Below are positions 1 to 64,000 of a DNA stretch of 64,000 nucleotides, piece after piece. Both the position numbers and the translations under genes were made by a program. Under the pieces are notes generated by a model. The model had not been told where the DNA came from. It searched no databases and was given only the letters and a program-made list of their open reading frames with translations. This stretch comes from Chloroflexota bacterium (GTDB taxonomy: Bacteria; Chloroflexota; Limnocylindria; Limnocylindrales; CSP1-4): NCBI GenBank assembly GCA_021813655.1, contig JAKAJU010000189.1, positions 2,229 to 66,228 on the forward strand, given 5' to 3'. Numbering within the stretch: position 1 is the first letter of the stretch; the number at the start of each line of letters is the position of its first letter.

Positions 1-26
1 TCCGAGCGAGGTGGTAGCCTGCCCGG

Positions 27-419
27 ATGCCGCCGCATGATCGGCACGGGCCCGCGCGGGTCCCGCCCGTGCCGACGTACCCGCGCCGTGATCCCGAACC
101 GGGCACCGCCGCGGACGACCCGGCCGTGATCGCGCTCGCGACGGCGTTGGGCGAGGAGCCGGCGTTCGTCTCGCGGACGCTGCGGTCCTTCGTCCGCGAT
201 GGCCGGCTCGAGGCGATCCCGGCGCGCGACCGGAAGCGCCGCGTGATCCTCCGATGGCTCCGCGACAGGGCGTTCCCCGGGGATGGGACGTGGGCCGAGC
301 GGGAGCTGGACGCGCGCCTCGCGCTCATCCACCCGGACGTCTCGGCCCTGCGCCGCTACCTCGTGGATGCCGGCCTTCTCGCGCGAGGCGGGGGCGTGTA
401 CCGGCGCGGGGCGGGCTGA
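27..419 (+). CDS. DUF2087-like protein; the N-terminus may lie upstream of the window
   Basis: The translation ends with ...RKRRVILRWLRDRAFPGDGTWAERELDARL...LRRYLVDAGLLARGGGVYRR, which matches the conserved C-terminal DUF2087 signature as I recall it. The ORF begins 27 nt from the window edge. Confidence 0.4.
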   Translation: MPPHDRHGPARVPPVPTYPRRDPEPGTAADDPAVIALATALGEEPAFVSRTLRSFVRDGRLEAIPARDRKRRVILRWLRDRAFPGDGTWAERELDARLALIHPDVSALRRYLVDAGLLARGGGVYRRGAG

Positions 420-472
420 CGACCAGGCCACGGCTCCCGGGCTGGCCCTGCCCGCCGGCCGGGAGCCGTCCG

Positions 473-1081
473 TCACGCTGACGCGGCCTTCGTCTTCGAC
501 CGGGACGGTCGCGCAGGCGTGTAGTCGCCCCCGACGACCGGCTCGATCAGACCGTATGCGCCGTCGTTGCGGCGGTACAGGACCGCGATGCGTTCCGTCT
601 CCGCGTTGACGAACACGAAGAAGTCGTGGCCGAGGTCGTCCATCCGCTCGATGGCGTCCTCCTCGAACATGGGCTCGATCGCGAACCGCTTCGTCTTCAC
701 GACCCGCCTGTCCCGAGCCTCGTCGGCCGTTCCGTCCGCGATCCTGCGCAGAAGCTCCTTCTCCTCGGGCGGCCGGACGCGATGCGACCGCGGCTTCTCC
801 CGGAAGTCGACGGCGCGCCGCTCGATCTTGTCCACGACCTCGTCGATCCCAGCCTCGTGGGTGGGCCCTGCCGCCCGACCGCGAAGCGGCTCGCCGTCGA
901 TCACGAGCGTGACCTCGACGATCCGGGAGTCCGCCGCGCTGCGGTGCTTCTCGACGGAGAGCTCGACGAGCGCATCCGATCGGTCATCGAGGAACCGTTC
1001 GAGGCGCGCCATCTTTCGCTCGGCGTACTCGCGCGTGCGATCCGGGACGTCGATGTTCTTGCCCTTGACGATCGTCCTCAC
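473..1081 (-). CDS. hpf: Ribosome hibernation-promoting factor (long HPF)
   Basis: The sequence VRTIVKGKNIDVPDRTREYAERKMARLERFLDD...RIVEVTLVIDG... has the sigma54-modulation/RaiA fold signature plus the long-HPF C-terminal dimerisation domain. A GTG start at 1081 sits 6 nt after a GGGAGG SD on the minus strand. The ORF-track start at 1369 is probably an over-extension. Confidence 0.85.
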   Translation of the reverse strand: MRTIVKGKNIDVPDRTREYAERKMARLERFLDDRSDALVELSVEKHRSAADSRIVEVTLVIDGEPLRGRAAGPTHEAGIDEVVDKIERRAVDFREKPRSHRVRPPEEKELLRRIADGTADEARDRRVVKTKRFAIEPMFEEDAIERMDDLGHDFFVFVNAETERIAVLYRRNDGAYGLIEPVVGGDYTPARPSRSKTKAASA

Positions 1082-1248
1082 GGATGACCTCCCATGGGCG
1101 ACGCGGCGCGCGGCGCTGCGGTCGATCCGCAGCGAACGCGCGCCGGCATGGCCGATGTCACGACCCGAGTATAGGTCCGCTGCCCGCGTCCTCCGCCAGC
1201 GCCCGATGGCCGGTCCGCGGGATACCGAGGTCCCGAACGCCGGCCGGC

Positions 1249-1977
1249 TCACCGCTCTCGGGCGAACGTGATGGCCGAGACCGCGACGGCGCCGGCCGAG
1301 TAGATGACGAGGGCGCCTTCCCGGAGCGTCGCGCCGGTCGTCATCACGTCGTCCACGAGGACGACCCACCGGCCGCTGACCCGGGCTGTCACGGATGGAG
1401 GCACCGCGAAGGCTCCGGCGACGTTCCCGGCGCGCCCGGCCCGGTCGAGGTCCGCCTGGCGGCCGGTGCGCCGGGCGCGGACCAGCGCGCCCGCGACGGG
1501 GACGCCTGCCGCCCGACCCGCCTCCCGTGCCAGAAGCTCAGCCTGATCGAAGCCCCGCTCGCGAAGGCGCTCGCGATGGACCGGCACGGGGACGAAGAGG
1601 TCGCCGCGCATCCCGCACGCGGTCCACCTGCGCGCCAGCGCATTCCCGAGCGGCCGTGCGAGCCGCCGTTCGCCGCCGTACTTGAGGGCATGGATCGCGG
1701 CGCGGCCGAGCCCTGCGTACGGGATGCACCACTCGTGGGCGACGAGGGGAAGCGGCACGTCCGAGGGCACGCCGACCGCCACCCCGGGCGGGAGTCCGAG
1801 CCGAACGTCGAGCGCCGCCTCGCACGCATGGCAGAGCACGACCCCCTCCCGGCCGCAACCAGGGCACGTGGGGGGCAGGACCAGGTCGAGGAGGTGCGAG
1901 GCACCGACGCGGACGGCACGCCCGGCGGGAACGAGGGGTGAAGGCGTCATCGGGGGATCATCGGCCGGGGCCGTCAT
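1249..1977 (-). CDS. ComF-family phosphoribosyltransferase-domain protein
   Basis: An N-terminal 4-Cys cluster (CPGCG...CHAC) is followed by the C-terminal PRTase motif VVLVDDVMTTGATL. A comF-like gene next to hpf is the arrangement seen in actinobacteria. The start could be M60 or M69 of the ORF. Confidence 0.7.
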   Translation of the reverse strand: MTAPADDPPMTPSPLVPAGRAVRVGASHLLDLVLPPTCPGCGREGVVLCHACEAALDVRLGLPPGVAVGVPSDVPLPLVAHEWCIPYAGLGRAAIHALKYGGERRLARPLGNALARRWTACGMRGDLFVPVPVHRERLRERGFDQAELLAREAGRAAGVPVAGALVRARRTGRQADLDRAGRAGNVAGAFAVPPSVTARVSGRWVVLVDDVMTTGATLREGALVIYSAGAVAVSAITFARER

Positions 1978-2039
1978 CCGGCGACCACGCTGCGCTGGCC
2001 GCCGGGTCGCCACCGGGTCACCGCGGGGTCGCCGACGGT

Positions 2040-2405
2040 TCAGCGCTCGATCACCACCCTGTCTCCGAGCGCTGTGCCGGAGCGGTCGATGGTCCCGACC
2101 GGGAGCTCGATCGTCCCGGAACCCCCGCGCACCCACCAGACGACGCCGATCCACGGCCGGAGCGCGCGCCGGAGGCCAACGACCGCCCGGGTCCCATCCG
2201 ACTCCTGGCGCCCGACGAAGACGCAGTCGATCGGAAAGCGCATGAAGAGCATGTGGATGCTCGGCGAGCCCGGCAGCCAGAGACCCGCGCCATCGGGTAG
2301 GCCGGGGCGCCCCATGAGCCCCATGAACTTCTCGACGAAGCCCTCGCCGAGCTCGAGGTCCGCGGCGAGGGCGGTCCCCCGCGTCAGGTTCCGGGCGCTC
2401 GCCAC
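2040..2405 (-). CDS. DUF192 (COG1430) family protein
   Basis: The C-terminal 95 aa (MGLMGRPGLPDGAGLWLPGSPSIHMLFMRFPIDCVFVGRQ...GTIELPVGTI) match DUF192. The upstream part of the ORF is low-complexity Ser/Arg junk that overlaps tadC, so the start was placed at an internal GTG. The start is uncertain (2324-2405). Confidence 0.5.
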   Translation of the reverse strand: MASARNLTRGTALAADLELGEGFVEKFMGLMGRPGLPDGAGLWLPGSPSIHMLFMRFPIDCVFVGRQESDGTRAVVGLRRALRPWIGVVWWVRGGSGTIELPVGTIDRSGTALGDRVVIER

Positions 2406-2421
2406 CGACCGGACACCAGCC

Positions 2422-3360
2422 TCACTGAGGCATGCCGGAGAGGCCACGGATGAGGAGGATGATCGCCGGCCCGAGGATGACGATGAAGAGCGTCGGGAAG
2501 ATGCACCCGATGAGCGGGAACAGCATCTTGATCGGCGCCCGCTGGGCCATCTCCTCGGCGCGCTGCCGGCGGTCGATCCGCATCTGCTCGGACTGGACCT
2601 GCAGGACCTTGGAGATCGAGACACCCAGCTGCTCGGCCTGGATGACCGCGGAGATGAAGTTCGTGAGGGCCTGGACCTCGGTCCGCGGGACGATGTCGCG
2701 GAGCGCGTCGCGGCGCGTCTTGCCCATCCGGACCTCGGCGAGCGCGCGGCGGAACTCGTCGGGGAGCGGGCCCTTCATCTTCTCGACGACCTTCGCGAGC
2801 GCGGCGTCGAAGCCGAGGCCGGCGCGCACCGAGATCGTGATGAGGTCGAGCACGTCCGGGAGCTGCAGGACGATGAGCTTCTGGCGGGCCTTCACGCGGC
2901 GCCCGAGCCAGAACTCCGGCGCCATGTATCCGACGGCGATCCCCGCCGCTCCCAGAGCGATGGCCAGGGGGAACCCGACGCCGATGAACAGCCAGAAGAG
3001 GAGGAAGAAGACGACGCCCGCGACGCCCGCCGCGATGACCTTGATCCCCATCCACTCCTGGACGCCGACCTCGCCCGGGTTCCCTGCCTGCGCCAGGCTC
3101 TTCTCCGTGCGGTCGGCGAAGCTTGCCGAGGCGAATCGCTTCGAGAGTCCGGAGAGCCGGAGCGCGAGCGGCCGCAGGGTGCGTTCGGCGAACGGCTGCT
3201 GGAGCTCGAGCTCCTCGAGCGACTTCGCCTGCATCGTGCCGAGCTGAGAAAGGCGCGCCTGGACGGGGTCCGTGGAGCGTCCGCTCGCGACTGCCACGGC
3301 GATGAGGACGATCGACGCGGCGGCCGCGGCGGCGATGATGATCGGGAGGAATGCGCCCAT
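2422..3360 (-). CDS. tadC: Tad pilus assembly inner-membrane platform protein TadC (T2SS-F family)
   Basis: Polytopic membrane protein with the type II secretion F-domain pattern and the C-terminal ...MLFPLIGCIFPTLFIVILGPAIILLIRG. It sits immediately downstream of tadB. Confidence 0.85.
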   Translation of the reverse strand: MGAFLPIIIAAAAAASIVLIAVAVASGRSTDPVQARLSQLGTMQAKSLEELELQQPFAERTLRPLALRLSGLSKRFASASFADRTEKSLAQAGNPGEVGVQEWMGIKVIAAGVAGVVFFLLFWLFIGVGFPLAIALGAAGIAVGYMAPEFWLGRRVKARQKLIVLQLPDVLDLITISVRAGLGFDAALAKVVEKMKGPLPDEFRRALAEVRMGKTRRDALRDIVPRTEVQALTNFISAVIQAEQLGVSISKVLQVQSEQMRIDRRQRAEEMAQRAPIKMLFPLIGCIFPTLFIVILGPAIILLIRGLSGMPQ

Positions 3361-3362
3361 CG

Positions 3363-4379
3363 TCAGACCTGGATGTCCACGATCCTGCGGATGAGGATGA
3401 AGCCGATCGCCATCATGAAGCCGCCGATCGCGAGGATGATGACACCCGCGGGAAGGCCGAGCACCTCGGGCGGCTTCGAGAACATCGGCTCCATGAAGCT
3501 CGGTGCGATGACGAACAGGAGAGCCATGATGCCGATCGGCAGGCCGGCCACGACGTAGCCGGACATCCGCTGCTGCGCAGTGAGGACGCGGATCTCGCCC
3601 TTGATCCGCATCCGCTCGCGGATCGTGAACGCGATCGAGTCGAGGATCTCGGCGAGGTTACCGCCGACCTGGTGCTGGATCGTGATCGCGGTGACCATGA
3701 GCTCAAGGTCGTCCGACCGGACGCGCCGCACCATGTTCTCCATCGCGCCGTCGAACGGGAGGCCGAGGTTGACCTCGCGGATCACCCGGCCGAACTCCAG
3801 CGAGATCGGCGGTCGCGACTCGCGCGTGACGAGCTCGATCGCCTGGAGGAACGACGACCCGGCGCGGAGGGCGTTCGCGATCAGGGTGATCGTGTCGGGC
3901 AGCTGCTTGTTGAACGCATTCAGTCGTCCGTTCTTGCGCCGGCCCACGTAGATCCGCGGCAGGAAGAACCCGACGACGGCCCCGATGACGAGGAAGATCG
4001 GGTTGGCCAGAGTCGGCAGCACGAGCGAGAAGGCGAGCATCACGACCGGGACCGCCACCGTGCTGCCCACCATGATCGCCATGTACTCGCTGACCCGCAG
4101 GTGCAGGTCGGCGCGGGCGAGGTCGCGGGCCATGGTCGCGCCGAAGCTGCGCTGCTCGACCGCCCTGTTGATCTGCGAGAGCGCCTCGCTCTGCTGGAGG
4201 AGCTCGGCGATCGAGGGCGACGCCTCCGTCTTCTTCTGCTCCTTCTGGCGCCGACCGGGCGAGACGTACCGATCGATGCGGCCCGAGACGCCACCGGAGC
4301 CCGCACCGGACAGCGCGAACGCGATGAGGACGATCGCGACGGCCGCGACGACGGCGACGGCGACGGCGACGGGGGACAT
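3363..4379 (-). CDS. tadB: Tad pilus assembly platform protein TadB (T2SS-F family)
   Basis: Paralogue of TadC with the same architecture (NAFNKQLPDTITLIANALRAGSSFLQAIE...). It lies between tadA and tadC. Confidence 0.85.
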   Translation of the reverse strand: MSPVAVAVAVVAAVAIVLIAFALSGAGSGGVSGRIDRYVSPGRRQKEQKKTEASPSIAELLQQSEALSQINRAVEQRSFGATMARDLARADLHLRVSEYMAIMVGSTVAVPVVMLAFSLVLPTLANPIFLVIGAVVGFFLPRIYVGRRKNGRLNAFNKQLPDTITLIANALRAGSSFLQAIELVTRESRPPISLEFGRVIREVNLGLPFDGAMENMVRRVRSDDLELMVTAITIQHQVGGNLAEILDSIAFTIRERMRIKGEIRVLTAQQRMSGYVVAGLPIGIMALLFVIAPSFMEPMFSKPPEVLGLPAGVIILAIGGFMMAIGFILIRRIVDIQV

Positions 4380-4391
4380 GGTCGGACCTCG

Positions 4392-5801
4392 TCAGAAGCT
4401 GAAGCCGAACAGCCCGGGCGGGAGCTGGATGCCCATGACCTCGAACTTCTCGACGAACCGGGGACGGATCCCGGTCGGCTTCAGCCGGCCCTGGATGCGG
4501 CCTTCCACGACGCCCGTCTGCTCGAAGATGAAGACATCCTGCATGACGATGACGTCGCCTTCCATCCCCTGGACCTCGGTGATGTTCGTGATCTTCCGGG
4601 TCCCGTCCTTGAGGCGCGCCTGGTGAACGATCAGATCGACGGCGGAGGCGATCTGCTCGCGGATCGCGCGGAGCGGGAGCTCCACGCCGGCCATGAGGAC
4701 CATCGTCTCGAGGCGGGCGAGCATGTCGCGCGGGCTGTTCGCATGGCCCGTGCTCATCGAACCGTCGTGGCCCGTGTTCATCGCCTGGAGCATGTCGAGC
4801 GCCTCGCCGGACCGGCACTCGCCGACGATGATGCGGTCGGGCCGCATCCGGAGCGAGTTCCGGACGAGCTCCCGGATCGGGATCGCGCCACGACCCTCGA
4901 TGTTCGGCGGTCGGCTCTCGAGCGTGACCACGTGCTCCTGCCGGAGCTGCAGCTCGGCGGCGTCCTCGATCGTGATGATCCGCTCGTCGTTCGGGATGAA
5001 GGACGAGAGGACGTTCAGGGTCGTCGTCTTGCCCGAGCCGGTGCCGCCCGAGACGAACACGTTCATGCGGGCCTCGACACACGCGCGGAGGAAGTCGAAC
5101 ATCTCCGGTGTGGCCGTCCCGAATCGGACGAGGTCCTCGACGGTGAACGGGCTGGCTGCGAACTTCCGGATCGTCAGGACGGGGCCCACGAGCGAGAGCG
5201 GCGGGATGATGGCGTTGACGCGGGACCCGTCCGTGAGCCGGGCGTCGACCATCGGGCTCGACTCGTCGACGCGTCGGCCGATCGGCGCGATGATCCGGTC
5301 GATGATCCGCATGACGTGCTCGTCGTTCTGGAAGACGACGTTCGTCAGCTCGAGCTTGCCGCTCCGTTCGACGTAGACCTGGCGCGGCCCGTTGACCATG
5401 ATCTCGGTGATGCTCTCGTCGCGGAGGAGCGGCTCGAGCGGTCCGAGGCCGATGATCTCGTCGGTGATCTGCTCGAGCATCCGCACGCGTTCGGCGCGGG
5501 TGAGGGCGAGGCCCTCCTCGTCGACGACGCGGCTGAAGATCTCCTCGATCTGCCGGCGGACCTCGACCTGGTTGGAGAGGTCGAGTCGCGGGTCGAGCTC
5601 CTGGATGACGCGGGTCTGGATCCGGAACTTGACGTCGCGGAACGACTCGCGGACCGGCGCGGTGGCCAGGAGGCGCGCGGCCGAGGTCGGGGGTCCCGGC
5701 GGCATCCCGCCCGGCGCCGGAGCGACCGGGCTCGGTGCCGGCTCCGGCGCCCCCCCGGCACCCCCGGGTCTCGCGCTCTCGATGCGCTTCAGCAGGGACA
5801 T
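4392..5801 (-). CDS. tadA: Tad pilus ATPase TadA/CpaF (T2SS-E / VirB11 family)
   Basis: Walker A motif GGTGSGKTT, the ...RIIVGECRSGEA... segment, and the Asp/His boxes typical of CpaF secretion ATPases. Confidence 0.9.
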   Translation of the reverse strand: MSLLKRIESARPGGAGGAPEPAPSPVAPAPGGMPPGPPTSAARLLATAPVRESFRDVKFRIQTRVIQELDPRLDLSNQVEVRRQIEEIFSRVVDEEGLALTRAERVRMLEQITDEIIGLGPLEPLLRDESITEIMVNGPRQVYVERSGKLELTNVVFQNDEHVMRIIDRIIAPIGRRVDESSPMVDARLTDGSRVNAIIPPLSLVGPVLTIRKFAASPFTVEDLVRFGTATPEMFDFLRACVEARMNVFVSGGTGSGKTTTLNVLSSFIPNDERIITIEDAAELQLRQEHVVTLESRPPNIEGRGAIPIRELVRNSLRMRPDRIIVGECRSGEALDMLQAMNTGHDGSMSTGHANSPRDMLARLETMVLMAGVELPLRAIREQIASAVDLIVHQARLKDGTRKITNITEVQGMEGDVIVMQDVFIFEQTGVVEGRIQGRLKPTGIRPRFVEKFEVMGIQLPPGLFGFSF

Positions 5802-5860
5802 CGCTTGGGCCTCGATTCGCTTGGGACGCTCACGTTACATACCCTCGTCCAGCCCGCCCG

Positions 5861-7114
5861 CTAGCGGAGCGAGAAGATCCCTCTCTTCCTCTCGACCTTG
5901 GCGCGCTGGCCCGACGCCTCCGTCTCGCCGCCGAGCAGGAACCGCGCGAGCTTGAGGATGTCCTGCGACACCTGCATCTCGCGGTTGCTCGTCACGAACG
6001 GCACGCCGCGGTTGAGAGCGTAGACGACCGTCCGGCCGTCGCTGATGATCTGGTGGTCGAACTTCCGGCCGATCGACTGCTCGGCGTCGGAGACACGGAT
6101 CCCGAGCGCCGAGTCGGCTCGGTTGAGGACGAGCCTGATGCGGTCCGCCGGGTAGCCGAGCTGCTCCGCGATCTCGAGGAAGAGCCGAACGCTCTTGATG
6201 CTCGTGATCTCCAGGGTCAGGACGGCGAGGATGACGTCCGCCGTGTCGAGGATCGCGAGCGTCGTGTCGCTGAACCATGCCGGACAGTCGACGATGACGA
6301 GGTCGCTCGACTGCCGGAACATCTCGACGACACGCTTGGCGGCCGCGGGCGTGATGAGGTCCGCCGTCTCGGGCGAGGGCGGCGCGAGGAGCACGCGCAG
6401 GCCGGACGAGTGCGACACGGTGAACGTCTCGAGCGACTCCACCTCGCCGCCCTGCATCTCCGGGATGAGGTCCGCGATCGACTTGGACCGCGGGTTGAGG
6501 TTCAGGAGGATCGCGACGTCGCCGAACTGGAACGCGGCATCCATGAGGACGACCTCGCCCGCCCGTTCGGCCGCGGCCGCCACGGCGAGGTTCACCGCGA
6601 CCGTCGTCCGTCCCACGCCGCCCTTCGGGCTGAAGACCGCCACGACGCGACCGGGTTCATGATCCGGCCGGGCGATCGCGTGGGCGTCCGGGCGCACCGG
6701 CACGGGCATCCGGCCCATCTTCTCGCGCTCGCGTTCGTAGACCTGTCGGATCGATGCTGTCAGCTCGTCGCTGCTGAACGGCTTGACGAGGAACTCGCGC
6801 GCGCCGGCGAGCATGGACCTGCGCAGGTAGTCCGCCTCACCCTGGACCGACATCATCACGATCGCCGCCGTGGGCACGATCGCGGCGAGCCGCTCCGTCG
6901 CCGTGATGCCGTCCATCTCGGGCATGTTGATGTCCATGAGCACGACGTCCGGCAGGAGCTTCGGGGCCATCTCGATGGCCTCGGGCCCCGACGCCGCGGC
7001 GCCGACGACCGTGAGATCGCGCTCGAAGCTGAGCAGCTTCGTCAGATGGTCGCGCGTCTCCGCGATGTCATCCACGATGAGGACGCGGATCTGCTCGTCC
7101 ATGGGCCTGCCCAT
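5861..7114 (-). CDS. cpaE: TadZ/CpaE: N-terminal receiver domain fused to a ParA/MinD-like ATPase
   Basis: The N-terminus (RVLIVDDIAETR...VVLMDINMPEMDG...MMSVQG...LVKPF) is a receiver domain that keeps the canonical DD, D, S/T and K residues. The C-terminal part carries the deviant Walker A motif SPKGGVGRTT. The start may be M1 (7114) or M5 (7102). Confidence 0.85.
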   Translation of the reverse strand: MGRPMDEQIRVLIVDDIAETRDHLTKLLSFERDLTVVGAAASGPEAIEMAPKLLPDVVLMDINMPEMDGITATERLAAIVPTAAIVMMSVQGEADYLRRSMLAGAREFLVKPFSSDELTASIRQVYEREREKMGRMPVPVRPDAHAIARPDHEPGRVVAVFSPKGGVGRTTVAVNLAVAAAAERAGEVVLMDAAFQFGDVAILLNLNPRSKSIADLIPEMQGGEVESLETFTVSHSSGLRVLLAPPSPETADLITPAAAKRVVEMFRQSSDLVIVDCPAWFSDTTLAILDTADVILAVLTLEITSIKSVRLFLEIAEQLGYPADRIRLVLNRADSALGIRVSDAEQSIGRKFDHQIISDGRTVVYALNRGVPFVTSNREMQVSQDILKLARFLLGGETEASGQRAKVERKRGIFSLR

Positions 7115-7154
7115 CTGCGACGGAGGCGGCGGCCGGTGATGGTCCGGCAGGCCG

Positions 7155-8036
7155 TCACTTCGTCGGCGGAAGGCTCGCCTCCAGGATCTGAGGAGGAAGG
7201 ACGCCGTACTCGGTGATGAGCGTCTTGAGGACCACGCCGCTCGTCTTGACGTCCGGCGCGTCCTTGTCCTGCGGGGAACGCAGCACCAGGGTGACGTTGT
7301 TGGCGGGGAGCGCGGAGCCCATCGTCAGCCCATCCTGCTGGACGAACTGCAGGACCTCCGCCTGTTGCGGCGTCATCGCCAGGATGACGACCTGCTGGGC
7401 GGTCGCGAGGTCCGTCAGGGCAGGAGCTCCGGTCGTGGCCACGGAGGTGCTCGCGGTCGCCCCCAGGATCGCCCGCACCTCGGCGTTCTGGATGATCACC
7501 TTGGACGAATCGCCCTCGAGGCCGGGGATGTCGATCGACTGCGGCGGCGCCGACGGCTCGGCTCCCGGCGCGAGCAGCGTCTCCTTGATCTTGATCGTCA
7601 TGACGATATCGACGCGGTCACCGGGGAGGATGAGGGTCCCGACGCCCGTGACCGCGTCGACGCGGACGGCGACCGCCACCATGCCGGTCGGCAGGTCCTT
7701 CGACACGCTGGTCTGCCCGGTGCCGCTGAACATCGTCTGCGACAGGTAGGCGCCCTTCGTGATGTCCGTGCGCGCCACCTGGCCCACTACCTCGCCCGGC
7801 TGGGCGAAGTAGTCCGGCTTCTTGTCGGTCACGGGAATCTGCAGCGCGGCAACCTGGCCTTCGCCGATCTTGTCGCCGAGTGGAATGTCCTGCGTCGCGA
7901 CGACCACGCTGGTCATCGGCGTCGCCGTTGGACCTCCGCCTCCGCCCTTGGAGTTGAAGACGAAGATGATGCCGACGAACGCGACGACAGCGAGGAGCAC
8001 CCCGACGACGAGGATCAGCCGGTTCGTGCGCTTCAC
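7155..8036 (-). CDS. cpaB: Flp pilus assembly protein CpaB/RcpC (SAF domain)
   Basis: N-terminal TM anchor, then a SAF-like domain (...TQDIPLGDKIGEGQVA...) and a C-terminal RcpC-like region. It sits between the pilin genes and tadZ. Confidence 0.8.
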   Translation of the reverse strand: MKRTNRLILVVGVLLAVVAFVGIIFVFNSKGGGGGPTATPMTSVVVATQDIPLGDKIGEGQVAALQIPVTDKKPDYFAQPGEVVGQVARTDITKGAYLSQTMFSGTGQTSVSKDLPTGMVAVAVRVDAVTGVGTLILPGDRVDIVMTIKIKETLLAPGAEPSAPPQSIDIPGLEGDSSKVIIQNAEVRAILGATASTSVATTGAPALTDLATAQQVVILAMTPQQAEVLQFVQQDGLTMGSALPANNVTLVLRSPQDKDAPDVKTSGVVLKTLITEYGVLPPQILEASLPPTK

Positions 8037-8230
8037 TCTGTGCCCACCCCCACCTGGTTGGAACCCAACTCTAGCACCGCACCGAACGGCCGGGACTATA
8101 CCAAAGGCCTATCGCGGGACAGGAGTACCGGATGCAGGATCTCGCCGTGTCGGATGGCGCGCTGCCGGCTGCCACATATCGAACGGCCGGCCCGGAAGGC
8201 CGGCCGTTCGATCGTTCGCGGGTCGCCCCG

Positions 8231-8416
8231 TCAGAGCGAGTTGCCGACGGTGCTCAGCAGCGAGCTGATCCCGTTGCCCATGAAGAGCAGGGCGACGATC
8301 GCCAGCACGGCGATGAGGCCCAGGATCAGGGCGTACTCCGCAAGGCCCTGGCCGCGCTCGTCGTGAGTGCCTGCAACGAAGAACGGATCGATGAGTGCAT
8401 GGAGATGGTCGAGCAC
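8231..8416 (-). CDS. flp: Flp/Fap family type IVb pilin
   Basis: The 61-aa protein carries the ...ERGQGLAEYALILGLIAVLAIVALLF... prepilin motif (G/XXXXEY). A GTG start follows a strong SD (GGAAGGAGGT). Confidence 0.8.
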   Translation of the reverse strand: MLDHLHALIDPFFVAGTHDERGQGLAEYALILGLIAVLAIVALLFMGNGISSLLSTVGNSL

Positions 8417-8629
8417 CAGGGCTACCTCCTTCCTGCCCGAGACCCCGGGATCGACGGGGCCGATCCGCCCGGCCGACGGGCGCGGCCGGCGCGACTGTGA
8501 CAGCGATGTGATCCGCGAGAGAGGTCGCCGGGCCGCGCGACGCCCGGCCCACCCTCGAGTCTGCTCACGAAAGCCGACCGCCGGTCAGGCTGTGCCCGGC
8601 CGGCGGTCGAGATCGCGCGTGCGGAGTCG

Positions 8630-8803
8630 TCAGACCGACGAGCCGACGGTGCTGAGGATGGTGCTGATCTGGCCACCGAGGAAGATGAGCGCCACGATGG
8701 CGATGATCGCGATGAGGGCGAGGATGAGCGCGTACTCGGCGAGGCCCTGGCCCTCCTCGTCCCGGCGGATGGACGCGATGAGTGCGGAGAAGTACTGGAT
8801 CAC
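8630..8803 (-). CDS. flp: Flp/Fap family type IVb pilin (second copy)
   Basis: The 57-aa product VIQYFSALIASIRRDEEGQGLAEYALILALIAIIAIVALIFLGG... is preceded by an AAGGAGGTGA SD 7 nt upstream of the GTG. The ORF-track entry 8630..9175 is an over-extension. Confidence 0.75.
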   Translation of the reverse strand: MIQYFSALIASIRRDEEGQGLAEYALILALIAIIAIVALIFLGGQISTILSTVGSSV

Positions 8804-9193
8804 TTGGCTGTCACCTCCTTTCCTCGAAGATCCCCCGGCACCTGCCGGGAGTCGGATGTGACCTGGATCGAAATCCCGGATCGGATGGCGCGACCGCCTC
8901 GGGAAAGATGCCACCGGCGTCAAGTCGAGCGCAAGGTGCGAAGGGAGCGCCGTTCGGCTCGCCACCCGACGTGGCGCGCCGCTCGCGTCCCTCCGGCTGT
9001 TGGGTTCGGGACCTCCCGGATCCGATCGGTTCGCGTGCTCGCGGTCCGAGCACGGCAACCCTAATCCCACGCGGCCGGGTGCGGCATGACCCGTTCGTCG
9101 GGGTGGGGTCTGGTGATTCGGTCCTGGGGGCCGCCTCCACTCGTCCCGCCCCGGGCCTCTCCCGGGCGATCGCACGCCCCGCGCGAGCAGCGT

Positions 9194-9409
9194 CTACTGC
9201 TGGACCTGGGCCCCGATGAAGTCGAGGATCGCCGCCAGCTGCGGCCCGAATACCACGATCGCGATCGTCGCGACGACGACGGCGATCCCGAGGGTGAGAG
9301 CGGCCTCCACGAGGCCCTGCCCGCGTTCGTGGCCGCGGGTGCCGTCCGCCGCGGTCCCGGCCGCGCGGCCGATGCGCGCGGAGGCGACCCGTGCGCAGGC
9401 CGTGTTCAT
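9194..9409 (-). CDS. Flp-like pilin, divergent third copy
   Basis: ...HERGQGLVEAALTLGIAVVVATIAIVVF... keeps the Gly and Glu of the prepilin motif but has Ala in place of the conserved Tyr. The leader is longer. The ATG overlaps the stop codon of the upstream kinase-like gene (ATGA). Confidence 0.55.
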   Translation of the reverse strand: MNTACARVASARIGRAAGTAADGTRGHERGQGLVEAALTLGIAVVVATIAIVVFGPQLAAILDFIGAQVQQ

Positions 9410-10566
9410 CCCTCGGGCAGGTCGATCGCGACGCGGAGTCGATGCCCTTCCTCGTCGATCTCCACGTCCGCGCCGATCGTCTCGGCGCGCTGCTCCACGG
9501 ACCGGATCGTCTCCTCGGGGAGCGCGGTCTCGGCCGCCTCGCGGATCTTCGGCGCCGCGTCCACGACCCGCTGGCGCATCATGGCCGCGAGGGCGGGCGG
9601 GACGTTGTCGCCCTCTGCCGTCTCCGCCTCTGCGACTCCGGCCGCGAGCGCGGCGACCGGCGCCGCGTACGGGGTCGCCATGACCGCGACGAGCCGTGTG
9701 CCCCAGTCGAGACGGAGCGAGACGTGATCCGGATGCGTGGAGATGAATCCCGCGAGCGTCTCGTCGATGATCCGGAACAGCGTGCTCTCGACGTCGATCG
9801 GGAGGCGGCGGTCGGGTCCGAGCGAGTCGAAGTCGATCGGGATCAGCGCGCGGCGGCTCCTCTCGCGCGCCACCCGCCGGAGCGTGGGCACGAGCCCGAG
9901 ATCGTCGAGCACCATGGGCCGGACGTCGAAGATGAACGTCTTCGTCGCTTCGAGCGTCCGCTCGACCATCCGCACCAGCTCGGCGATCTCCGCCGCGGCC
10001 GCGTCGGGGTTCGACGCCTGGAGCCGCTGGACGATCTGGGCCTGGAGGACGATGTTCGTCAGGCTCTGGGCCGGCCCGTCGTGCATCGAGCGTGCGATCT
10101 CGCGCCGCATGTCCTCCTGCGCGGTGAGCACGATCCGGGAGACGCCACCGGAGCGCTCCTTCTCGCCGGCACCGCCGGACGGCAGGTCCATGTCCTCGAG
10201 CTCCGCCCTGATCTCGACGAGCCTGTCGCGGAAGCGGGCGATCGCGCGGCGCTTGCCCTCGAGGACGTCGATCGACGCCTGCATGACGCTGGCCTTGCGG
10301 GTCATGGTCAGGAGCGCCTGGTACGCCTCGGTCAGTTCGTGGATCGCGACCGACCGCCCGCTCGTGACCTGGGCGATCCGTTCTCCGGCCTGCTCCACGC
10401 GCTGCTCGTGACGCGACGTTTCGTTGCGCGCCTGCTGCAGCAGGAGGTCGATCTCGGCGAGCTCAGCCTCGAGCCCCACGACGTCCGACGTGATGCGCGC
10501 GACGAGATCCGGTGCCGTCGCCGGGTCCGTCTCCGCGGGCCGGCCCCGGCTTCGCGCATCAGTCAT
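9406..10566 (-). CDS. HisKA_3-type histidine-kinase paralogue with a degenerate catalytic (ATP-binding) domain
   Basis: Coiled-coil N-terminus, then the H-box REIARSMHDGPAQSL (HisKA_3). In the CA domain the N-box Asn is replaced (DETLAGFISTH versus QEALQNIRKHA in the paralogue). No DxGxG (G1) or GxGL (G2) motif is present. Confidence 0.7.
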   Translation of the reverse strand: MTDARSRGRPAETDPATAPDLVARITSDVVGLEAELAEIDLLLQQARNETSRHEQRVEQAGERIAQVTSGRSVAIHELTEAYQALLTMTRKASVMQASIDVLEGKRRAIARFRDRLVEIRAELEDMDLPSGGAGEKERSGGVSRIVLTAQEDMRREIARSMHDGPAQSLTNIVLQAQIVQRLQASNPDAAAAEIAELVRMVERTLEATKTFIFDVRPMVLDDLGLVPTLRRVARERSRRALIPIDFDSLGPDRRLPIDVESTLFRIIDETLAGFISTHPDHVSLRLDWGTRLVAVMATPYAAPVAALAAGVAEAETAEGDNVPPALAAMMRQRVVDAAPKIREAAETALPEETIRSVEQRAETIGADVEIDEEGHRLRVAIDLPEG

Positions 10567-11299
10567 CGGGCATCTTGATCCAGCCCTGGCGCATGGCGTA
10601 CACGACGGCCTGCGTCCGGTCGTTCACCGACAGCTTCCGCAGGATGCTCGACATGTGGTTCTTCACGGTCTGCTCGCTGATCGAGAGCGTGAACGCCACC
10701 TGCTTGTTCGTCATGCCCTGGGCGATGTTGTCGAGGATCTCGACCTCCCGTGGCGAGAGGGGCGCGAAGATGGGCTGCGCCTCCTGCCCGTAGACGGCGA
10801 GCTCGCGGAACTCCTTGAGCACACGGCCCGCGACGGTGGGCTTGGAGAAGACCTTGTCGTTGATGAGGTACTCGCCGCTGCGGACGCGGCGGATGATCGT
10901 GACGAGATCGTCCGGGCCCACGTCCTTGAGGATGAACGCGGCAGCCCCGGCCTTGATCGCGTCGAAGAGCGCATCCTCGTCCTCCTCGTCGGCGAGGATG
11001 ATGATCCCTGTGGCCGCGAGCTCCCGCTTCAGCCGCTGGGTCGTCTCGATCCCGTTGGACAGGGGCAGCGTGAGGTCCATGAGGACGATGTCCGGCGTCA
11101 GCTCGACCGCCATGTCGAAGGCGTCGCGGGCGTTGTCCGCCTCGCCGACGATGATGAAGTCGACCTCGCGGGCGAGGATGTCCCGGATCCCGATCCGGAA
11201 GAACGCGTGATCGTCGACGATGAGGATCTTGGTGGGCTCTCCGGTCCCGCGTCGATCCGGCCCGCCACGCCGCCGATCCGGCCCGCTGTAATCGGTCAT
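10559..11299 (-). CDS. NarL/FixJ-family response regulator (REC + LuxR-type HTH)
   Basis: Receiver domain ILIVDDHAFFR...IVLMDLTLP... joined to a C-terminal LuxR HTH (LSPREVEILDNIAQGMTNKQVAFTLSISEQTVKNHMSSILRKL). The ATG at 11299 overlaps the stop of the upstream kinase (ATGA). Confidence 0.85.
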   Translation of the reverse strand: MTDYSGPDRRRGGPDRRGTGEPTKILIVDDHAFFRIGIRDILAREVDFIIVGEADNARDAFDMAVELTPDIVLMDLTLPLSNGIETTQRLKRELAATGIIILADEEDEDALFDAIKAGAAAFILKDVGPDDLVTIIRRVRSGEYLINDKVFSKPTVAGRVLKEFRELAVYGQEAQPIFAPLSPREVEILDNIAQGMTNKQVAFTLSISEQTVKNHMSSILRKLSVNDRTQAVVYAMRQGWIKMPDD

Positions 11300-12489
11300 C
11301 CTGGCTGCCCTTCCCCTTCGATGCTGAGTCGGACCACGGTGCCCGCCCCCGGCTTCGATCGGACGACCACGGTCCCCCCGACCAGCTCGGCGCGTTCCCG
11401 CATGAACTGGAGCCCGAAGTTGTGCCGCCCGCGCGACCCGATCGCGTCGACGTCGAAGCCGCGCCCGTCGTCGCGGACCTCGAGCACCCACCCTTCGTCG
11501 GAACGCGACGTGACGATGGCGACCGTCCGGGCGGCCGCGTGCTTGCGGATATTCTGCAGCGCCTCCTGGAGCACACGGAGGACGACGACCTGCTGCATCT
11601 CCGAGAGCGCCTCGGCGGGCCCCTCGAGGTCTGTCTCGGTCCGGACCTCCACGCTCGAGGTGAAGGTGTCCACGGCTTCCCGGATCGCGCCGTCGAGCCC
11701 GACCTCCGCGAGAGCCGGCGGGCGCAGCTGGCCGATGAAGCTCCGGACGTCAGCGAGCTCGCGCCGCATCACCTCGCGCAGGTATCGCAGCTCCGTGCGT
11801 GCGAGCCGTGGGTCGCGGTCCATGAGTCGCTCGACGTAGTCCACCTGGAAGAAGGCGTTCGCGATCGTCTGGGCGGGCCCGTCGTGGATCTCCTGCGCGA
11901 GGCGGACCCGTTCCTGCTCCTGGGCCTCCACGACGCGCATCCGCAGATCCGACGGGCTCAGCGGGACGCCGTCGTCCACGCCGAGCGACGTGTCGTGGCG
12001 CTCCAGGAAGAGCCAGGCGTTCTCGAGGCTCCGCGTGACGATCTCGAGGCGCGACAGGTCGCTCTGCTCGTCGCCGAGCACGGATCCGGTGATCTCCACC
12101 GCGCGCCGGAGCTCCTGGCGGACCGCGCCCTCGGCCGCGCCCTCCGCGGCGAGCGCGAAGGCCTCATCGGATCCGGGCTCCTCAACGCCGCCCGCCGCCT
12201 CGGCTGCCGGCGGCGGGCCGTCGCCGCGGACCAGGCGGCGGTCCATCCGGGCGAGCTCGTCGCGGTCGTGGTGCCAGCGCCGGAGCGCGAGCCGGTGCGT
12301 CTCGCGGTACAGGTCCGTCAGCCCGCGGAACTGGTTCGCCGCGTACCCGAGCGCGCTCTTCGCCTCCGCGTAGAGAGCGTCGAGTCGCTCGGCATCCTCG
12401 GACGGATGCACGACGGGAGCGTCGGAGCCGGGAGAAGCCTCCATCATGCGGAGTATACGGGCGTCCCGAGCCCCTTCCCCGACCTCCAC
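11296..12489 (-). CDS. Cytoplasmic sensor histidine kinase (HisKA_3 + HATPase_c)
   Basis: H-box LAQEIHDGPAQTIANA. The ATPase domain is complete, with an N-box QEALQNIRKHA, a G1 box VRDDGRGFD and a G2 box NFGLQFMRERAELVGG. No TM segment is present. GTG at 12489 follows an AAGGGGG SD. Confidence 0.8.
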   Translation of the reverse strand: MEVGEGARDARILRMMEASPGSDAPVVHPSEDAERLDALYAEAKSALGYAANQFRGLTDLYRETHRLALRRWHHDRDELARMDRRLVRGDGPPPAAEAAGGVEEPGSDEAFALAAEGAAEGAVRQELRRAVEITGSVLGDEQSDLSRLEIVTRSLENAWLFLERHDTSLGVDDGVPLSPSDLRMRVVEAQEQERVRLAQEIHDGPAQTIANAFFQVDYVERLMDRDPRLARTELRYLREVMRRELADVRSFIGQLRPPALAEVGLDGAIREAVDTFTSSVEVRTETDLEGPAEALSEMQQVVVLRVLQEALQNIRKHAAARTVAIVTSRSDEGWVLEVRDDGRGFDVDAIGSRGRHNFGLQFMRERAELVGGTVVVRSKPGAGTVVRLSIEGEGQPG

Positions 12490-12588
12490 GCGACCCCCTT
12501 GCGGGAGGCTGTCGCGTCGTCCGCCCCGGCGAGGCCGTTCGCCGTCACGCCCACGCTCGCGACACGACGGCGCGTGGCTGCGGGCCGG

Positions 12589-14226
12589 TCACGGGCACGC
12601 GATGCGATAGACGCGGATCGCGTCCGAGCCGTCATCGGCGCGCACCGTCGCCTCCGGGACCAGGTCGAAGCAGCCGGCAGCCTCCCCACCCGCATCGAGG
12701 ATCGCCGGCCACTCCCCGTGCGCCGGCTCGACGGAGACGACGAGGAGCTTCGCCCCGAAGGTCCGCGCCAGGTCCAGGACGTCGGCGGGGGACTCCTGCG
12801 GCAGGGCGAGGGCTGGAACACGGGCCGTCTCGGCGAGCCAGATCGGGAAGTCGGCGATCACGGGCGCGTTCTCGGCGAGGGGGATGCCGGCGCCGGTGGT
12901 CGTGTCGAGGAGCGCCCGGTAGCGCCGTTCGGCCTCGGTCGAGACGGCCCCGATCCCGGTGATCGTCACGAAGAGCATCGGGATCGTGAAGAGGATGACC
13001 GCCGCGGGGGCGAGGAGTGCCGACCCGCGTCCCCACCCGCGTCGCGTCGCGACCCACGCCACGAGCATGTCGAGGCCGGCCATCGCGCTGACGACGAGGA
13101 GGACGTGGATCGGGCCGCCGGCGTGGAGGAACGTGCCCCAGAGCGTCGCGACGGGGAAGACGAGCGTGGTCGCGAGGAACGTGAGCGCCGCCCCGACCAG
13201 AAGCGGTCGGAGGACGACGGAGCGCAGGAACCAGGGAAGGGCGACGATCCCGATCGGGCCGACCGGGAGTGCCGGGATCAGCAGGACGGCGAGGGTGTTG
13301 TGCAGGAACGCGTCCACGCGGTCCGAGACGAGCTTCGCGGGACCCTGGGCGAGCCAGGCACCGAGCGTCGGCTTGTCCGCCCAGCCGAAGACGTCGTTGC
13401 CCGTGCGGAAGTAGGCGTTGGAGAGCGCCTGCCCGGGCAGCGGGGTGCCGAAGACGGCCCACTGCCGGATCGTCCACGGCACGTAGACGGCGATCGCCGC
13501 GAGGGCCGGGGTGGCGAGCAGGCGGACGTACGCGCGGATCCGCGCCCCCTCGCCCGCGACGGCTCGCGTGGCCCCCCACGCGACCCCGACCCACGCGAGC
13601 GCGTACCAGGCCGCCTCGTTCCGGGTCAGCGCGGCGAGGCCGAGGAGGAGTCCGATGCCCAGCAGGCGGGGATCGGCGAGGCGTGCGCCCCGTGGATCGC
13701 GGACGACGCGCTCCATGAGGATGCAGGCGGAGACCGCCGCGACCGTGAAGGGCGCCGTCGAGTCCGGGAGCGCGCCGTAGAGGACGAGCGGGCCGTAGAG
13801 CGCGGCGACGATGCCCGACCCGACGGCGAGCACGCGCCCGCGGAGCGGGGCGAGCCGCCGCTCCTCGGCGAGGTCAGCGGCAAGGCGCCATGCCAGGACC
13901 GGCACGATCGCGCTCACGAGGACGCCGGCGACCTGTGCGGACCGGAATGTCGTCCCGAGGACCGCGAGGAACGGGAGCGAGAGGAACGTGGGCAGCGGGA
14001 GCCAGATCTCGAACGCCGGACGCGGGAGCGTGAGCGGCGGCAGGTAGTACGACCAGAGTGCGTCGCTCACGAGCCCGCGCCCTTCGACGGCGTTGCGCGC
14101 GACGCCCCAGTAGTACGCGGTGTCCTCGGGGACCGCGAAGGGGACGGCCGCGGCGGCGACGATCCGGACCGCGACGGCGAGCCCGAAGATCGCCGCCGCT
14201 GAGACGATGGCCTCGCGTCGGGTCAT
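12589..14226 (-). CDS. GT39/ArnT-PMT-like polytopic glycosyltransferase (GT-C fold)
   Basis: 545-aa multi-TM protein with an N-terminal AVPEDTAYYWGVARNAVEGRGL loop that resembles the PMT/ArnT DE-motif loop. Confidence 0.7.
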   Translation of the reverse strand: MTRREAIVSAAAIFGLAVAVRIVAAAAVPFAVPEDTAYYWGVARNAVEGRGLVSDALWSYYLPPLTLPRPAFEIWLPLPTFLSLPFLAVLGTTFRSAQVAGVLVSAIVPVLAWRLAADLAEERRLAPLRGRVLAVGSGIVAALYGPLVLYGALPDSTAPFTVAAVSACILMERVVRDPRGARLADPRLLGIGLLLGLAALTRNEAAWYALAWVGVAWGATRAVAGEGARIRAYVRLLATPALAAIAVYVPWTIRQWAVFGTPLPGQALSNAYFRTGNDVFGWADKPTLGAWLAQGPAKLVSDRVDAFLHNTLAVLLIPALPVGPIGIVALPWFLRSVVLRPLLVGAALTFLATTLVFPVATLWGTFLHAGGPIHVLLVVSAMAGLDMLVAWVATRRGWGRGSALLAPAAVILFTIPMLFVTITGIGAVSTEAERRYRALLDTTTGAGIPLAENAPVIADFPIWLAETARVPALALPQESPADVLDLARTFGAKLLVVSVEPAHGEWPAILDAGGEAAGCFDLVPEATVRADDGSDAIRVYRIACP

Positions 14227-14233
14227 CGCCCCG

Positions 14234-15922
14234 TCATCCGCATCGCGTGTCGCTCGGGTCCAGGCAGACCGGATAGAGGGCGAGCCGCGGGATGCCCCCG
14301 TCGGTGGATGGCACCGCGAAGACGGGCGCCCCGATCCACGACGGCCTCGCCGCTCCCTCGAGGACGGGCACGAGGCTCGACGCGACGGCGTCGCGCTCGA
14401 GCACGAGCCAGCGGATCCCGTACGCGCGCGCCACGGCCTCGATCGTCCCGATCGGGTCGTTGGGCGTCACGACACCCGGTCGTCCGGTCCAGTAGTGCAT
14501 CCCCGCCGCGTCGATCGACAGCAGCCGGTCATCCGGCGCCACGCCGAGCCGGTCCATCTCGGACGCGAGCGCGATCCTCGGCTGGCGCTCCGCGTCCCAA
14601 GCCCGGAGCGTCCCCAGCCCGAACGGGATGGAGGTCAGGACGACGAAGCCGACCGTCACCCACACGAACACGCGCCCCGCCGACCCTTCGCGCCACGACG
14701 GCCGGCGCCGGGCCACGAACGCGACTGCAGCGAGCACGCCCTCGAGGCCGAGGATGTACGCGTAGGGAGCCAGCCCGATGGCGGAATGGATGAACGCGCC
14801 CCCGGGCACGTGGAGCGGATAGACGAGCGTCGCACCGGCGAACACGACAGCGGCGTAGACGAACCATGGCGCGAAGTCGATTGACCGCCGCCGTTCCCAT
14901 GCGCCGACGATCACCAGCGGCAGCAGGACGACCGAGCAGATGACAACCGCGAAGTTGGCGACCGCCGCGACGAGCCCGCCGAGGCGGCTCGCGAGGATCG
15001 GCCCCGGCCCCTGCGCGAGGAACCGTCCGAGCGTCGGGTCCACCGTGATCGAGTTCCACTCCGAGATCGTGCGGATCCACATCGCGGCCCCGTTCGAGCT
15101 GGTCGGGGAGATCGATCCGAACGTGGCCAGCTGGCGGAGCCACCACGGCCCCATGACCGCGAGGAACAGCGCGACGGCTCCGACGGCGGCGAGGACGCTG
15201 ACGGGCCGGCGGGTGGCGGGCGACCCCGAGGGTGCGGACGGCTCCCCGTGGGCGGCGGCGGCACCGCTCATCCGGTCGCGGCGGACGGCGAGCCACCAGC
15301 GGAGCCGGTCCCCGAGCCACACGAGCCCGATGGCGCCCATCAGGAGGACGCCGTCGTTCCGGGCGAGCGAGGCGAGGCCCGCGAGCAGCCCCGCGAGCGC
15401 GAACGACCACGCGCTCCCCTTGAGGCCGCGTGCGACGAGCCAGAGGGTCGCCGCGACGAGCGGCAGGAGCAGCGCGAAGTTCTCGGGCTGGCCCATGAAG
15501 ACCGTCCCGGCCGCCGGGATCGCGGCGAGGACGCCGGCGCCGGCCCCCACGATCGGCTGGGCGCCGGCATCCTTCGCGATCTTCCACGTGAGCGGCGCTG
15601 CCGTCGCGGAGATGAGGGCGAGCGGGAGCGCCGAGGCGAAGCCGGTGGGTCCGAGCAGGAGGATGAACGGGACCTGGATGAACGACGCGAGCGGGAGCCA
15701 GTGGGCGTTCGAGGGGACCGGGAGGACGGGTACGGCCGGGATCCGGTTCCCCACCTCGGCGAAGATCCAGACGAACGGGACGGTGAGGCCGTGGCCTCCC
15801 GCGATCGACCGCGCGACCTCGACGTAGTAGTAGGAATCGGGATACGCGGCGTCCGGGTAGATCGCGATGAGCGCGAGGCGGACGATGAGGGCCAGCCCGA
15901 ACAGGAGCAGGGGCGTGCGCAC
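14234..15922 (-). CDS. GT39/ArnT-PMT-like polytopic glycosyltransferase (paralogue)
   Basis: 562-aa multi-TM protein with IYPDAAYPDSYYYVEVARSIAGGHGL in its first loop, which fits PMT_2/ArnT-family architecture. Confidence 0.7.
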   Translation of the reverse strand: MRTPLLLFGLALIVRLALIAIYPDAAYPDSYYYVEVARSIAGGHGLTVPFVWIFAEVGNRIPAVPVLPVPSNAHWLPLASFIQVPFILLLGPTGFASALPLALISATAAPLTWKIAKDAGAQPIVGAGAGVLAAIPAAGTVFMGQPENFALLLPLVAATLWLVARGLKGSAWSFALAGLLAGLASLARNDGVLLMGAIGLVWLGDRLRWWLAVRRDRMSGAAAAHGEPSAPSGSPATRRPVSVLAAVGAVALFLAVMGPWWLRQLATFGSISPTSSNGAAMWIRTISEWNSITVDPTLGRFLAQGPGPILASRLGGLVAAVANFAVVICSVVLLPLVIVGAWERRRSIDFAPWFVYAAVVFAGATLVYPLHVPGGAFIHSAIGLAPYAYILGLEGVLAAVAFVARRRPSWREGSAGRVFVWVTVGFVVLTSIPFGLGTLRAWDAERQPRIALASEMDRLGVAPDDRLLSIDAAGMHYWTGRPGVVTPNDPIGTIEAVARAYGIRWLVLERDAVASSLVPVLEGAARPSWIGAPVFAVPSTDGGIPRLALYPVCLDPSDTRCG

Positions 15923-15944
15923 GGCCCGACTCTAGCATCGGGAG

Positions 15945-16874
15945 ATGCCCCGGCGGCCGGGTCACCCGGGGCGCGGACCGAGAGCGGTCGCGGCGGGGCC
16001 GTACGATGCGGGCGTGACGTTGACCGGGGCCGTCGGGCGATCGCCGCTCCTCCGTGCGCTGCGCGACGGCGCGATCCTGGTCGGTCTCCTCTTCGCGGCC
16101 TTCCTCTTCCTCGTCGTCGCTCCGAGGGCGCAGACCTTCGGGTTCGACGCGTACGCGTACTGGGCTGTCGATCCAGCCGAACCGTACGGACGGACCGCGG
16201 GGGCGCTCGGGGCCTTCACATACTCGCCGCCGATCGCGTGACCGTTCGGCTGGTTCAAGCTCGTCCCGTTCTCCACCTTCCTGGTGCTCTGGACCGCGCT
16301 CCAGGTGGGGACGACCTCCTGGCTGGGGGGCCGCTGGGCGGTCGCGCTGTTCGCGTTCCCGCCGGTCGCCCTCGAGATCCACCACGGGAACATCCACATC
16401 CTCCTCGCGGCGGCGATCGTCCTCGGGTTCCGTTGGCCGGCGACGTGGGCGTTCGTCCTCCTCACGAAGGTGACCCCGGGTGTCGGTCTCGTCTGGTTCG
16501 CCGTCCGGCGGGAGTGGCGGCGCCTCGCCATCGCGCTCGCGGTGACCGGAGCGATCGCCGGGGTCTCGCTCGTGCTCGAGCCGCAGGTCTGGCGGTCCTG
16601 GGTCGAGGACAGCCTCCTCGTCACGGCAGAGGGCTCGCCGCTGAACCAGTTCTCGCTGCCGATCCCGCTCGCGCTCCGCCTGCCCGCTGCCGCGATCCTC
16701 GTCGCATGGGGCGGCCTGACCGATCGGCCGTGGACCGTCCCCGCGGCGGCCACGCTCGCGCTCCCCGTCCTGTGGCCCACGGGATTCGCGGTCCTCGCCG
16801 CGCTCTGGCCGATCGCACAGCGGCGCCCGGGGCTCACGGACGACGCGATGCTCGGGCCGTCGCGAGCGAGCTGA
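15945..16874 (+). pseudogene. GT87/DUF2029 family mannosyltransferase-like gene interrupted by one in-frame TGA at 16239-16241
   Basis: ORFs 15945..16241 and 16284..16874 share a reading frame and are separated only by a TGA. The interrupted motif reads GFDAYAYWAVDPAEPYGRTAGALGAFTYSPPIA*PFGWFKLVPF, which matches the DUF2029 N-terminal signature also seen in the intact paralogue at 17725. Confidence 0.55.
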
Positions 16875-16945
16875 GGCGATCCCGGAGCGGTTCGAGGCGA
16901 TCCCAGTGCGGCCCGAGGCCCGGGACTCCGTCTAGACTCCACGCG

Positions 16946-17728
16946 ATGCCGCCTGCCTCGCTCGCGATCGTCCTGCCCGCGTACAACGAGGAGGCCCGCC
17001 TCGGGCCGGGCCTCGACGAGCTCTTCACGTTCATCGACGGAGACGCCGGCCGCGCGGCGCTCCCACCGGACGTGCGCGTCCTCGTTGTCGACGACGGGAG
17101 CACGGACGGGACGGCGGCGATCGTCCATCACCGTCCGGAAGCGGTCGCCCGCGCCGGTGACCGGCCCCGTCTCGCCGTGCTGAGCGTCCCCCACGGCGGC
17201 AAGGGATCGGCCGTCCGGGCCGGCATGCTCGCGTCGGACGCCGACCTCGTCGTCTTCGCCGACGCGGACATGGCGACGCCGCCGGACGAGCTCGGGAAGC
17301 TCGTCGCGGCGCTCGGCGATCGGGACGTCGCGCTCGGGAGCCGGATCCAGGCGGACGGCTCCGACATGCGCGCGAGCCAGCCGCTGTTCCGGCGGCTGCT
17401 CGGGAAGGCGTTCCACGCGTTCGCGTCGGTGTGGGTGGTCGGGCCGGTCCAGGACACCCAGTGCGGCTTCAAGGGATTCTCGCGCGACGCCGCGCACGAC
17501 CTGTTCGGCCTGCAGAGGGTCGGGAGCATCGTCTTCGACGTCGAGATCATCTACCTCGCGCGCCGGCGCGGGTACTCGATCGCGGTGGTCCCGATCCGGT
17601 GGGCGGACCGCCGGGGATCCCGGATGCATCCACGGCCGGGACTCGCGCTGCGCGTCGCGTGGGACCTCCTTCGGATCCCGCTGATCCACCGCCGCGACGC
17701 TCGTCCTCGGAGGAGGGCGGCGGGGTGA
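16946..17728 (+). CDS. GT2-family polyprenol-phosphate sugar synthase (Ppm1/DPM1-like)
   Basis: LAIVLPAYNEEARL...VLVVDDGSTDGT...ADADMATPPDEL...VQDTQCGFK are the GT-A DxD/QxxRW-like motifs typical of dolichyl/polyprenyl-phosphate mannose or glucose synthases. Confidence 0.8.
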   Translation: MPPASLAIVLPAYNEEARLGPGLDELFTFIDGDAGRAALPPDVRVLVVDDGSTDGTAAIVHHRPEAVARAGDRPRLAVLSVPHGGKGSAVRAGMLASDADLVVFADADMATPPDELGKLVAALGDRDVALGSRIQADGSDMRASQPLFRRLLGKAFHAFASVWVVGPVQDTQCGFKGFSRDAAHDLFGLQRVGSIVFDVEIIYLARRRGYSIAVVPIRWADRRGSRMHPRPGLALRVAWDLLRIPLIHRRDARPRRRAAG

Positions 17729-18861
17729 CCGAGCCGGCCGAGCCGCCCGTCGGCCGCGCCATCGCCGACTCCTCGCGCTCCGCGGCGTCTCCCCCGGAGC
17801 CCGCGCCGCCGTTGCTCGTCGCCGCGGCCGTCGTGGTCCCGATCCTCACGACGGGGCTCATCCTCCTCGTGGCGGGCGACACGCTCGGCTACGACTTCCG
17901 CGCCTACCTCGACGCCGCCCGACGCCTGATGGACGGAGGGGCGCTCTACGAGACGGGCGTGACGTCGTCCGGCGTCGTCGGCCTCTTCCAGTACCCACCG
18001 CCGGTCGCCGTGGCGCTCGTCCCCATCGCGCTCCTCCCGGAGACGCTGGCGCCCACCCTCGTGTGGCTCGGCCTCCTGCTCGCCGCCCTCGCGGGAGCCG
18101 TCGTCGCGCTCCCGGTCCGAGCGTGGGTCCGCTGGGCCGTGCTCCTGGTCGCGGGCCTCACATGGCCGGTCCTCTACGCAGTCAAGCTCGGGCAGGTCGG
18201 GCCGCTGCTGGTCCTCCTCTTCGCGCTCGCCTGGCGCTGGCTCGACCGGCCCGTCCCGCTGGGGCTGTCGATCGCCGCCGGAACGATCCTGAAGCTCCAG
18301 CCGGTCCTCCTGGTCCCGTGGGCCCTCGCGACGGGACGATGGCGGGCCGCCGCCGTCGCGACGGGAGCCATCCTCGTCATCTGCGCCGCGTCGGTGCCGA
18401 TCGTCGGGACCGGCGCCTGGCTCGATTGGATCGGCCTCATCCGCGGCGTGGGCGCGACGGTCGAGACCGCGCACGCTGTCAGCCCCGGGGCGATCGCGCT
18501 GGGGCTCGGCGCGGACTCCACGGTCGCCACGGCGATCCAGTGGGCGTTCGTCGCGGCCGTCGCGATCGTCACGATCCTCGCCTGGCTCCGACGGGACGCG
18601 GCGTCGAGCCTCGTCGTGACTGCCGTCGCGTCCCAGTGCGTCTCGCCGCTGGTCTGGGACCACTACGCCGTCGTCCTCCTCCTGCCGGTCGCTCTCGTCC
18701 TCGACCGCCTCGGCCCGCGCGCCTGGCCGATCGCGCTCCTTCCGATCGCCGGCTGGCTTCCGGCGCCCGTCTACCCGATCCTCTTCGCGGTCGGGCTCGC
18801 GGCCGCCTGGGGCGCCGGCCGACCGCGCGGCGCGATCTCCCTGCGTACGCTTGCCGCATGA
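17725..18861 (+). CDS. GT87/DUF2029 family membrane glycosyltransferase
   Basis: A GTG start overlaps the GT2 stop (GTGA) and follows a GGAGGAGGG SD. The N-terminal motif GYDFRAYLDAARRLMDGGALYE...GLFQYPPPVAVALVPIALLP is the DUF2029 signature. Confidence 0.7.
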   Translation: MTEPAEPPVGRAIADSSRSAASPPEPAPPLLVAAAVVVPILTTGLILLVAGDTLGYDFRAYLDAARRLMDGGALYETGVTSSGVVGLFQYPPPVAVALVPIALLPETLAPTLVWLGLLLAALAGAVVALPVRAWVRWAVLLVAGLTWPVLYAVKLGQVGPLLVLLFALAWRWLDRPVPLGLSIAAGTILKLQPVLLVPWALATGRWRAAAVATGAILVICAASVPIVGTGAWLDWIGLIRGVGATVETAHAVSPGAIALGLGADSTVATAIQWAFVAAVAIVTILAWLRRDAASSLVVTAVASQCVSPLVWDHYAVVLLLPVALVLDRLGPRAWPIALLPIAGWLPAPVYPILFAVGLAAAWGAGRPRGAISLRTLAA

Positions 18862-20102
18862 GGAGCGCCCGGCCCCAGGCCCTGTCGGTCCCGTCGACGC
18901 CGGCCGTCGCGTCGGCTCTCGTCGTCTGGATCCTCGCGGCCATCACGTATCTCGCGGCGAGCTGGGTCTTCGCGCCCGGCGGCAAGCTCTTCGATGCGGG
19001 CCGCCCGGACTTCTTCTGGCTCGCCGACGCGTTCCTCCACGGCAGGACGTGGCTGACCCACTCGCTCGGCGCGTGGGACACGGTCGTCATCGACGGCCGG
19101 GCCTACGTCCCGTTCGCCCCGGGCCCGGCGTTCGTCCTCATGCCGCTCGTGGCCGTCGCAGGGCTCGCGACCTCTGTGGCGTGGGAGCCCGTCGTCAACG
19201 CCGTGCTCTCCGGTGCGGGGGTGGCGCTCTGCTGGTCGCTCGCCCGGCGTCTCGGCGTCAGCCGCACCTCGGACCGCGTCTGGGTGGTCGTCCTCTTCGC
19301 GTTCAGCACCGTCACGTGGTGGGTGACGTCGCGAGGCGGCGTCTGGCACACCGCCCAGCTCGTCGCCTCGATCGCGACGTTCCTCGGCCTGATGGAAGCG
19401 TTCGGGCGACGGCGCCCGCTGGTGCTCGGGCTCCTCTCCGGCGCCGGCTTCCTCGCGCGCGCCCCTCTCGCGGCGGCGCTCCCGTTCTGGGCGTGGGCGG
19501 TCATGCCCCGCCACGGCGACCGCGGGTGGGAGGGGGGCCGGCACCCATCGGTCGTCCGCCGGTGGATCGTCCTCGCCGCCGGCTTCGCCCCCGCGTTCGT
19601 CTTCGCGCTCTGGTACAACGCGACGCGCTTCGGGTCGCCGTTCGAATCGGGCTACGGGCTCGCCGGGCTACCCGACTGGCTGGCCGCCCAGCGTGCCCAG
19701 GGCCTCTTCGCGCTCGTCCACGTCCCGATGAACATCGACTACCTGCTCCTCAAGCTGCCGGCGTTCATCGCGACGTTCCCGTTCATCAAGCCCGACTGGC
19801 TCGGCATGTCCGTGCTCTTCACGAGCCCGGGTCTCCTGCTCGCGATCCGCGCGGACTGGCGTGACCGGACGTCCTGGGCGCTGCTCGGGGCGGCGCTCCT
19901 CGTCCTCGTCCCGACCCTCCTGTACTACGGCGGGGGCTGGCTGCAGTTCGGGTACCGCTACTTCCTCGACTCGATCCCGTTCGTGATCGCGCTGGTCTCG
20001 CTCGCCGCAGCCCGCGTCCGCGTGGGGTGGGTCTGGCGGATCCTCATCCTGTTCGGGGTGGCGGTGAACGTCGCGAGCGTCTACTGGGTCTACCACTCGT
20101 AG
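18858..20102 (+). CDS. Polytopic membrane protein, putative GT-C glycosyltransferase (family unassigned)
   Basis: The ATG overlaps the previous stop (ATGA). The protein is multi-TM. It is a paralogue of the gene at 46821..48035 (shared ...RFGSPFE.GY.L... and ...QFGYR.FLD..P... segments). Confidence 0.6.
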   Translation: MRSARPQALSVPSTPAVASALVVWILAAITYLAASWVFAPGGKLFDAGRPDFFWLADAFLHGRTWLTHSLGAWDTVVIDGRAYVPFAPGPAFVLMPLVAVAGLATSVAWEPVVNAVLSGAGVALCWSLARRLGVSRTSDRVWVVVLFAFSTVTWWVTSRGGVWHTAQLVASIATFLGLMEAFGRRRPLVLGLLSGAGFLARAPLAAALPFWAWAVMPRHGDRGWEGGRHPSVVRRWIVLAAGFAPAFVFALWYNATRFGSPFESGYGLAGLPDWLAAQRAQGLFALVHVPMNIDYLLLKLPAFIATFPFIKPDWLGMSVLFTSPGLLLAIRADWRDRTSWALLGAALLVLVPTLLYYGGGWLQFGYRYFLDSIPFVIALVSLAAARVRVGWVWRILILFGVAVNVASVYWVYHS

Positions 20103-20113
20103 CGGAGGGGATC

Positions 20114-21454
20114 GTGCCGGAGCGGAACGTCGACGCGGTCGTCGTCGGGGGCGGCATGGCCGGACTCGCGGCCGCCGATGCCCTCGCGGCTTCCGGCATC
20201 AGCGTCGCCGTCATCGAAGCGGCGCCCGACGTGGGCGGGCTTGCGCGCGCGACTGTCGTGGGCGGCGAGCCGATCGAGCCCTACTACCACCACGTCTTCC
20301 CCCAGGACCGCGAGACGCTCGAGCTCATCGCGCGACTCGGTCTCTCCGGACGCCTCGAATGGCTGCCCGCGAGCATGGGGATCCTCCACCGGGGTCGCGT
20401 CCTCGCGTTCGACAGCCCGCTCGATCTCCTCCGGTTCTCCGCGGTCTCTCCGCTCGATCGCGTCCGGATGGGCGCGGCGACCGCGTACCAGCTCGTTCGG
20501 CGCGATCGAGAGCGCCTCGATGCCGTCTCCGTGGGGCGGGACGGCCCGCACTGGTTCGGGCGGCGCGGGTATGCCGTCCTGTGGGAGCCGCTGCTCACGG
20601 CGAAGTTCGGACCGTACGCGGATCGCGTCGCCATGGCCTGGCTCGTCGCACGGATCCGCCAGCGCGCCGGCGGGAGGCGGGCGACCGGCGACCGCCTCGG
20701 CTACCTGCGTGGCAGCCTGGGCACCTTGGCGGCCGCCCTTGCCGCCGACCTCGACGGACGTGGGGTCGCGATCATGACGGGGACGCGCGTCGGCTCGATC
20801 GTTCCGTCGGACGGAGGGTTCGTCGTCTCGGTGGACGGCGACACCGAGGGGACGATCCGGTCCCGCGCGGTCGTCGCATGCACGAGCGGCGGCATCCTCG
20901 GCAGCGTCGTCCACCTGCCGCCCGCGTACGCGCGGGCGATGGCCGCCATCCCCCACCGCGGCATCGCGTGCGTCCTCGTCGAGATGGACCGGCCGCTCAG
21001 CCCGTACTACTGGATCAACGTCACCGACCGGCTCGGGATGGGCTGCGTCGCGATCATCGAGCACACGAACCTCGTGGACCCCGAGCGGTACGGCGGCCGG
21101 TCGCTGCTCTACCTCGCGCACTACGTCGGGGAGGGGGATCCCGCCTGGACCGCGAGCGCCGAGGACCTGGTGCGCGCGGCGGTCCCGGGGATCCGGGCCG
21201 TGAACCCGCGGTTCGACGAGGGATGGATCACGGGGCTCCACCTCGCGCGCGACCGGTTCGCGCAGCCGGTCCCCCTGGTGGGCGGGCCGATGCCGAGCCT
21301 GACCGTCGAGACCGGGATCCCCGGCCTTCTTCACGCGAGCCTCGCGCACGTGTACCCGGATGACCGGGGCGTGTCGAAGGCCATCGGCGCCGGGCGGCGC
21401 GCCGCGGCGGGCGCGCTCGCGCACCTGGCCACGGCGGGAGCGCCCCGGCCATGA
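20114..21454 (+). CDS. NAD(P)/FAD-dependent oxidoreductase (amine-oxidase/desaturase-like fold)
   Basis: N-terminal Rossmann motif VVVGGGMAGLAAADALAASGISVAVIEAAPDVGG. GTG follows a GGAGGGGA SD. Confidence 0.7.
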   Translation: MPERNVDAVVVGGGMAGLAAADALAASGISVAVIEAAPDVGGLARATVVGGEPIEPYYHHVFPQDRETLELIARLGLSGRLEWLPASMGILHRGRVLAFDSPLDLLRFSAVSPLDRVRMGAATAYQLVRRDRERLDAVSVGRDGPHWFGRRGYAVLWEPLLTAKFGPYADRVAMAWLVARIRQRAGGRRATGDRLGYLRGSLGTLAAALAADLDGRGVAIMTGTRVGSIVPSDGGFVVSVDGDTEGTIRSRAVVACTSGGILGSVVHLPPAYARAMAAIPHRGIACVLVEMDRPLSPYYWINVTDRLGMGCVAIIEHTNLVDPERYGGRSLLYLAHYVGEGDPAWTASAEDLVRAAVPGIRAVNPRFDEGWITGLHLARDRFAQPVPLVGGPMPSLTVETGIPGLLHASLAHVYPDDRGVSKAIGAGRRAAAGALAHLATAGAPRP

Positions 21455-23148
21455 CTGCCATGACGCCGCCCGGCTCCGCGCCGGGGGCCAGCGGCCCCGT
21501 GTCCGCGTCGGCCGATCCGCCGGGTCGTGACATGTCGGCGGCTGCCGAGATCGCGGCCGTCGCCGTCGCAACGGGCGTCGGCGCGCTGACGCGCCTGGTC
21601 CCGGTCGTCACGGCGGGCTTCCCGCTCAACGACGGTGGCCTCTTCCTCGCGATGGCGGACGATGTCCGGAGGTCGGGCGCGCTCATCCCGTCGACGGCCT
21701 CGTACAACGGGCTCGGCATCCCCTTCGCGTATCCGCCGCTCGCCCTCGACCTGACGGGGATCGCGATGGGGCTTACCGGAAGCGACGGGATCTGGATCCT
21801 TCGCTTCGTCCCGGCGCTCGTCGCGCTCGCCACCATCCCGGTCGTCTACCTTCTCGGCCGGGCGATCCTCCCCTCGCGGTTCCACGCGTTCGTCGCCGCC
21901 CTGCTGTTCGCGTTCGTCCCGCGGTCGTTCGAGTGGCTCGTGATGGGCGGGGGGATCACGCGGGCGCCGGGCTTCCTGCTCGCGGCTCTGGCGATCCTCG
22001 CGACGATCGGCGTCGCAAGGCGCGCCTCGGCGCGGTCGGCCATGGCTGCAGGCGTCTGCATCGGGCTGACGGGACTGACCCACCCGCAGGCGCTCGTCTT
22101 CGCTCTCGTGAGCATCGCGATCATCACGGCGGCGTACGCGCGGTCGAGGCGCGCCCTCGGCCTTGCCGCCGGAGCCGTCGCGATCGGCGCGGCCGTCCTC
22201 CTTCCCTGGGTTGCGCTCATCGTCGCCGAGCACGGGACCGGGCCCCTTCTGTCCGCTGCCTCGTCCGGGGCCAACCCGATCCAGAGCATCGCCTACCTGA
22301 CATCGCTCGCCCTCACCGACGAGACGTTCTGGCGGATCGTCGCGCCGCTCGGGCTCGTCGGGTTCCTGTTCGAGCTCTCGCGACGCCGCTGGCTCCTGCC
22401 GGCCTGGACCGTCGTGCTCGTGCTCGCGGATCCTCGGTCGGCCGCCAACTTCACGATGGTCCCGCTCTCGCTCCTCGCCGCGGTCGGGTTCGTGGACGTG
22501 CTCGTGGAGAGGCTGTTCCCGGGGGCGTTGCCGTTCGACGCCCGGAGCGTGTGGCCCCCGTCGGTCGTCCGGCGCCGAGGGTTCGAGGCCCTGTTCGCCG
22601 CGGTCGTGATCCTCGGCATCGTCACCGGGTCGTTCGCTGCCGTCTCGCCGGGGTACATGATCCCGGTCCCGGCCGCCACCCGCGACGCGATGGCGTGGGC
22701 ACGGGCGAACACGGAGCCGCAGGCGTCCTTCCTCGTGGTGTCGGGCCGGGACTGGTTCGACGACGCCACGGCCGAGTGGTTCCCGACGCTCACGGGGCGC
22801 CGCAGCGTCGGGACGCTCCAGGGGTACGAGTGGCTCGGGCGGGACGCATGGCTGGCGCAGAACGCCGCGGCCGACGAGCTCGTCAAGTGCGCGCCCCGGA
22901 CCGTCTCGTGCGTGGATGCGTGGATGCGTGACCACCGGGCCGCCGACTACGTCTTCATCCCGAAGGGCAGGGTCGCCGGCCCGGCCGGCCCGGACGACTG
23001 CTGCGTGCCCCTGCGCGAGACCGTGCGGACGTCGCCCCGGTACGAGGTCGTGTACGACGGCGACGGCGCGACGATCGCGCGCATCCTCCCGGACCCGAGC
23101 GCGGTCGTGGGGCCGCCGAAGCCCGCGGTGCTATCCTCGCGGCCGTGA
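21451..23148 (+). CDS. Large polytopic membrane protein, putative glycosyltransferase
   Basis: 565-aa multi-TM protein. The ATG overlaps the stop of the oxidoreductase (ATGA). No confident family assignment was possible by eye. Confidence 0.55.
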   Translation: MTAMTPPGSAPGASGPVSASADPPGRDMSAAAEIAAVAVATGVGALTRLVPVVTAGFPLNDGGLFLAMADDVRRSGALIPSTASYNGLGIPFAYPPLALDLTGIAMGLTGSDGIWILRFVPALVALATIPVVYLLGRAILPSRFHAFVAALLFAFVPRSFEWLVMGGGITRAPGFLLAALAILATIGVARRASARSAMAAGVCIGLTGLTHPQALVFALVSIAIITAAYARSRRALGLAAGAVAIGAAVLLPWVALIVAEHGTGPLLSAASSGANPIQSIAYLTSLALTDETFWRIVAPLGLVGFLFELSRRRWLLPAWTVVLVLADPRSAANFTMVPLSLLAAVGFVDVLVERLFPGALPFDARSVWPPSVVRRRGFEALFAAVVILGIVTGSFAAVSPGYMIPVPAATRDAMAWARANTEPQASFLVVSGRDWFDDATAEWFPTLTGRRSVGTLQGYEWLGRDAWLAQNAAADELVKCAPRTVSCVDAWMRDHRAADYVFIPKGRVAGPAGPDDCCVPLRETVRTSPRYEVVYDGDGATIARILPDPSAVVGPPKPAVLSSRP

Positions 23149-24359
23149 CCCATCCAGCTCCCGCCGGCGTCGGGCCCGCACGTTCCGCAGCGGGGGCCCC
23201 AGCCCCGCTCACGCGCCCGGCCCCGGGCACTCTCGTGGCGCGCCGGGCGATCGTGGATGCGGTCCCGCCCGCGACATGGGACGCGCTCGCAAGCCGCAAC
23301 CCGTGGGCAACGCCGTTCGCGCGGTGGGCGTTCCATCGCGCGTGGTGGGACGGGTACGGCGAGAACGCCCACGACGAGACGGTTCTCGTCGTGGACCCGG
23401 CGGCCGAGGCCCGCGGTGACGCCGCCCTCGTAGCGATCGTGCCGCTCATGCACCGCCACGGCGTCGAGCCCACGGACGCGGCCCGCCACACGATGCTCCG
23501 CCGTGAGTCCGACGAGGCGCTCACGCCGATCGCACCGGCGGCGAAGGTCGTGTTCTTCGGCGCCTCCTATCACGCCGACTACGCGACCGTGCTCGCCGAC
23601 CCGTCGGATCTCCCGGCGGTCGCGGAGGCACTCGTCGACCTCCTCGCGTCGGACGCGGGACCGTTCGACGCGCACCCCGATCCGTGGGACATCGTGGACC
23701 TCCGCCGCCTCCGCGATGGAGATCCCGCTCTCGACGCGCTCCGGTCGGCGTTCTCGGTGCGCGCCGCCGCTGCCGGCTGGGACGTGCGCGTCGAGGCCGA
23801 GGACGTGTGCCCGGTGGCGACGCTCCCGGCTGACGCCGACATCGAGGCCTTCCTCGGAACGCTCGGGAAGAAGGAACGCCACGAGATCCGCCGGAAGGTC
23901 CGGCGAGCCGAGGCCGCCGGATCGATCGACCTGGTCCCCTCGGCCGACCCGCTCGCGGACCTCGACGCCTTCGTCGACCTCCACCAGAAGCGGTGGGGTG
24001 CCGAGGGCCTCTTCCCGCCCACGGAGGGCGGCGCGATGAGCCGCCGGTTCTTCGCTCGCCTCATCGAGCTCCTCGCCCCGGACGGGACTCTCGACCTCCG
24101 CTTCCTCGAGATCGACGGTCGACGGATCGCGGCCGGCGTGGGCTTCGCGGACGCATCGTCGGTCTACTACTACAACGCCGGCGTTGATCCCGACGCCCGG
24201 GAGCTCTCGCCGGGCGTCGTCATGGTGGAGCGCTACGTGCGCGGCGCCCTCCAGCGCGGGAAGCGGCGTCTCGACTTCCTCCGAGGTGACGAGGCGTACA
24301 AGTACGAGTGGGGCGCCGTGGACGAGCCGATCCGCCGCCTGCTGGTCGTGCGGACGTAG
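23145..24359 (+). CDS. FemAB-like/BcsL-like GNAT acyltransferase (Acetyltransf_6-type)
   Basis: 404-aa soluble protein with the C-terminal ...YYYNAGVDPDARELSPGVVMVERYVRGALQRGKRRLDFLRGDEAYKYEWGA pattern typical of FemAB-like GNATs. GTG overlaps the upstream stop. Confidence 0.6.
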   Translation: MTHPAPAGVGPARSAAGAPAPLTRPAPGTLVARRAIVDAVPPATWDALASRNPWATPFARWAFHRAWWDGYGENAHDETVLVVDPAAEARGDAALVAIVPLMHRHGVEPTDAARHTMLRRESDEALTPIAPAAKVVFFGASYHADYATVLADPSDLPAVAEALVDLLASDAGPFDAHPDPWDIVDLRRLRDGDPALDALRSAFSVRAAAAGWDVRVEAEDVCPVATLPADADIEAFLGTLGKKERHEIRRKVRRAEAAGSIDLVPSADPLADLDAFVDLHQKRWGAEGLFPPTEGGAMSRRFFARLIELLAPDGTLDLRFLEIDGRRIAAGVGFADASSVYYYNAGVDPDARELSPGVVMVERYVRGALQRGKRRLDFLRGDEAYKYEWGAVDEPIRRLLVVRT

Positions 24360-24362
24360 GCT

Positions 24363-25565
24363 GTGGGCGCTCCTCTCCCCGACGACCCGCGGTACATCAT
24401 GCCTCCGCGCGGGCCGCTCCCCCCGGGCGGGCCCGTCCGCGTCGTGGAGCTCCTCGCGACGGGGACGAACGGCGGCGCCCAGGAGCACGTCTACGGGCTT
24501 CTCTCGCGCCTCGACCGCGAGCGGTACCTCCCGACCGTCGTCTCGCTCTCGCCCGGTTCGGCTGTCCGACGGATCGCCGCTCTCGGCGTCCCCACGCTGG
24601 TGCTCGACGAGCCCGACGACGCGATCGCGGTCGGCGCGCTCGCGGCACACCTGGCCGACGTCCGGCCGGACGTGCTCCACAACCACATGTACCGGGCGGA
24701 GCTCGTGGGGACGCGCGCGGCCATCGCGCTCGGCGAGATCGGCAAGCGACGGCCGTACGTCATCTCCACCGTCCATTCGAGTCGCGTCCGATCGCCCGAG
24801 GACCGGGCCGAGCTGCGTCGCCTCACGCCCTGCATCGACCTCCTGGTGGCGGTCTCGCACGCGATCGTGCAGAAGATCCGCCACGAGGAGCGCGAGGGGT
24901 CGCCGGTCCGGCTCGTCTACAACGGGGTGGACCTCCATCGGTACGACCACCAGGAGCCGTGCTGCACCCTGCGGGAGGAGTACGGCATCGAGGAGGGCGC
25001 GCCGATCGTCGGTGTGGTCGCGCGTCTCGAGCCGGAGAAGGGCCACCGCACGCTGCTCGACGCGTGGCCGCAGGTCCTCCGCAGCGTCCCCACGGCGTGC
25101 CTCATCGTGGTCGGGGAGGGATCCCTGCTCACCGAGCTGGTCTGGCAGGCACGTGAGCTGGGGATCGAGCGGCGCGTGATCTTCACCGGCCGCCGCGACG
25201 ACATTCCCGCCGTGACGGCCGCGCTGGACATCGCCGTTCTGCCCTCGTACCGCGAGGCACAGGGCATGGTGGTCCTGGAGGCGATGGCGCTGTCACGACC
25301 CGTCGTCGCGACGAACGTCGGCGGGATCCCCGAGATGATCGAGGATGGCGTCAGCGGCGTGCTGGTGCCGCCGCACGACCCGGATGCGCTCGCAGCCGCG
25401 ATCGCTCGCCTCCTCCTCGACCATCCGCTCGCGGACACGATCGCCCGCAACGGCCACGACGTGGTCCACGAGCGCTTCTCGATCGAGTTCATGGTGCGCG
25501 CCGTCGAGGACGCGTACGACGAGGGAGCGCGGGCGGCGCGTCTCCGGGACGCGATCGCGGTCTGA
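24363..25565 (+). CDS. GT4-family glycosyltransferase (Glycos_transf_1)
   Basis: The C-terminal GT-B domain carries ...LIVVGEGSL...ERRVIFTGRRDD...AQGMVVLEAMALSRPVVATNVGGIPEMIEDGVSGVLV, which includes the E-x7-E-like signature. Confidence 0.8.
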   Translation: MGAPLPDDPRYIMPPRGPLPPGGPVRVVELLATGTNGGAQEHVYGLLSRLDRERYLPTVVSLSPGSAVRRIAALGVPTLVLDEPDDAIAVGALAAHLADVRPDVLHNHMYRAELVGTRAAIALGEIGKRRPYVISTVHSSRVRSPEDRAELRRLTPCIDLLVAVSHAIVQKIRHEEREGSPVRLVYNGVDLHRYDHQEPCCTLREEYGIEEGAPIVGVVARLEPEKGHRTLLDAWPQVLRSVPTACLIVVGEGSLLTELVWQARELGIERRVIFTGRRDDIPAVTAALDIAVLPSYREAQGMVVLEAMALSRPVVATNVGGIPEMIEDGVSGVLVPPHDPDALAAAIARLLLDHPLADTIARNGHDVVHERFSIEFMVRAVEDAYDEGARAARLRDAIAV

Positions 25566-25614
25566 CGGATCGTCGGGCGGCCGAGCGGCGCGCCCGCCCA
25601 TGTAGCATCCTCTC

Positions 25615-27198
25615 GTGCGCTCTCTCCGGGTCTCGATCGACGCCGTCTGGGTCGCCGCTGCGGTCGCGCTCCCGGCGCTCGGGGCGCTCCTCGCCCCGCT
25701 GACGAGTGAGGACCTCGCCTACCAGGTCCGCACCGGGGACATGATCCTCGCGAGTCGGTCGATCCCGTCGGTCGACACACTCACCTTCTCCGCGGCCGGC
25801 CTGCCGTGGACCGTCCAGCAGTGGGCCGCGGCCGTCGCCCTCGCGGCCGGGTTCGCGCCCGCCGGGTGGACGGGACTCCTGGTCCTGCGGGCCGTCGTCG
25901 TCGCGGCCATCTTCGGCCTGGTCGTCCTCGCCTGTGCCCGGATGGGCGTCCGGAACCGCACCGCTGCTCTTCTCGCGATCGCCTCGTTCGTGGTGGCGCT
26001 CGGTGGCCTCGCGCTGCGGGCACAGCTGTTCGGGGTCCTCTGCTTCGCCGCGATCCTCGCCCTGGTCGCCGGGCGCTCGCGGTCGCCCCGCGCGTTCCTG
26101 GCCGTCCCTCTCGTGGTCCTGGCATGGGCGAACGTGCATGGCACCTTCCCGCTGGGGCTCGCCGCCGTGGCGTGGGTGCTCCTCGAGGACGTGGCAGCCG
26201 CTCGCCTCCCGACCGGCTCGCCTCTCGGCGCTGCGGCCGACGACGGCGCGCAGGCGGCGGATGCGGGGCCAGCGCCAGACCCCCGAGCTCTGTCGAGCGC
26301 GGTTCGCCGCGACATGGCGATCCTCGTGCTCTCGCTCGTCGCGACGTTCGTCACCCCGTTCGGCGCGGGTGTCTGGTCGTACGTCGCGGGCCTCGTCACG
26401 ACGCCGGCCGTCGCGGGCCTGGTGTCGGAGTGGCAGCCCACGACCATCCAGACGTTCGCCGGCGCCACGTTCGTCGCGTCCGTCGTCGGTGTGGCGGTCG
26501 TGCTCGGCGCGCGTCGGCGCGGCGCGACCTGGCCGACGCTCCTCTGGCTCGCAGGCCTCTTCGTGCTTGGCGCGTGGACCGAGCGCGGGATCGTCTGGTG
26601 GGCGGTCGGTGGCGCGGTGGCCATCGCTGGGGTCCTGGGGCGCGCGGAGGCCGCGGGCGGCACCGCGCACGAGGCCGGGGGCTCGACGAGGGGCGCGGGG
26701 AGCATCGGCGCCGGGCCGCGCGGGGGGGCGCGGCCAGTCTCCATCGTCAACGGCGTCCTCGCGCTCGCGATCGCCGCCGCGCCCGCCGTCCTCGCGGTGG
26801 CGATCCTGTCCCGCCCGTCCGACCCGGTCACGGGTCCCGCCGGGGTCCTCGTCGACGCTCCGGCCGGGATCACCGCCGCGGTCCGCGAAGCCGCACCGCC
26901 CGGGACCCGCATCCTCAACGCCCAGCGCTGGGGATCGTGGCTGGAGTGGGCCGTGCCTGACGCGCTCGTCTACACCGACTCGCGGTTCGAGGTGATCCCC
27001 GCCGACGCGTGGCGCGACCAGGTCGCCGTCTCGAGCGGGCGCTTCGACTGGCGGGAGATCATCGACCGGATCGCGCCCGACCTCATCGTCGCGTCACGCC
27101 ACGATCAGCAGGGGCTGCTCGACGCGATCGCGGCCGACCCGGCTTCGGGCTGGCGCCGGGTCTACGCCGACGACGACGGTGTGGTGCTCGTCCGGTGA
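25615..27198 (+). CDS. Polytopic membrane protein with a C-terminal extracytoplasmic domain (unassigned)
   Basis: 527 aa. At least 10 predicted TM helices are followed by a roughly 120-aa soluble tail. It is co-directional with the GT cluster. Confidence 0.5.
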   Translation: MRSLRVSIDAVWVAAAVALPALGALLAPLTSEDLAYQVRTGDMILASRSIPSVDTLTFSAAGLPWTVQQWAAAVALAAGFAPAGWTGLLVLRAVVVAAIFGLVVLACARMGVRNRTAALLAIASFVVALGGLALRAQLFGVLCFAAILALVAGRSRSPRAFLAVPLVVLAWANVHGTFPLGLAAVAWVLLEDVAAARLPTGSPLGAAADDGAQAADAGPAPDPRALSSAVRRDMAILVLSLVATFVTPFGAGVWSYVAGLVTTPAVAGLVSEWQPTTIQTFAGATFVASVVGVAVVLGARRRGATWPTLLWLAGLFVLGAWTERGIVWWAVGGAVAIAGVLGRAEAAGGTAHEAGGSTRGAGSIGAGPRGGARPVSIVNGVLALAIAAAPAVLAVAILSRPSDPVTGPAGVLVDAPAGITAAVREAAPPGTRILNAQRWGSWLEWAVPDALVYTDSRFEVIPADAWRDQVAVSSGRFDWREIIDRIAPDLIVASRHDQQGLLDAIAADPASGWRRVYADDDGVVLVR

Positions 27199-27259
27199 GG
27201 ACCGTCGGCCGGACCTTCGAGGGGTACCGCATGCATCGCAGGTTGGTACGCTCGCTCAC

Positions 27260-28459
27260 ATGAGCGAACCGGACCTCGACGTCGTCGTCCTCGGAGGAGC
27301 CGGGCACGTCGGCTTGCCGTTGAGTCTCGCCTTGGCGGCCAGCGGCCTCCGTGTCGGCATCTACGACACGAATGCCGCCACGCTCGCCCTGGTCTCCGAG
27401 GCGCGGATGCCCTTCCGCGAGAACGGCGCGGAGGAGCTTCTGCGCGACGTCCTCCCCACGGGCAGGCTCGTGTTGTCCGCAGACGCCGCCACCATCCGGC
27501 GCGCGGAGGCGCTCGTCATCGTCATCGGGACCCCCGTGGACGAGTTCCTCGGGCCCTCCATGACGCTCTTCGAGCGGACGGTCGAGCAGATCGCAGTCCA
27601 CGTGCAGGACGGCGCACTCGTCGTGCTCCGGAGCACCGTCTACCCGGGTACGACCGAGTACGTCGCCAACGCGCTCGCCGTCCACCATCGCCGCGTCCAG
27701 GTCGCCTTCTGCCCCGAGCGCGTCGCGGAGGGGCACGCTCTCGAGGAGTTCCGGACCCTGCCGCAGATCATCGGCGCGGACGACCCCGCCGTATCAGACC
27801 GCGCCGCGGCGCTCTTCGCCCGGCTCGGCGGCGAGATCGTCCGAACCACCTCCCGCGAGGCGGAGCTCGCCAAGCTCTTCACGAACACGTGGCGATACAT
27901 GAAGTTCGCGATCGCGAACCAGTTCCTCATGGTCGCGGACCAGGCCGGCCTCGACTACGCGCACATCCTCGAAGCGATCCGCCACGACTACCCGCGCGCC
28001 GCGGACCTCCCCGGCCCGGGCTTCGCCGCCGGGCCGTGCCTCTTCAAGGACACGATGCAACTCGCGGCCTTCACGAGCGACCACTTCCCGATGGGTCAGG
28101 CGGCGATGCAGGTGAACGAGGGCCTGCCCGCCTACATCGTGAGCGCGCTCGAGCGGCGCCACGGGACACTGCGGGGCAGGACGGTCGGGATCCTCGGCAT
28201 GGCGTTCAAGGCCGAGTCGGACGACAATCGGGCGTCGCTCAGCTACAAGCTTCGCAAGTTGCTCGCCTGGGCCGGGGCGCGCGTCCTGTGCACGGACCCG
28301 TACGTGCCCGACCCGCGCCTCGTCCCGCTCGAGGTGGTCCTCGAGGAGTCCGACACGATCATCCTCGGCGTCCCGCATCGCGCGTACCGAGGCCTCGAGA
28401 TCGGCGACCGCGACGTCGTGGACATCTGGGACGCCTTCGGCCGCGGGATCACGCTGTAG
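27260..28459 (+). CDS. UDP-glucose/GDP-mannose dehydrogenase family protein
   Basis: N-terminal Rossmann motif VVVLGGAGHVGLPLSLALAASG, a catalytic Cys in GPGFAAGPCLFKDT, and a C-terminal UDP-binding domain. Confidence 0.85.
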   Translation: MSEPDLDVVVLGGAGHVGLPLSLALAASGLRVGIYDTNAATLALVSEARMPFRENGAEELLRDVLPTGRLVLSADAATIRRAEALVIVIGTPVDEFLGPSMTLFERTVEQIAVHVQDGALVVLRSTVYPGTTEYVANALAVHHRRVQVAFCPERVAEGHALEEFRTLPQIIGADDPAVSDRAAALFARLGGEIVRTTSREAELAKLFTNTWRYMKFAIANQFLMVADQAGLDYAHILEAIRHDYPRAADLPGPGFAAGPCLFKDTMQLAAFTSDHFPMGQAAMQVNEGLPAYIVSALERRHGTLRGRTVGILGMAFKAESDDNRASLSYKLRKLLAWAGARVLCTDPYVPDPRLVPLEVVLEESDTIILGVPHRAYRGLEIGDRDVVDIWDAFGRGITL

Positions 28460-29285
28460 GGTCTCCCGGGGGAGCGTGCGGCGCTTCAGGCGCGGCATCT
28501 GACGGCGCTGGTGAACGGGTCGCCGGAGCGCTCGACCGGCCCGGCCATCGCCACCCGAGAGATGAGGCCGACCGGCGCCGTGTGCGGCCGAACCACGCGA
28601 CGATCGGCACGAGCAGGAGCGGCACGGTGACGAGCGCGTGAGCCGGCCCGAGCGAGGAATTCCGTATCGCCACGACGTAGTCCGCCCAAAGCGCGCCGAA
28701 CGATGCGGAGGCGAGGATCAGCACCGCGAGCGCGATCCACCACCCGCGGGTCCGCACGCCCACCAGCGCGAACGGTGCGAGCGATGGCTTGAGGAGGACG
28801 AAGACGCTCGGCCATCCCCAGACGACGCCGGCCGCGAGCGCGGCCGCGATCCACATGTTCGTGTTCCCGTAGAGGAGCGGCGATATCGTAGGCGGGTACG
28901 CGATCCCGGCGGCCATCAGCGGCCATGTCCACGGAGCCGGTCGGAGTTGCCAGAGCGACCAGGTGAACACGCCGATCGGGACGGCCCACCAGAGCGGCCA
29001 GGGCAGGAAGAGGAAGGGGACGAACAGAAAGAGCGCGTTGGGCGGGTAGAGAACGTCGACGTTCGATTCGACGATGTAGGGCCCGGCCAGCTGGCGAGGC
29101 AGGTAGAACTCGCCGGTGTCCAACCACCGCTCGGCGATCGACCGGAAGTACGCGAGGTCCAACCCGAGCGCGTGCTGGCCGTCGACGTATCTCCAGAGCC
29201 AGACGGATTCGGCGATGCCGACGACGACGAACAGGCCCGTCGTGGTGAGGATCGCGACACGGGCGACGCGGGGGAGACCTGCCAC
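28449..29285 (-). CDS. Short GT87/DUF2029-like membrane protein
   Basis: The ...LAYFRSIAERWLDTGEFYLPR...VDVLYPPNALFLFVPFLFLPWP motif resembles the DUF2029 N-terminal region. The C-terminal 50 aa is low-complexity, so the true extent is uncertain. Confidence 0.45.
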   Translation of the reverse strand: MAGLPRVARVAILTTTGLFVVVGIAESVWLWRYVDGQHALGLDLAYFRSIAERWLDTGEFYLPRQLAGPYIVESNVDVLYPPNALFLFVPFLFLPWPLWWAVPIGVFTWSLWQLRPAPWTWPLMAAGIAYPPTISPLLYGNTNMWIAAALAAGVVWGWPSVFVLLKPSLAPFALVGVRTRGWWIALAVLILASASFGALWADYVVAIRNSSLGPAHALVTVPLLLVPIVAWFGRTRRRSASSLGWRWPGRSSAPATRSPAPSDAAPEAPHAPPGDPTA

Positions 29286-29420
29286 GACCGCAGTCTACGG
29301 ACCGCCCTGCGCGCGCGATGGCCGCACGAGCGCGCTGACCCCCGGGAGCGGTTCGTCCCGGCTGGCCGCGCCCGTCTGCTAGAGTCGGGCGCGATCCGTT
29401 CGCAGGAGGCGCGTGGTCGG

Positions 29421-30446
29421 TTGGTGAGAATCCTTGTCACCGGCGCCGCCGGATTCATCAACGGATATCTCGTTCCCGAGCTGCTCGGGGCGGGGCACGA
29501 GGTCATCGGCCTCGACGACTTCAGCAAGTACGGCCCCGCCCGTCGCAGCTACGACGACCACCCCGCGTACACCTTCGTCGAGGGGGACGCGAAGGACGTC
29601 GCGCTCCTGCGCGAGCTGATCCGCGGCTGCGACCAGGTCGTGGCGGCTGCCGCGATGATCGGCGGCATCAGCTACTTCCACCAGTTCGCGTACGACCTCA
29701 TCGCCGAGAACGAGCGGATCCTCGCCGCGACGTTCGATGCCGCGATCGACGCGCACCTCGACGGCAGCCTCCGGCGGATCGTCGTCCTGAGCTCGTCGAT
29801 GGTCTACGAGTCGGCGACCGTCTTCCCGACGCCGGAGGGGGCGCAGCTCTCGTCGCCGCCGCCGGTCTCGACGTACGGCTTCCAGAAGCTGGCCTCGGAG
29901 TACTTCGCGCGAGGAGCATGGGAGCAGTACCGGCTGCCGTACACGATCCTGCGGCCGTTCAACTGCGTCGGGATCGGCGAGCGGCGTGCCGTCCGCGACA
30001 GCACCGTCATGAGCGGGAACGTGAAGCTCGCGCTCTCGCACGTCGTCCCGGACCTCGCGCTCAAGGTCCTCCGCGGACAGGATCCGCTTCACATCCTCGG
30101 CGACGGGACGCAGGTCCGCTGCTATACGTACGGCGGCGACCTGGCCCGCGGGATCCGGCTCGCGATGGAGTCGGAGGCCGCCGTCAACGAGGACTTCAAC
30201 CTCTCGACGCCCGTGAGCACGACGGTGCTCGACCTCGCGCGCCTCATCTGGCGGACGATCCACGGGCCGGATCGCCGGTTCTCATGGGTCTCCGATCCGC
30301 CGTTCGACCACGACGTCCAGCACCGGGTCCCCGACGTGCGAAAGGCGCGCGAGATCCTCGGCTTCACGGCTGACACGACGCTGGCCGAGATGCTGGACGA
30401 GGTCGTCCCGTGGATCCGCGCCGAGGATGCAGCCGGGGCCATCTGA
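29421..30446 (+). CDS. NAD-dependent epimerase/dehydratase (extended SDR)
   Basis: N-terminal motif ILVTGAAGFINGYLVPELL and the catalytic YxxxK (STYGFQK). A TTG/GTG start lies downstream of an AGGAGG SD. Confidence 0.8.
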   Translation: MVRILVTGAAGFINGYLVPELLGAGHEVIGLDDFSKYGPARRSYDDHPAYTFVEGDAKDVALLRELIRGCDQVVAAAAMIGGISYFHQFAYDLIAENERILAATFDAAIDAHLDGSLRRIVVLSSSMVYESATVFPTPEGAQLSSPPPVSTYGFQKLASEYFARGAWEQYRLPYTILRPFNCVGIGERRAVRDSTVMSGNVKLALSHVVPDLALKVLRGQDPLHILGDGTQVRCYTYGGDLARGIRLAMESEAAVNEDFNLSTPVSTTVLDLARLIWRTIHGPDRRFSWVSDPPFDHDVQHRVPDVRKAREILGFTADTTLAEMLDEVVPWIRAEDAAGAI

Positions 30447-31102
30447 TGACCGACCTTGGCCGTGTCTACCGCGCGCGATTCGACGACGCCGACCATCGCG
30501 CGAAGATGGCGCTGTGGCGTGAGATCGTGCCGTCGATCGCACGGATCGTCCCGATCGACGGCCCGGTGCTCGACCTCGCCTGCGATCGCGGCTACTTCAT
30601 CGCGCACGTGCGCGCTCAGGACCTGTGGGCGTGCGACGTCCGCGACGTCGCCGCCGATCTCCCGGCGGGCGTGCGGTTCGTCCGCGCATCCGGGCTCGCG
30701 CTCGACGACGCCGTTCCCGCGGGCCACTTCGCGACCGTCTTCGCGAGCAACTACCTCGAGCACCTCGCCTCGTCGGACGAGGTGCTCGACCAGATGCGCG
30801 CGGTCGAGCGCGTCCTCCGGCCCGGCGGCCGGTTCGTCGTCCTCCAGCCGAACATCCGGCTCGTCGGGGGTGCCTACTGGGACTTCATCGACCATCACGT
30901 CCCCCTGACGGAGCGCAGTCTCCAGGAGGCGGGCTCCCTCGCCGGGCTGCCGACCGAGCGCACCATCGTCCGCTACCTGCCCTACTCGACGAAGGGACGC
31001 CTGCCCGCCGACCCGCGCCTCGTCCGCGCGTACCTGCGATTCCCACCCGCGTGGCGCATCCTCGGGCGGCAGACGCTCTGGGTGGGACGGAAGCCCGCGT
31101 GA
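30446..31102 (+). CDS. Class I SAM-dependent methyltransferase
   Basis: VLDLACDRGYF (motif I) ... LRPGGRFVV. The ATG overlaps the upstream stop (TGATG). Confidence 0.7.
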   Translation: MTDLGRVYRARFDDADHRAKMALWREIVPSIARIVPIDGPVLDLACDRGYFIAHVRAQDLWACDVRDVAADLPAGVRFVRASGLALDDAVPAGHFATVFASNYLEHLASSDEVLDQMRAVERVLRPGGRFVVLQPNIRLVGGAYWDFIDHHVPLTERSLQEAGSLAGLPTERTIVRYLPYSTKGRLPADPRLVRAYLRFPPAWRILGRQTLWVGRKPA

Positions 31103-31866
31103 CGGACGCGCGCGTGGCGACGGCCGGGCGGCCCGATCGGCCGGATCTCACGATCGTCATGCCGGTCTACGAGGAGGGCGCCGCCGTCGTGCCGGTGCTG
31201 CGCGCGCTGGAGGCCGCGCTCTCCACCCCGCACGAAACGCTCGTCGTGTACGACTTCGACGCGGACACCACCGTGCCTCCGGTCCGCGCACTCGCCGCGG
31301 AGCTTCCGGCGGTGCGGCTCGTGCGCAACGACCTGGGGCGCGGCGTGCTCAACGCGATGAAGGCCGGCTTCGCAGCGGCTCGCGGGACATGGATCCTCGT
31401 CACGATGGCTGACGGATCGGACGACCCCGCGGTCGTGGAGGCGATGGTCGCGCTCGCCCGGGATGGCGCGGACCTCGTCGCCGCCAGCCGGTACATGCAT
31501 GGCGGGCATCAGTACGGCGGCCCGCTCGTCAAGCGGACGCTCTCGCGCGCCGCCGGCCTCTCGCTCCACCGGCTCGCGGGTGTCCCCGTGCACGACGCGA
31601 CGAACAACTTCAAGCTCTACAGTCGTGAGTTCCTCGAGTCCACGACGATCGAGAGCACGGCCGGCTTCGAGCTCGCCACCGAGCTGACCGTGAAGGCAGC
31701 GCTCGCGCGACGCCCGATGGCGGAGGTCCCGGCGACCTGGCGCGACCGCACCGCCGGGCAGAGCCGGTTCCGCCTCGGCGCATGGCTCCCGCACTACCTG
31801 CGCTGGTATCGGGCCGCGTTCATCGGGAGGGCGCGGGCGGCCATTCGGATGCCCAGGTCGGGCTGA
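31099..31866 (+). CDS. GT2-family polyprenol-phosphate sugar synthase-like glycosyltransferase (second copy)
   Basis: LTIVMPVYEEGAAV...ETLVVYDFDADTT...ILVTMADGSDDP. A GTG start overlaps the methyltransferase stop (GTGA). Confidence 0.8.
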   Translation: MTDARVATAGRPDRPDLTIVMPVYEEGAAVVPVLRALEAALSTPHETLVVYDFDADTTVPPVRALAAELPAVRLVRNDLGRGVLNAMKAGFAAARGTWILVTMADGSDDPAVVEAMVALARDGADLVAASRYMHGGHQYGGPLVKRTLSRAAGLSLHRLAGVPVHDATNNFKLYSREFLESTTIESTAGFELATELTVKAALARRPMAEVPATWRDRTAGQSRFRLGAWLPHYLRWYRAAFIGRARAAIRMPRSG

Positions 31867-31882
31867 GTCGCCACCTGCGCGG

Positions 31883-33187
31883 TCAGGCCGAGGGTATGGC
31901 GGGCGTCGTCGTCGCCTCGTCGGACCGGTCAGGCGTCCCGCGGACGAGGATCGCGAGCACGTAGACGGCGACGCACGTGATCGCGAGCGAGCCGACGATC
32001 CCGACCGGACCTCCGAGCGGGACCAGCGAGCCGGGCCCGCCCCCGGGCGGAGCCGCGGCCAGGTAGTTCGCCGACGTCGCGACGACCAGCACGACCCACG
32101 CCACCAGGATCCGCCGGTCGGCGAGGAGGAGCGCGAGGAAGACGACGGCCGGATAGGCGTACCGCTCGTGCATCGCAGTGAGGAGGCAGTAGGCCACGAG
32201 GACGGATGCCGCGAGCGCGAGGTAGAGCGCGTTCCCGGTCGGCCTTCGCCGGAGCGCGACGAAGACGAGGGCGAGGCCGACGGCGGCCGCCGCGTATCCG
32301 AGGAGCCGCGGAGTGAGCGGCCCGACGATCGCGCCGGTGTCCGCGAGGAGCCCGTCGCCTGCTGTGGCGAGCGACTGGAGGATCCACCAGGGGTTCCAGG
32401 CGCGCAGCGAGAGGATCGCGAACGTCTCGCCCTGGTACGCAAACGCCGACCGCAGGTAGGCCACGGGGCCACCCGCAGCAAGGAAGGGGAGCCAGAGCAG
32501 GACGAGGGTCGCCGCGGTCGCGGCCACCGGCAGCGCGGCTCGGCGAACGCCGATGCGCGCGACGGCGTACGCGGCGAGGGGGACGACGAATGGAATCGCC
32601 TGAGGCTTCGTTCCCAGCGCGAGCCCGAGCATCACGCCGGCGAGGGCCCAGCGGCCCCGGAGCGCGAGGACCGCGGCGAGGAGGCCGAAGAGCGTGTAGA
32701 TCGACTCGGACTGCCCCCAGAAGGCGCTGAGGTACCACGTGACCGGCACGAAGGACAGCGCGAGCGCGGACGCGACGGCGATGCGCGGCCGGTCCTTCAG
32801 GGCGTACGCGATGACGAGCGCGATCGCGATGTCCGCGGTCGACGCGGGGATCTTGAGCCAGATCCGGACGGTCGGGTCGGCTGCGTCGGTCGCGGTCTGG
32901 AATGCCGCCTGCAGGTGTCCGATCGCCCAGAAGAGGTAGGCCATGACCGGCCCGAATGAGAGGCCGTGCTCGTAGATGCGATCGAGGGGAACGCCCATTG
33001 CCAGCAGATGCGTCCACAGGGCGAAGACGTCCAGATCGCCCGGCAGGCCCTCCGTCGGCAGGAGCAGGAGGCGGAGGATCGCTGCGCCGGCGAGCCCGAG
33101 GGCGAGCGTGGCGATGAGAGCGGGGGTCCAGGTGCCGCCTCCGGCGGGGGCGACCCCGGCCGTGGATCGCCCGGCCCCGACGCTCAT
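31883..33187 (-). CDS. GT-C membrane glycosyltransferase, GT22 (Alg9/PIG-B)-like
   Basis: Multi-TM protein with an HERYAYP motif near the C-terminus that resembles the H(K/Q)ExRF signature of GT22 mannosyltransferases. The ATG at 33187 lies 4 nt after the PIG-L stop. Confidence 0.55.
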   Translation of the reverse strand: MSVGAGRSTAGVAPAGGGTWTPALIATLALGLAGAAILRLLLLPTEGLPGDLDVFALWTHLLAMGVPLDRIYEHGLSFGPVMAYLFWAIGHLQAAFQTATDAADPTVRIWLKIPASTADIAIALVIAYALKDRPRIAVASALALSFVPVTWYLSAFWGQSESIYTLFGLLAAVLALRGRWALAGVMLGLALGTKPQAIPFVVPLAAYAVARIGVRRAALPVAATAATLVLLWLPFLAAGGPVAYLRSAFAYQGETFAILSLRAWNPWWILQSLATAGDGLLADTGAIVGPLTPRLLGYAAAAVGLALVFVALRRRPTGNALYLALAASVLVAYCLLTAMHERYAYPAVVFLALLLADRRILVAWVVLVVATSANYLAAAPPGGGPGSLVPLGGPVGIVGSLAITCVAVYVLAILVRGTPDRSDEATTTPAIPSA

Positions 33188-33191
33188 GGCG

Positions 33192-34271
33192 TCAGAGGAG
33201 GCTCGTCGCCCAGTACCGTTCCGCGCCGCCCGGCACCGCCCCCAGCCGGCCGATCCGCGCCGCGTGCGCGCGTACTGCATCGGCCATCGGGTCCACGCCG
33301 CCGAAGAGCCGGTCCATCTGGCTCTCGTAGAGCGCGATCCCCCGGATCTTCCGCTCTACGACCTCCGAGATCGCCGCGTACTCGGGCGTGAGCGCCACGT
33401 CCGACGCGATGCCGTCCAGCGCCCCAGCGGGCAGGTCTTCCAGACGTGTGAACTCACCCCAGTACGCGTACGGGAAGTCCTCATAGAAGGCCACGCTCCC
33501 GGCCCACCGAGGACCTGGCATCACCCAGTCCTCGCGCTCGGTCAGGAGCGCGACTCCAACCTGCCGCATGAGCTGGTGGTCGACATGGCCGCCGATCCCG
33601 AGCGGCAGGTACACCTTCTGGGGTTCGAGTCGTGCGATCTCTGTCCGGAGGATCTCGATCGGCGCGCGGTCGTCGGGCCGCGGGGCGCCCAGGAGCTGGT
33701 CGTCGCCCTCGTAGCCCCGGAAGACCGCGTCGGGGAGGTCGAGGAAGATGACGGAGGCCTCGGCGAACGCCGCGTACCGCTCGTCCTCGAGCCGGCGCTC
33801 GGCCATGACGTCGCCGGCGATCCCCGCGTCGACCAGCGCGTCGGTCAGCACCGCGCCCTGCTGGGCGACGTCGTCCGGAGCCGTCCCCGAAGCCTGCGAC
33901 CCGGCGTGGATGTCGGCGCGCCGATACCACGATGCGCGCTGCCAGAACCGACGTGCGCTCGCATCGGCCGCCGTCTGGGTGGCGGCGAGGCGATCGTCTG
34001 CGGCGAGCCACGGAGCGAGCGCGCCGTCGGTGGACGACGGGTAGTCGTTGCCCACGTTGGCGCGGTTGAACGCCTCGGTGTTGGGCCAGACCGCCTTGTT
34101 CCCGAAGCCGAGAGCCTCGCGCTGGTACCCGGTGAGCGTGCCCACTGCGCCCATCCCGGAGAAGACCGTGACGATCGCAACGTTCTGTCCGAGCTCCCGC
34201 AGACCGGCGATGAGCCCGCCGCAGGAGAGGGCGACGTCGTCGGGGTGGGGCGCGACGAAGACGTGGGTCAT
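33192..34271 (-). CDS. PIG-L/LmbE-family N-acetylglucosaminyl deacetylase
   Basis: N-terminal VFVAPHPDDVALSCGG (the HPDD zinc-binding motif of the PIG-L/MshB/LmbE family). Confidence 0.8.
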   Translation of the reverse strand: MTHVFVAPHPDDVALSCGGLIAGLRELGQNVAIVTVFSGMGAVGTLTGYQREALGFGNKAVWPNTEAFNRANVGNDYPSSTDGALAPWLAADDRLAATQTAADASARRFWQRASWYRRADIHAGSQASGTAPDDVAQQGAVLTDALVDAGIAGDVMAERRLEDERYAAFAEASVIFLDLPDAVFRGYEGDDQLLGAPRPDDRAPIEILRTEIARLEPQKVYLPLGIGGHVDHQLMRQVGVALLTEREDWVMPGPRWAGSVAFYEDFPYAYWGEFTRLEDLPAGALDGIASDVALTPEYAAISEVVERKIRGIALYESQMDRLFGGVDPMADAVRAHAARIGRLGAVPGGAERYWATSLL

Positions 34272-34344
34272 GGCCCGGCGAGTATACCGGCGCCTGCAGG
34301 CGTCGAGACCGGGGTCGCAGCGACCGCCCGGCGCGGCCCCGGAC

Positions 34345-34875
34345 TCAGGACGGCGAGGGCGTGGGCGCCGCGCTGGCGGAGACCGCCGGGGAGGCGGACG
34401 TCGCCGGGCTCGCGCTGGCGGACGTCGCCGGGCTCGGCGAGACGATCGGGACGAGCGTCGGCAGCGAGGCCGACGGAGCCGGCGTCACCGGTGCCGGGGT
34501 GACGACGGGCGCCGGGGTCGGCTTCGCGATCGGCGTGAAGAAGCCGCCGTGACCGAAGAGCAGCGCGTAGAGCGCGATGAGGACGAACGCCGCGACGGAG
34601 ATGCCCACGAAGAGCATCGAGATGCGATCGTCCACGTGGCGGCCGACCTCGGATGGCTTCGCGGGGGCGGCCGGCGCCTGGCCTCGGGCCGGAGGCTTCG
34701 CCGGTGCCCTGCCCGGCGCGGGCTCCGTCGGCGCGCCTTCCGCCGCACCGCCCCCACCGCCCGCGGCGGCAACGACGATCGTCGCGGCGGCCACGGCCTC
34801 TTCCCCCGCGAGGCCCTCCTCGTCGACGACCTCGTCGTCCTCTTCGATCGCGCCCTGCGTGTCGTTGTCCGTCAT
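34345..34875 (-). CDS. Hypothetical single-pass membrane protein: acidic N-terminus, Pro/Ala/Thr/Ser-rich C-terminus
   Basis: The sequence runs MTDNDTQGAIEEDDEVVDEEG... then the TM helix MLFVGISVAAFVLIALYALLF... then ...PTPAPVVTPAPVTPAPSASLP.... A 22-bp direct repeat lies in the DNA. Confidence 0.5.
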   Translation of the reverse strand: MTDNDTQGAIEEDDEVVDEEGLAGEEAVAAATIVVAAAGGGGGAAEGAPTEPAPGRAPAKPPARGQAPAAPAKPSEVGRHVDDRISMLFVGISVAAFVLIALYALLFGHGGFFTPIAKPTPAPVVTPAPVTPAPSASLPTLVPIVSPSPATSASASPATSASPAVSASAAPTPSPS

Positions 34876-35025
34876 CGCGTCGTCATGCTCCGTGTCGGCC
34901 GTGCCCGGTCGAGGGGCCCTCGTGTGCAGCGATATCGCGGGCCGCAGGCGCGCGGGGACGGCGCCGAAGCCTCACGGCAGGCGCCAGTGTACCCAACGCG
35001 CGTCACCGCGGCAGCCGCACAGGGC

Positions 35026-37005
35026 TCAGGCGGCTCGGACCGACCGCGTGAGCAGCCCGGCGAGACCGGTCGACAGCGTGACGAGCCCCGAGATCGCGAG
35101 GACCGTCGAGATCCCGATCCCTGCGGCGAGCAGGCCCGCGACGGCCATCGCGGCGCTCATCGACGCGGTGACCAACGCGAACCGGAAGCTCACGACACGC
35201 CCCATGAGCTCCTGCGGCGTCCGCTCCTGGAAGAGCGTCTGGCTCGGGATCACGTAGACCATGTTCGCGACGCCACAGCCCGCCATGAGGCCGATCGCGA
35301 TGGGCACGTTCCCAGTGAGGCCGAGGGCCGCCGTGCATGCGCCGTACAGCACGAATCCCAGGATCACCATCCTCCCCCGCGCGAAGCGCATCCCCACGAG
35401 GCCGACGAGGAACCCTCCCACGAGGTTGCCGACGCCCACCGCCGTCTCCAGGAGCGCGTACGTCGTGGAGGCGTCGAGCTGGCCCAGCTCGAGGACCTGG
35501 GCTGCATAGACCGGGGTCAGGGCGATCGTCGTGCCCACGCTCACCTGGGCGATCGCCCCCTGGAGCGTGTTGGCGAGCAGGACCGACTCGCTCCTGAGGA
35601 ACCGCCATCCCTCGCGGAGGTCCTCGATGACCCCCCGAACGCCAACGCTCGCTCGCCCGGCCGCACGCACCACGGGCGGGATCGCCATCGTCGCGATCAG
35701 GATCGCGGACGCAACGAACGTGAGCGCGTCGAGCCAGAAGGCGAGGGCGAGCGCCGATCCCAGGAACGCGACGAAGAGACCCGCGATCGGGTACCCCACC
35801 ACGTCTGCGAGCGTCTCGCCGATCCACGTCGCCGAGTTGGCGGTCACGAGCTCGTCGTCCCCGACGATCCGCGGGATCACCGCCGTCCGAGCCGGTCGGA
35901 AGAAGATCGTGATGCTCGTGACGAGGAACACGAGCGGGTAGACGAGGAGGACGTTCACCGTCGCCGCCGCGGGGACGAGGAGGACCGCCGCCGCCCGGAG
36001 GAGGTCGCTCACGACCATCACCTCCCGATGGTCCCAGCGATCCACGAACGCCCCGGCGACGGGTCCGAGGAGGAGACTCGGGAGGAAGGCGGCGACGAAG
36101 ACCGCGCTCACCGCGATGGGGGACCCCGTGAGCCCGAGGACCAGGAAGACGATCGCGATCTGGTTGACCCGATCGCCGAAGAAGCTCACAAGCTGGCCGA
36201 CCCACAGCGCCGAGAAGTCCCCGTTGAGCGCGAGCCGGACGTACGGGTGACGGAGGACGCGCCTCCCGATCGAGGGCGCCGCCCGTTCCGCCGAGACCGA
36301 GGGTCCGCCGCCAAGGCCTCCGAGGAGCCGCGCGCGTGGGAGTGCCGCGGCCTCGCTCATCTCCGCGATCCCCGCGGCGACCGCACCGAGGCGCAGCGTG
36401 GCGCGCCCGCCGGCCGCGGCGGGCGGGGCGGCCGGCGTCGGCGCCTCGTCGAGCCACGCCGGATGGCCCACTACGGCGGCGAAGAGGAACGTGCCCAGGC
36501 CGGCGGCGATGAATACGTCCCCGATGGAGGCGACGTTGCGGACCACCGGGAGCGGGATCGGGATGACGTCGCTCAACGGCCCCAGGTGGAGCAGGAAGGA
36601 CGTGTCGAGCGTCCCCGGCAGCAGGACGTGGAGCGCCGGGCTCACGTCGCCGACCGTGAAGCCGGCCGCGAGGAGGCTCGGCTCCCAGACCGGCATCCGG
36701 CCCGCGTTCCACAGGATGACGATCCCGTTGCTCAGGACGCCCACGAGCGCAAGGAGGAAGCCCGGGTAGCGCCGATTGGCCGCGAGCCCCACGACCAGGA
36801 AGCCGTACGCCACGGTCAGGAGCGCGGTCCGCGCCGGCTCCGGGACCGGCCACCCTGCTCCGACGCCGAACTCGACGATCGCGCGCATGACGAGCGCGCC
36901 GAAGATCATCCAGACGTACGCGATCCGGACCGACGCCAGGCGCCAGATCGAGCCGCCGGCCGCAAGCCCCGCGACCAGGCCCAGGACGATCGCCCCGGCG
37001 AGCAC
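35026..37005 (-). CDS. Fusion protein: N-terminal polytopic membrane domain of unknown function + C-terminal MFS transporter
   Basis: The first roughly 190 aa form 5-6 TM helices (possibly DUF5317-like). From ...LRHPYVRLALNGDFSALWVGQLVSFFGDRVNQ onward the protein is a 12-TM MFS fold. It is a single ORF with no stop between the two parts. Confidence 0.65.
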   Translation of the reverse strand: MLAGAIVLGLVAGLAAGGSIWRLASVRIAYVWMIFGALVMRAIVEFGVGAGWPVPEPARTALLTVAYGFLVVGLAANRRYPGFLLALVGVLSNGIVILWNAGRMPVWEPSLLAAGFTVGDVSPALHVLLPGTLDTSFLLHLGPLSDVIPIPLPVVRNVASIGDVFIAAGLGTFLFAAVVGHPAWLDEAPTPAAPPAAAGGRATLRLGAVAAGIAEMSEAAALPRARLLGGLGGGPSVSAERAAPSIGRRVLRHPYVRLALNGDFSALWVGQLVSFFGDRVNQIAIVFLVLGLTGSPIAVSAVFVAAFLPSLLLGPVAGAFVDRWDHREVMVVSDLLRAAAVLLVPAAATVNVLLVYPLVFLVTSITIFFRPARTAVIPRIVGDDELVTANSATWIGETLADVVGYPIAGLFVAFLGSALALAFWLDALTFVASAILIATMAIPPVVRAAGRASVGVRGVIEDLREGWRFLRSESVLLANTLQGAIAQVSVGTTIALTPVYAAQVLELGQLDASTTYALLETAVGVGNLVGGFLVGLVGMRFARGRMVILGFVLYGACTAALGLTGNVPIAIGLMAGCGVANMVYVIPSQTLFQERTPQELMGRVVSFRFALVTASMSAAMAVAGLLAAGIGISTVLAISGLVTLSTGLAGLLTRSVRAA

Positions 37006-37008
37006 TCT

Positions 37009-38430
37009 CTAGCTGTTCTTGGCGGGTGCCGGCGTGGTGTCGGGACCCCCACCGGAGGTGGCGGTCGCGAGTCGGTCGGCGACGTCGCGGATGAGCGGGA
37101 CGGGGTGGTTCTCGTTCGGGCGTCCCGGGTCCGGCACATCGCGAACCCAGTGCGTCTTCGCGAACGCCTCGACCATCTGCGGGTCGAACTGGATGCCGGC
37201 GAAGCGTCGCAGCTCGGCGAGAGCCTGCGTGTGCGTCAGCGGCGTCATCCGGTACGGGCGGGCGGCCGTCATCGCCTCGTACGCGTCCGCCACCGCGAGG
37301 ATCCGCGCGAGTTCCGGGATCTCCATCCCCACGAGGCGGTCCGGGTAGCCCGACCCGTTGAACCATTCGTGGTGGTGGCGGATGAGGGGCACGACCGGGG
37401 CCAGCTTCGTGACCGGGCCGATGATGTTCGCACCCATGACCGGGTGCGCGTTCATCAGCGCGCGCTCCTCCTTCGTGAGCGTCCCCGGCTTCAGGAGCAC
37501 CGAATCCGGCACGCCGATCTTCCCGACGTCGTGCAGCAGGCCGCCCCACTCGAGAGAGTCGAGATCGGCCGCGGAGACCTTCCGGACGCGCCCGATGTCG
37601 ACAGACATCGTCATCACCCGGCGGCTGTGGTTCGACGTGAACTTGTCGCGGGCGTCGACTGCCTCGGCCAGCACCTCGATCGTCTGCGTGAACATCTCGC
37701 GCATCTCGACGAAGCGGTGATACGCGACGCGGGTGGTGTAGAGCGGGACGGCGAAGAGAAGCGTGGCCCAGGAGAGCACCTGATACATCTGTGCCATGAG
37801 CCACGCGAGCGGGACAAGGAACAGCAGGTTCGTGTACAGCTCAGCGTCTGCGCGGATGATTGTCGACAGTCGGGCGCCCGTCCGGAGAGCGACCACATTG
37901 CTGGCGAGCACCAAGTTCAGCACAAAGAAGACGGATGCTCCGACAGCAGCCGTAGCGATCCCCAGAAGCGCCTGGAGCGGGTCGGCCGATGGCTGGCTCG
38001 GCTGCAAGCCAAAGGCCGATCCGGCACCCCAGATGACCAGTCCTCCGACGATCGCGGGCAGCACCACCCCGGCGTGGTTCGATAGCGTCCCGTACCACGG
38101 GATGTCGCCGCGGAGTTCCCGCATCTCCGTCGCGCCGATGAGCGCGACCCACCCAGCCGCGGTGGGTCCGCCAAGAATCATGGCAACAACCACGGGGGCC
38201 GTGGCTACGTTCACCCGCGTCCCACTGGCCAGCTGAACTGGCATCGCAGATAGCAGCAGAGTCACAAACGTCCAGAACGCGACGCCTGCGATGAGCCCAG
38301 CCTGAGCCGACAGATCGATGCCGCTGGGCGCGATCCATTCCTGAATAGGAATCGTGAGGCTCGTGGCTGCCAGCGCGACGGCGCTGACGCCCACGAGCCC
38401 CGAGATGTAGGCCTTGAGGGGTGTCGTCAC
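37009..38430 (-). CDS. 7TM-receptor HD-GYP domain cyclic-di-GMP phosphodiesterase
   Basis: The N-terminal 7TM region is followed by HDVGKIGVPDSVLLKPG...HHEWFNGSGYPDRL, which gives the HD and GYP signatures. Confidence 0.85.
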   Translation of the reverse strand: MTTPLKAYISGLVGVSAVALAATSLTIPIQEWIAPSGIDLSAQAGLIAGVAFWTFVTLLLSAMPVQLASGTRVNVATAPVVVAMILGGPTAAGWVALIGATEMRELRGDIPWYGTLSNHAGVVLPAIVGGLVIWGAGSAFGLQPSQPSADPLQALLGIATAAVGASVFFVLNLVLASNVVALRTGARLSTIIRADAELYTNLLFLVPLAWLMAQMYQVLSWATLLFAVPLYTTRVAYHRFVEMREMFTQTIEVLAEAVDARDKFTSNHSRRVMTMSVDIGRVRKVSAADLDSLEWGGLLHDVGKIGVPDSVLLKPGTLTKEERALMNAHPVMGANIIGPVTKLAPVVPLIRHHHEWFNGSGYPDRLVGMEIPELARILAVADAYEAMTAARPYRMTPLTHTQALAELRRFAGIQFDPQMVEAFAKTHWVRDVPDPGRPNENHPVPLIRDVADRLATATSGGGPDTTPAPAKNS

Positions 38431-38944
38431 CTGTGCCAGTACCGCTCCCTCGGTGCGCCGCTCCGGTAGAGACTACCTCCCGGTGGCGCCTGGGGGAACG
38501 GAACGCGGGCTAGAAACCCTTCAGAGAGGCCCCACCAGCCAGCGCAGCTGCAGCAACCGCGCCGACGGCCGTGATGAGGCGGAGGATCCTGAACTTCATC
38601 TAGCGATACCTCTGCCGCTCTCGACCTGCCTACCAGCCCTTGACGAAGGACTCGATCCGCACGCTCGTACCTCCTGCGGCCTCCTGTTCGCAAAACAGGA
38701 AACCGACCTGACTCGGGGTCGGTCGGTTGCACTAGTCGCTCTGCCCTTCCCTAAGTGCCCAGTTCAGGAGGGGCTTCGAAGCGTCCGAGCGTCAATTCGT
38801 GCCGCTAGTACTTTCGTACTGCCAGCGCACCGGACTATAGGCGGCCGCTCGCGGAAGGGTCAATAAGCACGCATGCCTATCGACTCTCCGCCGTCTGCCG
38901 TATTCTCGACCGACAGCCGCCAACCGTCGCACACCAGTTGCGGG

Positions 38945-41900
38945 CTACAGCGCGTCTATGGGAGGCACCTCAAGACCGAACTCGGCTCTCTGTACCTGCG
39001 CGTAGTGCGCGTACTGCTCGGCCGCCGCCGCGAAGGCGCCCATGCACCGGTAGAGCCGTATCGCAGTTCGCTCAATGCTCTCCGCCGTGGAGTCCACATC
39101 CAGCACACGGTGCGCCAGGTACAGTGCGTTGGGGTAGTCCCCAGCTTCGGTGAACCGCAGGATCGCTCGCTCCATCGCCTCGAGATACCGCGCGTGCAGG
39201 TAGTCTCGATGCGTTGTCGCCCAGTCCTCGTACTCGAAGTCCAGTGCGAACCGACCGCCGTAGCTCTCCGCGAGGATCGAGACGGAGTCGTCGGATTCCG
39301 CGGACGCCTTCGACCTGAGCAGGACGAGGCAGGATTGGGAATCCGCCTTTACCAATTCCGTGTCGAACCACACCATGTCCTGGTCGCTCATCACGTACCC
39401 AGGCGTGGTCTCGTCGTGGTAGTCAGGCTCGAGGACGCGTCGGAGGAAGTACACCGTTTGGTTCAGCGAATTGGACGCCAGCTCTGGTGTGAGGTCAGGC
39501 CAGATCGCGTCAAGCACCTGCTCGCGCGTTGCCGTCATCTCGGGGCGGGTACACAGGTAGCACACCAAGCTGAGCACCTTGCGCCTGATGCTGGAGCCCG
39601 CGAGGACGGTGTCCCCGACGGCTACGGAGACCGCGCCAAGGTCGTGTATCTCTACCCGCGGTGCCACTCGACGGGCAAGTCGCCGCACGCTCACGTCGAC
39701 TTCGCGGAGTCTCCGGACGCGTCTCCCTGCTTCACGGAGCGGCGCAACGTCACGACTCGAACCCACCGATTCGAGCACCCTGGCTGCTTCGACGACCGAC
39801 TCCGCGGACCCTGTCGCCAGAACGTCGCGCAAGGCAGACGCCCACCGCGCGGGACGCTCCCCAGCGGCCGTCGCCACGACCGCCTCGGATTCTGTGTTGA
39901 GTAGCGGAAGATAGGGCGCAACGACCTCAGCGAAGGCCGACAGAAGCGCTGCGTCACGTCGAGCAATGTCGAGGACGGCATGCGACATCACGCTCCGGTC
40001 CGCACTGGACGCCGCCAAGGCGAGTTGTGCCTTGGCGGCCCAGTAGTCGGCGCCCTGTGCCCTTGCCACCGACAGGGCCCTCCGACACAGTGAGGCGGCT
40101 TCGGGTTGTCCTCGTCGCACGGCCAAGACGGCAACGGAGGCGGCAAGGTGACTAACGGCGCCGACATCGAGAGCCCCGCTTGACGGCTCAGCCTGCTCAA
40201 GAAGCCTGGCAGCATCCTCGAGGGCGCCGAGGCGAACCGCGTTCTCCGCGCGAGCAAGGGGCAGCATCGCGTCACCGGGAACCCAACCCGACGGCAGATT
40301 CTCGCTTCCTAGCTGCAGCCACGAGTCGGCCTGCTCCGGGTCGATGTACGCACCGAGCACGTCCGCGCCCTCAGCGAGCACCTCGTCCATGATTCCCAGA
40401 CTGCCGAGATCGCGTGCGGCCTCCAGGTCGCTCATCGCTTCCTGCGGCCGGTTCAGGTGGGCGAGGGCCCACGCCCGAGCAAGGTGAGCGGAGCTCCGCT
40501 CGATTGACGCGGCCGAGTCGCCGAACGCCGCCAGCGCCTCGTTGGCACACTCGAGCGCTGCGTCTGCGCGGCCCTGAACGCGACAGACGAACGCGAGGTT
40601 GAGGAGCGTTACGCCCCGGTAGTGGCGGCCGGACGCCTCCGTCTGAAGAGTGAGGGCGGCCCGCAGCCGCTCCTCCGCGAGTGTCAGGCTGCCGCCCCGC
40701 GACACGTCAATAAGGGCACTCGTGCCGAGTGCGATCGGGACAAGGTACGGCTCGTCCTCCAGCTCGCTCACGGTCGCCGCCAGTGCCCGGGCCTTCTCGA
40801 AGTCGCCCGCGAAGAAGTGGATCGTCATCAGGTTCGCGAGCGCCAGGTGCCGGTCCGGGCCCGGGGCCTCGAGCTCCGCGACCGCGCGCTCCGCGCGCAG
40901 GATCGCGTCGTCCACGCGGCCGCTCCGGAGCTCGCGGCGCGAGAGGATGATGTCGAACCAGGGCGTCTCGTCCGCCGTCGGGAACCGGCTGATGTAGCTC
41001 TCGGCGTAGGAGTAGTCGCCGGCGGACATGATCGAGCGCGTGGCGGCGACGAGCACTCGGTGGAGGTCGTCGGCGTCGCCGGCCTCGGCGTAGTGGTGTG
41101 CTGCACGCCGCCAGTCGATCGGCTCGGCGGCCGCCGCGATCCGCAGGTGGACAGCCCGCACGCCGTCGGCGCCGATCTCCCGCGCCAGCCGCGCGGTGAG
41201 GAACCCGCGCACGAGCGGGTGATACTGGGCGCCGCTGCGCGCGGAGCGACCGCGGCCCATCGACAGGAGGCCGAGGCGCTGCGCCTGCGCGATGTCCTCG
41301 ACCGCGGTCGCCCGGTCGACGTCCGCGGCATCCATCGCGGGGCCGACCTCGACGTCGACGAGCAGTGACGTCCGCATGAGGAAGGACCGGAGGTCCGGGT
41401 CGAGGTCCCCCACGACCTCCTCGGCGAGGTAGTCGTAGAGGGGACCCTCCGTCGCGGAGAGGTCGCGGATGAAGCGGCGGACCTCGCGGTCCGAACGGTC
41501 ACGGATCGCGGCGCGCACGAGGTTGAGGGAGGCGACCCATCCTTCGGTGCGCTCCTCGAGCGCGGCGAGGGACTCACGATCGAGCGGGCGCCGGTACGTC
41601 TCGCGAAAGAGAGTCTCGGTCTCGGCGTGATCGAACCGGAGGTCGTCCGCCGTGAGTTCCGCGACCTCTCCGTGCGTGCGCAGACGCGCGAGCGCGACCG
41701 GCGGGCGCTGGCGGCCCGAGAGGACGACTGTCATCCGGTCCGGCGCGCGGGCGACGATCTCGCGGAGTGCGTGCTGGACCTCCGGTGCGTGGTCGAGTGC
41801 CTGGACGTCGTCGAAGATCAGCACCGTGGGCTCGTCCGTGAGTGCCGAAAGCTCCCGGACGAAGGTGTCGACGAGCACGCTCGCGGGCGTGGCGAGCGTG

Positions 41901-42202
41901 CCGATGTCACGAAGGAGTCCCGCAGTCGTCTCGCCGACCTCGGGCGCCACCCGGCGGCAGGCGGTGAGCAGGTATCGGACGAACGTGACGACGTCGCCGT
42001 CGTCCTCGTCGAGCTGGTGCCAGATGGTCCGGATCCGCGTCCGCCGGGCGAAGTCGGCCAGAAGCGTGGTCTTCCCGTAGCCGGCCTCGGCGACGACCGT
42101 GACCACGCGCCGGTGGATCTTCGCGTCGAGCCAGTCCAGCAGCCGTGATCGCGACAGGACGTCCGCTCGGAGCTGGGGCGGCTGGGTCTTGCTCAACCGC
42201 AT
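38945..42202 (-). CDS. STAND NTPase transcriptional regulator with a C-terminal SARP module (wHTH + BTAD)
   Basis: The MalT-like N-terminus (MRLSKTQPPQLRADVLSRSRLLDWL...VVTVVAEAGYGKTTLLADF) carries Walker A and B motifs, and is followed by TPR-like helical repeats. The C-terminus is an OmpR/PhoB-type winged helix (RRKVLSLVCYLCTRPEMTATREQVLDAIWPD...LNQTVYFLRRVLEPD) followed by BTAD (FEYEDWATTHRDYLHARYLEA...). The start is uncertain (M at 42202 or 42289, no good SD). Confidence 0.7.
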   Translation of the reverse strand: MRLSKTQPPQLRADVLSRSRLLDWLDAKIHRRVVTVVAEAGYGKTTLLADFARRTRIRTIWHQLDEDDGDVVTFVRYLLTACRRVAPEVGETTAGLLRDIGTLATPASVLVDTFVRELSALTDEPTVLIFDDVQALDHAPEVQHALREIVARAPDRMTVVLSGRQRPPVALARLRTHGEVAELTADDLRFDHAETETLFRETYRRPLDRESLAALEERTEGWVASLNLVRAAIRDRSDREVRRFIRDLSATEGPLYDYLAEEVVGDLDPDLRSFLMRTSLLVDVEVGPAMDAADVDRATAVEDIAQAQRLGLLSMGRGRSARSGAQYHPLVRGFLTARLAREIGADGVRAVHLRIAAAAEPIDWRRAAHHYAEAGDADDLHRVLVAATRSIMSAGDYSYAESYISRFPTADETPWFDIILSRRELRSGRVDDAILRAERAVAELEAPGPDRHLALANLMTIHFFAGDFEKARALAATVSELEDEPYLVPIALGTSALIDVSRGGSLTLAEERLRAALTLQTEASGRHYRGVTLLNLAFVCRVQGRADAALECANEALAAFGDSAASIERSSAHLARAWALAHLNRPQEAMSDLEAARDLGSLGIMDEVLAEGADVLGAYIDPEQADSWLQLGSENLPSGWVPGDAMLPLARAENAVRLGALEDAARLLEQAEPSSGALDVGAVSHLAASVAVLAVRRGQPEAASLCRRALSVARAQGADYWAAKAQLALAASSADRSVMSHAVLDIARRDAALLSAFAEVVAPYLPLLNTESEAVVATAAGERPARWASALRDVLATGSAESVVEAARVLESVGSSRDVAPLREAGRRVRRLREVDVSVRRLARRVAPRVEIHDLGAVSVAVGDTVLAGSSIRRKVLSLVCYLCTRPEMTATREQVLDAIWPDLTPELASNSLNQTVYFLRRVLEPDYHDETTPGYVMSDQDMVWFDTELVKADSQSCLVLLRSKASAESDDSVSILAESYGGRFALDFEYEDWATTHRDYLHARYLEAMERAILRFTEAGDYPNALYLAHRVLDVDSTAESIERTAIRLYRCMGAFAAAAEQYAHYAQVQRAEFGLEVPPIDAL

Positions 42203-42499
42203 CGGAGGATCGGTCACCGCCCAGTACGCGGCCGTCCGACCCTGGTGCGGCGGCGCGCCCCCGGGTCCGACCGGGACGCGTGCCGCCATCCCCCCAGCGC
42301 CGGAATCGGCCTGTGCGGACGATACAGGCGTTTCGAACGGCGCGTGACTCTCCCGCGTCGTGCACGGACGTTGAGTTGTCGCTGAGATTCGGTAGGAGGG
42401 CGGCATGGTCGGGCGATGGTGCCCGACCCGAATCACCCGCGGATCACCACGGACACGCCGAGGCCACTCCTCGGGGGGCTACTCAGCCCCCCGCGCGGG

Positions 42500-42703
42500 T
42501 CAGCTCTCGTATTCGAAGGTGATCTTCACCTCGACGAGGTACTCGACGATCTCTCCGTCCTCGACGCGCGCGGTGGACTTCACGACCTCCACCTGGCGGA
42601 TGTTCCTGACAGTCCGGGACGCCCGGGTGACAGCCTGACGCGCCGCGTCGCTCCACGACGTGGGGCTCGTTCCGACCATCTCGCGGATGATGAGAACTCC
42701 CAT
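42500..42703 (-). CDS. Dodecin family flavin-binding protein
   Basis: 67 aa. MGVLIIREMVGTSPTSWSDAARQAVTRASRTVRNIRQVEVV...EYLVEVKITFEY matches dodecin. An AGGAGG SD lies 7 nt upstream. Confidence 0.75.
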   Translation of the reverse strand: MGVLIIREMVGTSPTSWSDAARQAVTRASRTVRNIRQVEVVKSTARVEDGEIVEYLVEVKITFEYES

Positions 42704-42748
42704 CGAAGCCTCCTGTTCGGGACGCCGCTCTGGGGCGCCCCGGGCAGT

Positions 42749-44098
42749 CTAGGCGGCCCCCGCCGCCGCCCTGTCCCCGGCGTACCCCACGAAGCGCGTC
42801 TGTCGCTTCTTGAACCAGAGCTGGAGCTCTCCCGTCGGTCCGTTGCGGTGTTTGGCGAGACGGACGTTCACCATCTCGCCGTCGGCGTCCGCGTCGTCGG
42901 GCTTCTCCTTGTCGCGCCAGAGGAAGATGACGAGGTCGGCGTCCTGCTCGATCGCGCCCGATTCGCGCAGGTCGGAGAGCCGCGGCTCCTTGGACTCGCG
43001 CATCTCGGCCTGGCGCGAGAGCTGCGAGAGAGCGACGACCGGGATGCTCAGCTCGCGCGCGAGCGCCTTGAGCCCGCGCGAGATCTCGGAGACCTCCTGG
43101 ACCCGGTTCGCGTCGCGGCTCTGCACGGTCGCCTGCATGAGCTGGAGATAGTCGACGACGATCAGGTCGAGGCCCGATTCCGCCTGCAGCCGTCGGGCCT
43201 TGGTGCGCAGCTCCATCGTGGAGATGTTGGGCGTGTCATCGATGTAGATGGGCGCCTCGGACAGGGCATTCATCGCGGGTGCGATGCGGGCGAAGTCCAT
43301 CTCCTCGAGGAATCCGCTCCGAAGCCGCTGGGAATCGATGTTCGCCACGCTCGAGAGGAGGCGCAGGACGAGCTGCTCCTTGCTCATCTCGAGGCTGAAG
43401 ATGCCGACCGACTTCCCGTCGCGGACGGCCGCGTGCTCGGCGACGTTGAGAGCGAAGCTTGTCTTGCCCACGCTCGGGCGCGCCGCGAGGACGACGAGGT
43501 CGCTCTTCTGGAGGCCGGTCGTGAGGGCGTCGAGGTCCGCGAACCCGGTGCGGACGCCGCTCACCTCGCCGCGGTGCGCGTGGAGATAGTCGAGGCGGTC
43601 GTACGCGTCATGGAGGAGGATGCGCAGCCGCGCGAAGCCGTCGTCCACCCGGCGCTGGCTGACGGCGAACAGCTCCTGTTCGGCTCGGTCGATCGCCGCC
43701 TGCACGTCCGCGCCGTCCTCGTACCCGATCGCAGCGACCTTCCCGGCCGCGGCGATGAGGTTGCGGAGGACTGCCTTGCGCTCGACGATCCGTGCGTAGT
43801 GCATCGCGTGGACGGCGGTGGGCGTCCGGTTCGAGAGGGTCGACAGGTATGCGCGACCGCCGACCGCCTCGAGCTGGTCGGCGCGCTCGAGTGTCTCGGC
43901 GACGGTGACGATGTCGACCGGCTCGCGCCGCTCGAAGAGCTCGAACATCGCGCCGTAGACGGTCCCGTTCGCCTGCCGGTAGAAGTCCTCGGGGCGCAGG
44001 AACTCGGCGATCTCGACGATCGCGTCGCGGTCGATGAGGATGGCGCCGAGGACCGATTCCTCGGCTTCGACGCTCTGGGGCGGCAGGCGGTCGATCAC
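42749..44098 (-). CDS. dnaB: Replicative DNA helicase DnaB
   Basis: N-terminal PPQSVEAEESVLGAILID, Walker A motif ARPSVGKTSFALN, and the RecA-like motifs ...IVVDYLQLM... No intein is present. Confidence 0.9.
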   Translation of the reverse strand: MIDRLPPQSVEAEESVLGAILIDRDAIVEIAEFLRPEDFYRQANGTVYGAMFELFERREPVDIVTVAETLERADQLEAVGGRAYLSTLSNRTPTAVHAMHYARIVERKAVLRNLIAAAGKVAAIGYEDGADVQAAIDRAEQELFAVSQRRVDDGFARLRILLHDAYDRLDYLHAHRGEVSGVRTGFADLDALTTGLQKSDLVVLAARPSVGKTSFALNVAEHAAVRDGKSVGIFSLEMSKEQLVLRLLSSVANIDSQRLRSGFLEEMDFARIAPAMNALSEAPIYIDDTPNISTMELRTKARRLQAESGLDLIVVDYLQLMQATVQSRDANRVQEVSEISRGLKALARELSIPVVALSQLSRQAEMRESKEPRLSDLRESGAIEQDADLVIFLWRDKEKPDDADADGEMVNVRLAKHRNGPTGELQLWFKKRQTRFVGYAGDRAAAGAA

Positions 44099-44264
44099 TC
44101 GTGACTCCGGTCTGGGGTGCGACGGGACCGATCATGCGTCCCCGCCCGGCCGGAAGCCACCGACTTACCCACGACCTCGTCCACGAAGATCGGATACCCG
44201 GCTCGCCGTCGTGGGCGGCGTGTGCACAGACTGTGGATTCCGCGCACGGTCCCGCCGACGCGGG

Positions 44265-44945
44265 TCAGTCGAGCCGGCGGATGACGCCGATGAGCTTCCC
44301 CTGGATCCGCACCTCGTCGTAGAACTGCGGCGGGTAGTCCGGGTTGGCCGGCTGGAGGCGGATGCGCCCCTGCTCGCGGAAGAACCGCTTGAGCGTGACT
44401 GCGTTCTCCTCCACCTGGGCGACGACGATGTCCCCGTTCCTGGCCGTCTGCTGCGGCCGGATGACGACGTAGTCCCCGTCGGTGATGTGCGCCTCGATCA
44501 TCGAGTCGCCCCGGACGCGGAGGAGATAGGCGTCGCCGTCCGGAGACAGCATCCCCGGCACCGGCACCGTCTCGGAGACATCCTGGTAGGCCTCGATCGG
44601 TCCACCGGCGGCGATCTCGCCGACGACCGGCAGCACGTGGGAGGCGCCCGCTGTGGAGGACTGGGCGATCTCCAGCTGCAGGCCGAGCATGATCGCGGCT
44701 GCCGGGGTGAGCCGCAGGGCGCGTGGCTGCGCGGCCCGATGGGCAGCATCCGGGCCGTCGAGATAGACACGCTCGAGGTACCCGTCGCGCTCCAGGGCCT
44801 GGAGATGGTGGTGGACGGCCGACGTGGACGCGAGGTCCACGGCGCGCGCGATGTCCCGGATGGACGGAGGGAAGCCGGTCTCGCGGGTGGTGGCCGCGAT
44901 GTACTCGAGGATCCGCCGCTTACGCTCAGCGTCGTGCTTGGTCAC
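44265..44945 (-). CDS. lexA: LexA repressor
   Basis: N-terminal wHTH (RETGFPPSIRDIARAV), a cleavage site in ...VPVVGEIAAGGP..., and the S24 peptidase Ser/Lys (VRGDSM...KRF). Confidence 0.9.
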   Translation of the reverse strand: MTKHDAERKRRILEYIAATTRETGFPPSIRDIARAVDLASTSAVHHHLQALERDGYLERVYLDGPDAAHRAAQPRALRLTPAAAIMLGLQLEIAQSSTAGASHVLPVVGEIAAGGPIEAYQDVSETVPVPGMLSPDGDAYLLRVRGDSMIEAHITDGDYVVIRPQQTARNGDIVVAQVEENAVTLKRFFREQGRIRLQPANPDYPPQFYDEVRIQGKLIGVIRRLD

Positions 44946-44972
44946 CGGGACCTCCTTCGGACGCCAGACTAC

Positions 44973-44986
44973 CGAACGGGTGTTCG
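44973..44986. promoter_or_regulatory. LexA (Cheo-type) box CGAACGGGTGTTCG, embedded in the lexA promoter spacer
   Basis: Perfect CGAAC-N4-GTTCG palindrome. On the minus strand it lies between TTGACA (44989-44994) and TAGTCT (44966-44971), 17 nt apart. That is the classic architecture of an autoregulated SOS promoter. Confidence 0.6.
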
Positions 44987-45107
44987 ATTGTCAAGGGCCG
45001 GCGGGATCGCGCGCGGGCGACGGACGCCGCTGCTGGTACACTTCCGGTCCCCGGGTGCGCCGGCGATACCCGCGCGTCCGCGAAGACAGCATGGAGGATT
45101 CTCTCGC

Positions 45108-45554
45108 GTGAAGGTCATCCTGACCGCCGACGTGGCGAAGCTCGGCAAGTCGGGCGAGATGCGTGACGTCGCGGACGGCTACGCCCGCAACTTCCTCATC
45201 CCGCAGCGCAAGGCCGTGCCGGCGTCGGGCGGCGCGTATCGCGCCTGGCAGCACGACATCGCCAGCCGCGAGGAGAAGCGCAAGCGCGAGCGCGAGGAGG
45301 CCGAGGTCGCCGCGAACCGGATCTCGAGCACGACGCTGACCATGGGCGTGAAGGTGGGCGAGGGCGGCAAGCTCTACGGCTCGATCACCGCCCAGGACAT
45401 CGCCGACGCGCTCGGCCGCCGCGGGATCACGGTCGACAAGCACAAGATCGACCTCGAGGCGCCGCTCAAGACCCTCGGCACGTACAAGGTGCCGGTGAAG
45501 GTCCACGCGGGCATGACGCCCGAGGTGACCATCGTCGTCGAGCCGAAGGGCTGA
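45108..45554 (+). CDS. rplI: 50S ribosomal protein L9
   Basis: VKVILTADVAKLGKSGEMRDVADGYARNFLIPQ... is the canonical L9 N-terminus. GTG start follows a GGAGGATT SD. Confidence 0.9.
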   Translation: MKVILTADVAKLGKSGEMRDVADGYARNFLIPQRKAVPASGGAYRAWQHDIASREEKRKREREEAEVAANRISSTTLTMGVKVGEGGKLYGSITAQDIADALGRRGITVDKHKIDLEAPLKTLGTYKVPVKVHAGMTPEVTIVVEPKG

Positions 45555-45611
45555 CGGCCCGGCGATCCGATCCGGGGTCACGGCCCGGGCGGCGGATCGC
45601 CCGTCACGCGC

Positions 45612-46793
45612 GTGAGCGCCGCGCCGTCCTCCGGCAGGGCCCTGGCCGGTTCCATGCGACCCCTCGCGTCGGCGCGCGCCTGGCTCCGCGGTGACGAGGC
45701 GCGCGACGCGGCGCTGCCCGCCGTCCTCTTCGTCGCGGGAATCCACCTGTTCGCGGTTGTGGCCGCCGCCGTGGCGACGCCGCCGGCCGGCGTCGACCTC
45801 CGAGCGGTCTGGACCCACTGGGACGTCGGGCAGTACCTCGGGATCGTCGCCGACGGGTACAGCGCGACGACCTCGCCTGAACGGATCGTCTTCTTCCCGC
45901 TCTATCCCGCGTTGATCCGCCTGGGGTCCGCCCTCGCGGACCCACTCCTCGTCGCGAGCGCCATCTCGGCCGTCGCCACGGTCGCCGGCGCCGTCGGCCT
46001 GTACCGGCTGGCCCGCATGGATGCTTCCCGGTCGGTCGCCCGCTGGTCGGTCGTCTTCCTCCTCGCCTACCCGGCCTCGTTCAGCCTCGTCGCGCCGTAC
46101 ACCGAGGCGCTCTTCCTCGCGGCCGCCACGTGGTCGCTCGTCCTCGCCCGTCGCTCGGCCATGGCCCGCGCCGGCGTCGCCGGCTTCCTCGCCGCCCTTA
46201 CGCGGCTGCAGGGGATCCTGCTGGTCCCATCCCTCGTGTTCGAAGCGTGGCGCGGCAGGCGCTCGGGGCGCTCCGGGCGCTCCGGGCGGGCGATCCGCCC
46301 CCTCCTCTGGGCGCTCCTCCCGGTCGCGGCCTTCGGGCTCTACCTCGGGGTCAACGTCGCCGTGTTCGGCGATCCGCTCGCGTTCCTCCGGATGCAGCGC
46401 GAGTACTGGTTCCACGAGAACGCGATGCCCTGGGTCGTGGTGGGCGGTCTCGTGAACGGCGTCGTCGCTGGCCCGCGGAACGAGGAATGGGCGACCGTCT
46501 TCGTCGCGCCCCTCCTCGCGTTCGGGCTCCTCGCGGTCGCAGCGGTCTGGTCGGTGGTGTCGCGCCGGTCGAGGGCCTCCTACGCCGCGTACACCATCCT
46601 CACCCTCGTGACCCTGCTGACCCTGACGTGGCCGATCAGCGTCCCGCGGTACGTCATCGGCGTCGTACCGGTCTTCCTGATGCTCGGCGGGCTCGCGCGA
46701 TGGCCGGTCGTGGCGGCCGTCCTCGCGCTCGTCTCGGCCGCTTGCATGCTCGCGCTCACGGCGATCTTCGTCACCGGCGGCTGGGCGTTCTAG
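45612..46793 (+). CDS. Polytopic membrane protein, PIG-V (GT76)-like putative mannosyltransferase
   Basis: The ...WTHWDVGQYLGIVADGYSATTSPERIVFFPLYP... motif resembles the WD..HF..IA..GY...AFFPLYP signature of the GPI mannosyltransferase-2 family. A 9-bp tandem repeat (SGRSGRSGR) lies in a loop. Confidence 0.5.
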   Translation: MSAAPSSGRALAGSMRPLASARAWLRGDEARDAALPAVLFVAGIHLFAVVAAAVATPPAGVDLRAVWTHWDVGQYLGIVADGYSATTSPERIVFFPLYPALIRLGSALADPLLVASAISAVATVAGAVGLYRLARMDASRSVARWSVVFLLAYPASFSLVAPYTEALFLAAATWSLVLARRSAMARAGVAGFLAALTRLQGILLVPSLVFEAWRGRRSGRSGRSGRAIRPLLWALLPVAAFGLYLGVNVAVFGDPLAFLRMQREYWFHENAMPWVVVGGLVNGVVAGPRNEEWATVFVAPLLAFGLLAVAAVWSVVSRRSRASYAAYTILTLVTLLTLTWPISVPRYVIGVVPVFLMLGGLARWPVVAAVLALVSAACMLALTAIFVTGGWAF

Positions 46794-46820
46794 GAGAGCG
46801 GCACCGGCCGCCGCCGATCC

Positions 46821-48035
46821 TCAGAAGTCGACGTACCCCGCGCCGATTGCCCACGCCCCGTAGGTGCACGCCGCGATCGAGAGGACCGCCGCGACGACGG
46901 CCAGCCGCGGCATCCCGCGCTCGAAGACGGTGGCGAGGACGACGAAGAGGAGCGGCTGGAGATCGAGGCTGAAGCGGTACCCGAACTGCGTGAAGCCCAC
47001 GTTGCCGTGCGTCACGAGCGGGATGAGGGCCAGTCCCACGCCGACGGCCGACCAGGCGACCCGCGGATCGCGCCACCGCGCCTTCAGGAGCCACAGGAAG
47101 AGCGGCGTGGTGAGAGGCACCGCGAGACCCCACCACGACGGCGTGATCCACGGGAAGTCGTCGCCGTACTTCCACGACTGGAAGAGGATCGCGTACACAT
47201 GGCGCGGGATGTACGCGATCGAGAAGATCCCCTGCTGGTAGTAGGGCTCCTGCAGGACACCCGGGATGAGGCTGTAGCCGAGCTCGAACGGGCTCCCGAA
47301 GCGCGCCACGTCGTACAGGGCGAGGACGACCAGCGGGACCGCGAGGCCGGCGCCGAAGAGGATGGCCGATCGAAGAGCGGCCGGACGGTCGGCCGGCAGG
47401 CGGGGAGGCCAGCCGAGCCCCACCAGGAGCGCCGCGTAGGCGGGCGCCGTGAGGACGACCGGAAGGCGCGAGAGCACGGCGAGCCCGAGGAGGACGCCGA
47501 CCGCGAGGGGCAGTCGCCGCTCGAGCGCGAGGAGGAGCGCGGCAGTCGCGAACACGACCGCGACGACGTGGCTGAGGTACCACGTGTTGCCCGCCTCCGC
47601 CGTGTAGAAGAAGCACGTCCCGAACGCGAAGACCAGGGCGAGGAGGACCCGGACCCGCTCCTCGAGCGCGAACCGGCAGAGGACGAGGTAGGTGAGGCCC
47701 ACCCCGATCCCGCCGAAGATCGCGCTCGCGATCTGCTCATGCAGGTCGGGGCCGAGGAGGGCGACGAACGGGATGAGCATGACCGCCGGCATCGGCGGGT
47801 ACGCGACGTACCAGACGCCGTCGCGCGGGATCAGCTCGGTGAGCCAGGACGGCGCCTCGGTGAGGTACAGGCGCCCGTGCATCATCGCGTCCGCGAGCCG
47901 GACGAAGTAGTCGAGGTTCTCCCTGTCCCGCGACGAGGCGTAGAGGTAGACGGCCGCCGCGAGCGCACCGAGCCCGGCCGCGATCGCGACGTTCCGCGAC
48001 GGACGCCAGCGGGCGCCGGCGACTGCGGCCGTCAT
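46821..48035 (-). CDS. Polytopic membrane protein, putative GT-C glycosyltransferase (paralogue of 18858..20102)
   Basis: Shares the ...ARFGSPFELGYSL... and ...FTQFGYRFSLDLQPLLFVVLA... segments with the gene at 18858. Start assigned at M17 (48035). Confidence 0.55.
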   Translation of the reverse strand: MTAAVAGARWRPSRNVAIAAGLGALAAAVYLYASSRDRENLDYFVRLADAMMHGRLYLTEAPSWLTELIPRDGVWYVAYPPMPAVMLIPFVALLGPDLHEQIASAIFGGIGVGLTYLVLCRFALEERVRVLLALVFAFGTCFFYTAEAGNTWYLSHVVAVVFATAALLLALERRLPLAVGVLLGLAVLSRLPVVLTAPAYAALLVGLGWPPRLPADRPAALRSAILFGAGLAVPLVVLALYDVARFGSPFELGYSLIPGVLQEPYYQQGIFSIAYIPRHVYAILFQSWKYGDDFPWITPSWWGLAVPLTTPLFLWLLKARWRDPRVAWSAVGVGLALIPLVTHGNVGFTQFGYRFSLDLQPLLFVVLATVFERGMPRLAVVAAVLSIAACTYGAWAIGAGYVDF

Positions 48036-48088
48036 GCGGCGCGTACCTGTCTCGTCCCGGGCATCGCGCGCCCGACGATACACTCGCC

Positions 48089-49390
48089 GTGGGCATGCCG
48101 GAGAGTCCGTCGATCGTCGCTCCCGACGGCGCGCGGCCCCGGCCGCGCGCCGTGTGGTCCCGTGCGCTCGCCTCCCGGATCCCGCGCTCCTGGCGCGAGG
48201 CGATCTGGATCACGCTCATCGTCCGGATCGGGCTCCTTCTCGTGGGCGTCGTCGTCTGGCTCCAGGCCGGCGCGCCCGGCCCGTGCCACTTCGAGGTCGC
48301 GCGGAACGGCTGGGCCACGATCCCCCCGCTCGACGGCTCGGGGGCCGCATTCCCGCTCGTCGGGGTCTGGCAGCGGTGGGACGCGTGCTGGTACACGAAG
48401 ATCGCCGCGTTCGGCTACGAGCCGGGCACCGACGCGACGGCATTCTTCCCGGCCTTCCCGCTCCTCATGCGGGCCGTCGCCGCGCCGCTCGCGGGCGACG
48501 TGGCGCTCGCCGGGATGGTCCTCAACCTGGTGCTGTCCGTCGTCGGGCTCGCGGGCCTGCACCGTCTCGTGACGCGCGACCTGGGGGTCCGCGTCGCGGA
48601 CAGGACCGTCGTCTACCTCTCGGTCTTCCCGGCCGCCCTGTTCCTCTACGCGCCGTTCACCGAGGCACTCTTCCTCGCGACGACGGTCTGGGCGTTCGTC
48701 GGCGCCCGCGAGCGGCGCTGGTGGCTCGCGGCGGCGGCCGCTCTCGTCGCCGGGCTGACGCGGCCCCAGGGCGTGCTCCTCGTCCTGCCGATCGCGTGGG
48801 AGGTCGCCGTCGCGTGGCGGTCGGGCGATCTCGTTCGGCCCCGCGCCGCGCCACGAGCCCTCGCCGTCCTGGACATCGTGCGTCCGTCGATCGTCGATCG
48901 GCTCGCGCCGGTCTGCGCCATCGGCGCGCCGATCGCCGGTATCGCGATCTTCGGGTGGTACACGTCCGCCGTGGCGCGCCTCCCGTTCTTCGACGCGCAG
49001 GACGCATGGGGTGGCCGCGAGTTCCACCCGCCCTGGGAGACGCTCGGGGCGGCGATCGACTGGGTCCGGGCCGGCGGCCAGTCGGCGGGGATCGAGCTCC
49101 TGAACGTGGGGCTCCTCGTGCTCTTCGCGGTCGTCGTCGTCCTCGCCGCCCGACGGCTTCCGGTCTCGTACACGCTCTACGCGACGGCATCGCTCCTGCT
49201 CATCGCCATCCGCATCCAGCCGATCCCGCTCACCTCGACCCTGCGGTTCCTCCTCGTCCTGTTCCCCGTCTTCGCCGCTCTCGGGATCGCCGGCCGGAGC
49301 CGCCGCTTCGACCTCGCGTGGACGATCGGCTCCACGCTCCTGCTCGGGCTGGCCGCAGCGACATTCGTCCGCGGGGACTTCGTCGCATGA
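48089..49390 (+). CDS. Polytopic membrane protein, PIG-V (GT76)-like paralogue
   Basis: ...WQRWDACWYTKIAAFGYEPGTDATAFFPAFP... repeats the motif of the gene at 45612. It is transcribed divergently from the gene at 46821..48035, across a 54-bp gap. Confidence 0.5.
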   Translation: MGMPESPSIVAPDGARPRPRAVWSRALASRIPRSWREAIWITLIVRIGLLLVGVVVWLQAGAPGPCHFEVARNGWATIPPLDGSGAAFPLVGVWQRWDACWYTKIAAFGYEPGTDATAFFPAFPLLMRAVAAPLAGDVALAGMVLNLVLSVVGLAGLHRLVTRDLGVRVADRTVVYLSVFPAALFLYAPFTEALFLATTVWAFVGARERRWWLAAAAALVAGLTRPQGVLLVLPIAWEVAVAWRSGDLVRPRAAPRALAVLDIVRPSIVDRLAPVCAIGAPIAGIAIFGWYTSAVARLPFFDAQDAWGGREFHPPWETLGAAIDWVRAGGQSAGIELLNVGLLVLFAVVVVLAARRLPVSYTLYATASLLLIAIRIQPIPLTSTLRFLLVLFPVFAALGIAGRSRRFDLAWTIGSTLLLGLAAATFVRGDFVA

Positions 49391-50781
49391 GCGGGACGCC
49401 CCCGCCCACCCGGCGACCGGGCCGGGGACCCGGAGATGCGCGCGCGCCGCGGATCGGCACCCCCGGCGGCCCTGGCGCCTCTCGCGCCCCCGGCACCCCT
49501 GCGACGATCCTCCATGTGGACCTCGACGCCTTCTTCGCGGCGGTCGAGCAGCGCGACCGTCCCGAGCTGCGGGGGAAGCCCGTCATCGTCGGGGGCGGCG
49601 GCCCGGACGACCGCGGCGTCGTGAGCACCGCGAGCTACGAGGCCCGGAAGTTCGGCGTCCGCTCCGCGATGCCGCTGCGCACGGCCGGCCGGCTCTGTCC
49701 CGACGGGATCTTCCTGCCGGTGGACGGCACCAAGTACCAGGCGGAGAGCCGGCGCGTGATGACGATCCTCCGGCGCTTCACGTCGCGCGTCGAGCAGGTC
49801 TCGATCGACGAGGCGTTCCTCGACGTCGCCGGGTCGGAGGCGCTCTTCGGCCCTCCCGAGCAGATCGCCCGACGGATCAAGGCCGCCATCCACGATGAGA
49901 CCGGACTCACCGCGAGCGTGGGCGTGGGGACGTCCAAGCTGATCGCGAAGATCGGCTCCGACCTGCGCAAGCCGGACGGGCTGGTGGTGGTGCCGCCGGG
50001 GGAGGAGGCCGCCTTCCTCGCGCCCCTGCCCGTCTCGCGCCTGTGGGGCGTGGGCCCGGCCACGGCCACTGCCCTCGCCGAGCTCGGCGTCGCGACGATC
50101 GGCGATCTCGCCGTCCTGCCGCCCGACGCCCTCACCCGCCGGTTCGGGAAGCATGGGGCCGACCTCGTCGAGCGCGCCCACGGCATCGACCGCGATCCGG
50201 TCCACGAGCCCGACGCCATGAAGTCGGTCGGGCACGAGACGACATTCGACCACGACACGAGCGACCCCGAGGTGCTCGAGCGGACCCTCCTCGGCCTCTC
50301 CGATGGCGTCGCATGGCGTCTGCGCGGGATGGGGATCCGTGCCGGGACGGTCGTCGTGAAGGTCCGCGATTCGGGCTTCCGCACCGTCACCCGTCAGGCC
50401 CCTCTGCCCGAGCCGACGGACCTCGCCGAGCCGATCTACCAGGCCGCCCTCGCCCTGGCGCGACCCGAGATGCGGGGGAAGCGCATCCGACTTCTGGGTG
50501 TCACCGCGACGCACCTCGACGCGCCCGACCAGCTCGGGCTCTTCTCAGCCGACGAGGATCGACGGCACCGGGCGATGGAAGCCGCCGACGCACTCAAGCG
50601 GAAGTTCGGCGACCGGACGATCGTCCGGGCGCGCCTCCTCGACAAGGGGCTGCCGGCGCCGTTCGAGCGCGACCCGTCGTCGCCACTGGCGCGTCGCGGT
50701 GTGGACGAAGCGTCCGACGAGCCGGAGCCGGTGACACGCGAGCGCGAGCCGGACGCGGATGCAGGCACGGAGGACGTGTAG
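49387..50781 (+). CDS. dinB: DNA polymerase IV (Y-family, DinB)
   Basis: ...ILHVDLDAFFAAVEQRDRPELRGKPVIVGG...SIDEAFLDV... gives the Y-family catalytic motifs. The ATG overlaps the stop of the upstream membrane-protein gene (ATGA). Confidence 0.85.
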   Translation: MSGTPPPTRRPGRGPGDARAPRIGTPGGPGASRAPGTPATILHVDLDAFFAAVEQRDRPELRGKPVIVGGGGPDDRGVVSTASYEARKFGVRSAMPLRTAGRLCPDGIFLPVDGTKYQAESRRVMTILRRFTSRVEQVSIDEAFLDVAGSEALFGPPEQIARRIKAAIHDETGLTASVGVGTSKLIAKIGSDLRKPDGLVVVPPGEEAAFLAPLPVSRLWGVGPATATALAELGVATIGDLAVLPPDALTRRFGKHGADLVERAHGIDRDPVHEPDAMKSVGHETTFDHDTSDPEVLERTLLGLSDGVAWRLRGMGIRAGTVVVKVRDSGFRTVTRQAPLPEPTDLAEPIYQAALALARPEMRGKRIRLLGVTATHLDAPDQLGLFSADEDRRHRAMEAADALKRKFGDRTIVRARLLDKGLPAPFERDPSSPLARRGVDEASDEPEPVTREREPDADAGTEDV

Positions 50782-50796
50782 GGCGGCCCTTCCCCT

Positions 50797-50853
50797 CTTG
50801 ACATCGAACATCCGTTCGGTCTACAGTCGTCGTCGTAATCGAACGGTTGTTCA
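50797..50853 (+). promoter_or_regulatory. SOS-type promoter with two LexA (Cheo) boxes: CGAACATCCGTTCG (50805-50818) and CGAACGGTTGTTCA (50840-50853)
   Basis: TTGACA (50797-50802) and TACAGT (50822-50827) bracket the first, perfect palindrome. A second box with one mismatch lies just downstream of the -10 element. Confidence 0.55.
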
Positions 50854-50901
50854 GTCGCCGAGTGCCCCGCGCGACGCTGCAATGCCGAAAGGAGCCGACC
50901 G

Positions 50902-51177
50902 ATGGCGATGGTCCGCGTGCAGCCGATCCGCGTGGACGTGCGCACCGACTGGTTCACCGGGACTCCGCGCGAGATCGTCGTGGACGGCCTGCGGGTCCCG
51001 GTCATGAAGGTGTCGGCGGTCCGCAGGGAGGTCTCCGCGTTCCCGGTCTCGACCGGACCGCGCACCGTCTTCGAGGTCCTCACGCGCGAGGCGCGCGTGG
51101 CGCTGTCGTTCCGCCACCGCTCCCGCAAGTGGGAGATCGAGGCGTACGAGCGGGTGGGGGATCTGCGCGCCGCCTGA
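50902..51177 (+). CDS. Hypothetical 91-aa protein, predicted LexA-regulated
   Basis: ATG preceded by an AAGGAG SD 8 nt upstream. The ORF starts about 50 bp downstream of the tandem Cheo boxes. The protein (MAMVRVQPIRVDVRTDWFTGTPREIVVDGLRVPVMKV...) is not a family I recognise. Confidence 0.5.
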   Translation: MAMVRVQPIRVDVRTDWFTGTPREIVVDGLRVPVMKVSAVRREVSAFPVSTGPRTVFEVLTREARVALSFRHRSRKWEIEAYERVGDLRAA

Positions 51178-51404
51178 GCCCGGTCCATCGCCGGGCGCTG
51201 ACCGGCGGGTCCGCGCGCGTCTCGCGCGTGCGGGCGTGGCGCCCGCACCATATTTGCGGTCGCGCGCCGACGCGGCTGCACCGTGACCTTGGGAGGACGC
51301 GGCCGGTACGCGCCCTTCCAGGGTCGCCACTTTCGGGCCGAAGCGGCCCCCGGGCACGGTCCGTCGGCCGTGTCGCGGCACGCGCGTGTCGCTACGATCG
51401 GCGC

Positions 51405-52067
51405 ATGGCGGAACGGCATGGCGCGTTCGGCGACGAGACGCTCAGAGGCTTCGTCGCGCACCTCTCCTCGGCCGAGCCCATCCCGGGAGGCGGAAGCGCC
51501 GCGGCGGTGGGAGCCGCCATCGCGGCAGCGCTCGTCGCGATGGTCGCGTCGCTCTCGCGGGATCGACCCCTGTATGCGCAGTACCTCGTGTCGATCGAGC
51601 GATGCGAAGCGGAGGGCAGGCGGCTCTCCGAACGCTGCCTCTCGCTCGCGGACGAGGATTCGGCGGCGTACGGACGCTTCGCCGCCGCCATGAAGATGCC
51701 GCGGGAGACGGACGACGAGAAGGCGCGCCGCACGGCCGCTCTCGGGGAGGCCGCGACGGTGGCGGCACAGGTCCCGCTGGCGGTCGTCCTCGCCTGCCGC
51801 GAGATCGCGTCCGCCGCGGAGGAGCTCGCCGGCCGCAGCAACCGCAACGCCGCGAGCGATCTCGGCGTCGCGGCGCACTTCTCCGTCGCGGCTGCGCACT
51901 CCGCCGCCGAGAACGTGCGCGTGAACCTTCCGTCCGTCCCTGATCGGGAGCTCGCTGACGACCTGGAGTTCCGCACGACCGAGGCGCTCGCGGACGTCGA
52001 GCGCATCGCCCGCGCCGTTCGCGCGGTCGTCGCCGCCGGGAGTCTCCGCGAGCCCGTCGCGGAATGA
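51405..52067 (+). CDS. fchA: Methenyl-THF cyclohydrolase / formimino-THF cyclodeaminase (FTCD_C/FchA family)
   Basis: ...FVAHLSSAEPIPGGGSAAAVGAAIAAALVAMVASLS... is the cyclodeaminase-domain signature. Confidence 0.7.
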   Translation: MAERHGAFGDETLRGFVAHLSSAEPIPGGGSAAAVGAAIAAALVAMVASLSRDRPLYAQYLVSIERCEAEGRRLSERCLSLADEDSAAYGRFAAAMKMPRETDDEKARRTAALGEAATVAAQVPLAVVLACREIASAAEELAGRSNRNAASDLGVAAHFSVAAAHSAAENVRVNLPSVPDRELADDLEFRTTEALADVERIARAVRAVVAAGSLREPVAE

Positions 52068-52981
52068 GCCCGCGCGGGGGGCCTCGTCTTCTCGCGGGCG
52101 CGCCGATCGCCGCGGAGATCCGGGCCGGCGTGAAGGAAGCCGTCGGGGCCTACGAGCGCCGCCAGGGGTATCGCCCGTCGCTCGCCGTCGTCCTCGTCGG
52201 AAAGGACGCGCCCTCCGCCGTGTACCTCCAGCAGATCCTCCGGAGCTGCCGGAGCGTCGGGGTCCACGGGCGGATGGTCGAGGTCTCCGGCCGCGCGTCG
52301 AACGCGCACCTTCGGTCGGTGCTCGCCGACCTCAACGGGGATCCCCTCATCAACGGGATCATCGTCCAGATGCCCCTCCCTCGGCACCTCGACCTCGAGA
52401 CGGTCGCCGAGACGCTCGACCCGGCGAAGGACGTGGACTGCATCACGCCCCTGAACGCGGGGCTTCTCTCGCTCGGCAAGGAGGGCTTCCAGCCCGCGAC
52501 AGCCCGCGCGTCGGTGGAGATCCTCGTCCGCTCCGGCATCGAGCTCGAGGGCAGGCGGGTCGTGGTCGTGGGCCGATCGAACGTCGTGGGGAAGCCGGCG
52601 GCCCTCCTGCTCCTCCGCCACCACGCGACGGTCTCGATCGCGCACTCGAGGACCGCCGACCTGCGGGGTCTCCTTCGATCCGCCGACGTCGTGGTCGTCG
52701 CGATCGGCCGGCCCGGCTTCGTGACCGGATCGATGCTCAAGCGTGGGGCCGTGGTCGTGGACGTGGGGATCAACGTCGTGGACGGGACGATCGTCGGCGA
52801 CGTGGACCAGGCGTCGGCACGCGAGGTCGTCTCGGCGATCACCCCCGTCCCTGGCGGTGTGGGACCCGTCACGAACGCGATCCTGTTGACCCAGCTGATG
52901 ACCGCTGCCGAGCGCCAGGCGGCAGCCGAACCGCGCGGGCGGCGTGCGCTCCGGACCGGTGCGGCGCAGGCACTCCACTGA
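52064..52981 (+). CDS. folD: Bifunctional methylene-THF dehydrogenase / methenyl-THF cyclohydrolase
   Basis: ...AVYLQQILRSCRSVGV...NGIIVQMPLP...VVVVGRSNVVGKPAALLL...PVPGGVGPVT. The ATG overlaps the fchA stop (ATGA). Confidence 0.85.
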   Translation: MSPRGGPRLLAGAPIAAEIRAGVKEAVGAYERRQGYRPSLAVVLVGKDAPSAVYLQQILRSCRSVGVHGRMVEVSGRASNAHLRSVLADLNGDPLINGIIVQMPLPRHLDLETVAETLDPAKDVDCITPLNAGLLSLGKEGFQPATARASVEILVRSGIELEGRRVVVVGRSNVVGKPAALLLLRHHATVSIAHSRTADLRGLLRSADVVVVAIGRPGFVTGSMLKRGAVVVDVGINVVDGTIVGDVDQASAREVVSAITPVPGGVGPVTNAILLTQLMTAAERQAAAEPRGRRALRTGAAQALH

Positions 52982-53078
52982 CATCTCTCGATCCGGGCCC
53001 GCGGACGGCGGAGATGCGGTCCGGGCCCCGGAGATACGCGCCCGGCCCGTCCGGCCGCCAACCGTCCTGGAGGACCCG

Positions 53079-54785
53079 ATGAGCTTCCCCTCCGATCTCG
53101 AGATCGCGCGTTCGGTCACGCCCCTGCCCATCGTCGACATCGCCCACGACCTCGGGCTCCGCGACGACGAGATCGAGCTGTACGGCTCGACGAAGGCGAA
53201 GGTGACACTCGAGGGCCTCCACCGCGTGGAGGCCGAGGGCCATCGCGGGAAGTACGTGGTCGTGACGGCGATCACACCGACACCCCTCGGCGAGGGGAAG
53301 TCCACGACGACCGTCGGGCTCGCGCAGGGCCTCAACCGGATCGGGCATCGCGCGGCGGTCACGATGCGCCAGCCGTCGCTCGGTCCGGTCTTCGGGATCA
53401 AGGGCGGCGCCGCGGGCGGCGGCTACAGCCAGATCATCCCGATGGAGGACTTCAACCTCCACCTCACGGGCGACGTCCATGCGATCGGCGCGGCGCACAA
53501 CCTCGCGTCGGCCTTCCTCGACAACAGCCTCCACCACGGCAACCCTCTCGGGATCGACGTCCACGGCATCCTCTGGCCGCACGTCGTGGACATCAGCGAT
53601 CGCGCCCTCCGCCATGCCGTCATCGGCCTGGGGGGTCGCGAGGACGGGATCCCGCGCGAGACCGAGTGGTTCATCACGGTCGCGTCCGAGGTCATGGCGA
53701 TCCTCGCGCTCGCCAGTGACCTGCGGGACCTCCGCGAACGGCTGGGGCGCGTTGTCCTCGCGCGGACGCGGGACGGGGGGCCGGTCACCGCCGAGGACCT
53801 GAAGGTCGCCGGCGCGATGACGGTCCTTCTCAAGGACGCGATCAAGCCGAACCTCCTGCAGACGCTCGAGGGCGGCCCCGCGTTCGTGCACTGCGGACCG
53901 TTCGCGAACATCGCGCACGGGAACAACAGCATCCTCGCGGACCGCGTCGCCCTTGCCACGAACGAGATCGTCTGCACCGAGGCTGGCTTCGGCGCGGACA
54001 TGGGCGCCGAGAAGTTCTTCGACATCAAGTGCCGCGCGTCGGGGCTCCGGCCGGATGCCGCTGTCATCGTCGCTACCGTCCGCGCGTTGAAGATGCACGG
54101 CGGGGTGGGCCGGATCGTCGCCGGCAAGCCGCTCGACCCCGCGCTCACACAGGAGAACGTCGAGGCGGTCCGGAAGGGCGCCGAGAACCTCGCGGCGCAC
54201 GTGGAGATCGTCCGCAGGTACGGCGTCCCTGTGGTCGTCGCGATCAACGCGTTTCCCACGGACACCGATGCGGAGTACGCGGCGATCCGCGACGTCGCGC
54301 TCGCCGCCGGAGCCCACGACGCCGTGGTCACGCGCAACTTCGCGGAGGGCGGCAAGGGCGCCGAGGATCTCGCCCATGCGGTCTGGTCGGCCGCCGAGGA
54401 GGGTGCCCCGGGCTTCCACTTCCTCTATCCCGACGAGATGCCGCTCCGCGAGAAGATCGAGACCATCGCCCGCGAGATCTACGGGGCAGCCGGGGTGGAC
54501 TTCGCACCGGGGGCGTCGAAGAGGATCGCCGACTACGAGGCGCTCGGCTACGGATCGCTCCCGGTCTGCATGGCCAAGACCCACCTCTCGCTGTCGCACG
54601 AGCCGTCGCTCAAGGGGCGCCCGACCGGGTTCCGTTTCCCGGTGCGCGACGTGCGCCTCTCTGCGGGAGCAGGGTTCGTCTACCCGCTCGCCGGCGACAT
54701 GCGGACGATGCCCGGGCTCCCGTCGAAGCCCGCGGGGAACGACATCGACATCGACGCGAACGGTGAGATCGTCGGGTTGTTCTAG
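53079..54785 (+). CDS. fhs: Formate--tetrahydrofolate ligase
   Basis: ...VTAITPTPLGEGKSTTTVGL...FDIKCR...LPVCMAKTHLSLS... Confidence 0.9.
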   Translation: MSFPSDLEIARSVTPLPIVDIAHDLGLRDDEIELYGSTKAKVTLEGLHRVEAEGHRGKYVVVTAITPTPLGEGKSTTTVGLAQGLNRIGHRAAVTMRQPSLGPVFGIKGGAAGGGYSQIIPMEDFNLHLTGDVHAIGAAHNLASAFLDNSLHHGNPLGIDVHGILWPHVVDISDRALRHAVIGLGGREDGIPRETEWFITVASEVMAILALASDLRDLRERLGRVVLARTRDGGPVTAEDLKVAGAMTVLLKDAIKPNLLQTLEGGPAFVHCGPFANIAHGNNSILADRVALATNEIVCTEAGFGADMGAEKFFDIKCRASGLRPDAAVIVATVRALKMHGGVGRIVAGKPLDPALTQENVEAVRKGAENLAAHVEIVRRYGVPVVVAINAFPTDTDAEYAAIRDVALAAGAHDAVVTRNFAEGGKGAEDLAHAVWSAAEEGAPGFHFLYPDEMPLREKIETIAREIYGAAGVDFAPGASKRIADYEALGYGSLPVCMAKTHLSLSHEPSLKGRPTGFRFPVRDVRLSAGAGFVYPLAGDMRTMPGLPSKPAGNDIDIDANGEIVGLF

Positions 54786-54797
54786 CCAGAGGCGCGA

Positions 54798-55719
54798 GTG
54801 AGGCGGTTCGCAGAACTCCTCGCGGGCGCGGTTCTCGTGGGCACGGTCCTCGGGCTGCGTCCCTGGTGAGCACGGACCCGCCGGGGTCCGGGGCAGCACC
54901 GGCGCGCGGTCCAGCGGGCGCTCCCCGGACCTCGACCTCTTCGACACGCCCGCCTCCGTCGTCGCGACGCTTCACGCGATCCGGCGACACGCCGTCTGCT
55001 ACATGAGCGCCGGGAGCCTCGAGGGCTGGCGGCCCGACGCTGCGCGGTTCCCACCTCAGGTCATCGGGCGGTCGCTGCAGGGCTGGAGCGACGAGCGCTG
55101 GCTGGACATCCGGACGATCGACGTCCTCGCGCCGATCATGCGCGCCCGCCTGGACCTCTGCCACATGAAGGGCTTCGACGCGGTGGACCCGGACAACGTG
55201 GACGGCTGGGTCAACGGGACGGGCTTCGCGCTCACCGCCGACGACGAGGCGCGCTTCATCGCCTGGCTGGCCAACGAGGCGCACGGGCGCGGTCTCGCGG
55301 TGACGCTGAAGAACGATCTGCACCAGGCGGCGCGGCTCGCCGGATACGTGGACGCGGCCGTGGTCGAGCAGTGCTTCGTCTGCGGCGAGTGCGACCTTGC
55401 GCGACCGTTCGTCGCAGCCCGCAAGCCCGTATGGGAGATCGAGTACGCGCTGGCGCCGGGGGCATTCTGCGCGAAGGCGCGAGCCTCGGCTTCGACGCAG
55501 TTCGCAAGAAGCTGGACCATGGTGCGTGGCGGATCGCCTGCGGCCACGCGAGATGGCCACGCGCGTGACGGTCCTCGTCCTCGGGCGCAGGGCCGCGCGG
55601 CCGACGGCGACGGTCGCATGCGAATCCGGGATGGTGGGCCGATCACACCAGGTACCACCACGCCTCGCCACGTCGGACGAACGAGAGGGACTCCGCGCCC
55701 GTCGAGCCGCCGATCGTGA
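54798..55719 (+). pseudogene. GH114 (endo-alpha-1,4-polygalactosaminidase-like) gene disrupted by a frameshift after the signal peptide
   Basis: GTG at 54798 (AGAGG SD) encodes a signal-peptide-like VRRFAELLAGAVLVGTVLGLRPW and then stops at 54868. The GH114 catalytic motifs continue in the +1 frame (...DLDLFDTPASVVATLHAIRRHAVCYMSAGSLEGWRPD...ERWLDIR...GFDAVDPDNVD...EIEYA). That frame has no start codon before 55003. The C-terminal end is ill-defined. Confidence 0.45.
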
Positions 55720-58700
55720 GCCGGAACGGGACCGCCGAGGCCAGGTCGGCGGCCGACGGCGTCGGGCCGATCCCACCGAGCGCCCAGGCGCCGGTCTTCG
55801 GATAGAAGGCCACGTTGGCGATGAAGCCCCGCCCCGATCGGGGGCGCACGTATGTGCAGACGCCATGGATGGACCGGAACGTCGCGCCGGGGACCGTTTC
55901 CGACAGCGAGCCGACGGTAACGGTGACGTCCTGACCGCACTGAAGGCCGGCGCCCCGCGGCGGCGTCAACGACCCGAGTGCCGCGAGGAGCGGCCCGGCG
56001 CGCCTGGCCTCGGGACGGATCATCGCGATGCGGACGCTGAGCGTTGCGTTGCCCGTCACGCGCACCGTCACGATGGCCGGATCGCTGGTTGCCAGTCCAT
56101 CAGTCGCGGCATACGTGAACGTGACGGTGTCCACGAATGGGGCCGCCAGTGCCGTGAATCGGATCATGCCGCCGACAACGGACGCCGAGCCGGTCGTGGG
56201 CACCGAACTGATGGATACCGTCATGGTGTCGCCATCCGCGTCGATGCAGCCGGGCGCGATCTCCGCGGTCTGACCTGCGATGACGGTCGCGCTGAGAGCC
56301 TGGCAGGAGGGCGTCGCGTTGGTGACGGTGATGCGGAATGTCAGCGGACCCGAATCGCCGACCAGGCTCGTCGCCGTGCTGACGACATGGACCGACCGGA
56401 ACGTGAACAGGTCGGGACCCGCGTATCCGGCCGCCGGCGTGTAGACGAACGATCCGTCGGAAGCGAGCTCAAGAGTGCCGTGCGACGGGGCCTGCATCAG
56501 CGAGTAGCGACGATCGCCATCGTCCGGGCAGCGCGTCGTTGCCGTGAGCCGGTGACCCCGGGCGGTCGTCGCCTCCAGGTCACACGTGCCGGGGGCACCC
56601 GGCGCCAGGACGACGATCTGCTCGCCGGCCGGGTGGGCGAAGCGCAGGGGCGCCGCGACCACGATCGAGCCGTGCTGGCTGTACTCCACCAGCTCCTGGT
56701 TCGGGCCGCCGCCGTTGATCCGGAGACGATCGCCGGGATTGAGTCCGTCGATATTGGCGTCGAGGTGGGCGCTACCGGCGTCGGCCGGTGTGCCCAGCAG
56801 CGCCGAGCGCGCATCACCGCCGAGAATCACCTTCGCCGCCGCCCAGGACACGCGCCCGTCCGGACGCTGCCGCCACGGCCCGTAGACCCTGCCAACGCCT
56901 CCGTCCTGCACCGGAAGCCCGCGGACCAGGATATGTTCGGGATAGTTCGCGACGAATTCGATGTCGCCGAAGACGCCGTAGACATCGACACCGAAGCCAG
57001 GTGCGATGATCCACAGGCCCTCGTAGCCGGGGAACGGGGGCTCGCCGAACGTCCCCGGGTACGACCCGCGATAGAACCTGCCATCGCCGCCGGCGTCCTG
57101 GACCACGAGCACGGCGGCGGGATCCTTGAACTCGGCCCGCCAACCCACGCATTCCCAGGAGTTGCTGACGGCGAACCCACCGGTCACCCGGTTCACGTGA
57201 TAGGCATACGCGACGAGATCCGCGTGAGGCCCATCGATGTGGAACCGCCGCTGGACTCCGTCCTGGGTCGCGACGAGCTCGTTCGCGCAGTCGGGGTTCA
57301 CGCTCGGCCGCGTCAGGATCGGGAAGTCCACGGTGAATGCGGCCTCGAACGTCTCCGCTGGAGCGAACGTCTGGACGTAGTCCTGGCCGGCGCCATGGCC
57401 GGGCATCCGCACCTCGATCGGTCCGCCCTCGGGGTCCCAGCCCGTCCCCCGATATTGGAGCATCTCACCGACACTGATGTCGTATGCCGCGCCGCTGCGG
57501 ACGGCGCTCGAGGTGTCGATGGGGGTATCGACGCCCACCTTGTAGACCGCGAGCTTCTGTTCGAACACGCCGGCTTCGTGGGTCGCCGAGACCTCCGGCG
57601 CCGGGACGGTCGCCCCGTTGTATGTCCCGGTGCCCGAGAAGGTGATGGTGTAGAGGCCCGGCTCCGTCGGCGTGAACGTGTAGTGAAGTTGCAGCCCGCT
57701 GCCGGGGTCGAGCGAACCCATTGACGCCGACGGCGGCACGGTCAGGACGCCGCTGGGGCCCTCGATCGACACCGCGGGTGTGACGTCGTCAAGCGTCACC
57801 AGGCCGGTGTTCGAGAGACCGGCGGAGAGCGCGACGAGGTTGTTCACTTTGAACCGCGCTGGTTCGATGGACGTGAAGCTCGCCTCGAGGCGAGCACCCG
57901 CCACGTCGACCTGCTGTTCGGTGCTGTTGGTGCGGCCGCGGTCGTCGGTCACCACCAGCGTCACGGTGAACGTCTCGAACGCCGGGAAGTCGAATTCGAC
58001 GACCTCGCCGTCCAGGACCTCGGCCGGATGGTCGGCATTGCCGACGGCCCAGCGCCACGTCGTGACCTGCCCGTCCGGGTCGGACGAGCCCGAGCCGTCG
58101 AACCGCCAGTGGAGCAGGTCGTCGCCCTGCTGCGTGGCCATGAAGGACGCCACCGGCGGCTGGTTGTCGCCGAGCTCGAAGTCGGCCGTGGCGTCGCCGG
58201 TCGAGAGGTCCGCCGTTCGGCTCTCAGGTCGGCCGTCGACGTGCCGGATTGTGCAGTCGCCGCTGTCGGGCGGACAGTCCTCGATGTCGGCCGAGGCACG
58301 CACTCGATACGTGCCGCGCTTCAGCCACGTCTCGTAGAACCCCGTCCCGTCGGTCGTGACCGATCGCGACGGGTTCGCGGCGGCGGGCGGGTCGGCGTCG
58401 ATCGTGATCTCCGCGTTTGCCACCCCTTCGCCGTCGTTGCCGCGTACGTATCCCGACAGCCGGTAGCCATCGAACTCGAAGTTCGCGATCGCATCGGGTA
58501 CGAACTCGTTGGAAACGTCGCGGTAGACGGGAACCATCCCGTATGAGTCGTCCGGGCAGGCCTCGTAGTCGGCCGGATCGTCGACGAAGGCCTTGTACGA
58601 GCCATCGGGGCCGGTGCGCGGTACGGTCAACGGCGACGGACGCGGGTCCGCGGTGCAGGGCGAGTCGGTCGCGCCGGCACGTTCATAGATCAGCACGCCC

Positions 58701-59542
58701 CGGTCGGACAGGGGCCGGCCGGCAGCATCGCGAATCGTGCCCGAGACGGACGGATCGAGCAGGTACACCTGCGTCCGCGGATCGCCCGGTTGCGGCCAGA
58801 ACCTGATGGTCTCCTGCGGGGACGGGCGCCGGAACGGCGTGTAACCGAGGTTGGTCACGCAGCCGTCGCACGACGGATCGGGGCCAAGCTCGGGCGTTCC
58901 CGCCGAGAACCAGGCCGCCGCCGTCCGGGCGCCGACGAACGGAGCTTCGGCCTGGGTGATGGGCTCGAACCAGGTCGCAGGGATCTCGTCATGCCGGAGG
59001 ACCGTGAACTCCGCCCAGAGCTCGCTGCCCGGCTGGATGCCGCACAGCGGGAGGTTGTTGTCCATCGCTGCGCCGGCGCGAACGCACCCGTCATCGGAGA
59101 ACGCCCAGATGATCGTGCTCTGCGCGGCGGAGCTGCTCGTGACCACCGCGTTCGACGGTCCGCCCCAGCCCGTGAGGCGGCCGCCCGGGAAGCGAAGCAC
59201 CACGTTCCATGTGCCGGTCGTGTTGAAGACCGGGTGCGGAATGGCGTCAAGCGGGTCGTACTCCCAGATCAGGCGCTGGACGGGCGGATACTCGACGCGA
59301 ACCGCGATCCGCACCGTGTCGCCCGGCTTCGGGTTCGCCTGGTCCACGCTGATCGTGCCGACGAGATGCCCATTCCAATAAGCATCGCAGGTCGATCCCG
59401 GGCCGGTAGCATGCGGCAGAGCACAGTCGGTGCCGCCTGCCGCGGCGCGCGTCGTCTGGACACCAAGTCCGGGGGGTGCAATCGTTGACGTGAGTGCGAG
59501 CAGCAACGCCGGCAGGACGGCACCGAGGCGGGGGTGACGCAT
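55643..59542 (-). CDS. Large secreted multidomain surface protein (PKD, carboxypeptidase-regulatory-like and cadherin/Ig-like beta-sandwich domains)
   Basis: Signal peptide MRHPRLGAVLPALLLALTSTIAPPG follows a GGAGGAA SD. PKD-like segment WRFDGSGSSDPDGQVTTWRWAVGN...TVTLVVTDDRGRTNS. CarboxypepD_reg-like segment YRLSGYVRGNDGEGVANAEITID...TDGTGFYETWLKRGTYRVRA. Several Ig/cadherin-like repeats follow. Product is about 1,299 aa. Confidence 0.75.
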   Translation of the reverse strand: MRHPRLGAVLPALLLALTSTIAPPGLGVQTTRAAAGGTDCALPHATGPGSTCDAYWNGHLVGTISVDQANPKPGDTVRIAVRVEYPPVQRLIWEYDPLDAIPHPVFNTTGTWNVVLRFPGGRLTGWGGPSNAVVTSSSAAQSTIIWAFSDDGCVRAGAAMDNNLPLCGIQPGSELWAEFTVLRHDEIPATWFEPITQAEAPFVGARTAAAWFSAGTPELGPDPSCDGCVTNLGYTPFRRPSPQETIRFWPQPGDPRTQVYLLDPSVSGTIRDAAGRPLSDRGVLIYERAGATDSPCTADPRPSPLTVPRTGPDGSYKAFVDDPADYEACPDDSYGMVPVYRDVSNEFVPDAIANFEFDGYRLSGYVRGNDGEGVANAEITIDADPPAAANPSRSVTTDGTGFYETWLKRGTYRVRASADIEDCPPDSGDCTIRHVDGRPESRTADLSTGDATADFELGDNQPPVASFMATQQGDDLLHWRFDGSGSSDPDGQVTTWRWAVGNADHPAEVLDGEVVEFDFPAFETFTVTLVVTDDRGRTNSTEQQVDVAGARLEASFTSIEPARFKVNNLVALSAGLSNTGLVTLDDVTPAVSIEGPSGVLTVPPSASMGSLDPGSGLQLHYTFTPTEPGLYTITFSGTGTYNGATVPAPEVSATHEAGVFEQKLAVYKVGVDTPIDTSSAVRSGAAYDISVGEMLQYRGTGWDPEGGPIEVRMPGHGAGQDYVQTFAPAETFEAAFTVDFPILTRPSVNPDCANELVATQDGVQRRFHIDGPHADLVAYAYHVNRVTGGFAVSNSWECVGWRAEFKDPAAVLVVQDAGGDGRFYRGSYPGTFGEPPFPGYEGLWIIAPGFGVDVYGVFGDIEFVANYPEHILVRGLPVQDGGVGRVYGPWRQRPDGRVSWAAAKVILGGDARSALLGTPADAGSAHLDANIDGLNPGDRLRINGGGPNQELVEYSQHGSIVVAAPLRFAHPAGEQIVVLAPGAPGTCDLEATTARGHRLTATTRCPDDGDRRYSLMQAPSHGTLELASDGSFVYTPAAGYAGPDLFTFRSVHVVSTATSLVGDSGPLTFRITVTNATPSCQALSATVIAGQTAEIAPGCIDADGDTMTVSISSVPTTGSASVVGGMIRFTALAAPFVDTVTFTYAATDGLATSDPAIVTVRVTGNATLSVRIAMIRPEARRAGPLLAALGSLTPPRGAGLQCGQDVTVTVGSLSETVPGATFRSIHGVCTYVRPRSGRGFIANVAFYPKTGAWALGGIGPTPSAADLASAVPFRLTIGGSTGAESLSFVRRGEAWWYLV

Positions 59543-59728
59543 CGCGATGATTCCTCCGATGGGCGCCGCGTCGATCGTCCCCGCACCCCTCGGTACGTCG
59601 TGGCCCAACGGACCGGCACCGATCCCGCGCCAGCGTCCACGCATACCTTCCTGCGAGTTGCGCACGGGCGATAGCTCGCGATTCCACCCAGTGCGGCAAT
59701 CGAGTGTTATGACAGTTGCCGGCGTGAC

Positions 59729-62224
59729 ATGAGCGACGGGGACACGCACGCGCTGCCCTCGACGGAGATCCGGCGAATGCGCCACGCGCTCTCGCTCAGC
59801 CAGGAGCAGTTGGCCCGACGGGTCGGCGTCTCCTTCGCGACCGTCAATCGCTGGGAGCGCGGCCGCTCACGGCCTCGCGGAGCGGCGCTGCAGCGGCTCG
59901 AAGTGATCCGATCGCTTGCGCCCATCCCGTCGGCGCCCGCCGCGGCGCGAGGCCCGGTGGGCTTCCCGGCCCCGATGACGAGTTTCATCGGCCGGGCCGC
60001 AGAACTGGAGCGGTTGCGCCAACTCCTTGGGACCGTTCGGCTCGTCACGCTGGTGGGCGCCGGCGGGAGCGGGAAGACGCGGCTGGCCGTCGAGGTGTTG
60101 ACGAGCAGCACGCCAGAGCCTGCTGGCGAGGTGCGATTCGCCAGCCTCGAAGCACTCGTGGCAGACGACGATCTCGCCGGCTCCCTCGTCGCGCAGGTTG
60201 GCGACGCTGCCGGCGGCGCGGATGGCGGTGACGCGCTCGCGCAGGCGTTTGCCGGGACGCGGCTGCTGGTGCTCGACAACTGCGAACACGTCCTCGAGGC
60301 GTCGCGCAGGGTCGTCACGCGTCTGCTGGCGGACCGTCCCGACCTTCGCATCCTCGCCACGAGCCGGGAGCCGCTGGGACTGGCGGCCGAATCGGTCGTC
60401 CGCGTGAGCGGGCTGGGAGCCGACGATCCGCAGCATTCCGACGCGGTCGCGCTGTTCATCGACCGCGTCCAGAAACGCATGAGCAGCTACGGGCCGGGTG
60501 CCGGTGAGGTCGACGCGATCGCGGTGCTCTGCCGGCGCCTCGACGGCCTGCCACTCGCGATCGAGCTCGCCGCGGCGTTCTTGCCGGCCCTGTCGCCGGC
60601 GGAGATCTCCGAACGGCTCGACCATCGGTTCCAGCTTCTCGTGTCGCACGACCCTGGTTCAGCGCAGCGACACAGGGCGCTCCAGGCCACGGTCGCGTGG
60701 AGCTACGACCTACTCGAGCCTGCCGAACAGCGGCTCTTCGAACGCCTGTCGATCTTCCCCGCAAGCTTCTCCTTCAATGCGGCCGAGGCGGTCGGCGCAC
60801 GCAACGACGACGAATCCGACGCGTCGGATGTCTTCCTGGGCCTCGCGTCGCTGGTCGACAAGTCGATGGTGGAGGTCCGGACGGACGGCTCAGGTTGGCG
60901 ATATGAGCTGCTCGAGAGCCTCCGCGAGTTCGGCCGCGAGCGGCTGGCGGAACGTGGCCGGCTCGATGAAGCGTCGGCGCTGCTCTTCGCGTGGGCGCAC
61001 GACTTTGCCGGCCGTGCGGCCACGGGGATGGTAGGGCCTGAGCAGCGGACGTGGCTGGTGGCCGCCGCCCTCGAAGCCGACACAGCCGAGTCGGCGCTCG
61101 CGTGGGCCGTGGCTCGCGGCGACGCAGCGCGGGCGGTTGGGCTTGCCGGCCGTTTCTGGCGCTACTGGTATTCGCGCTCCGACATTCGGGGCGGGCTGCG
61201 GCGTCTGGACGCCGCACTCGCGCTGCCAGGCGAGGTCCCGGGAGCGGACCGGGCACGGGCCCTGCTGGGAGCCGGCGCGCTCGCCCGGCAGCGCGGCGAC
61301 TATGCCGCCTCCGTCCGGTATCTCCGCGAGCACCTCACGCTGGCGCGGCAGTTGGGCGACGACAACGCCATCGCTGACGGCTACAACAGCCTCGCGGGCG
61401 CACTCCACGGCGCGGGCGACACCTGCCGTGCGCGCGCGATCCTCCAGGAAGGCGTCGCGTGGTGGGAGAGCCGGCACGATCGCCACGGGCTCGCGTCCGC
61501 GCTCAGCAACCTCGGGGTGCTTGCGTCCGACGACGGCGACTACCAGGCGGCGCGGCGATTCGGAGAACAGGCGCTCGCGATGCGGCTTGCCCTCGGCCAC
61601 GAGGAGAGCATCGCGATCTCGTACGAGAACCTGGCCACGGCGGCGCTTCGCGGCGGCGACCGCGGCGAGGCCCGACATCACTTCCGGGAGGCCCTGGCGC
61701 GGTATTCGGCCCTCAACGAACCCGACGGGATCGCGACCGCGCTCGAAGGCCTCGCGGCGCTGGCCGCCGCCGGCGTCGCCGTGACGCTGTACGCCGCCGC
61801 GGCCCGACTCCGGCGCGACATCGAGGTGCCATCGACCCCCGCCGACGAGGCGTTCCACCGCGACCGCCTCGTGGATCTGCGCCACGAGGTCAAGACGGCG
61901 GAGTTCGACGCGCGTTGGGCGGCTGGCGAAGGACTCGGTGTGCCGGCCGCGACGTCGCTGGCTCTGGCGTCATCACTGGGGGAGGACCGTGGCGCCGCCG
62001 CGCAGCCGTCGGCTGGCCGCCTGACGCGCCGTGAGCGGCAGGTCCTCGAGCTCATGACGCACGGGCACACATCGAAGGAGATGGGGGCCCAGCTCCGTCT
62101 CAGCCCGAGGACAGTGGAGCGCCACCTTGCCAGCATCTACGGCAAGGTGGGTGCCCGCGGTCGAGCCGACGCGATCGCGTTCGGCCTGCGCACCGGAACC
62201 GGAACGCCCGATGCTGAGCCATAG
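59729..62224 (+). CDS. XRE-HTH / NB-ARC (STAND) ATPase / TPR / C-terminal LuxR-HTH transcriptional regulator
   Basis: N-terminal XRE HTH ([32 protein letters not shown]). Walker A motif [15 protein letters not shown] and Walker B motif [12 protein letters not shown]-like repeats. C-terminal LuxR HTH ([44 protein letters not shown]). Confidence 0.8.
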
Positions 62225-62948
62225 GCGGCGTCTGCGCCCACGAGCAGGCCGCCGGTAAGGTCGGCGCTGATCGTCGTCACGAGGATCGGCGGTGGCGGTG
62301 TGCTTCGGTCCGACGGACGCGTCCGTGACGAGGTTCCCGGCGATGATGGCGGCGTCCGATCCGGTGAACCGCCCTGACTTCGGTGGAGACTCTGAGGTGC
62401 CCTGAGTGGCGTGAAGTCGCAACACCTTGCCCTCTCGGGTCGGATGCTCGGTGCACCCCCCTCGACTCACGTGCGAGGGTTCGCTCGCGGGGGCGACTCG
62501 CTCGAACGTCCGACGGGCGATCGCTATCCTCCGCCGGACCTCGGATCCTTCTCATATGGTCGCCCGGCGGACGCAAGACGACTCCCGGCCCCGATCGGCG
62601 CCTGACACCGGACCATCGGGTGCCTCCGCCACGCTTGTCACGCACTCGCACGGGCGCGCGGGGCGCGCGATCGAGCCTCGCCGGCTCTCTACGGTCCGCC
62701 GGGCGACCGTATGAGGTCGTGTGGACCGTGGCGCATGCCGCCCGCTCGCCGCGTTCCCAGTCCACGCCATCCATACACCAGGAGAATGTGTGCCGGGCGG
62801 GCGGGTCCCGGACGCGGCTGGCCGCGCTCTGGAGGCGAGGTCAGGCGCCCGGTCGGAGCTCGAGATCGGCCCGCGCCCTGGCCGGGCGGTGCGTCAGCCC
62901 TGCCGCCCATTCTCCGCGTGCAGATCCGGCCGGCGCGGTCCGGATCGG

Positions 62949-63458
62949 CTAGAGGCGGGCCCCACTCGGGTCGTCCGGGTCGGCCGCGGCCTGTTCGGCG
63001 ATCGCGTCGAGGTCGGCCTCTCCGTCGCCGGCCTCGAGCTCCTCCCACGCGGCCGTGAGCACGGCCACGTCCACCTCGCCGACAATCCCGGTCCCGATGT
63101 AGGCGAGGGCCGCGTCCAGGACAGCGGGAACCGCATCCATGCGCTGGTCGAGTCGCCGGAGTCCATCGGTACCGCCGAGGAAGCCCGAGACCTCCCCGCC
63201 GCCGACCTTCTCCGCCCACCGCGCGATCGTATCGCGCGCCTTCGCGAGGGCGGCATCGCGGCCGGCGCCCGTGACCGCCGCCTCTGCACGTCCGCGCGCG
63301 GAGGCGAGCGCAGCGGCGTCCTCGCCCGCCCGGAACCCGGCGAGCGCCATGATGTCGCCGTCCGTGAGGTGCCGCAGCTCGGCGAGGAGATCCTCCAGCG
63401 GAGCCGCACCGGCCGACGTGCTCTCTGCGGGGCGCTCGGGATCCTGGCCGGCCGTCAC
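62949..63458 (-). CDS. Hypothetical acidic protein (translationally coupled to the upstream gene)
   Basis: A GTG start overlaps the upstream stop (GTGA). The 169-aa Ala/Asp/Glu-rich product has no recognised domain. A GATCCGG-N10-CCGGATC inverted repeat lies 3 nt after the stop. Confidence 0.4.
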   Translation of the reverse strand: MTAGQDPERPAESTSAGAAPLEDLLAELRHLTDGDIMALAGFRAGEDAAALASARGRAEAAVTGAGRDAALAKARDTIARWAEKVGGGEVSGFLGGTDGLRRLDQRMDAVPAVLDAALAYIGTGIVGEVDVAVLTAAWEELEAGDGEADLDAIAEQAAADPDDPSGARL

Positions 63459-63829
63459 AGCACGATGTATCCGGTCGTCACCGCGAGGACGGCCGCGACG
63501 GCGAGCCCGAGAGCCGCCCCGACGATGCCCGCGCCGTACGCGCGCCAATCGATGGGGCCGAGCGCACGTCCGCCGTGGCCGCCGTGGGCGTCATCCGCGG
63601 CATGGTTGTCCTGGGCGTGCGGCAGACCCTCGACATCGCCTCCGACACCCGCGTCCGCGTCGTGATCCGCGACCGCTGCGGCATGGGCGTCGTGTGCGCC
63701 GCTCGTCGCAGCGCCGCGCGCCTGTGCGAGCGCTTCGTCGCGTGCCGCGTCCTCGGCGGCCGCGAAGTCGGACACCACCTCGGGCCCGGGCTCGGGGCCC
63801 GACGTGCCGGCCGTCGTTTCGTCGGACAT
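63455..63829 (-). CDS. Hypothetical His/Asp-rich protein with a C-terminal TM anchor
   Basis: ATG at 63829 lies 7 nt after a GGAGG SD. The product is MSDETTAGTSGPEP...HDAHAAAVADHDADAG...HAQDNHAADDAHGGHGG...GAGIVGAALGLAVAAVLAVTTGYIVL. Confidence 0.45.
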   Translation of the reverse strand: MSDETTAGTSGPEPGPEVVSDFAAAEDAARDEALAQARGAATSGAHDAHAAAVADHDADAGVGGDVEGLPHAQDNHAADDAHGGHGGRALGPIDWRAYGAGIVGAALGLAVAAVLAVTTGYIVL

Positions 63830-64000
63830 CTGTGGCCTCCGCGTGCGTCGTCGAGGCATTCTCGCACGCTAGACTCCATCCCGTGCTCACCCTCGTCGCC
63901 ACGCGACACGGCCTCACCACCCGCTCAGTGCCGGAGCAGCACATCGGTCAGCGGATCGACGTCCCCCTCTCCACCCAGGGGCTGCGACAGGCCCACGCCC

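Follow-up and report, generated by a model that had tools for sequence, protein, structure and literature searches.

A STAND regulator with helix-turn-helix domains at both ends, probably dedicated to the neighbouring gene for a giant secreted protein

Analysis of a 64-kb stretch of DNA (the window) identified an 831-residue protein that we interpret as a signal-sensing STAND transcription factor, most likely the dedicated regulator of the adjacent secreted-protein gene and of its own gene. We consider this reading probable, with considerable room for doubt. It draws on the closest relatives of the regulator, from other uncultured actinobacteria, which keep the same kind of neighbour, so that the regulator is most likely dedicated to that protein. 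The regulator has a complete set of domains, with intact conserved ATPase motifs and two conserved helix-turn-helix (HTH) domains; its gene is linked to that of the secreted protein, and a conserved DNA element lies between the two. The features of the locus are listed in Table 1.

Table 1. Coordinates of the features of the locus in the window, with the evidence for each.
Feature	Coordinates	Strand	Evidence
Secreted multidomain protein gene, 1,299 aa	55643..59542	-	ORF; SD GGAGG; orthologue P0122
Unannotated C-terminal domain, aa 1163-1299	55646..56056	-	12-strand beta-sandwich, two invariant Cys
Two Big_9 / Cadherin_4 Ig-like domains, aa ~990-1160	56063..56575	-	Pfam
Segment with conserved ...PLRFAHPAGE... 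motif, aa ~915-980	56603..56800	-	BLASTP to L002 and L008 partner proteins
CarboxypepD_reg (aa 362-419) and PKD (aa 460-543)	57914..58459	-	Pfam; PKD confirmed against collagenase PKD structures
N-terminal 'head', aa 36-262	58757..59437	-	Best-conserved part (59% identity to P0122); no known family
Signal peptide, aa 1 to ~35	59438..59542	-	MRHPRLGAVLPALLLALTSTIA...; conserved in P0122
Divergent intergenic region, 186 bp	59543..59728	.	Sequence
Near-palindrome TGTTATGACA, candidate operator or unusual extended -10	59705..59714	.	Sole match in 64 kb
Regulator gene, 831 aa	59729..62224	+	ORF and Pfam domains; exact match P0001 in GCA_027347925.1
XRE-type HTH, N-terminal, aa 14-58	59768..59902	+	HTH_3 E 2.9e-11; PDB 2ppx E 3e-4
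NB-ARC-type nucleotide-binding oligomerisation domain (NOD), aa ~78-420	59960..60988	+	Motifs; AfsR 8k60 profile match
TPR sensor region, aa ~508-660	61250..61708	+	TPR_12 E 1.1e-16, four stretches; TPR_10, TPR_7, TPR_2
LuxR/GerE-type HTH, C-terminal, aa 765-817	62021..62179	+	GerE E 3.6e-15; PDB GerE 1fse E 2e-8

The initial annotation had described a four-domain regulator (XRE HTH, NB-ARC, TPR and LuxR HTH) with a DNA-binding domain at each end, and this architecture was recovered by Pfam, by motifs and by a profile match to AfsR. The N-terminal HTH is not spurious: HTH_3 scored 43.7 bits against a Pfam cut-off of 23, which assigns it to the XRE family. GerE scored 55.8 bits (cut-off 23.5), giving the C-terminal LuxR-type HTH behind a P-loop NTPase that marks LAL proteins, and TPR_12 scored 61.2 bits (cut-off 30.1) over four stretches. 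The NTPase core remained under the Pfam cut-offs (AAA_16, 27.0 against 32.6; NB-ARC, PF00931, 14.2 against 23.5). Its motifs, Walker A GAGGSGKT (aa 110), Walker B LLVLDN (aa 179), TSR (aa 211) and GLPLA (aa 273), are those of STAND NB-ARC/AP-ATPases and are invariant in the family alignment (16 homologues), as are residues Q25, R41, W42, E43 and G45 of the XRE HTH. The XRE recognition helix, SFATVNRWE, is common to the window regulator and its closest homologues.

A family profile of the NOD matched the solved structures of AfsR (8k60, E 3e-16), Roq1 (3.5e-7), Apaf-1 (3e-6) and Sr35/CNL9 (~1e-4). Homology to solved NB-ARC proteins spans the NBD and the helical and winged-helix subdomains, placing the NOD in that clade. 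The NOD and TPR core aligned with AfsR in a single stretch of about 650 residues (E 1.9e-30), reaching profile position 702. The MalT-type NOD model (NCBIfam PRK04841) gave 24.2 bits against 537, with the match confined to the HTH, and no SARP domain (Trans_reg_C and BTAD) was matched by Pfam at the N-terminus, where HTH_3 is found instead. The layout is not rare, as 31 of the 120 best homologues carry both HTH_3 and GerE; BTAD with GerE was found in 27 of the 120. Homologues with a cyclase domain (PF00211) also appear among the best listed, including one with PF00211 and GerE (P0101), which shows that the N-terminal module is swappable. A characterised XRE-STAND-LuxR protein was not found in the literature searched, the coverage of which was incomplete and leaves such an absence unproven. 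The second STAND regulator that had been reported nearby was confirmed at 38945-42436(-), with AAA_16/AAA_22, TPR and BTAD domains.

Both open reading frames were found with the positions, sizes and divergent layout first given for them, and their GC3 (0.84-0.85) is of coding type. The 186-bp gap that had been proposed between them stands with starts giving 831 and 1,299 residues. It does not stand with the NCBI annotation of the same DNA (GCA_027347925.1), in which M17 (59777) is the first residue of an 815-aa regulator and the surface gene starts at 59749 to give 1,368 aa, leaving a gap of 27 bp. Comparison of sequences and assemblies favours the former starts as the probable ones. P0122 (48% identity), the sole orthologue that covers the whole surface protein, aligns starting at the signal-peptide Met, GC3 drops to 0.69 within the upstream extension of the surface gene, HTH helix 1, upstream of M17, is retained by regulator homologues, and the gene caller of another assembly gave 831 aa and 1,299 aa for the two genes. 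The Shine-Dalgarno-like GGAGG lies 10 nt ahead of the surface-gene ATG. A consensus scan of 59300-60000 found no sigma-70 promoter or terminator, a repeat search of the intergenic region returned only short, unconvincing repeats, and Rfam and tRNA scans found no RNA genes at the locus.

The near-palindrome TGTTATGACA occurs as a single intergenic copy, at a distance of 15 nt from the regulator ATG and, on the other side, 162 nt from the surface-gene ATG. That it is single and so far from the surface gene weighs against the dedicated-regulator reading. Its core, GTTATAAC, is a perfect palindrome, and the core pattern GTTATRAC was found once in the 64-kb window, with 0.49 expected. The element recurs 8 nt before the start of the homologous regulator P0002 (locus L008) and 3 nt before that of P0004 (locus L002). 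A second copy is found downstream of the regulator stop in L002, where it separates the regulator from the secreted-protein genes that follow, and in L015. When a shuffle test was applied to the finding of any shared 9-mer in three 60-nt upstream regions, the observed result was equalled in 18 of 1,500 runs. Every protein whose locus has the element carries the same XRE recognition segment (ending in [RS]G); in P0005 the segment differs, and the locus is without the element.

Read along the strand of the gene that follows it, each of the five sites gives TGnTATRAC. This suggests that the element may be a promoter -10 region instead of an operator, in which case TGnTATRAC would be the core promoter (extended -10-like) of short-leader or leaderless transcripts and not the binding site of the regulator. 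Its agreement with TGnTATAAT at 7-8 of 9 positions is consistent with such a role, as is its location 3-15 nt ahead of the points at which translation of the regulators of L002, L008 and the window begins. However, the final base of the hexamer is C in every copy, whereas in actinobacterial -10 boxes the T found there is conserved above all other bases. The perfect palindromy of the core, the way in which presence of the element follows the XRE recognition helix, and the absence of any promoter call at the element in the consensus scan also argue against a core promoter. We regard a core promoter as a serious possibility, short of probable, and prefer to treat the element as a candidate operator. 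Placement of the element as a -35 box was considered separately and rejected, since the transcription start of L008 would fall within the HTH-coding region.

The neighbouring gene encodes a giant secreted protein with PKD, Ig-like and CarboxypepD_reg domains, as had been proposed. The signal peptide is its sole hydrophobic segment, and Big_9 (54.6 against 23.6), PKD_4 (42 against 27) and CarboxypepD_reg (33.9 against 32.3) all scored above the Pfam cut-offs, as is characteristic of a secreted Ig-like multidomain protein. It contains 18 Cys and is acidic in composition. A whole-protein profile search against the PDB matched the PKD domains and nothing else. Two stretches that are conserved with P0122, aa 36-262 and ~655-900 (about 480 residues together), match no family. 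An AlphaFold model of the head (aa 36-262), built from a two-sequence alignment, reached a pLDDT of 45 and was unusable. A gene of the GH114 polygalactosaminidase family is convergent with the surface gene and overlaps it by 77 nt.

The C-terminal domain, in contrast to the head, was modelled by AF2 with a pLDDT of 93.8. The PLRFAHPAGE motif precedes it also in P0240, P0246, P0248 and P0249. An exhaustive phmmer search of 1.84e9 representatives found the domain in 31 clusters at E<1e-3, and in 29 of these the match ends at or near the protein C-terminus; the exceptions are P0232 and a repeat protein, P0241, which is a probable false hit. Fold searches gave no match at E<0.01 in the PDB or a viral library, where the best matches were generic Ig-like folds (E 0.04 and 0.015, respectively; TM <=0.47). 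A scan of the genome collection with a 7-sequence alignment of the domain identified two real loci only, L011 and L012. Two GTDB representative genomes carry it, both metagenome-assembled (Acidimicrobiales and Microthrixaceae MAGs), and both metagenome scans found nothing. The search has uncovered an undescribed C-terminal domain on giant secreted proteins from poorly known uncultured actinobacteria.

The adhesin-like or S-layer-like label first given to the protein had as its basis just the signal peptide and Ig-like domains, and is at most putative. The protein has no LPXTG motif with a hydrophobic tail, as a sortase-anchored adhesin would, and no membrane anchor by hydrophobicity; Pfam and NCBIfam gave no match to SLH or a recognised S-layer anchor, a result that does not in itself exclude an S-layer role. 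The protein may instead be a secreted or surface-tethered enzyme or a polymer-binding protein, which we find plausible without its being the expected outcome. All of these absences are consistent with such a function, as are the long conserved stretches outside known families, the Beta_helix/NosD heads carried by some relatives with the C-terminal domain, and the overlapping GH114-family gene. On the other hand, no catalytic domain was detected, the PKD, Big_9 and CarboxypepD_reg content is typical of adhesins, and the unusable head model contributes nothing in favour of an enzyme.

Whatever its function, the secreted protein is of a kind that recurs beside this regulator. The closest regulator homologues (47-55% identity), from other metagenomes, adjoin large secreted proteins that have the final ~135 residues in common with the window protein. 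In L002, three genes follow the regulator (P0004, 47%): one with CarboxypepD_reg, one of 167 aa and one, co-directional with the regulator, whose 1,224-aa product has the C-terminal domain (HMM E 6e-40). The regulator of L008 (P0002, 51%) has a convergent neighbour with the domain (HMM E 1.7e-22). A third homologue, P0003 (55%), is a 632-aa C-terminal regulator fragment that begins at the end of a 4,741-bp contig in the same sample as P0122 (JGI 3300056388), and at the end of the 6,237-bp contig with P0122 lies a divergent gene cut off at 164 aa. These circumstances suggest that P0003 and P0122 are probably likewise an adjoining pair. The C-terminal domain is so rare (31 clusters in 1.84e9) that chance adjacency is negligible. 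The number of close loci, 3 or 4, is nevertheless low, which counts against the reading. Regulators of other kinds also adjoin proteins with the domain: those of L017 and L018 lie next to P-loop, TPR and BTAD regulators, one of them divergent, and P0229 adjoins GAF-GerE and GerE regulators.

Adjacency need not mean regulation, and the regulator may be global or otherwise targeted and merely lie beside the surface gene. More distant XRE-STAND-LuxR homologues (37% identity; P0005 and P0024) have unrelated neighbours, and L011 and L012, which carry the C-terminal domain, lack a regulator of this kind within 10 kb. The orientation of the pair also varies (divergent, co-directional or convergent), which indicates that the 186-bp region is not a conserved shared control region. 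AfsR itself regulates globally and ectopically, and of the AfsR-like regulators 58% are not situated in a cluster (bioRxiv 10.64898/2026.09.02.748808). Nevertheless, all of the 3-4 independent close loci retain a partner with the rare domain, and the second copy of the element in L002 lies ahead of the secreted-protein genes. We consider a non-regulatory adjacency unlikely; the comparative sequence evidence supports the view that the regulator and the secreted protein beside it are functionally linked.

An anti-phage sensor of the Avs or bacterial NLR type is highly improbable: STAND NTPases with TPR sensors commonly sense phage (PMC12803255), and weak PADLOC matches were obtained, but these are limited to the two HTH segments and the TPR repeats, the protein is without a nuclease, protease, TIR or other killing effector, its nearest structural relative is the transcription factor AfsR, and its conserved partner is a secreted structural protein. 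Membership of a defence system was rejected on the level of the PADLOC matches and the lack of an effector.

For a dedicated regulator, every binding and regulatory step is our inference, as are the signal and whether control is by activation or repression. In a resting, nucleotide-bound state, the NOD and TPR regions would hold the regulator inactive. A cue read by the TPR region would then lead to ATP-dependent opening and oligomerisation, by analogy with MalT and AfsR, after which the DNA-binding domains would work within the 186-bp divergent region. The XRE domain would most likely read TGTTATGACA upstream of the regulator's own start, giving autoregulation, and the LuxR domain, or the whole oligomer, would drive the surface-protein promoter.

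A bolder scheme, which we offer as doubtful, is that giant secreted proteins with the C-terminal domain and STAND regulators form conserved two-gene 'sense-and-display' modules, involving at least two unrelated regulator families (XRE-NOD-TPR-LuxR and P-loop-TPR-BTAD). Here the two HTH domains would act as a toggle: in the off state XRE would hold its own promoter at TGTTATRACA, and after NOD oligomerisation LuxR would activate the surface promoter. If true, the scheme would represent a new STAND logic, and in Acidimicrobiia-like actinobacteria it would add a class of surface proteins that have an anchoring or sorting domain of their own. Apart from this, the arrangement is fairly ordinary with a few new details, a useful lead that does not overturn current understanding. 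The repeated pairing of domain genes with large sensor-regulators suggests that the proteins may be displayed or released only on specific cues. The XRE and LuxR subfamily is widespread and unstudied, and raises the question of how one switch coordinates two DNA-reading heads. The locus offers a compact test case, in which a single regulator and its one likely target flank a 186-bp control region with just one candidate operator.

MalT, AfsR and LAL proteins are models of signal-dependent ATP switches, and characterised STAND regulators such as these have, to our knowledge, a single DNA-binding module in all cases. In AfsR, the NOD and TPR regions inhibit the DNA-binding domain and ATP relieves the inhibition (PMC10936776). 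AfsR (Streptomyces coelicolor; SARP, NB-ARC NOD and TPR) has the same NOD and TPR core and motifs as the window regulator and likewise an N-terminal DNA-binding effector. The window regulator, however, has an XRE HTH in place of SARP and an extra C-terminal LuxR HTH, its host is not a streptomycete, and its likely target is a secreted protein and not antibiotic genes. The F/Y-H-D switch of AfsR is not conserved: RYRFHDLVRLYA of AfsR aligns to the family sequence RYrLLEtlRefA, with L-L-E at aa 393-395 of the window regulator. Replacement of the His-Asp switch by Leu-Glu suggests that switching details may differ.

MalT is activated by inducer-dependent multimerisation, and MalT-type LuxR STAND proteins are usually locus-specific activators switched by inducer and ATP (PMC4381067). 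MalT and LAL proteins share with the window regulator the order of P-loop STAND NTPase, repeat sensor and C-terminal LuxR-type HTH, whereas its NOD belongs to the NB-ARC clade and not to that of MalT, and it has an additional N-terminal XRE HTH. SARP-LAL proteins (e.g. PimR-type) are described as having a DNA-binding domain at the N-terminus and a C-terminus of LuxR type (bioRxiv 10.64898/2026.09.02.748808; PMC5930380). They provide the known precedent for a STAND protein with two DNA-binding modules, but their N-terminal module is SARP and not XRE, TPR is described as absent from them, and their targets are polyketide clusters. Mycobacterial cyclase-ATPase-TPR-LuxR proteins of the Rv0386 type presumably belong to the same family as the homologues of the window regulator; their N-terminal module is a class III cyclase enzyme, where the window regulator has a second HTH.

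Both long open reading frames lay exactly where the initial annotation had placed them, with the GC3 bias typical of genuine genes in a window of about 71% G+C. The locus has a counterpart in contig DAIEQJ010000034.1 of the metagenome-assembled genome GCA_027347925.1, where the NCBI annotation places the regulator start at M17 (815 aa) and that of the surface-protein gene 207 nt farther upstream (1,368 aa), leaving 27 bp between the genes. The original starts were favoured for both. A GGAGG lies 10 nt ahead of the surface-gene ATG at 59542, which opens a classical signal peptide, the sole hydrophobic segment of the protein; the alignment with P0122, the only full-length orthologue among 5.8 billion clusters searched (48% identity), begins exactly at the signal-peptide methionine; and GC3 is 0.69 in the NCBI extension, compared with 0.84 within the gene. 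For the regulator, HTH helix 1 residues upstream of M17 were conserved among homologues, and the gene caller of another assembly gave 831-aa and 1,299-aa products. The regulator start is somewhat uncertain because M17 has its own GGAG 9 nt upstream. In the stretch concerned (window 59729-59785 and L001), the NCBI annotation probably over-extends the surface-protein gene and may truncate the first HTH helix of the regulator.

Coordinates of features in the window and in comparison loci
Feature	Position	Strand	Remark
DUF5317+MFS gene	35026-37005	-	
HD_5/HD-GYP-type phosphodiesterase gene	37009-38430	-	
c-di-GMP-II riboswitch	38712-38795	-	RF01786, 61.3 bits, E 3e-11
Second STAND gene	38945-42436	-	1,163 aa
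DnaB helicase and LexA genes	42749-44945	-	between both STAND regulators
Folate one-carbon cluster	51405-54785		FTCD_C, FolD, formate-tetrahydrofolate ligase
GH114 gene	55003-55719	+	endo-alpha-1,4-polygalactosaminidase family
Surface-protein gene	55643-59542	-	1,299 aa
Intergenic region	59543-59728		186 bp
Inverted 8-mer CCGCACCC	59581-59588		39 nt upstream of surface-gene ATG
Element TGTTATGACA	59705-59714		15 nt before regulator ATG
Regulator gene	59729-62224	+	831 aa
HTH_3	regulator aa 14-58		Pfam, above curated cut-off
TPR_12, four stretches	regulator ~aa 510-660		Pfam, above curated cut-off
GerE	regulator aa 765-817		Pfam, above curated cut-off
Region without NCBI gene call	62225-62948		724 bp downstream of regulator
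11-mer GCCGGGTGCGG	L002 ~7930; L008 ~535		45-55 nt before palindrome
AIM24-family gene	L011 3072-3938		Microthrixaceae MAG
AIM24-family gene	L015 10641-11390		

The HTH domains at both ends of the regulator were supported by PDB sequence searches (N-terminal, XRE protein 2ppx, E 3e-4; C-terminal, GerE 1fse, E 2e-8) as well as by Pfam, and the N-terminal one is not spurious. The NTPase core scored below the Pfam cut-offs (AAA_16, 27.0 vs 32.6; NB-ARC, 14.2 vs 23.5). It contains Walker A (GAGGSGKT), Walker B (LLVLDN), TSR and GLPLA motifs, whose residues did not vary among 16 aligned homologues. A family profile of this NB-ARC-type core (NOD) matched AfsR (E 3e-16) as well as Roq1 (a plant NLR), Apaf-1 and resistance proteins of the CNL type, and the full-length profile gave a single continuous alignment with AfsR across NOD and TPR (E 1.9e-30). 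By sequence, the core clearly belongs to the NB-ARC clade of STAND NTPases. From the Pfam domains, core motifs, profile matches and PDB HTH matches, the initial four-domain description is therefore correct.

The surface protein is acidic, with 18 cysteines. After its signal peptide come a 227-aa region without family assignment, then CarboxypepD_reg and PKD domains and a region weakly similar to DUF7507/CARDB. Some 250 residues without assignment separate these from a segment bearing the PLRFAHPAGE motif, which is followed by two Big_9/Cadherin_4 domains and, at the very end, roughly 135 unannotated residues. Domain and sequence scans revealed neither LPXTG nor SLH, and no membrane anchor. When 1.84 billion representatives were scanned exhaustively with HMMER, just 31 clusters matched the C-terminal domain; in 29 of them the match ended at or near the C-terminus, in proteins as long as 1,900 aa. 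Two cysteines were invariant in a 24-sequence alignment. The AlphaFold model is a 12-strand beta-sandwich (pLDDT 93.8), for which the PDB and viral library gave nothing better than generic Ig-like folds. Among GTDB representative genomes, the domain occurred only in one Microthrixaceae and one Acidimicrobiales MAG, a spread that fits an Acidimicrobiia-like source without proving it. The GH114 gene is convergent with the surface-protein gene, their 3' ends overlapping by 77 nt; its start codon may be miscalled, since the Pfam match begins only at profile position 47.

Regulator homologues were repeatedly found beside this domain. P0004 (47% identity), recovered on 14 contigs, is followed by genes for a CarboxypepD_reg protein and for products of 167 aa and 1,224 aa, the larger of which matches the surface protein with its C-terminal 410 residues (E 1e-25; domain HMM, E 6e-40). 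The convergent neighbour of P0002 (51% identity) carries the domain (HMM E 1.7e-22) and a PLRFAH motif. P0003 (a fragment, 55% identity) and P0122 come from one and the same metagenome; at the end of the P0122 contig lies a divergent gene fragment of 164 aa, and the P0003 contig starts with the last 632 residues of the regulator. They are probably two halves of one divergent pair. In homologues at 37% identity the linkage was lost. Loci L011 and L012 lacked any homologue of the regulator within 10 kb; at L011, an OmpR-type response-regulator gene lies 1.4 kb downstream, and an AIM24-family gene adjoins the C-terminal-domain protein. At L017, a 960-aa P-loop, TPR and BTAD regulator lies 85 bp upstream of the domain gene; L018 has a divergent, homologous 1,031-aa regulator (30% identity, E 1e-65); and P0229, another protein with the domain, lies between GAF-GerE (upstream) and a GerE protein (downstream). 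Chance is very unlikely to explain this recurrent pairing with large sensor-regulators, because the domain is so rare, and the pairing supports a putative regulator-target relationship, as initially proposed. It does not mark the 186-bp region itself as a conserved control region, because gene orientation differs among loci.

The regions upstream of three regulators (window, L002 with P0004, L008 with P0002) are otherwise unalignable and share an AT-rich near-palindrome. The window 10-mer recurs identically 8 nt before the P0002 start, and P0004 has TGTTATAACT 3 nt ahead of its annotated start. The core GTTATRAC was observed once in each of the 64-kb window, L002 and L008, with 0.49, 0.24 and 0.06 expected, respectively, from base composition; shuffling to test for any 9-mer in common reached the observed result in 18 of 1,500 runs. 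Additional copies lie directly after the regulator stop codon, ahead of downstream genes, at L002 and the more distant L015. The XRE recognition segment (...[RS]G) was identical in all proteins with the element at their loci and differed in P0005, whose locus lacks it. As this segment tracks the element while the LuxR recognition helices vary, the comparison points to the XRE domain as candidate reader, which would mean autoregulation. Every copy also faces its downstream gene, as would be expected of an unusual extended -10 box (TGnTATRAC) of short-leader transcripts, a possible reading with roughly one chance in three. An anti-phage defence role was rejected, as PADLOC matches were confined to the HTH segments and TPR repeats and no killing effector was found. 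Separately, GCCGGGTGCGG is common to the L002 and L008 upstream regions, with CCGCACCC inverted in the window; this GC-rich motif may arise by chance. At L015, a distant XRE-STAND-LuxR homologue is immediately followed by an AIM24-family gene, which is preceded by a copy of the element GTTATAAC.

The domains, their intact motifs, the gene linkage and the conserved element are observations; the switch that follows is inferred by analogy with AfsR and MalT (PMC10936776, PMC4381067). NOD and TPR would restrain the DNA-binding modules until a cue and ATP permit opening and oligomerisation. The XRE head would bind the palindrome at the regulator's own promoter; the surface-protein promoter would then be targeted by the LuxR head or by the assembled oligomer.

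The second STAND gene noted initially is present. Its product combines an NTPase core resembling that of MalT (PRK04841, E 3.6e-58 over aa 82-635, below cut-off) with TPR repeats and a BTAD that is C-terminal, not N-terminal. The L017 and L018 regulators, adjoining C-terminal-domain genes, share this layout and are weakly similar to it (E 1e-6). The riboswitch lies directly upstream of the phosphodiesterase gene, followed by the DUF5317+MFS gene, and could form a feedback loop through which c-di-GMP would regulate the enzyme that degrades it. The DnaB/LexA and folate surroundings are ordinary chromosomal context and showed no mobile-element signs. ORFs in the stretch downstream of the regulator had no Pfam match, and no Rfam match was found there.

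The initial observation is confirmed overall and its interpretation supported in part. Three points are modestly new: a previously undescribed C-terminal domain, its repeated occurrence beside STAND regulators, and a candidate operator. The double-HTH architecture is common, not exceptional: among the best 120 of 7,933 homologues, 31 had HTH_3 and GerE (JGI product name 'predicted ATPase / CsgD family / XRE family') and 27 BTAD and GerE. Others in this set begin with a kinase or class III cyclase. Judging from these domain assignments, the N-terminal module is swappable on a common NOD-TPR(-LuxR) chassis. A literature search for a characterised XRE-NOD-TPR-LuxR protein found no paper; SARP-LAL proteins are the named precedent for STAND regulators with two DNA-binding modules (bioRxiv 10.64898/2026.09.02.748808, section 8; PMC5930380). 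AfsR has a reported F/Y-H-D switch motif, whereas the aligned position in the regulator's family reads L-L-E. The regulator is an AfsR/LAL-type STAND transcription factor of an abundant, uncharacterised double-HTH subfamily.
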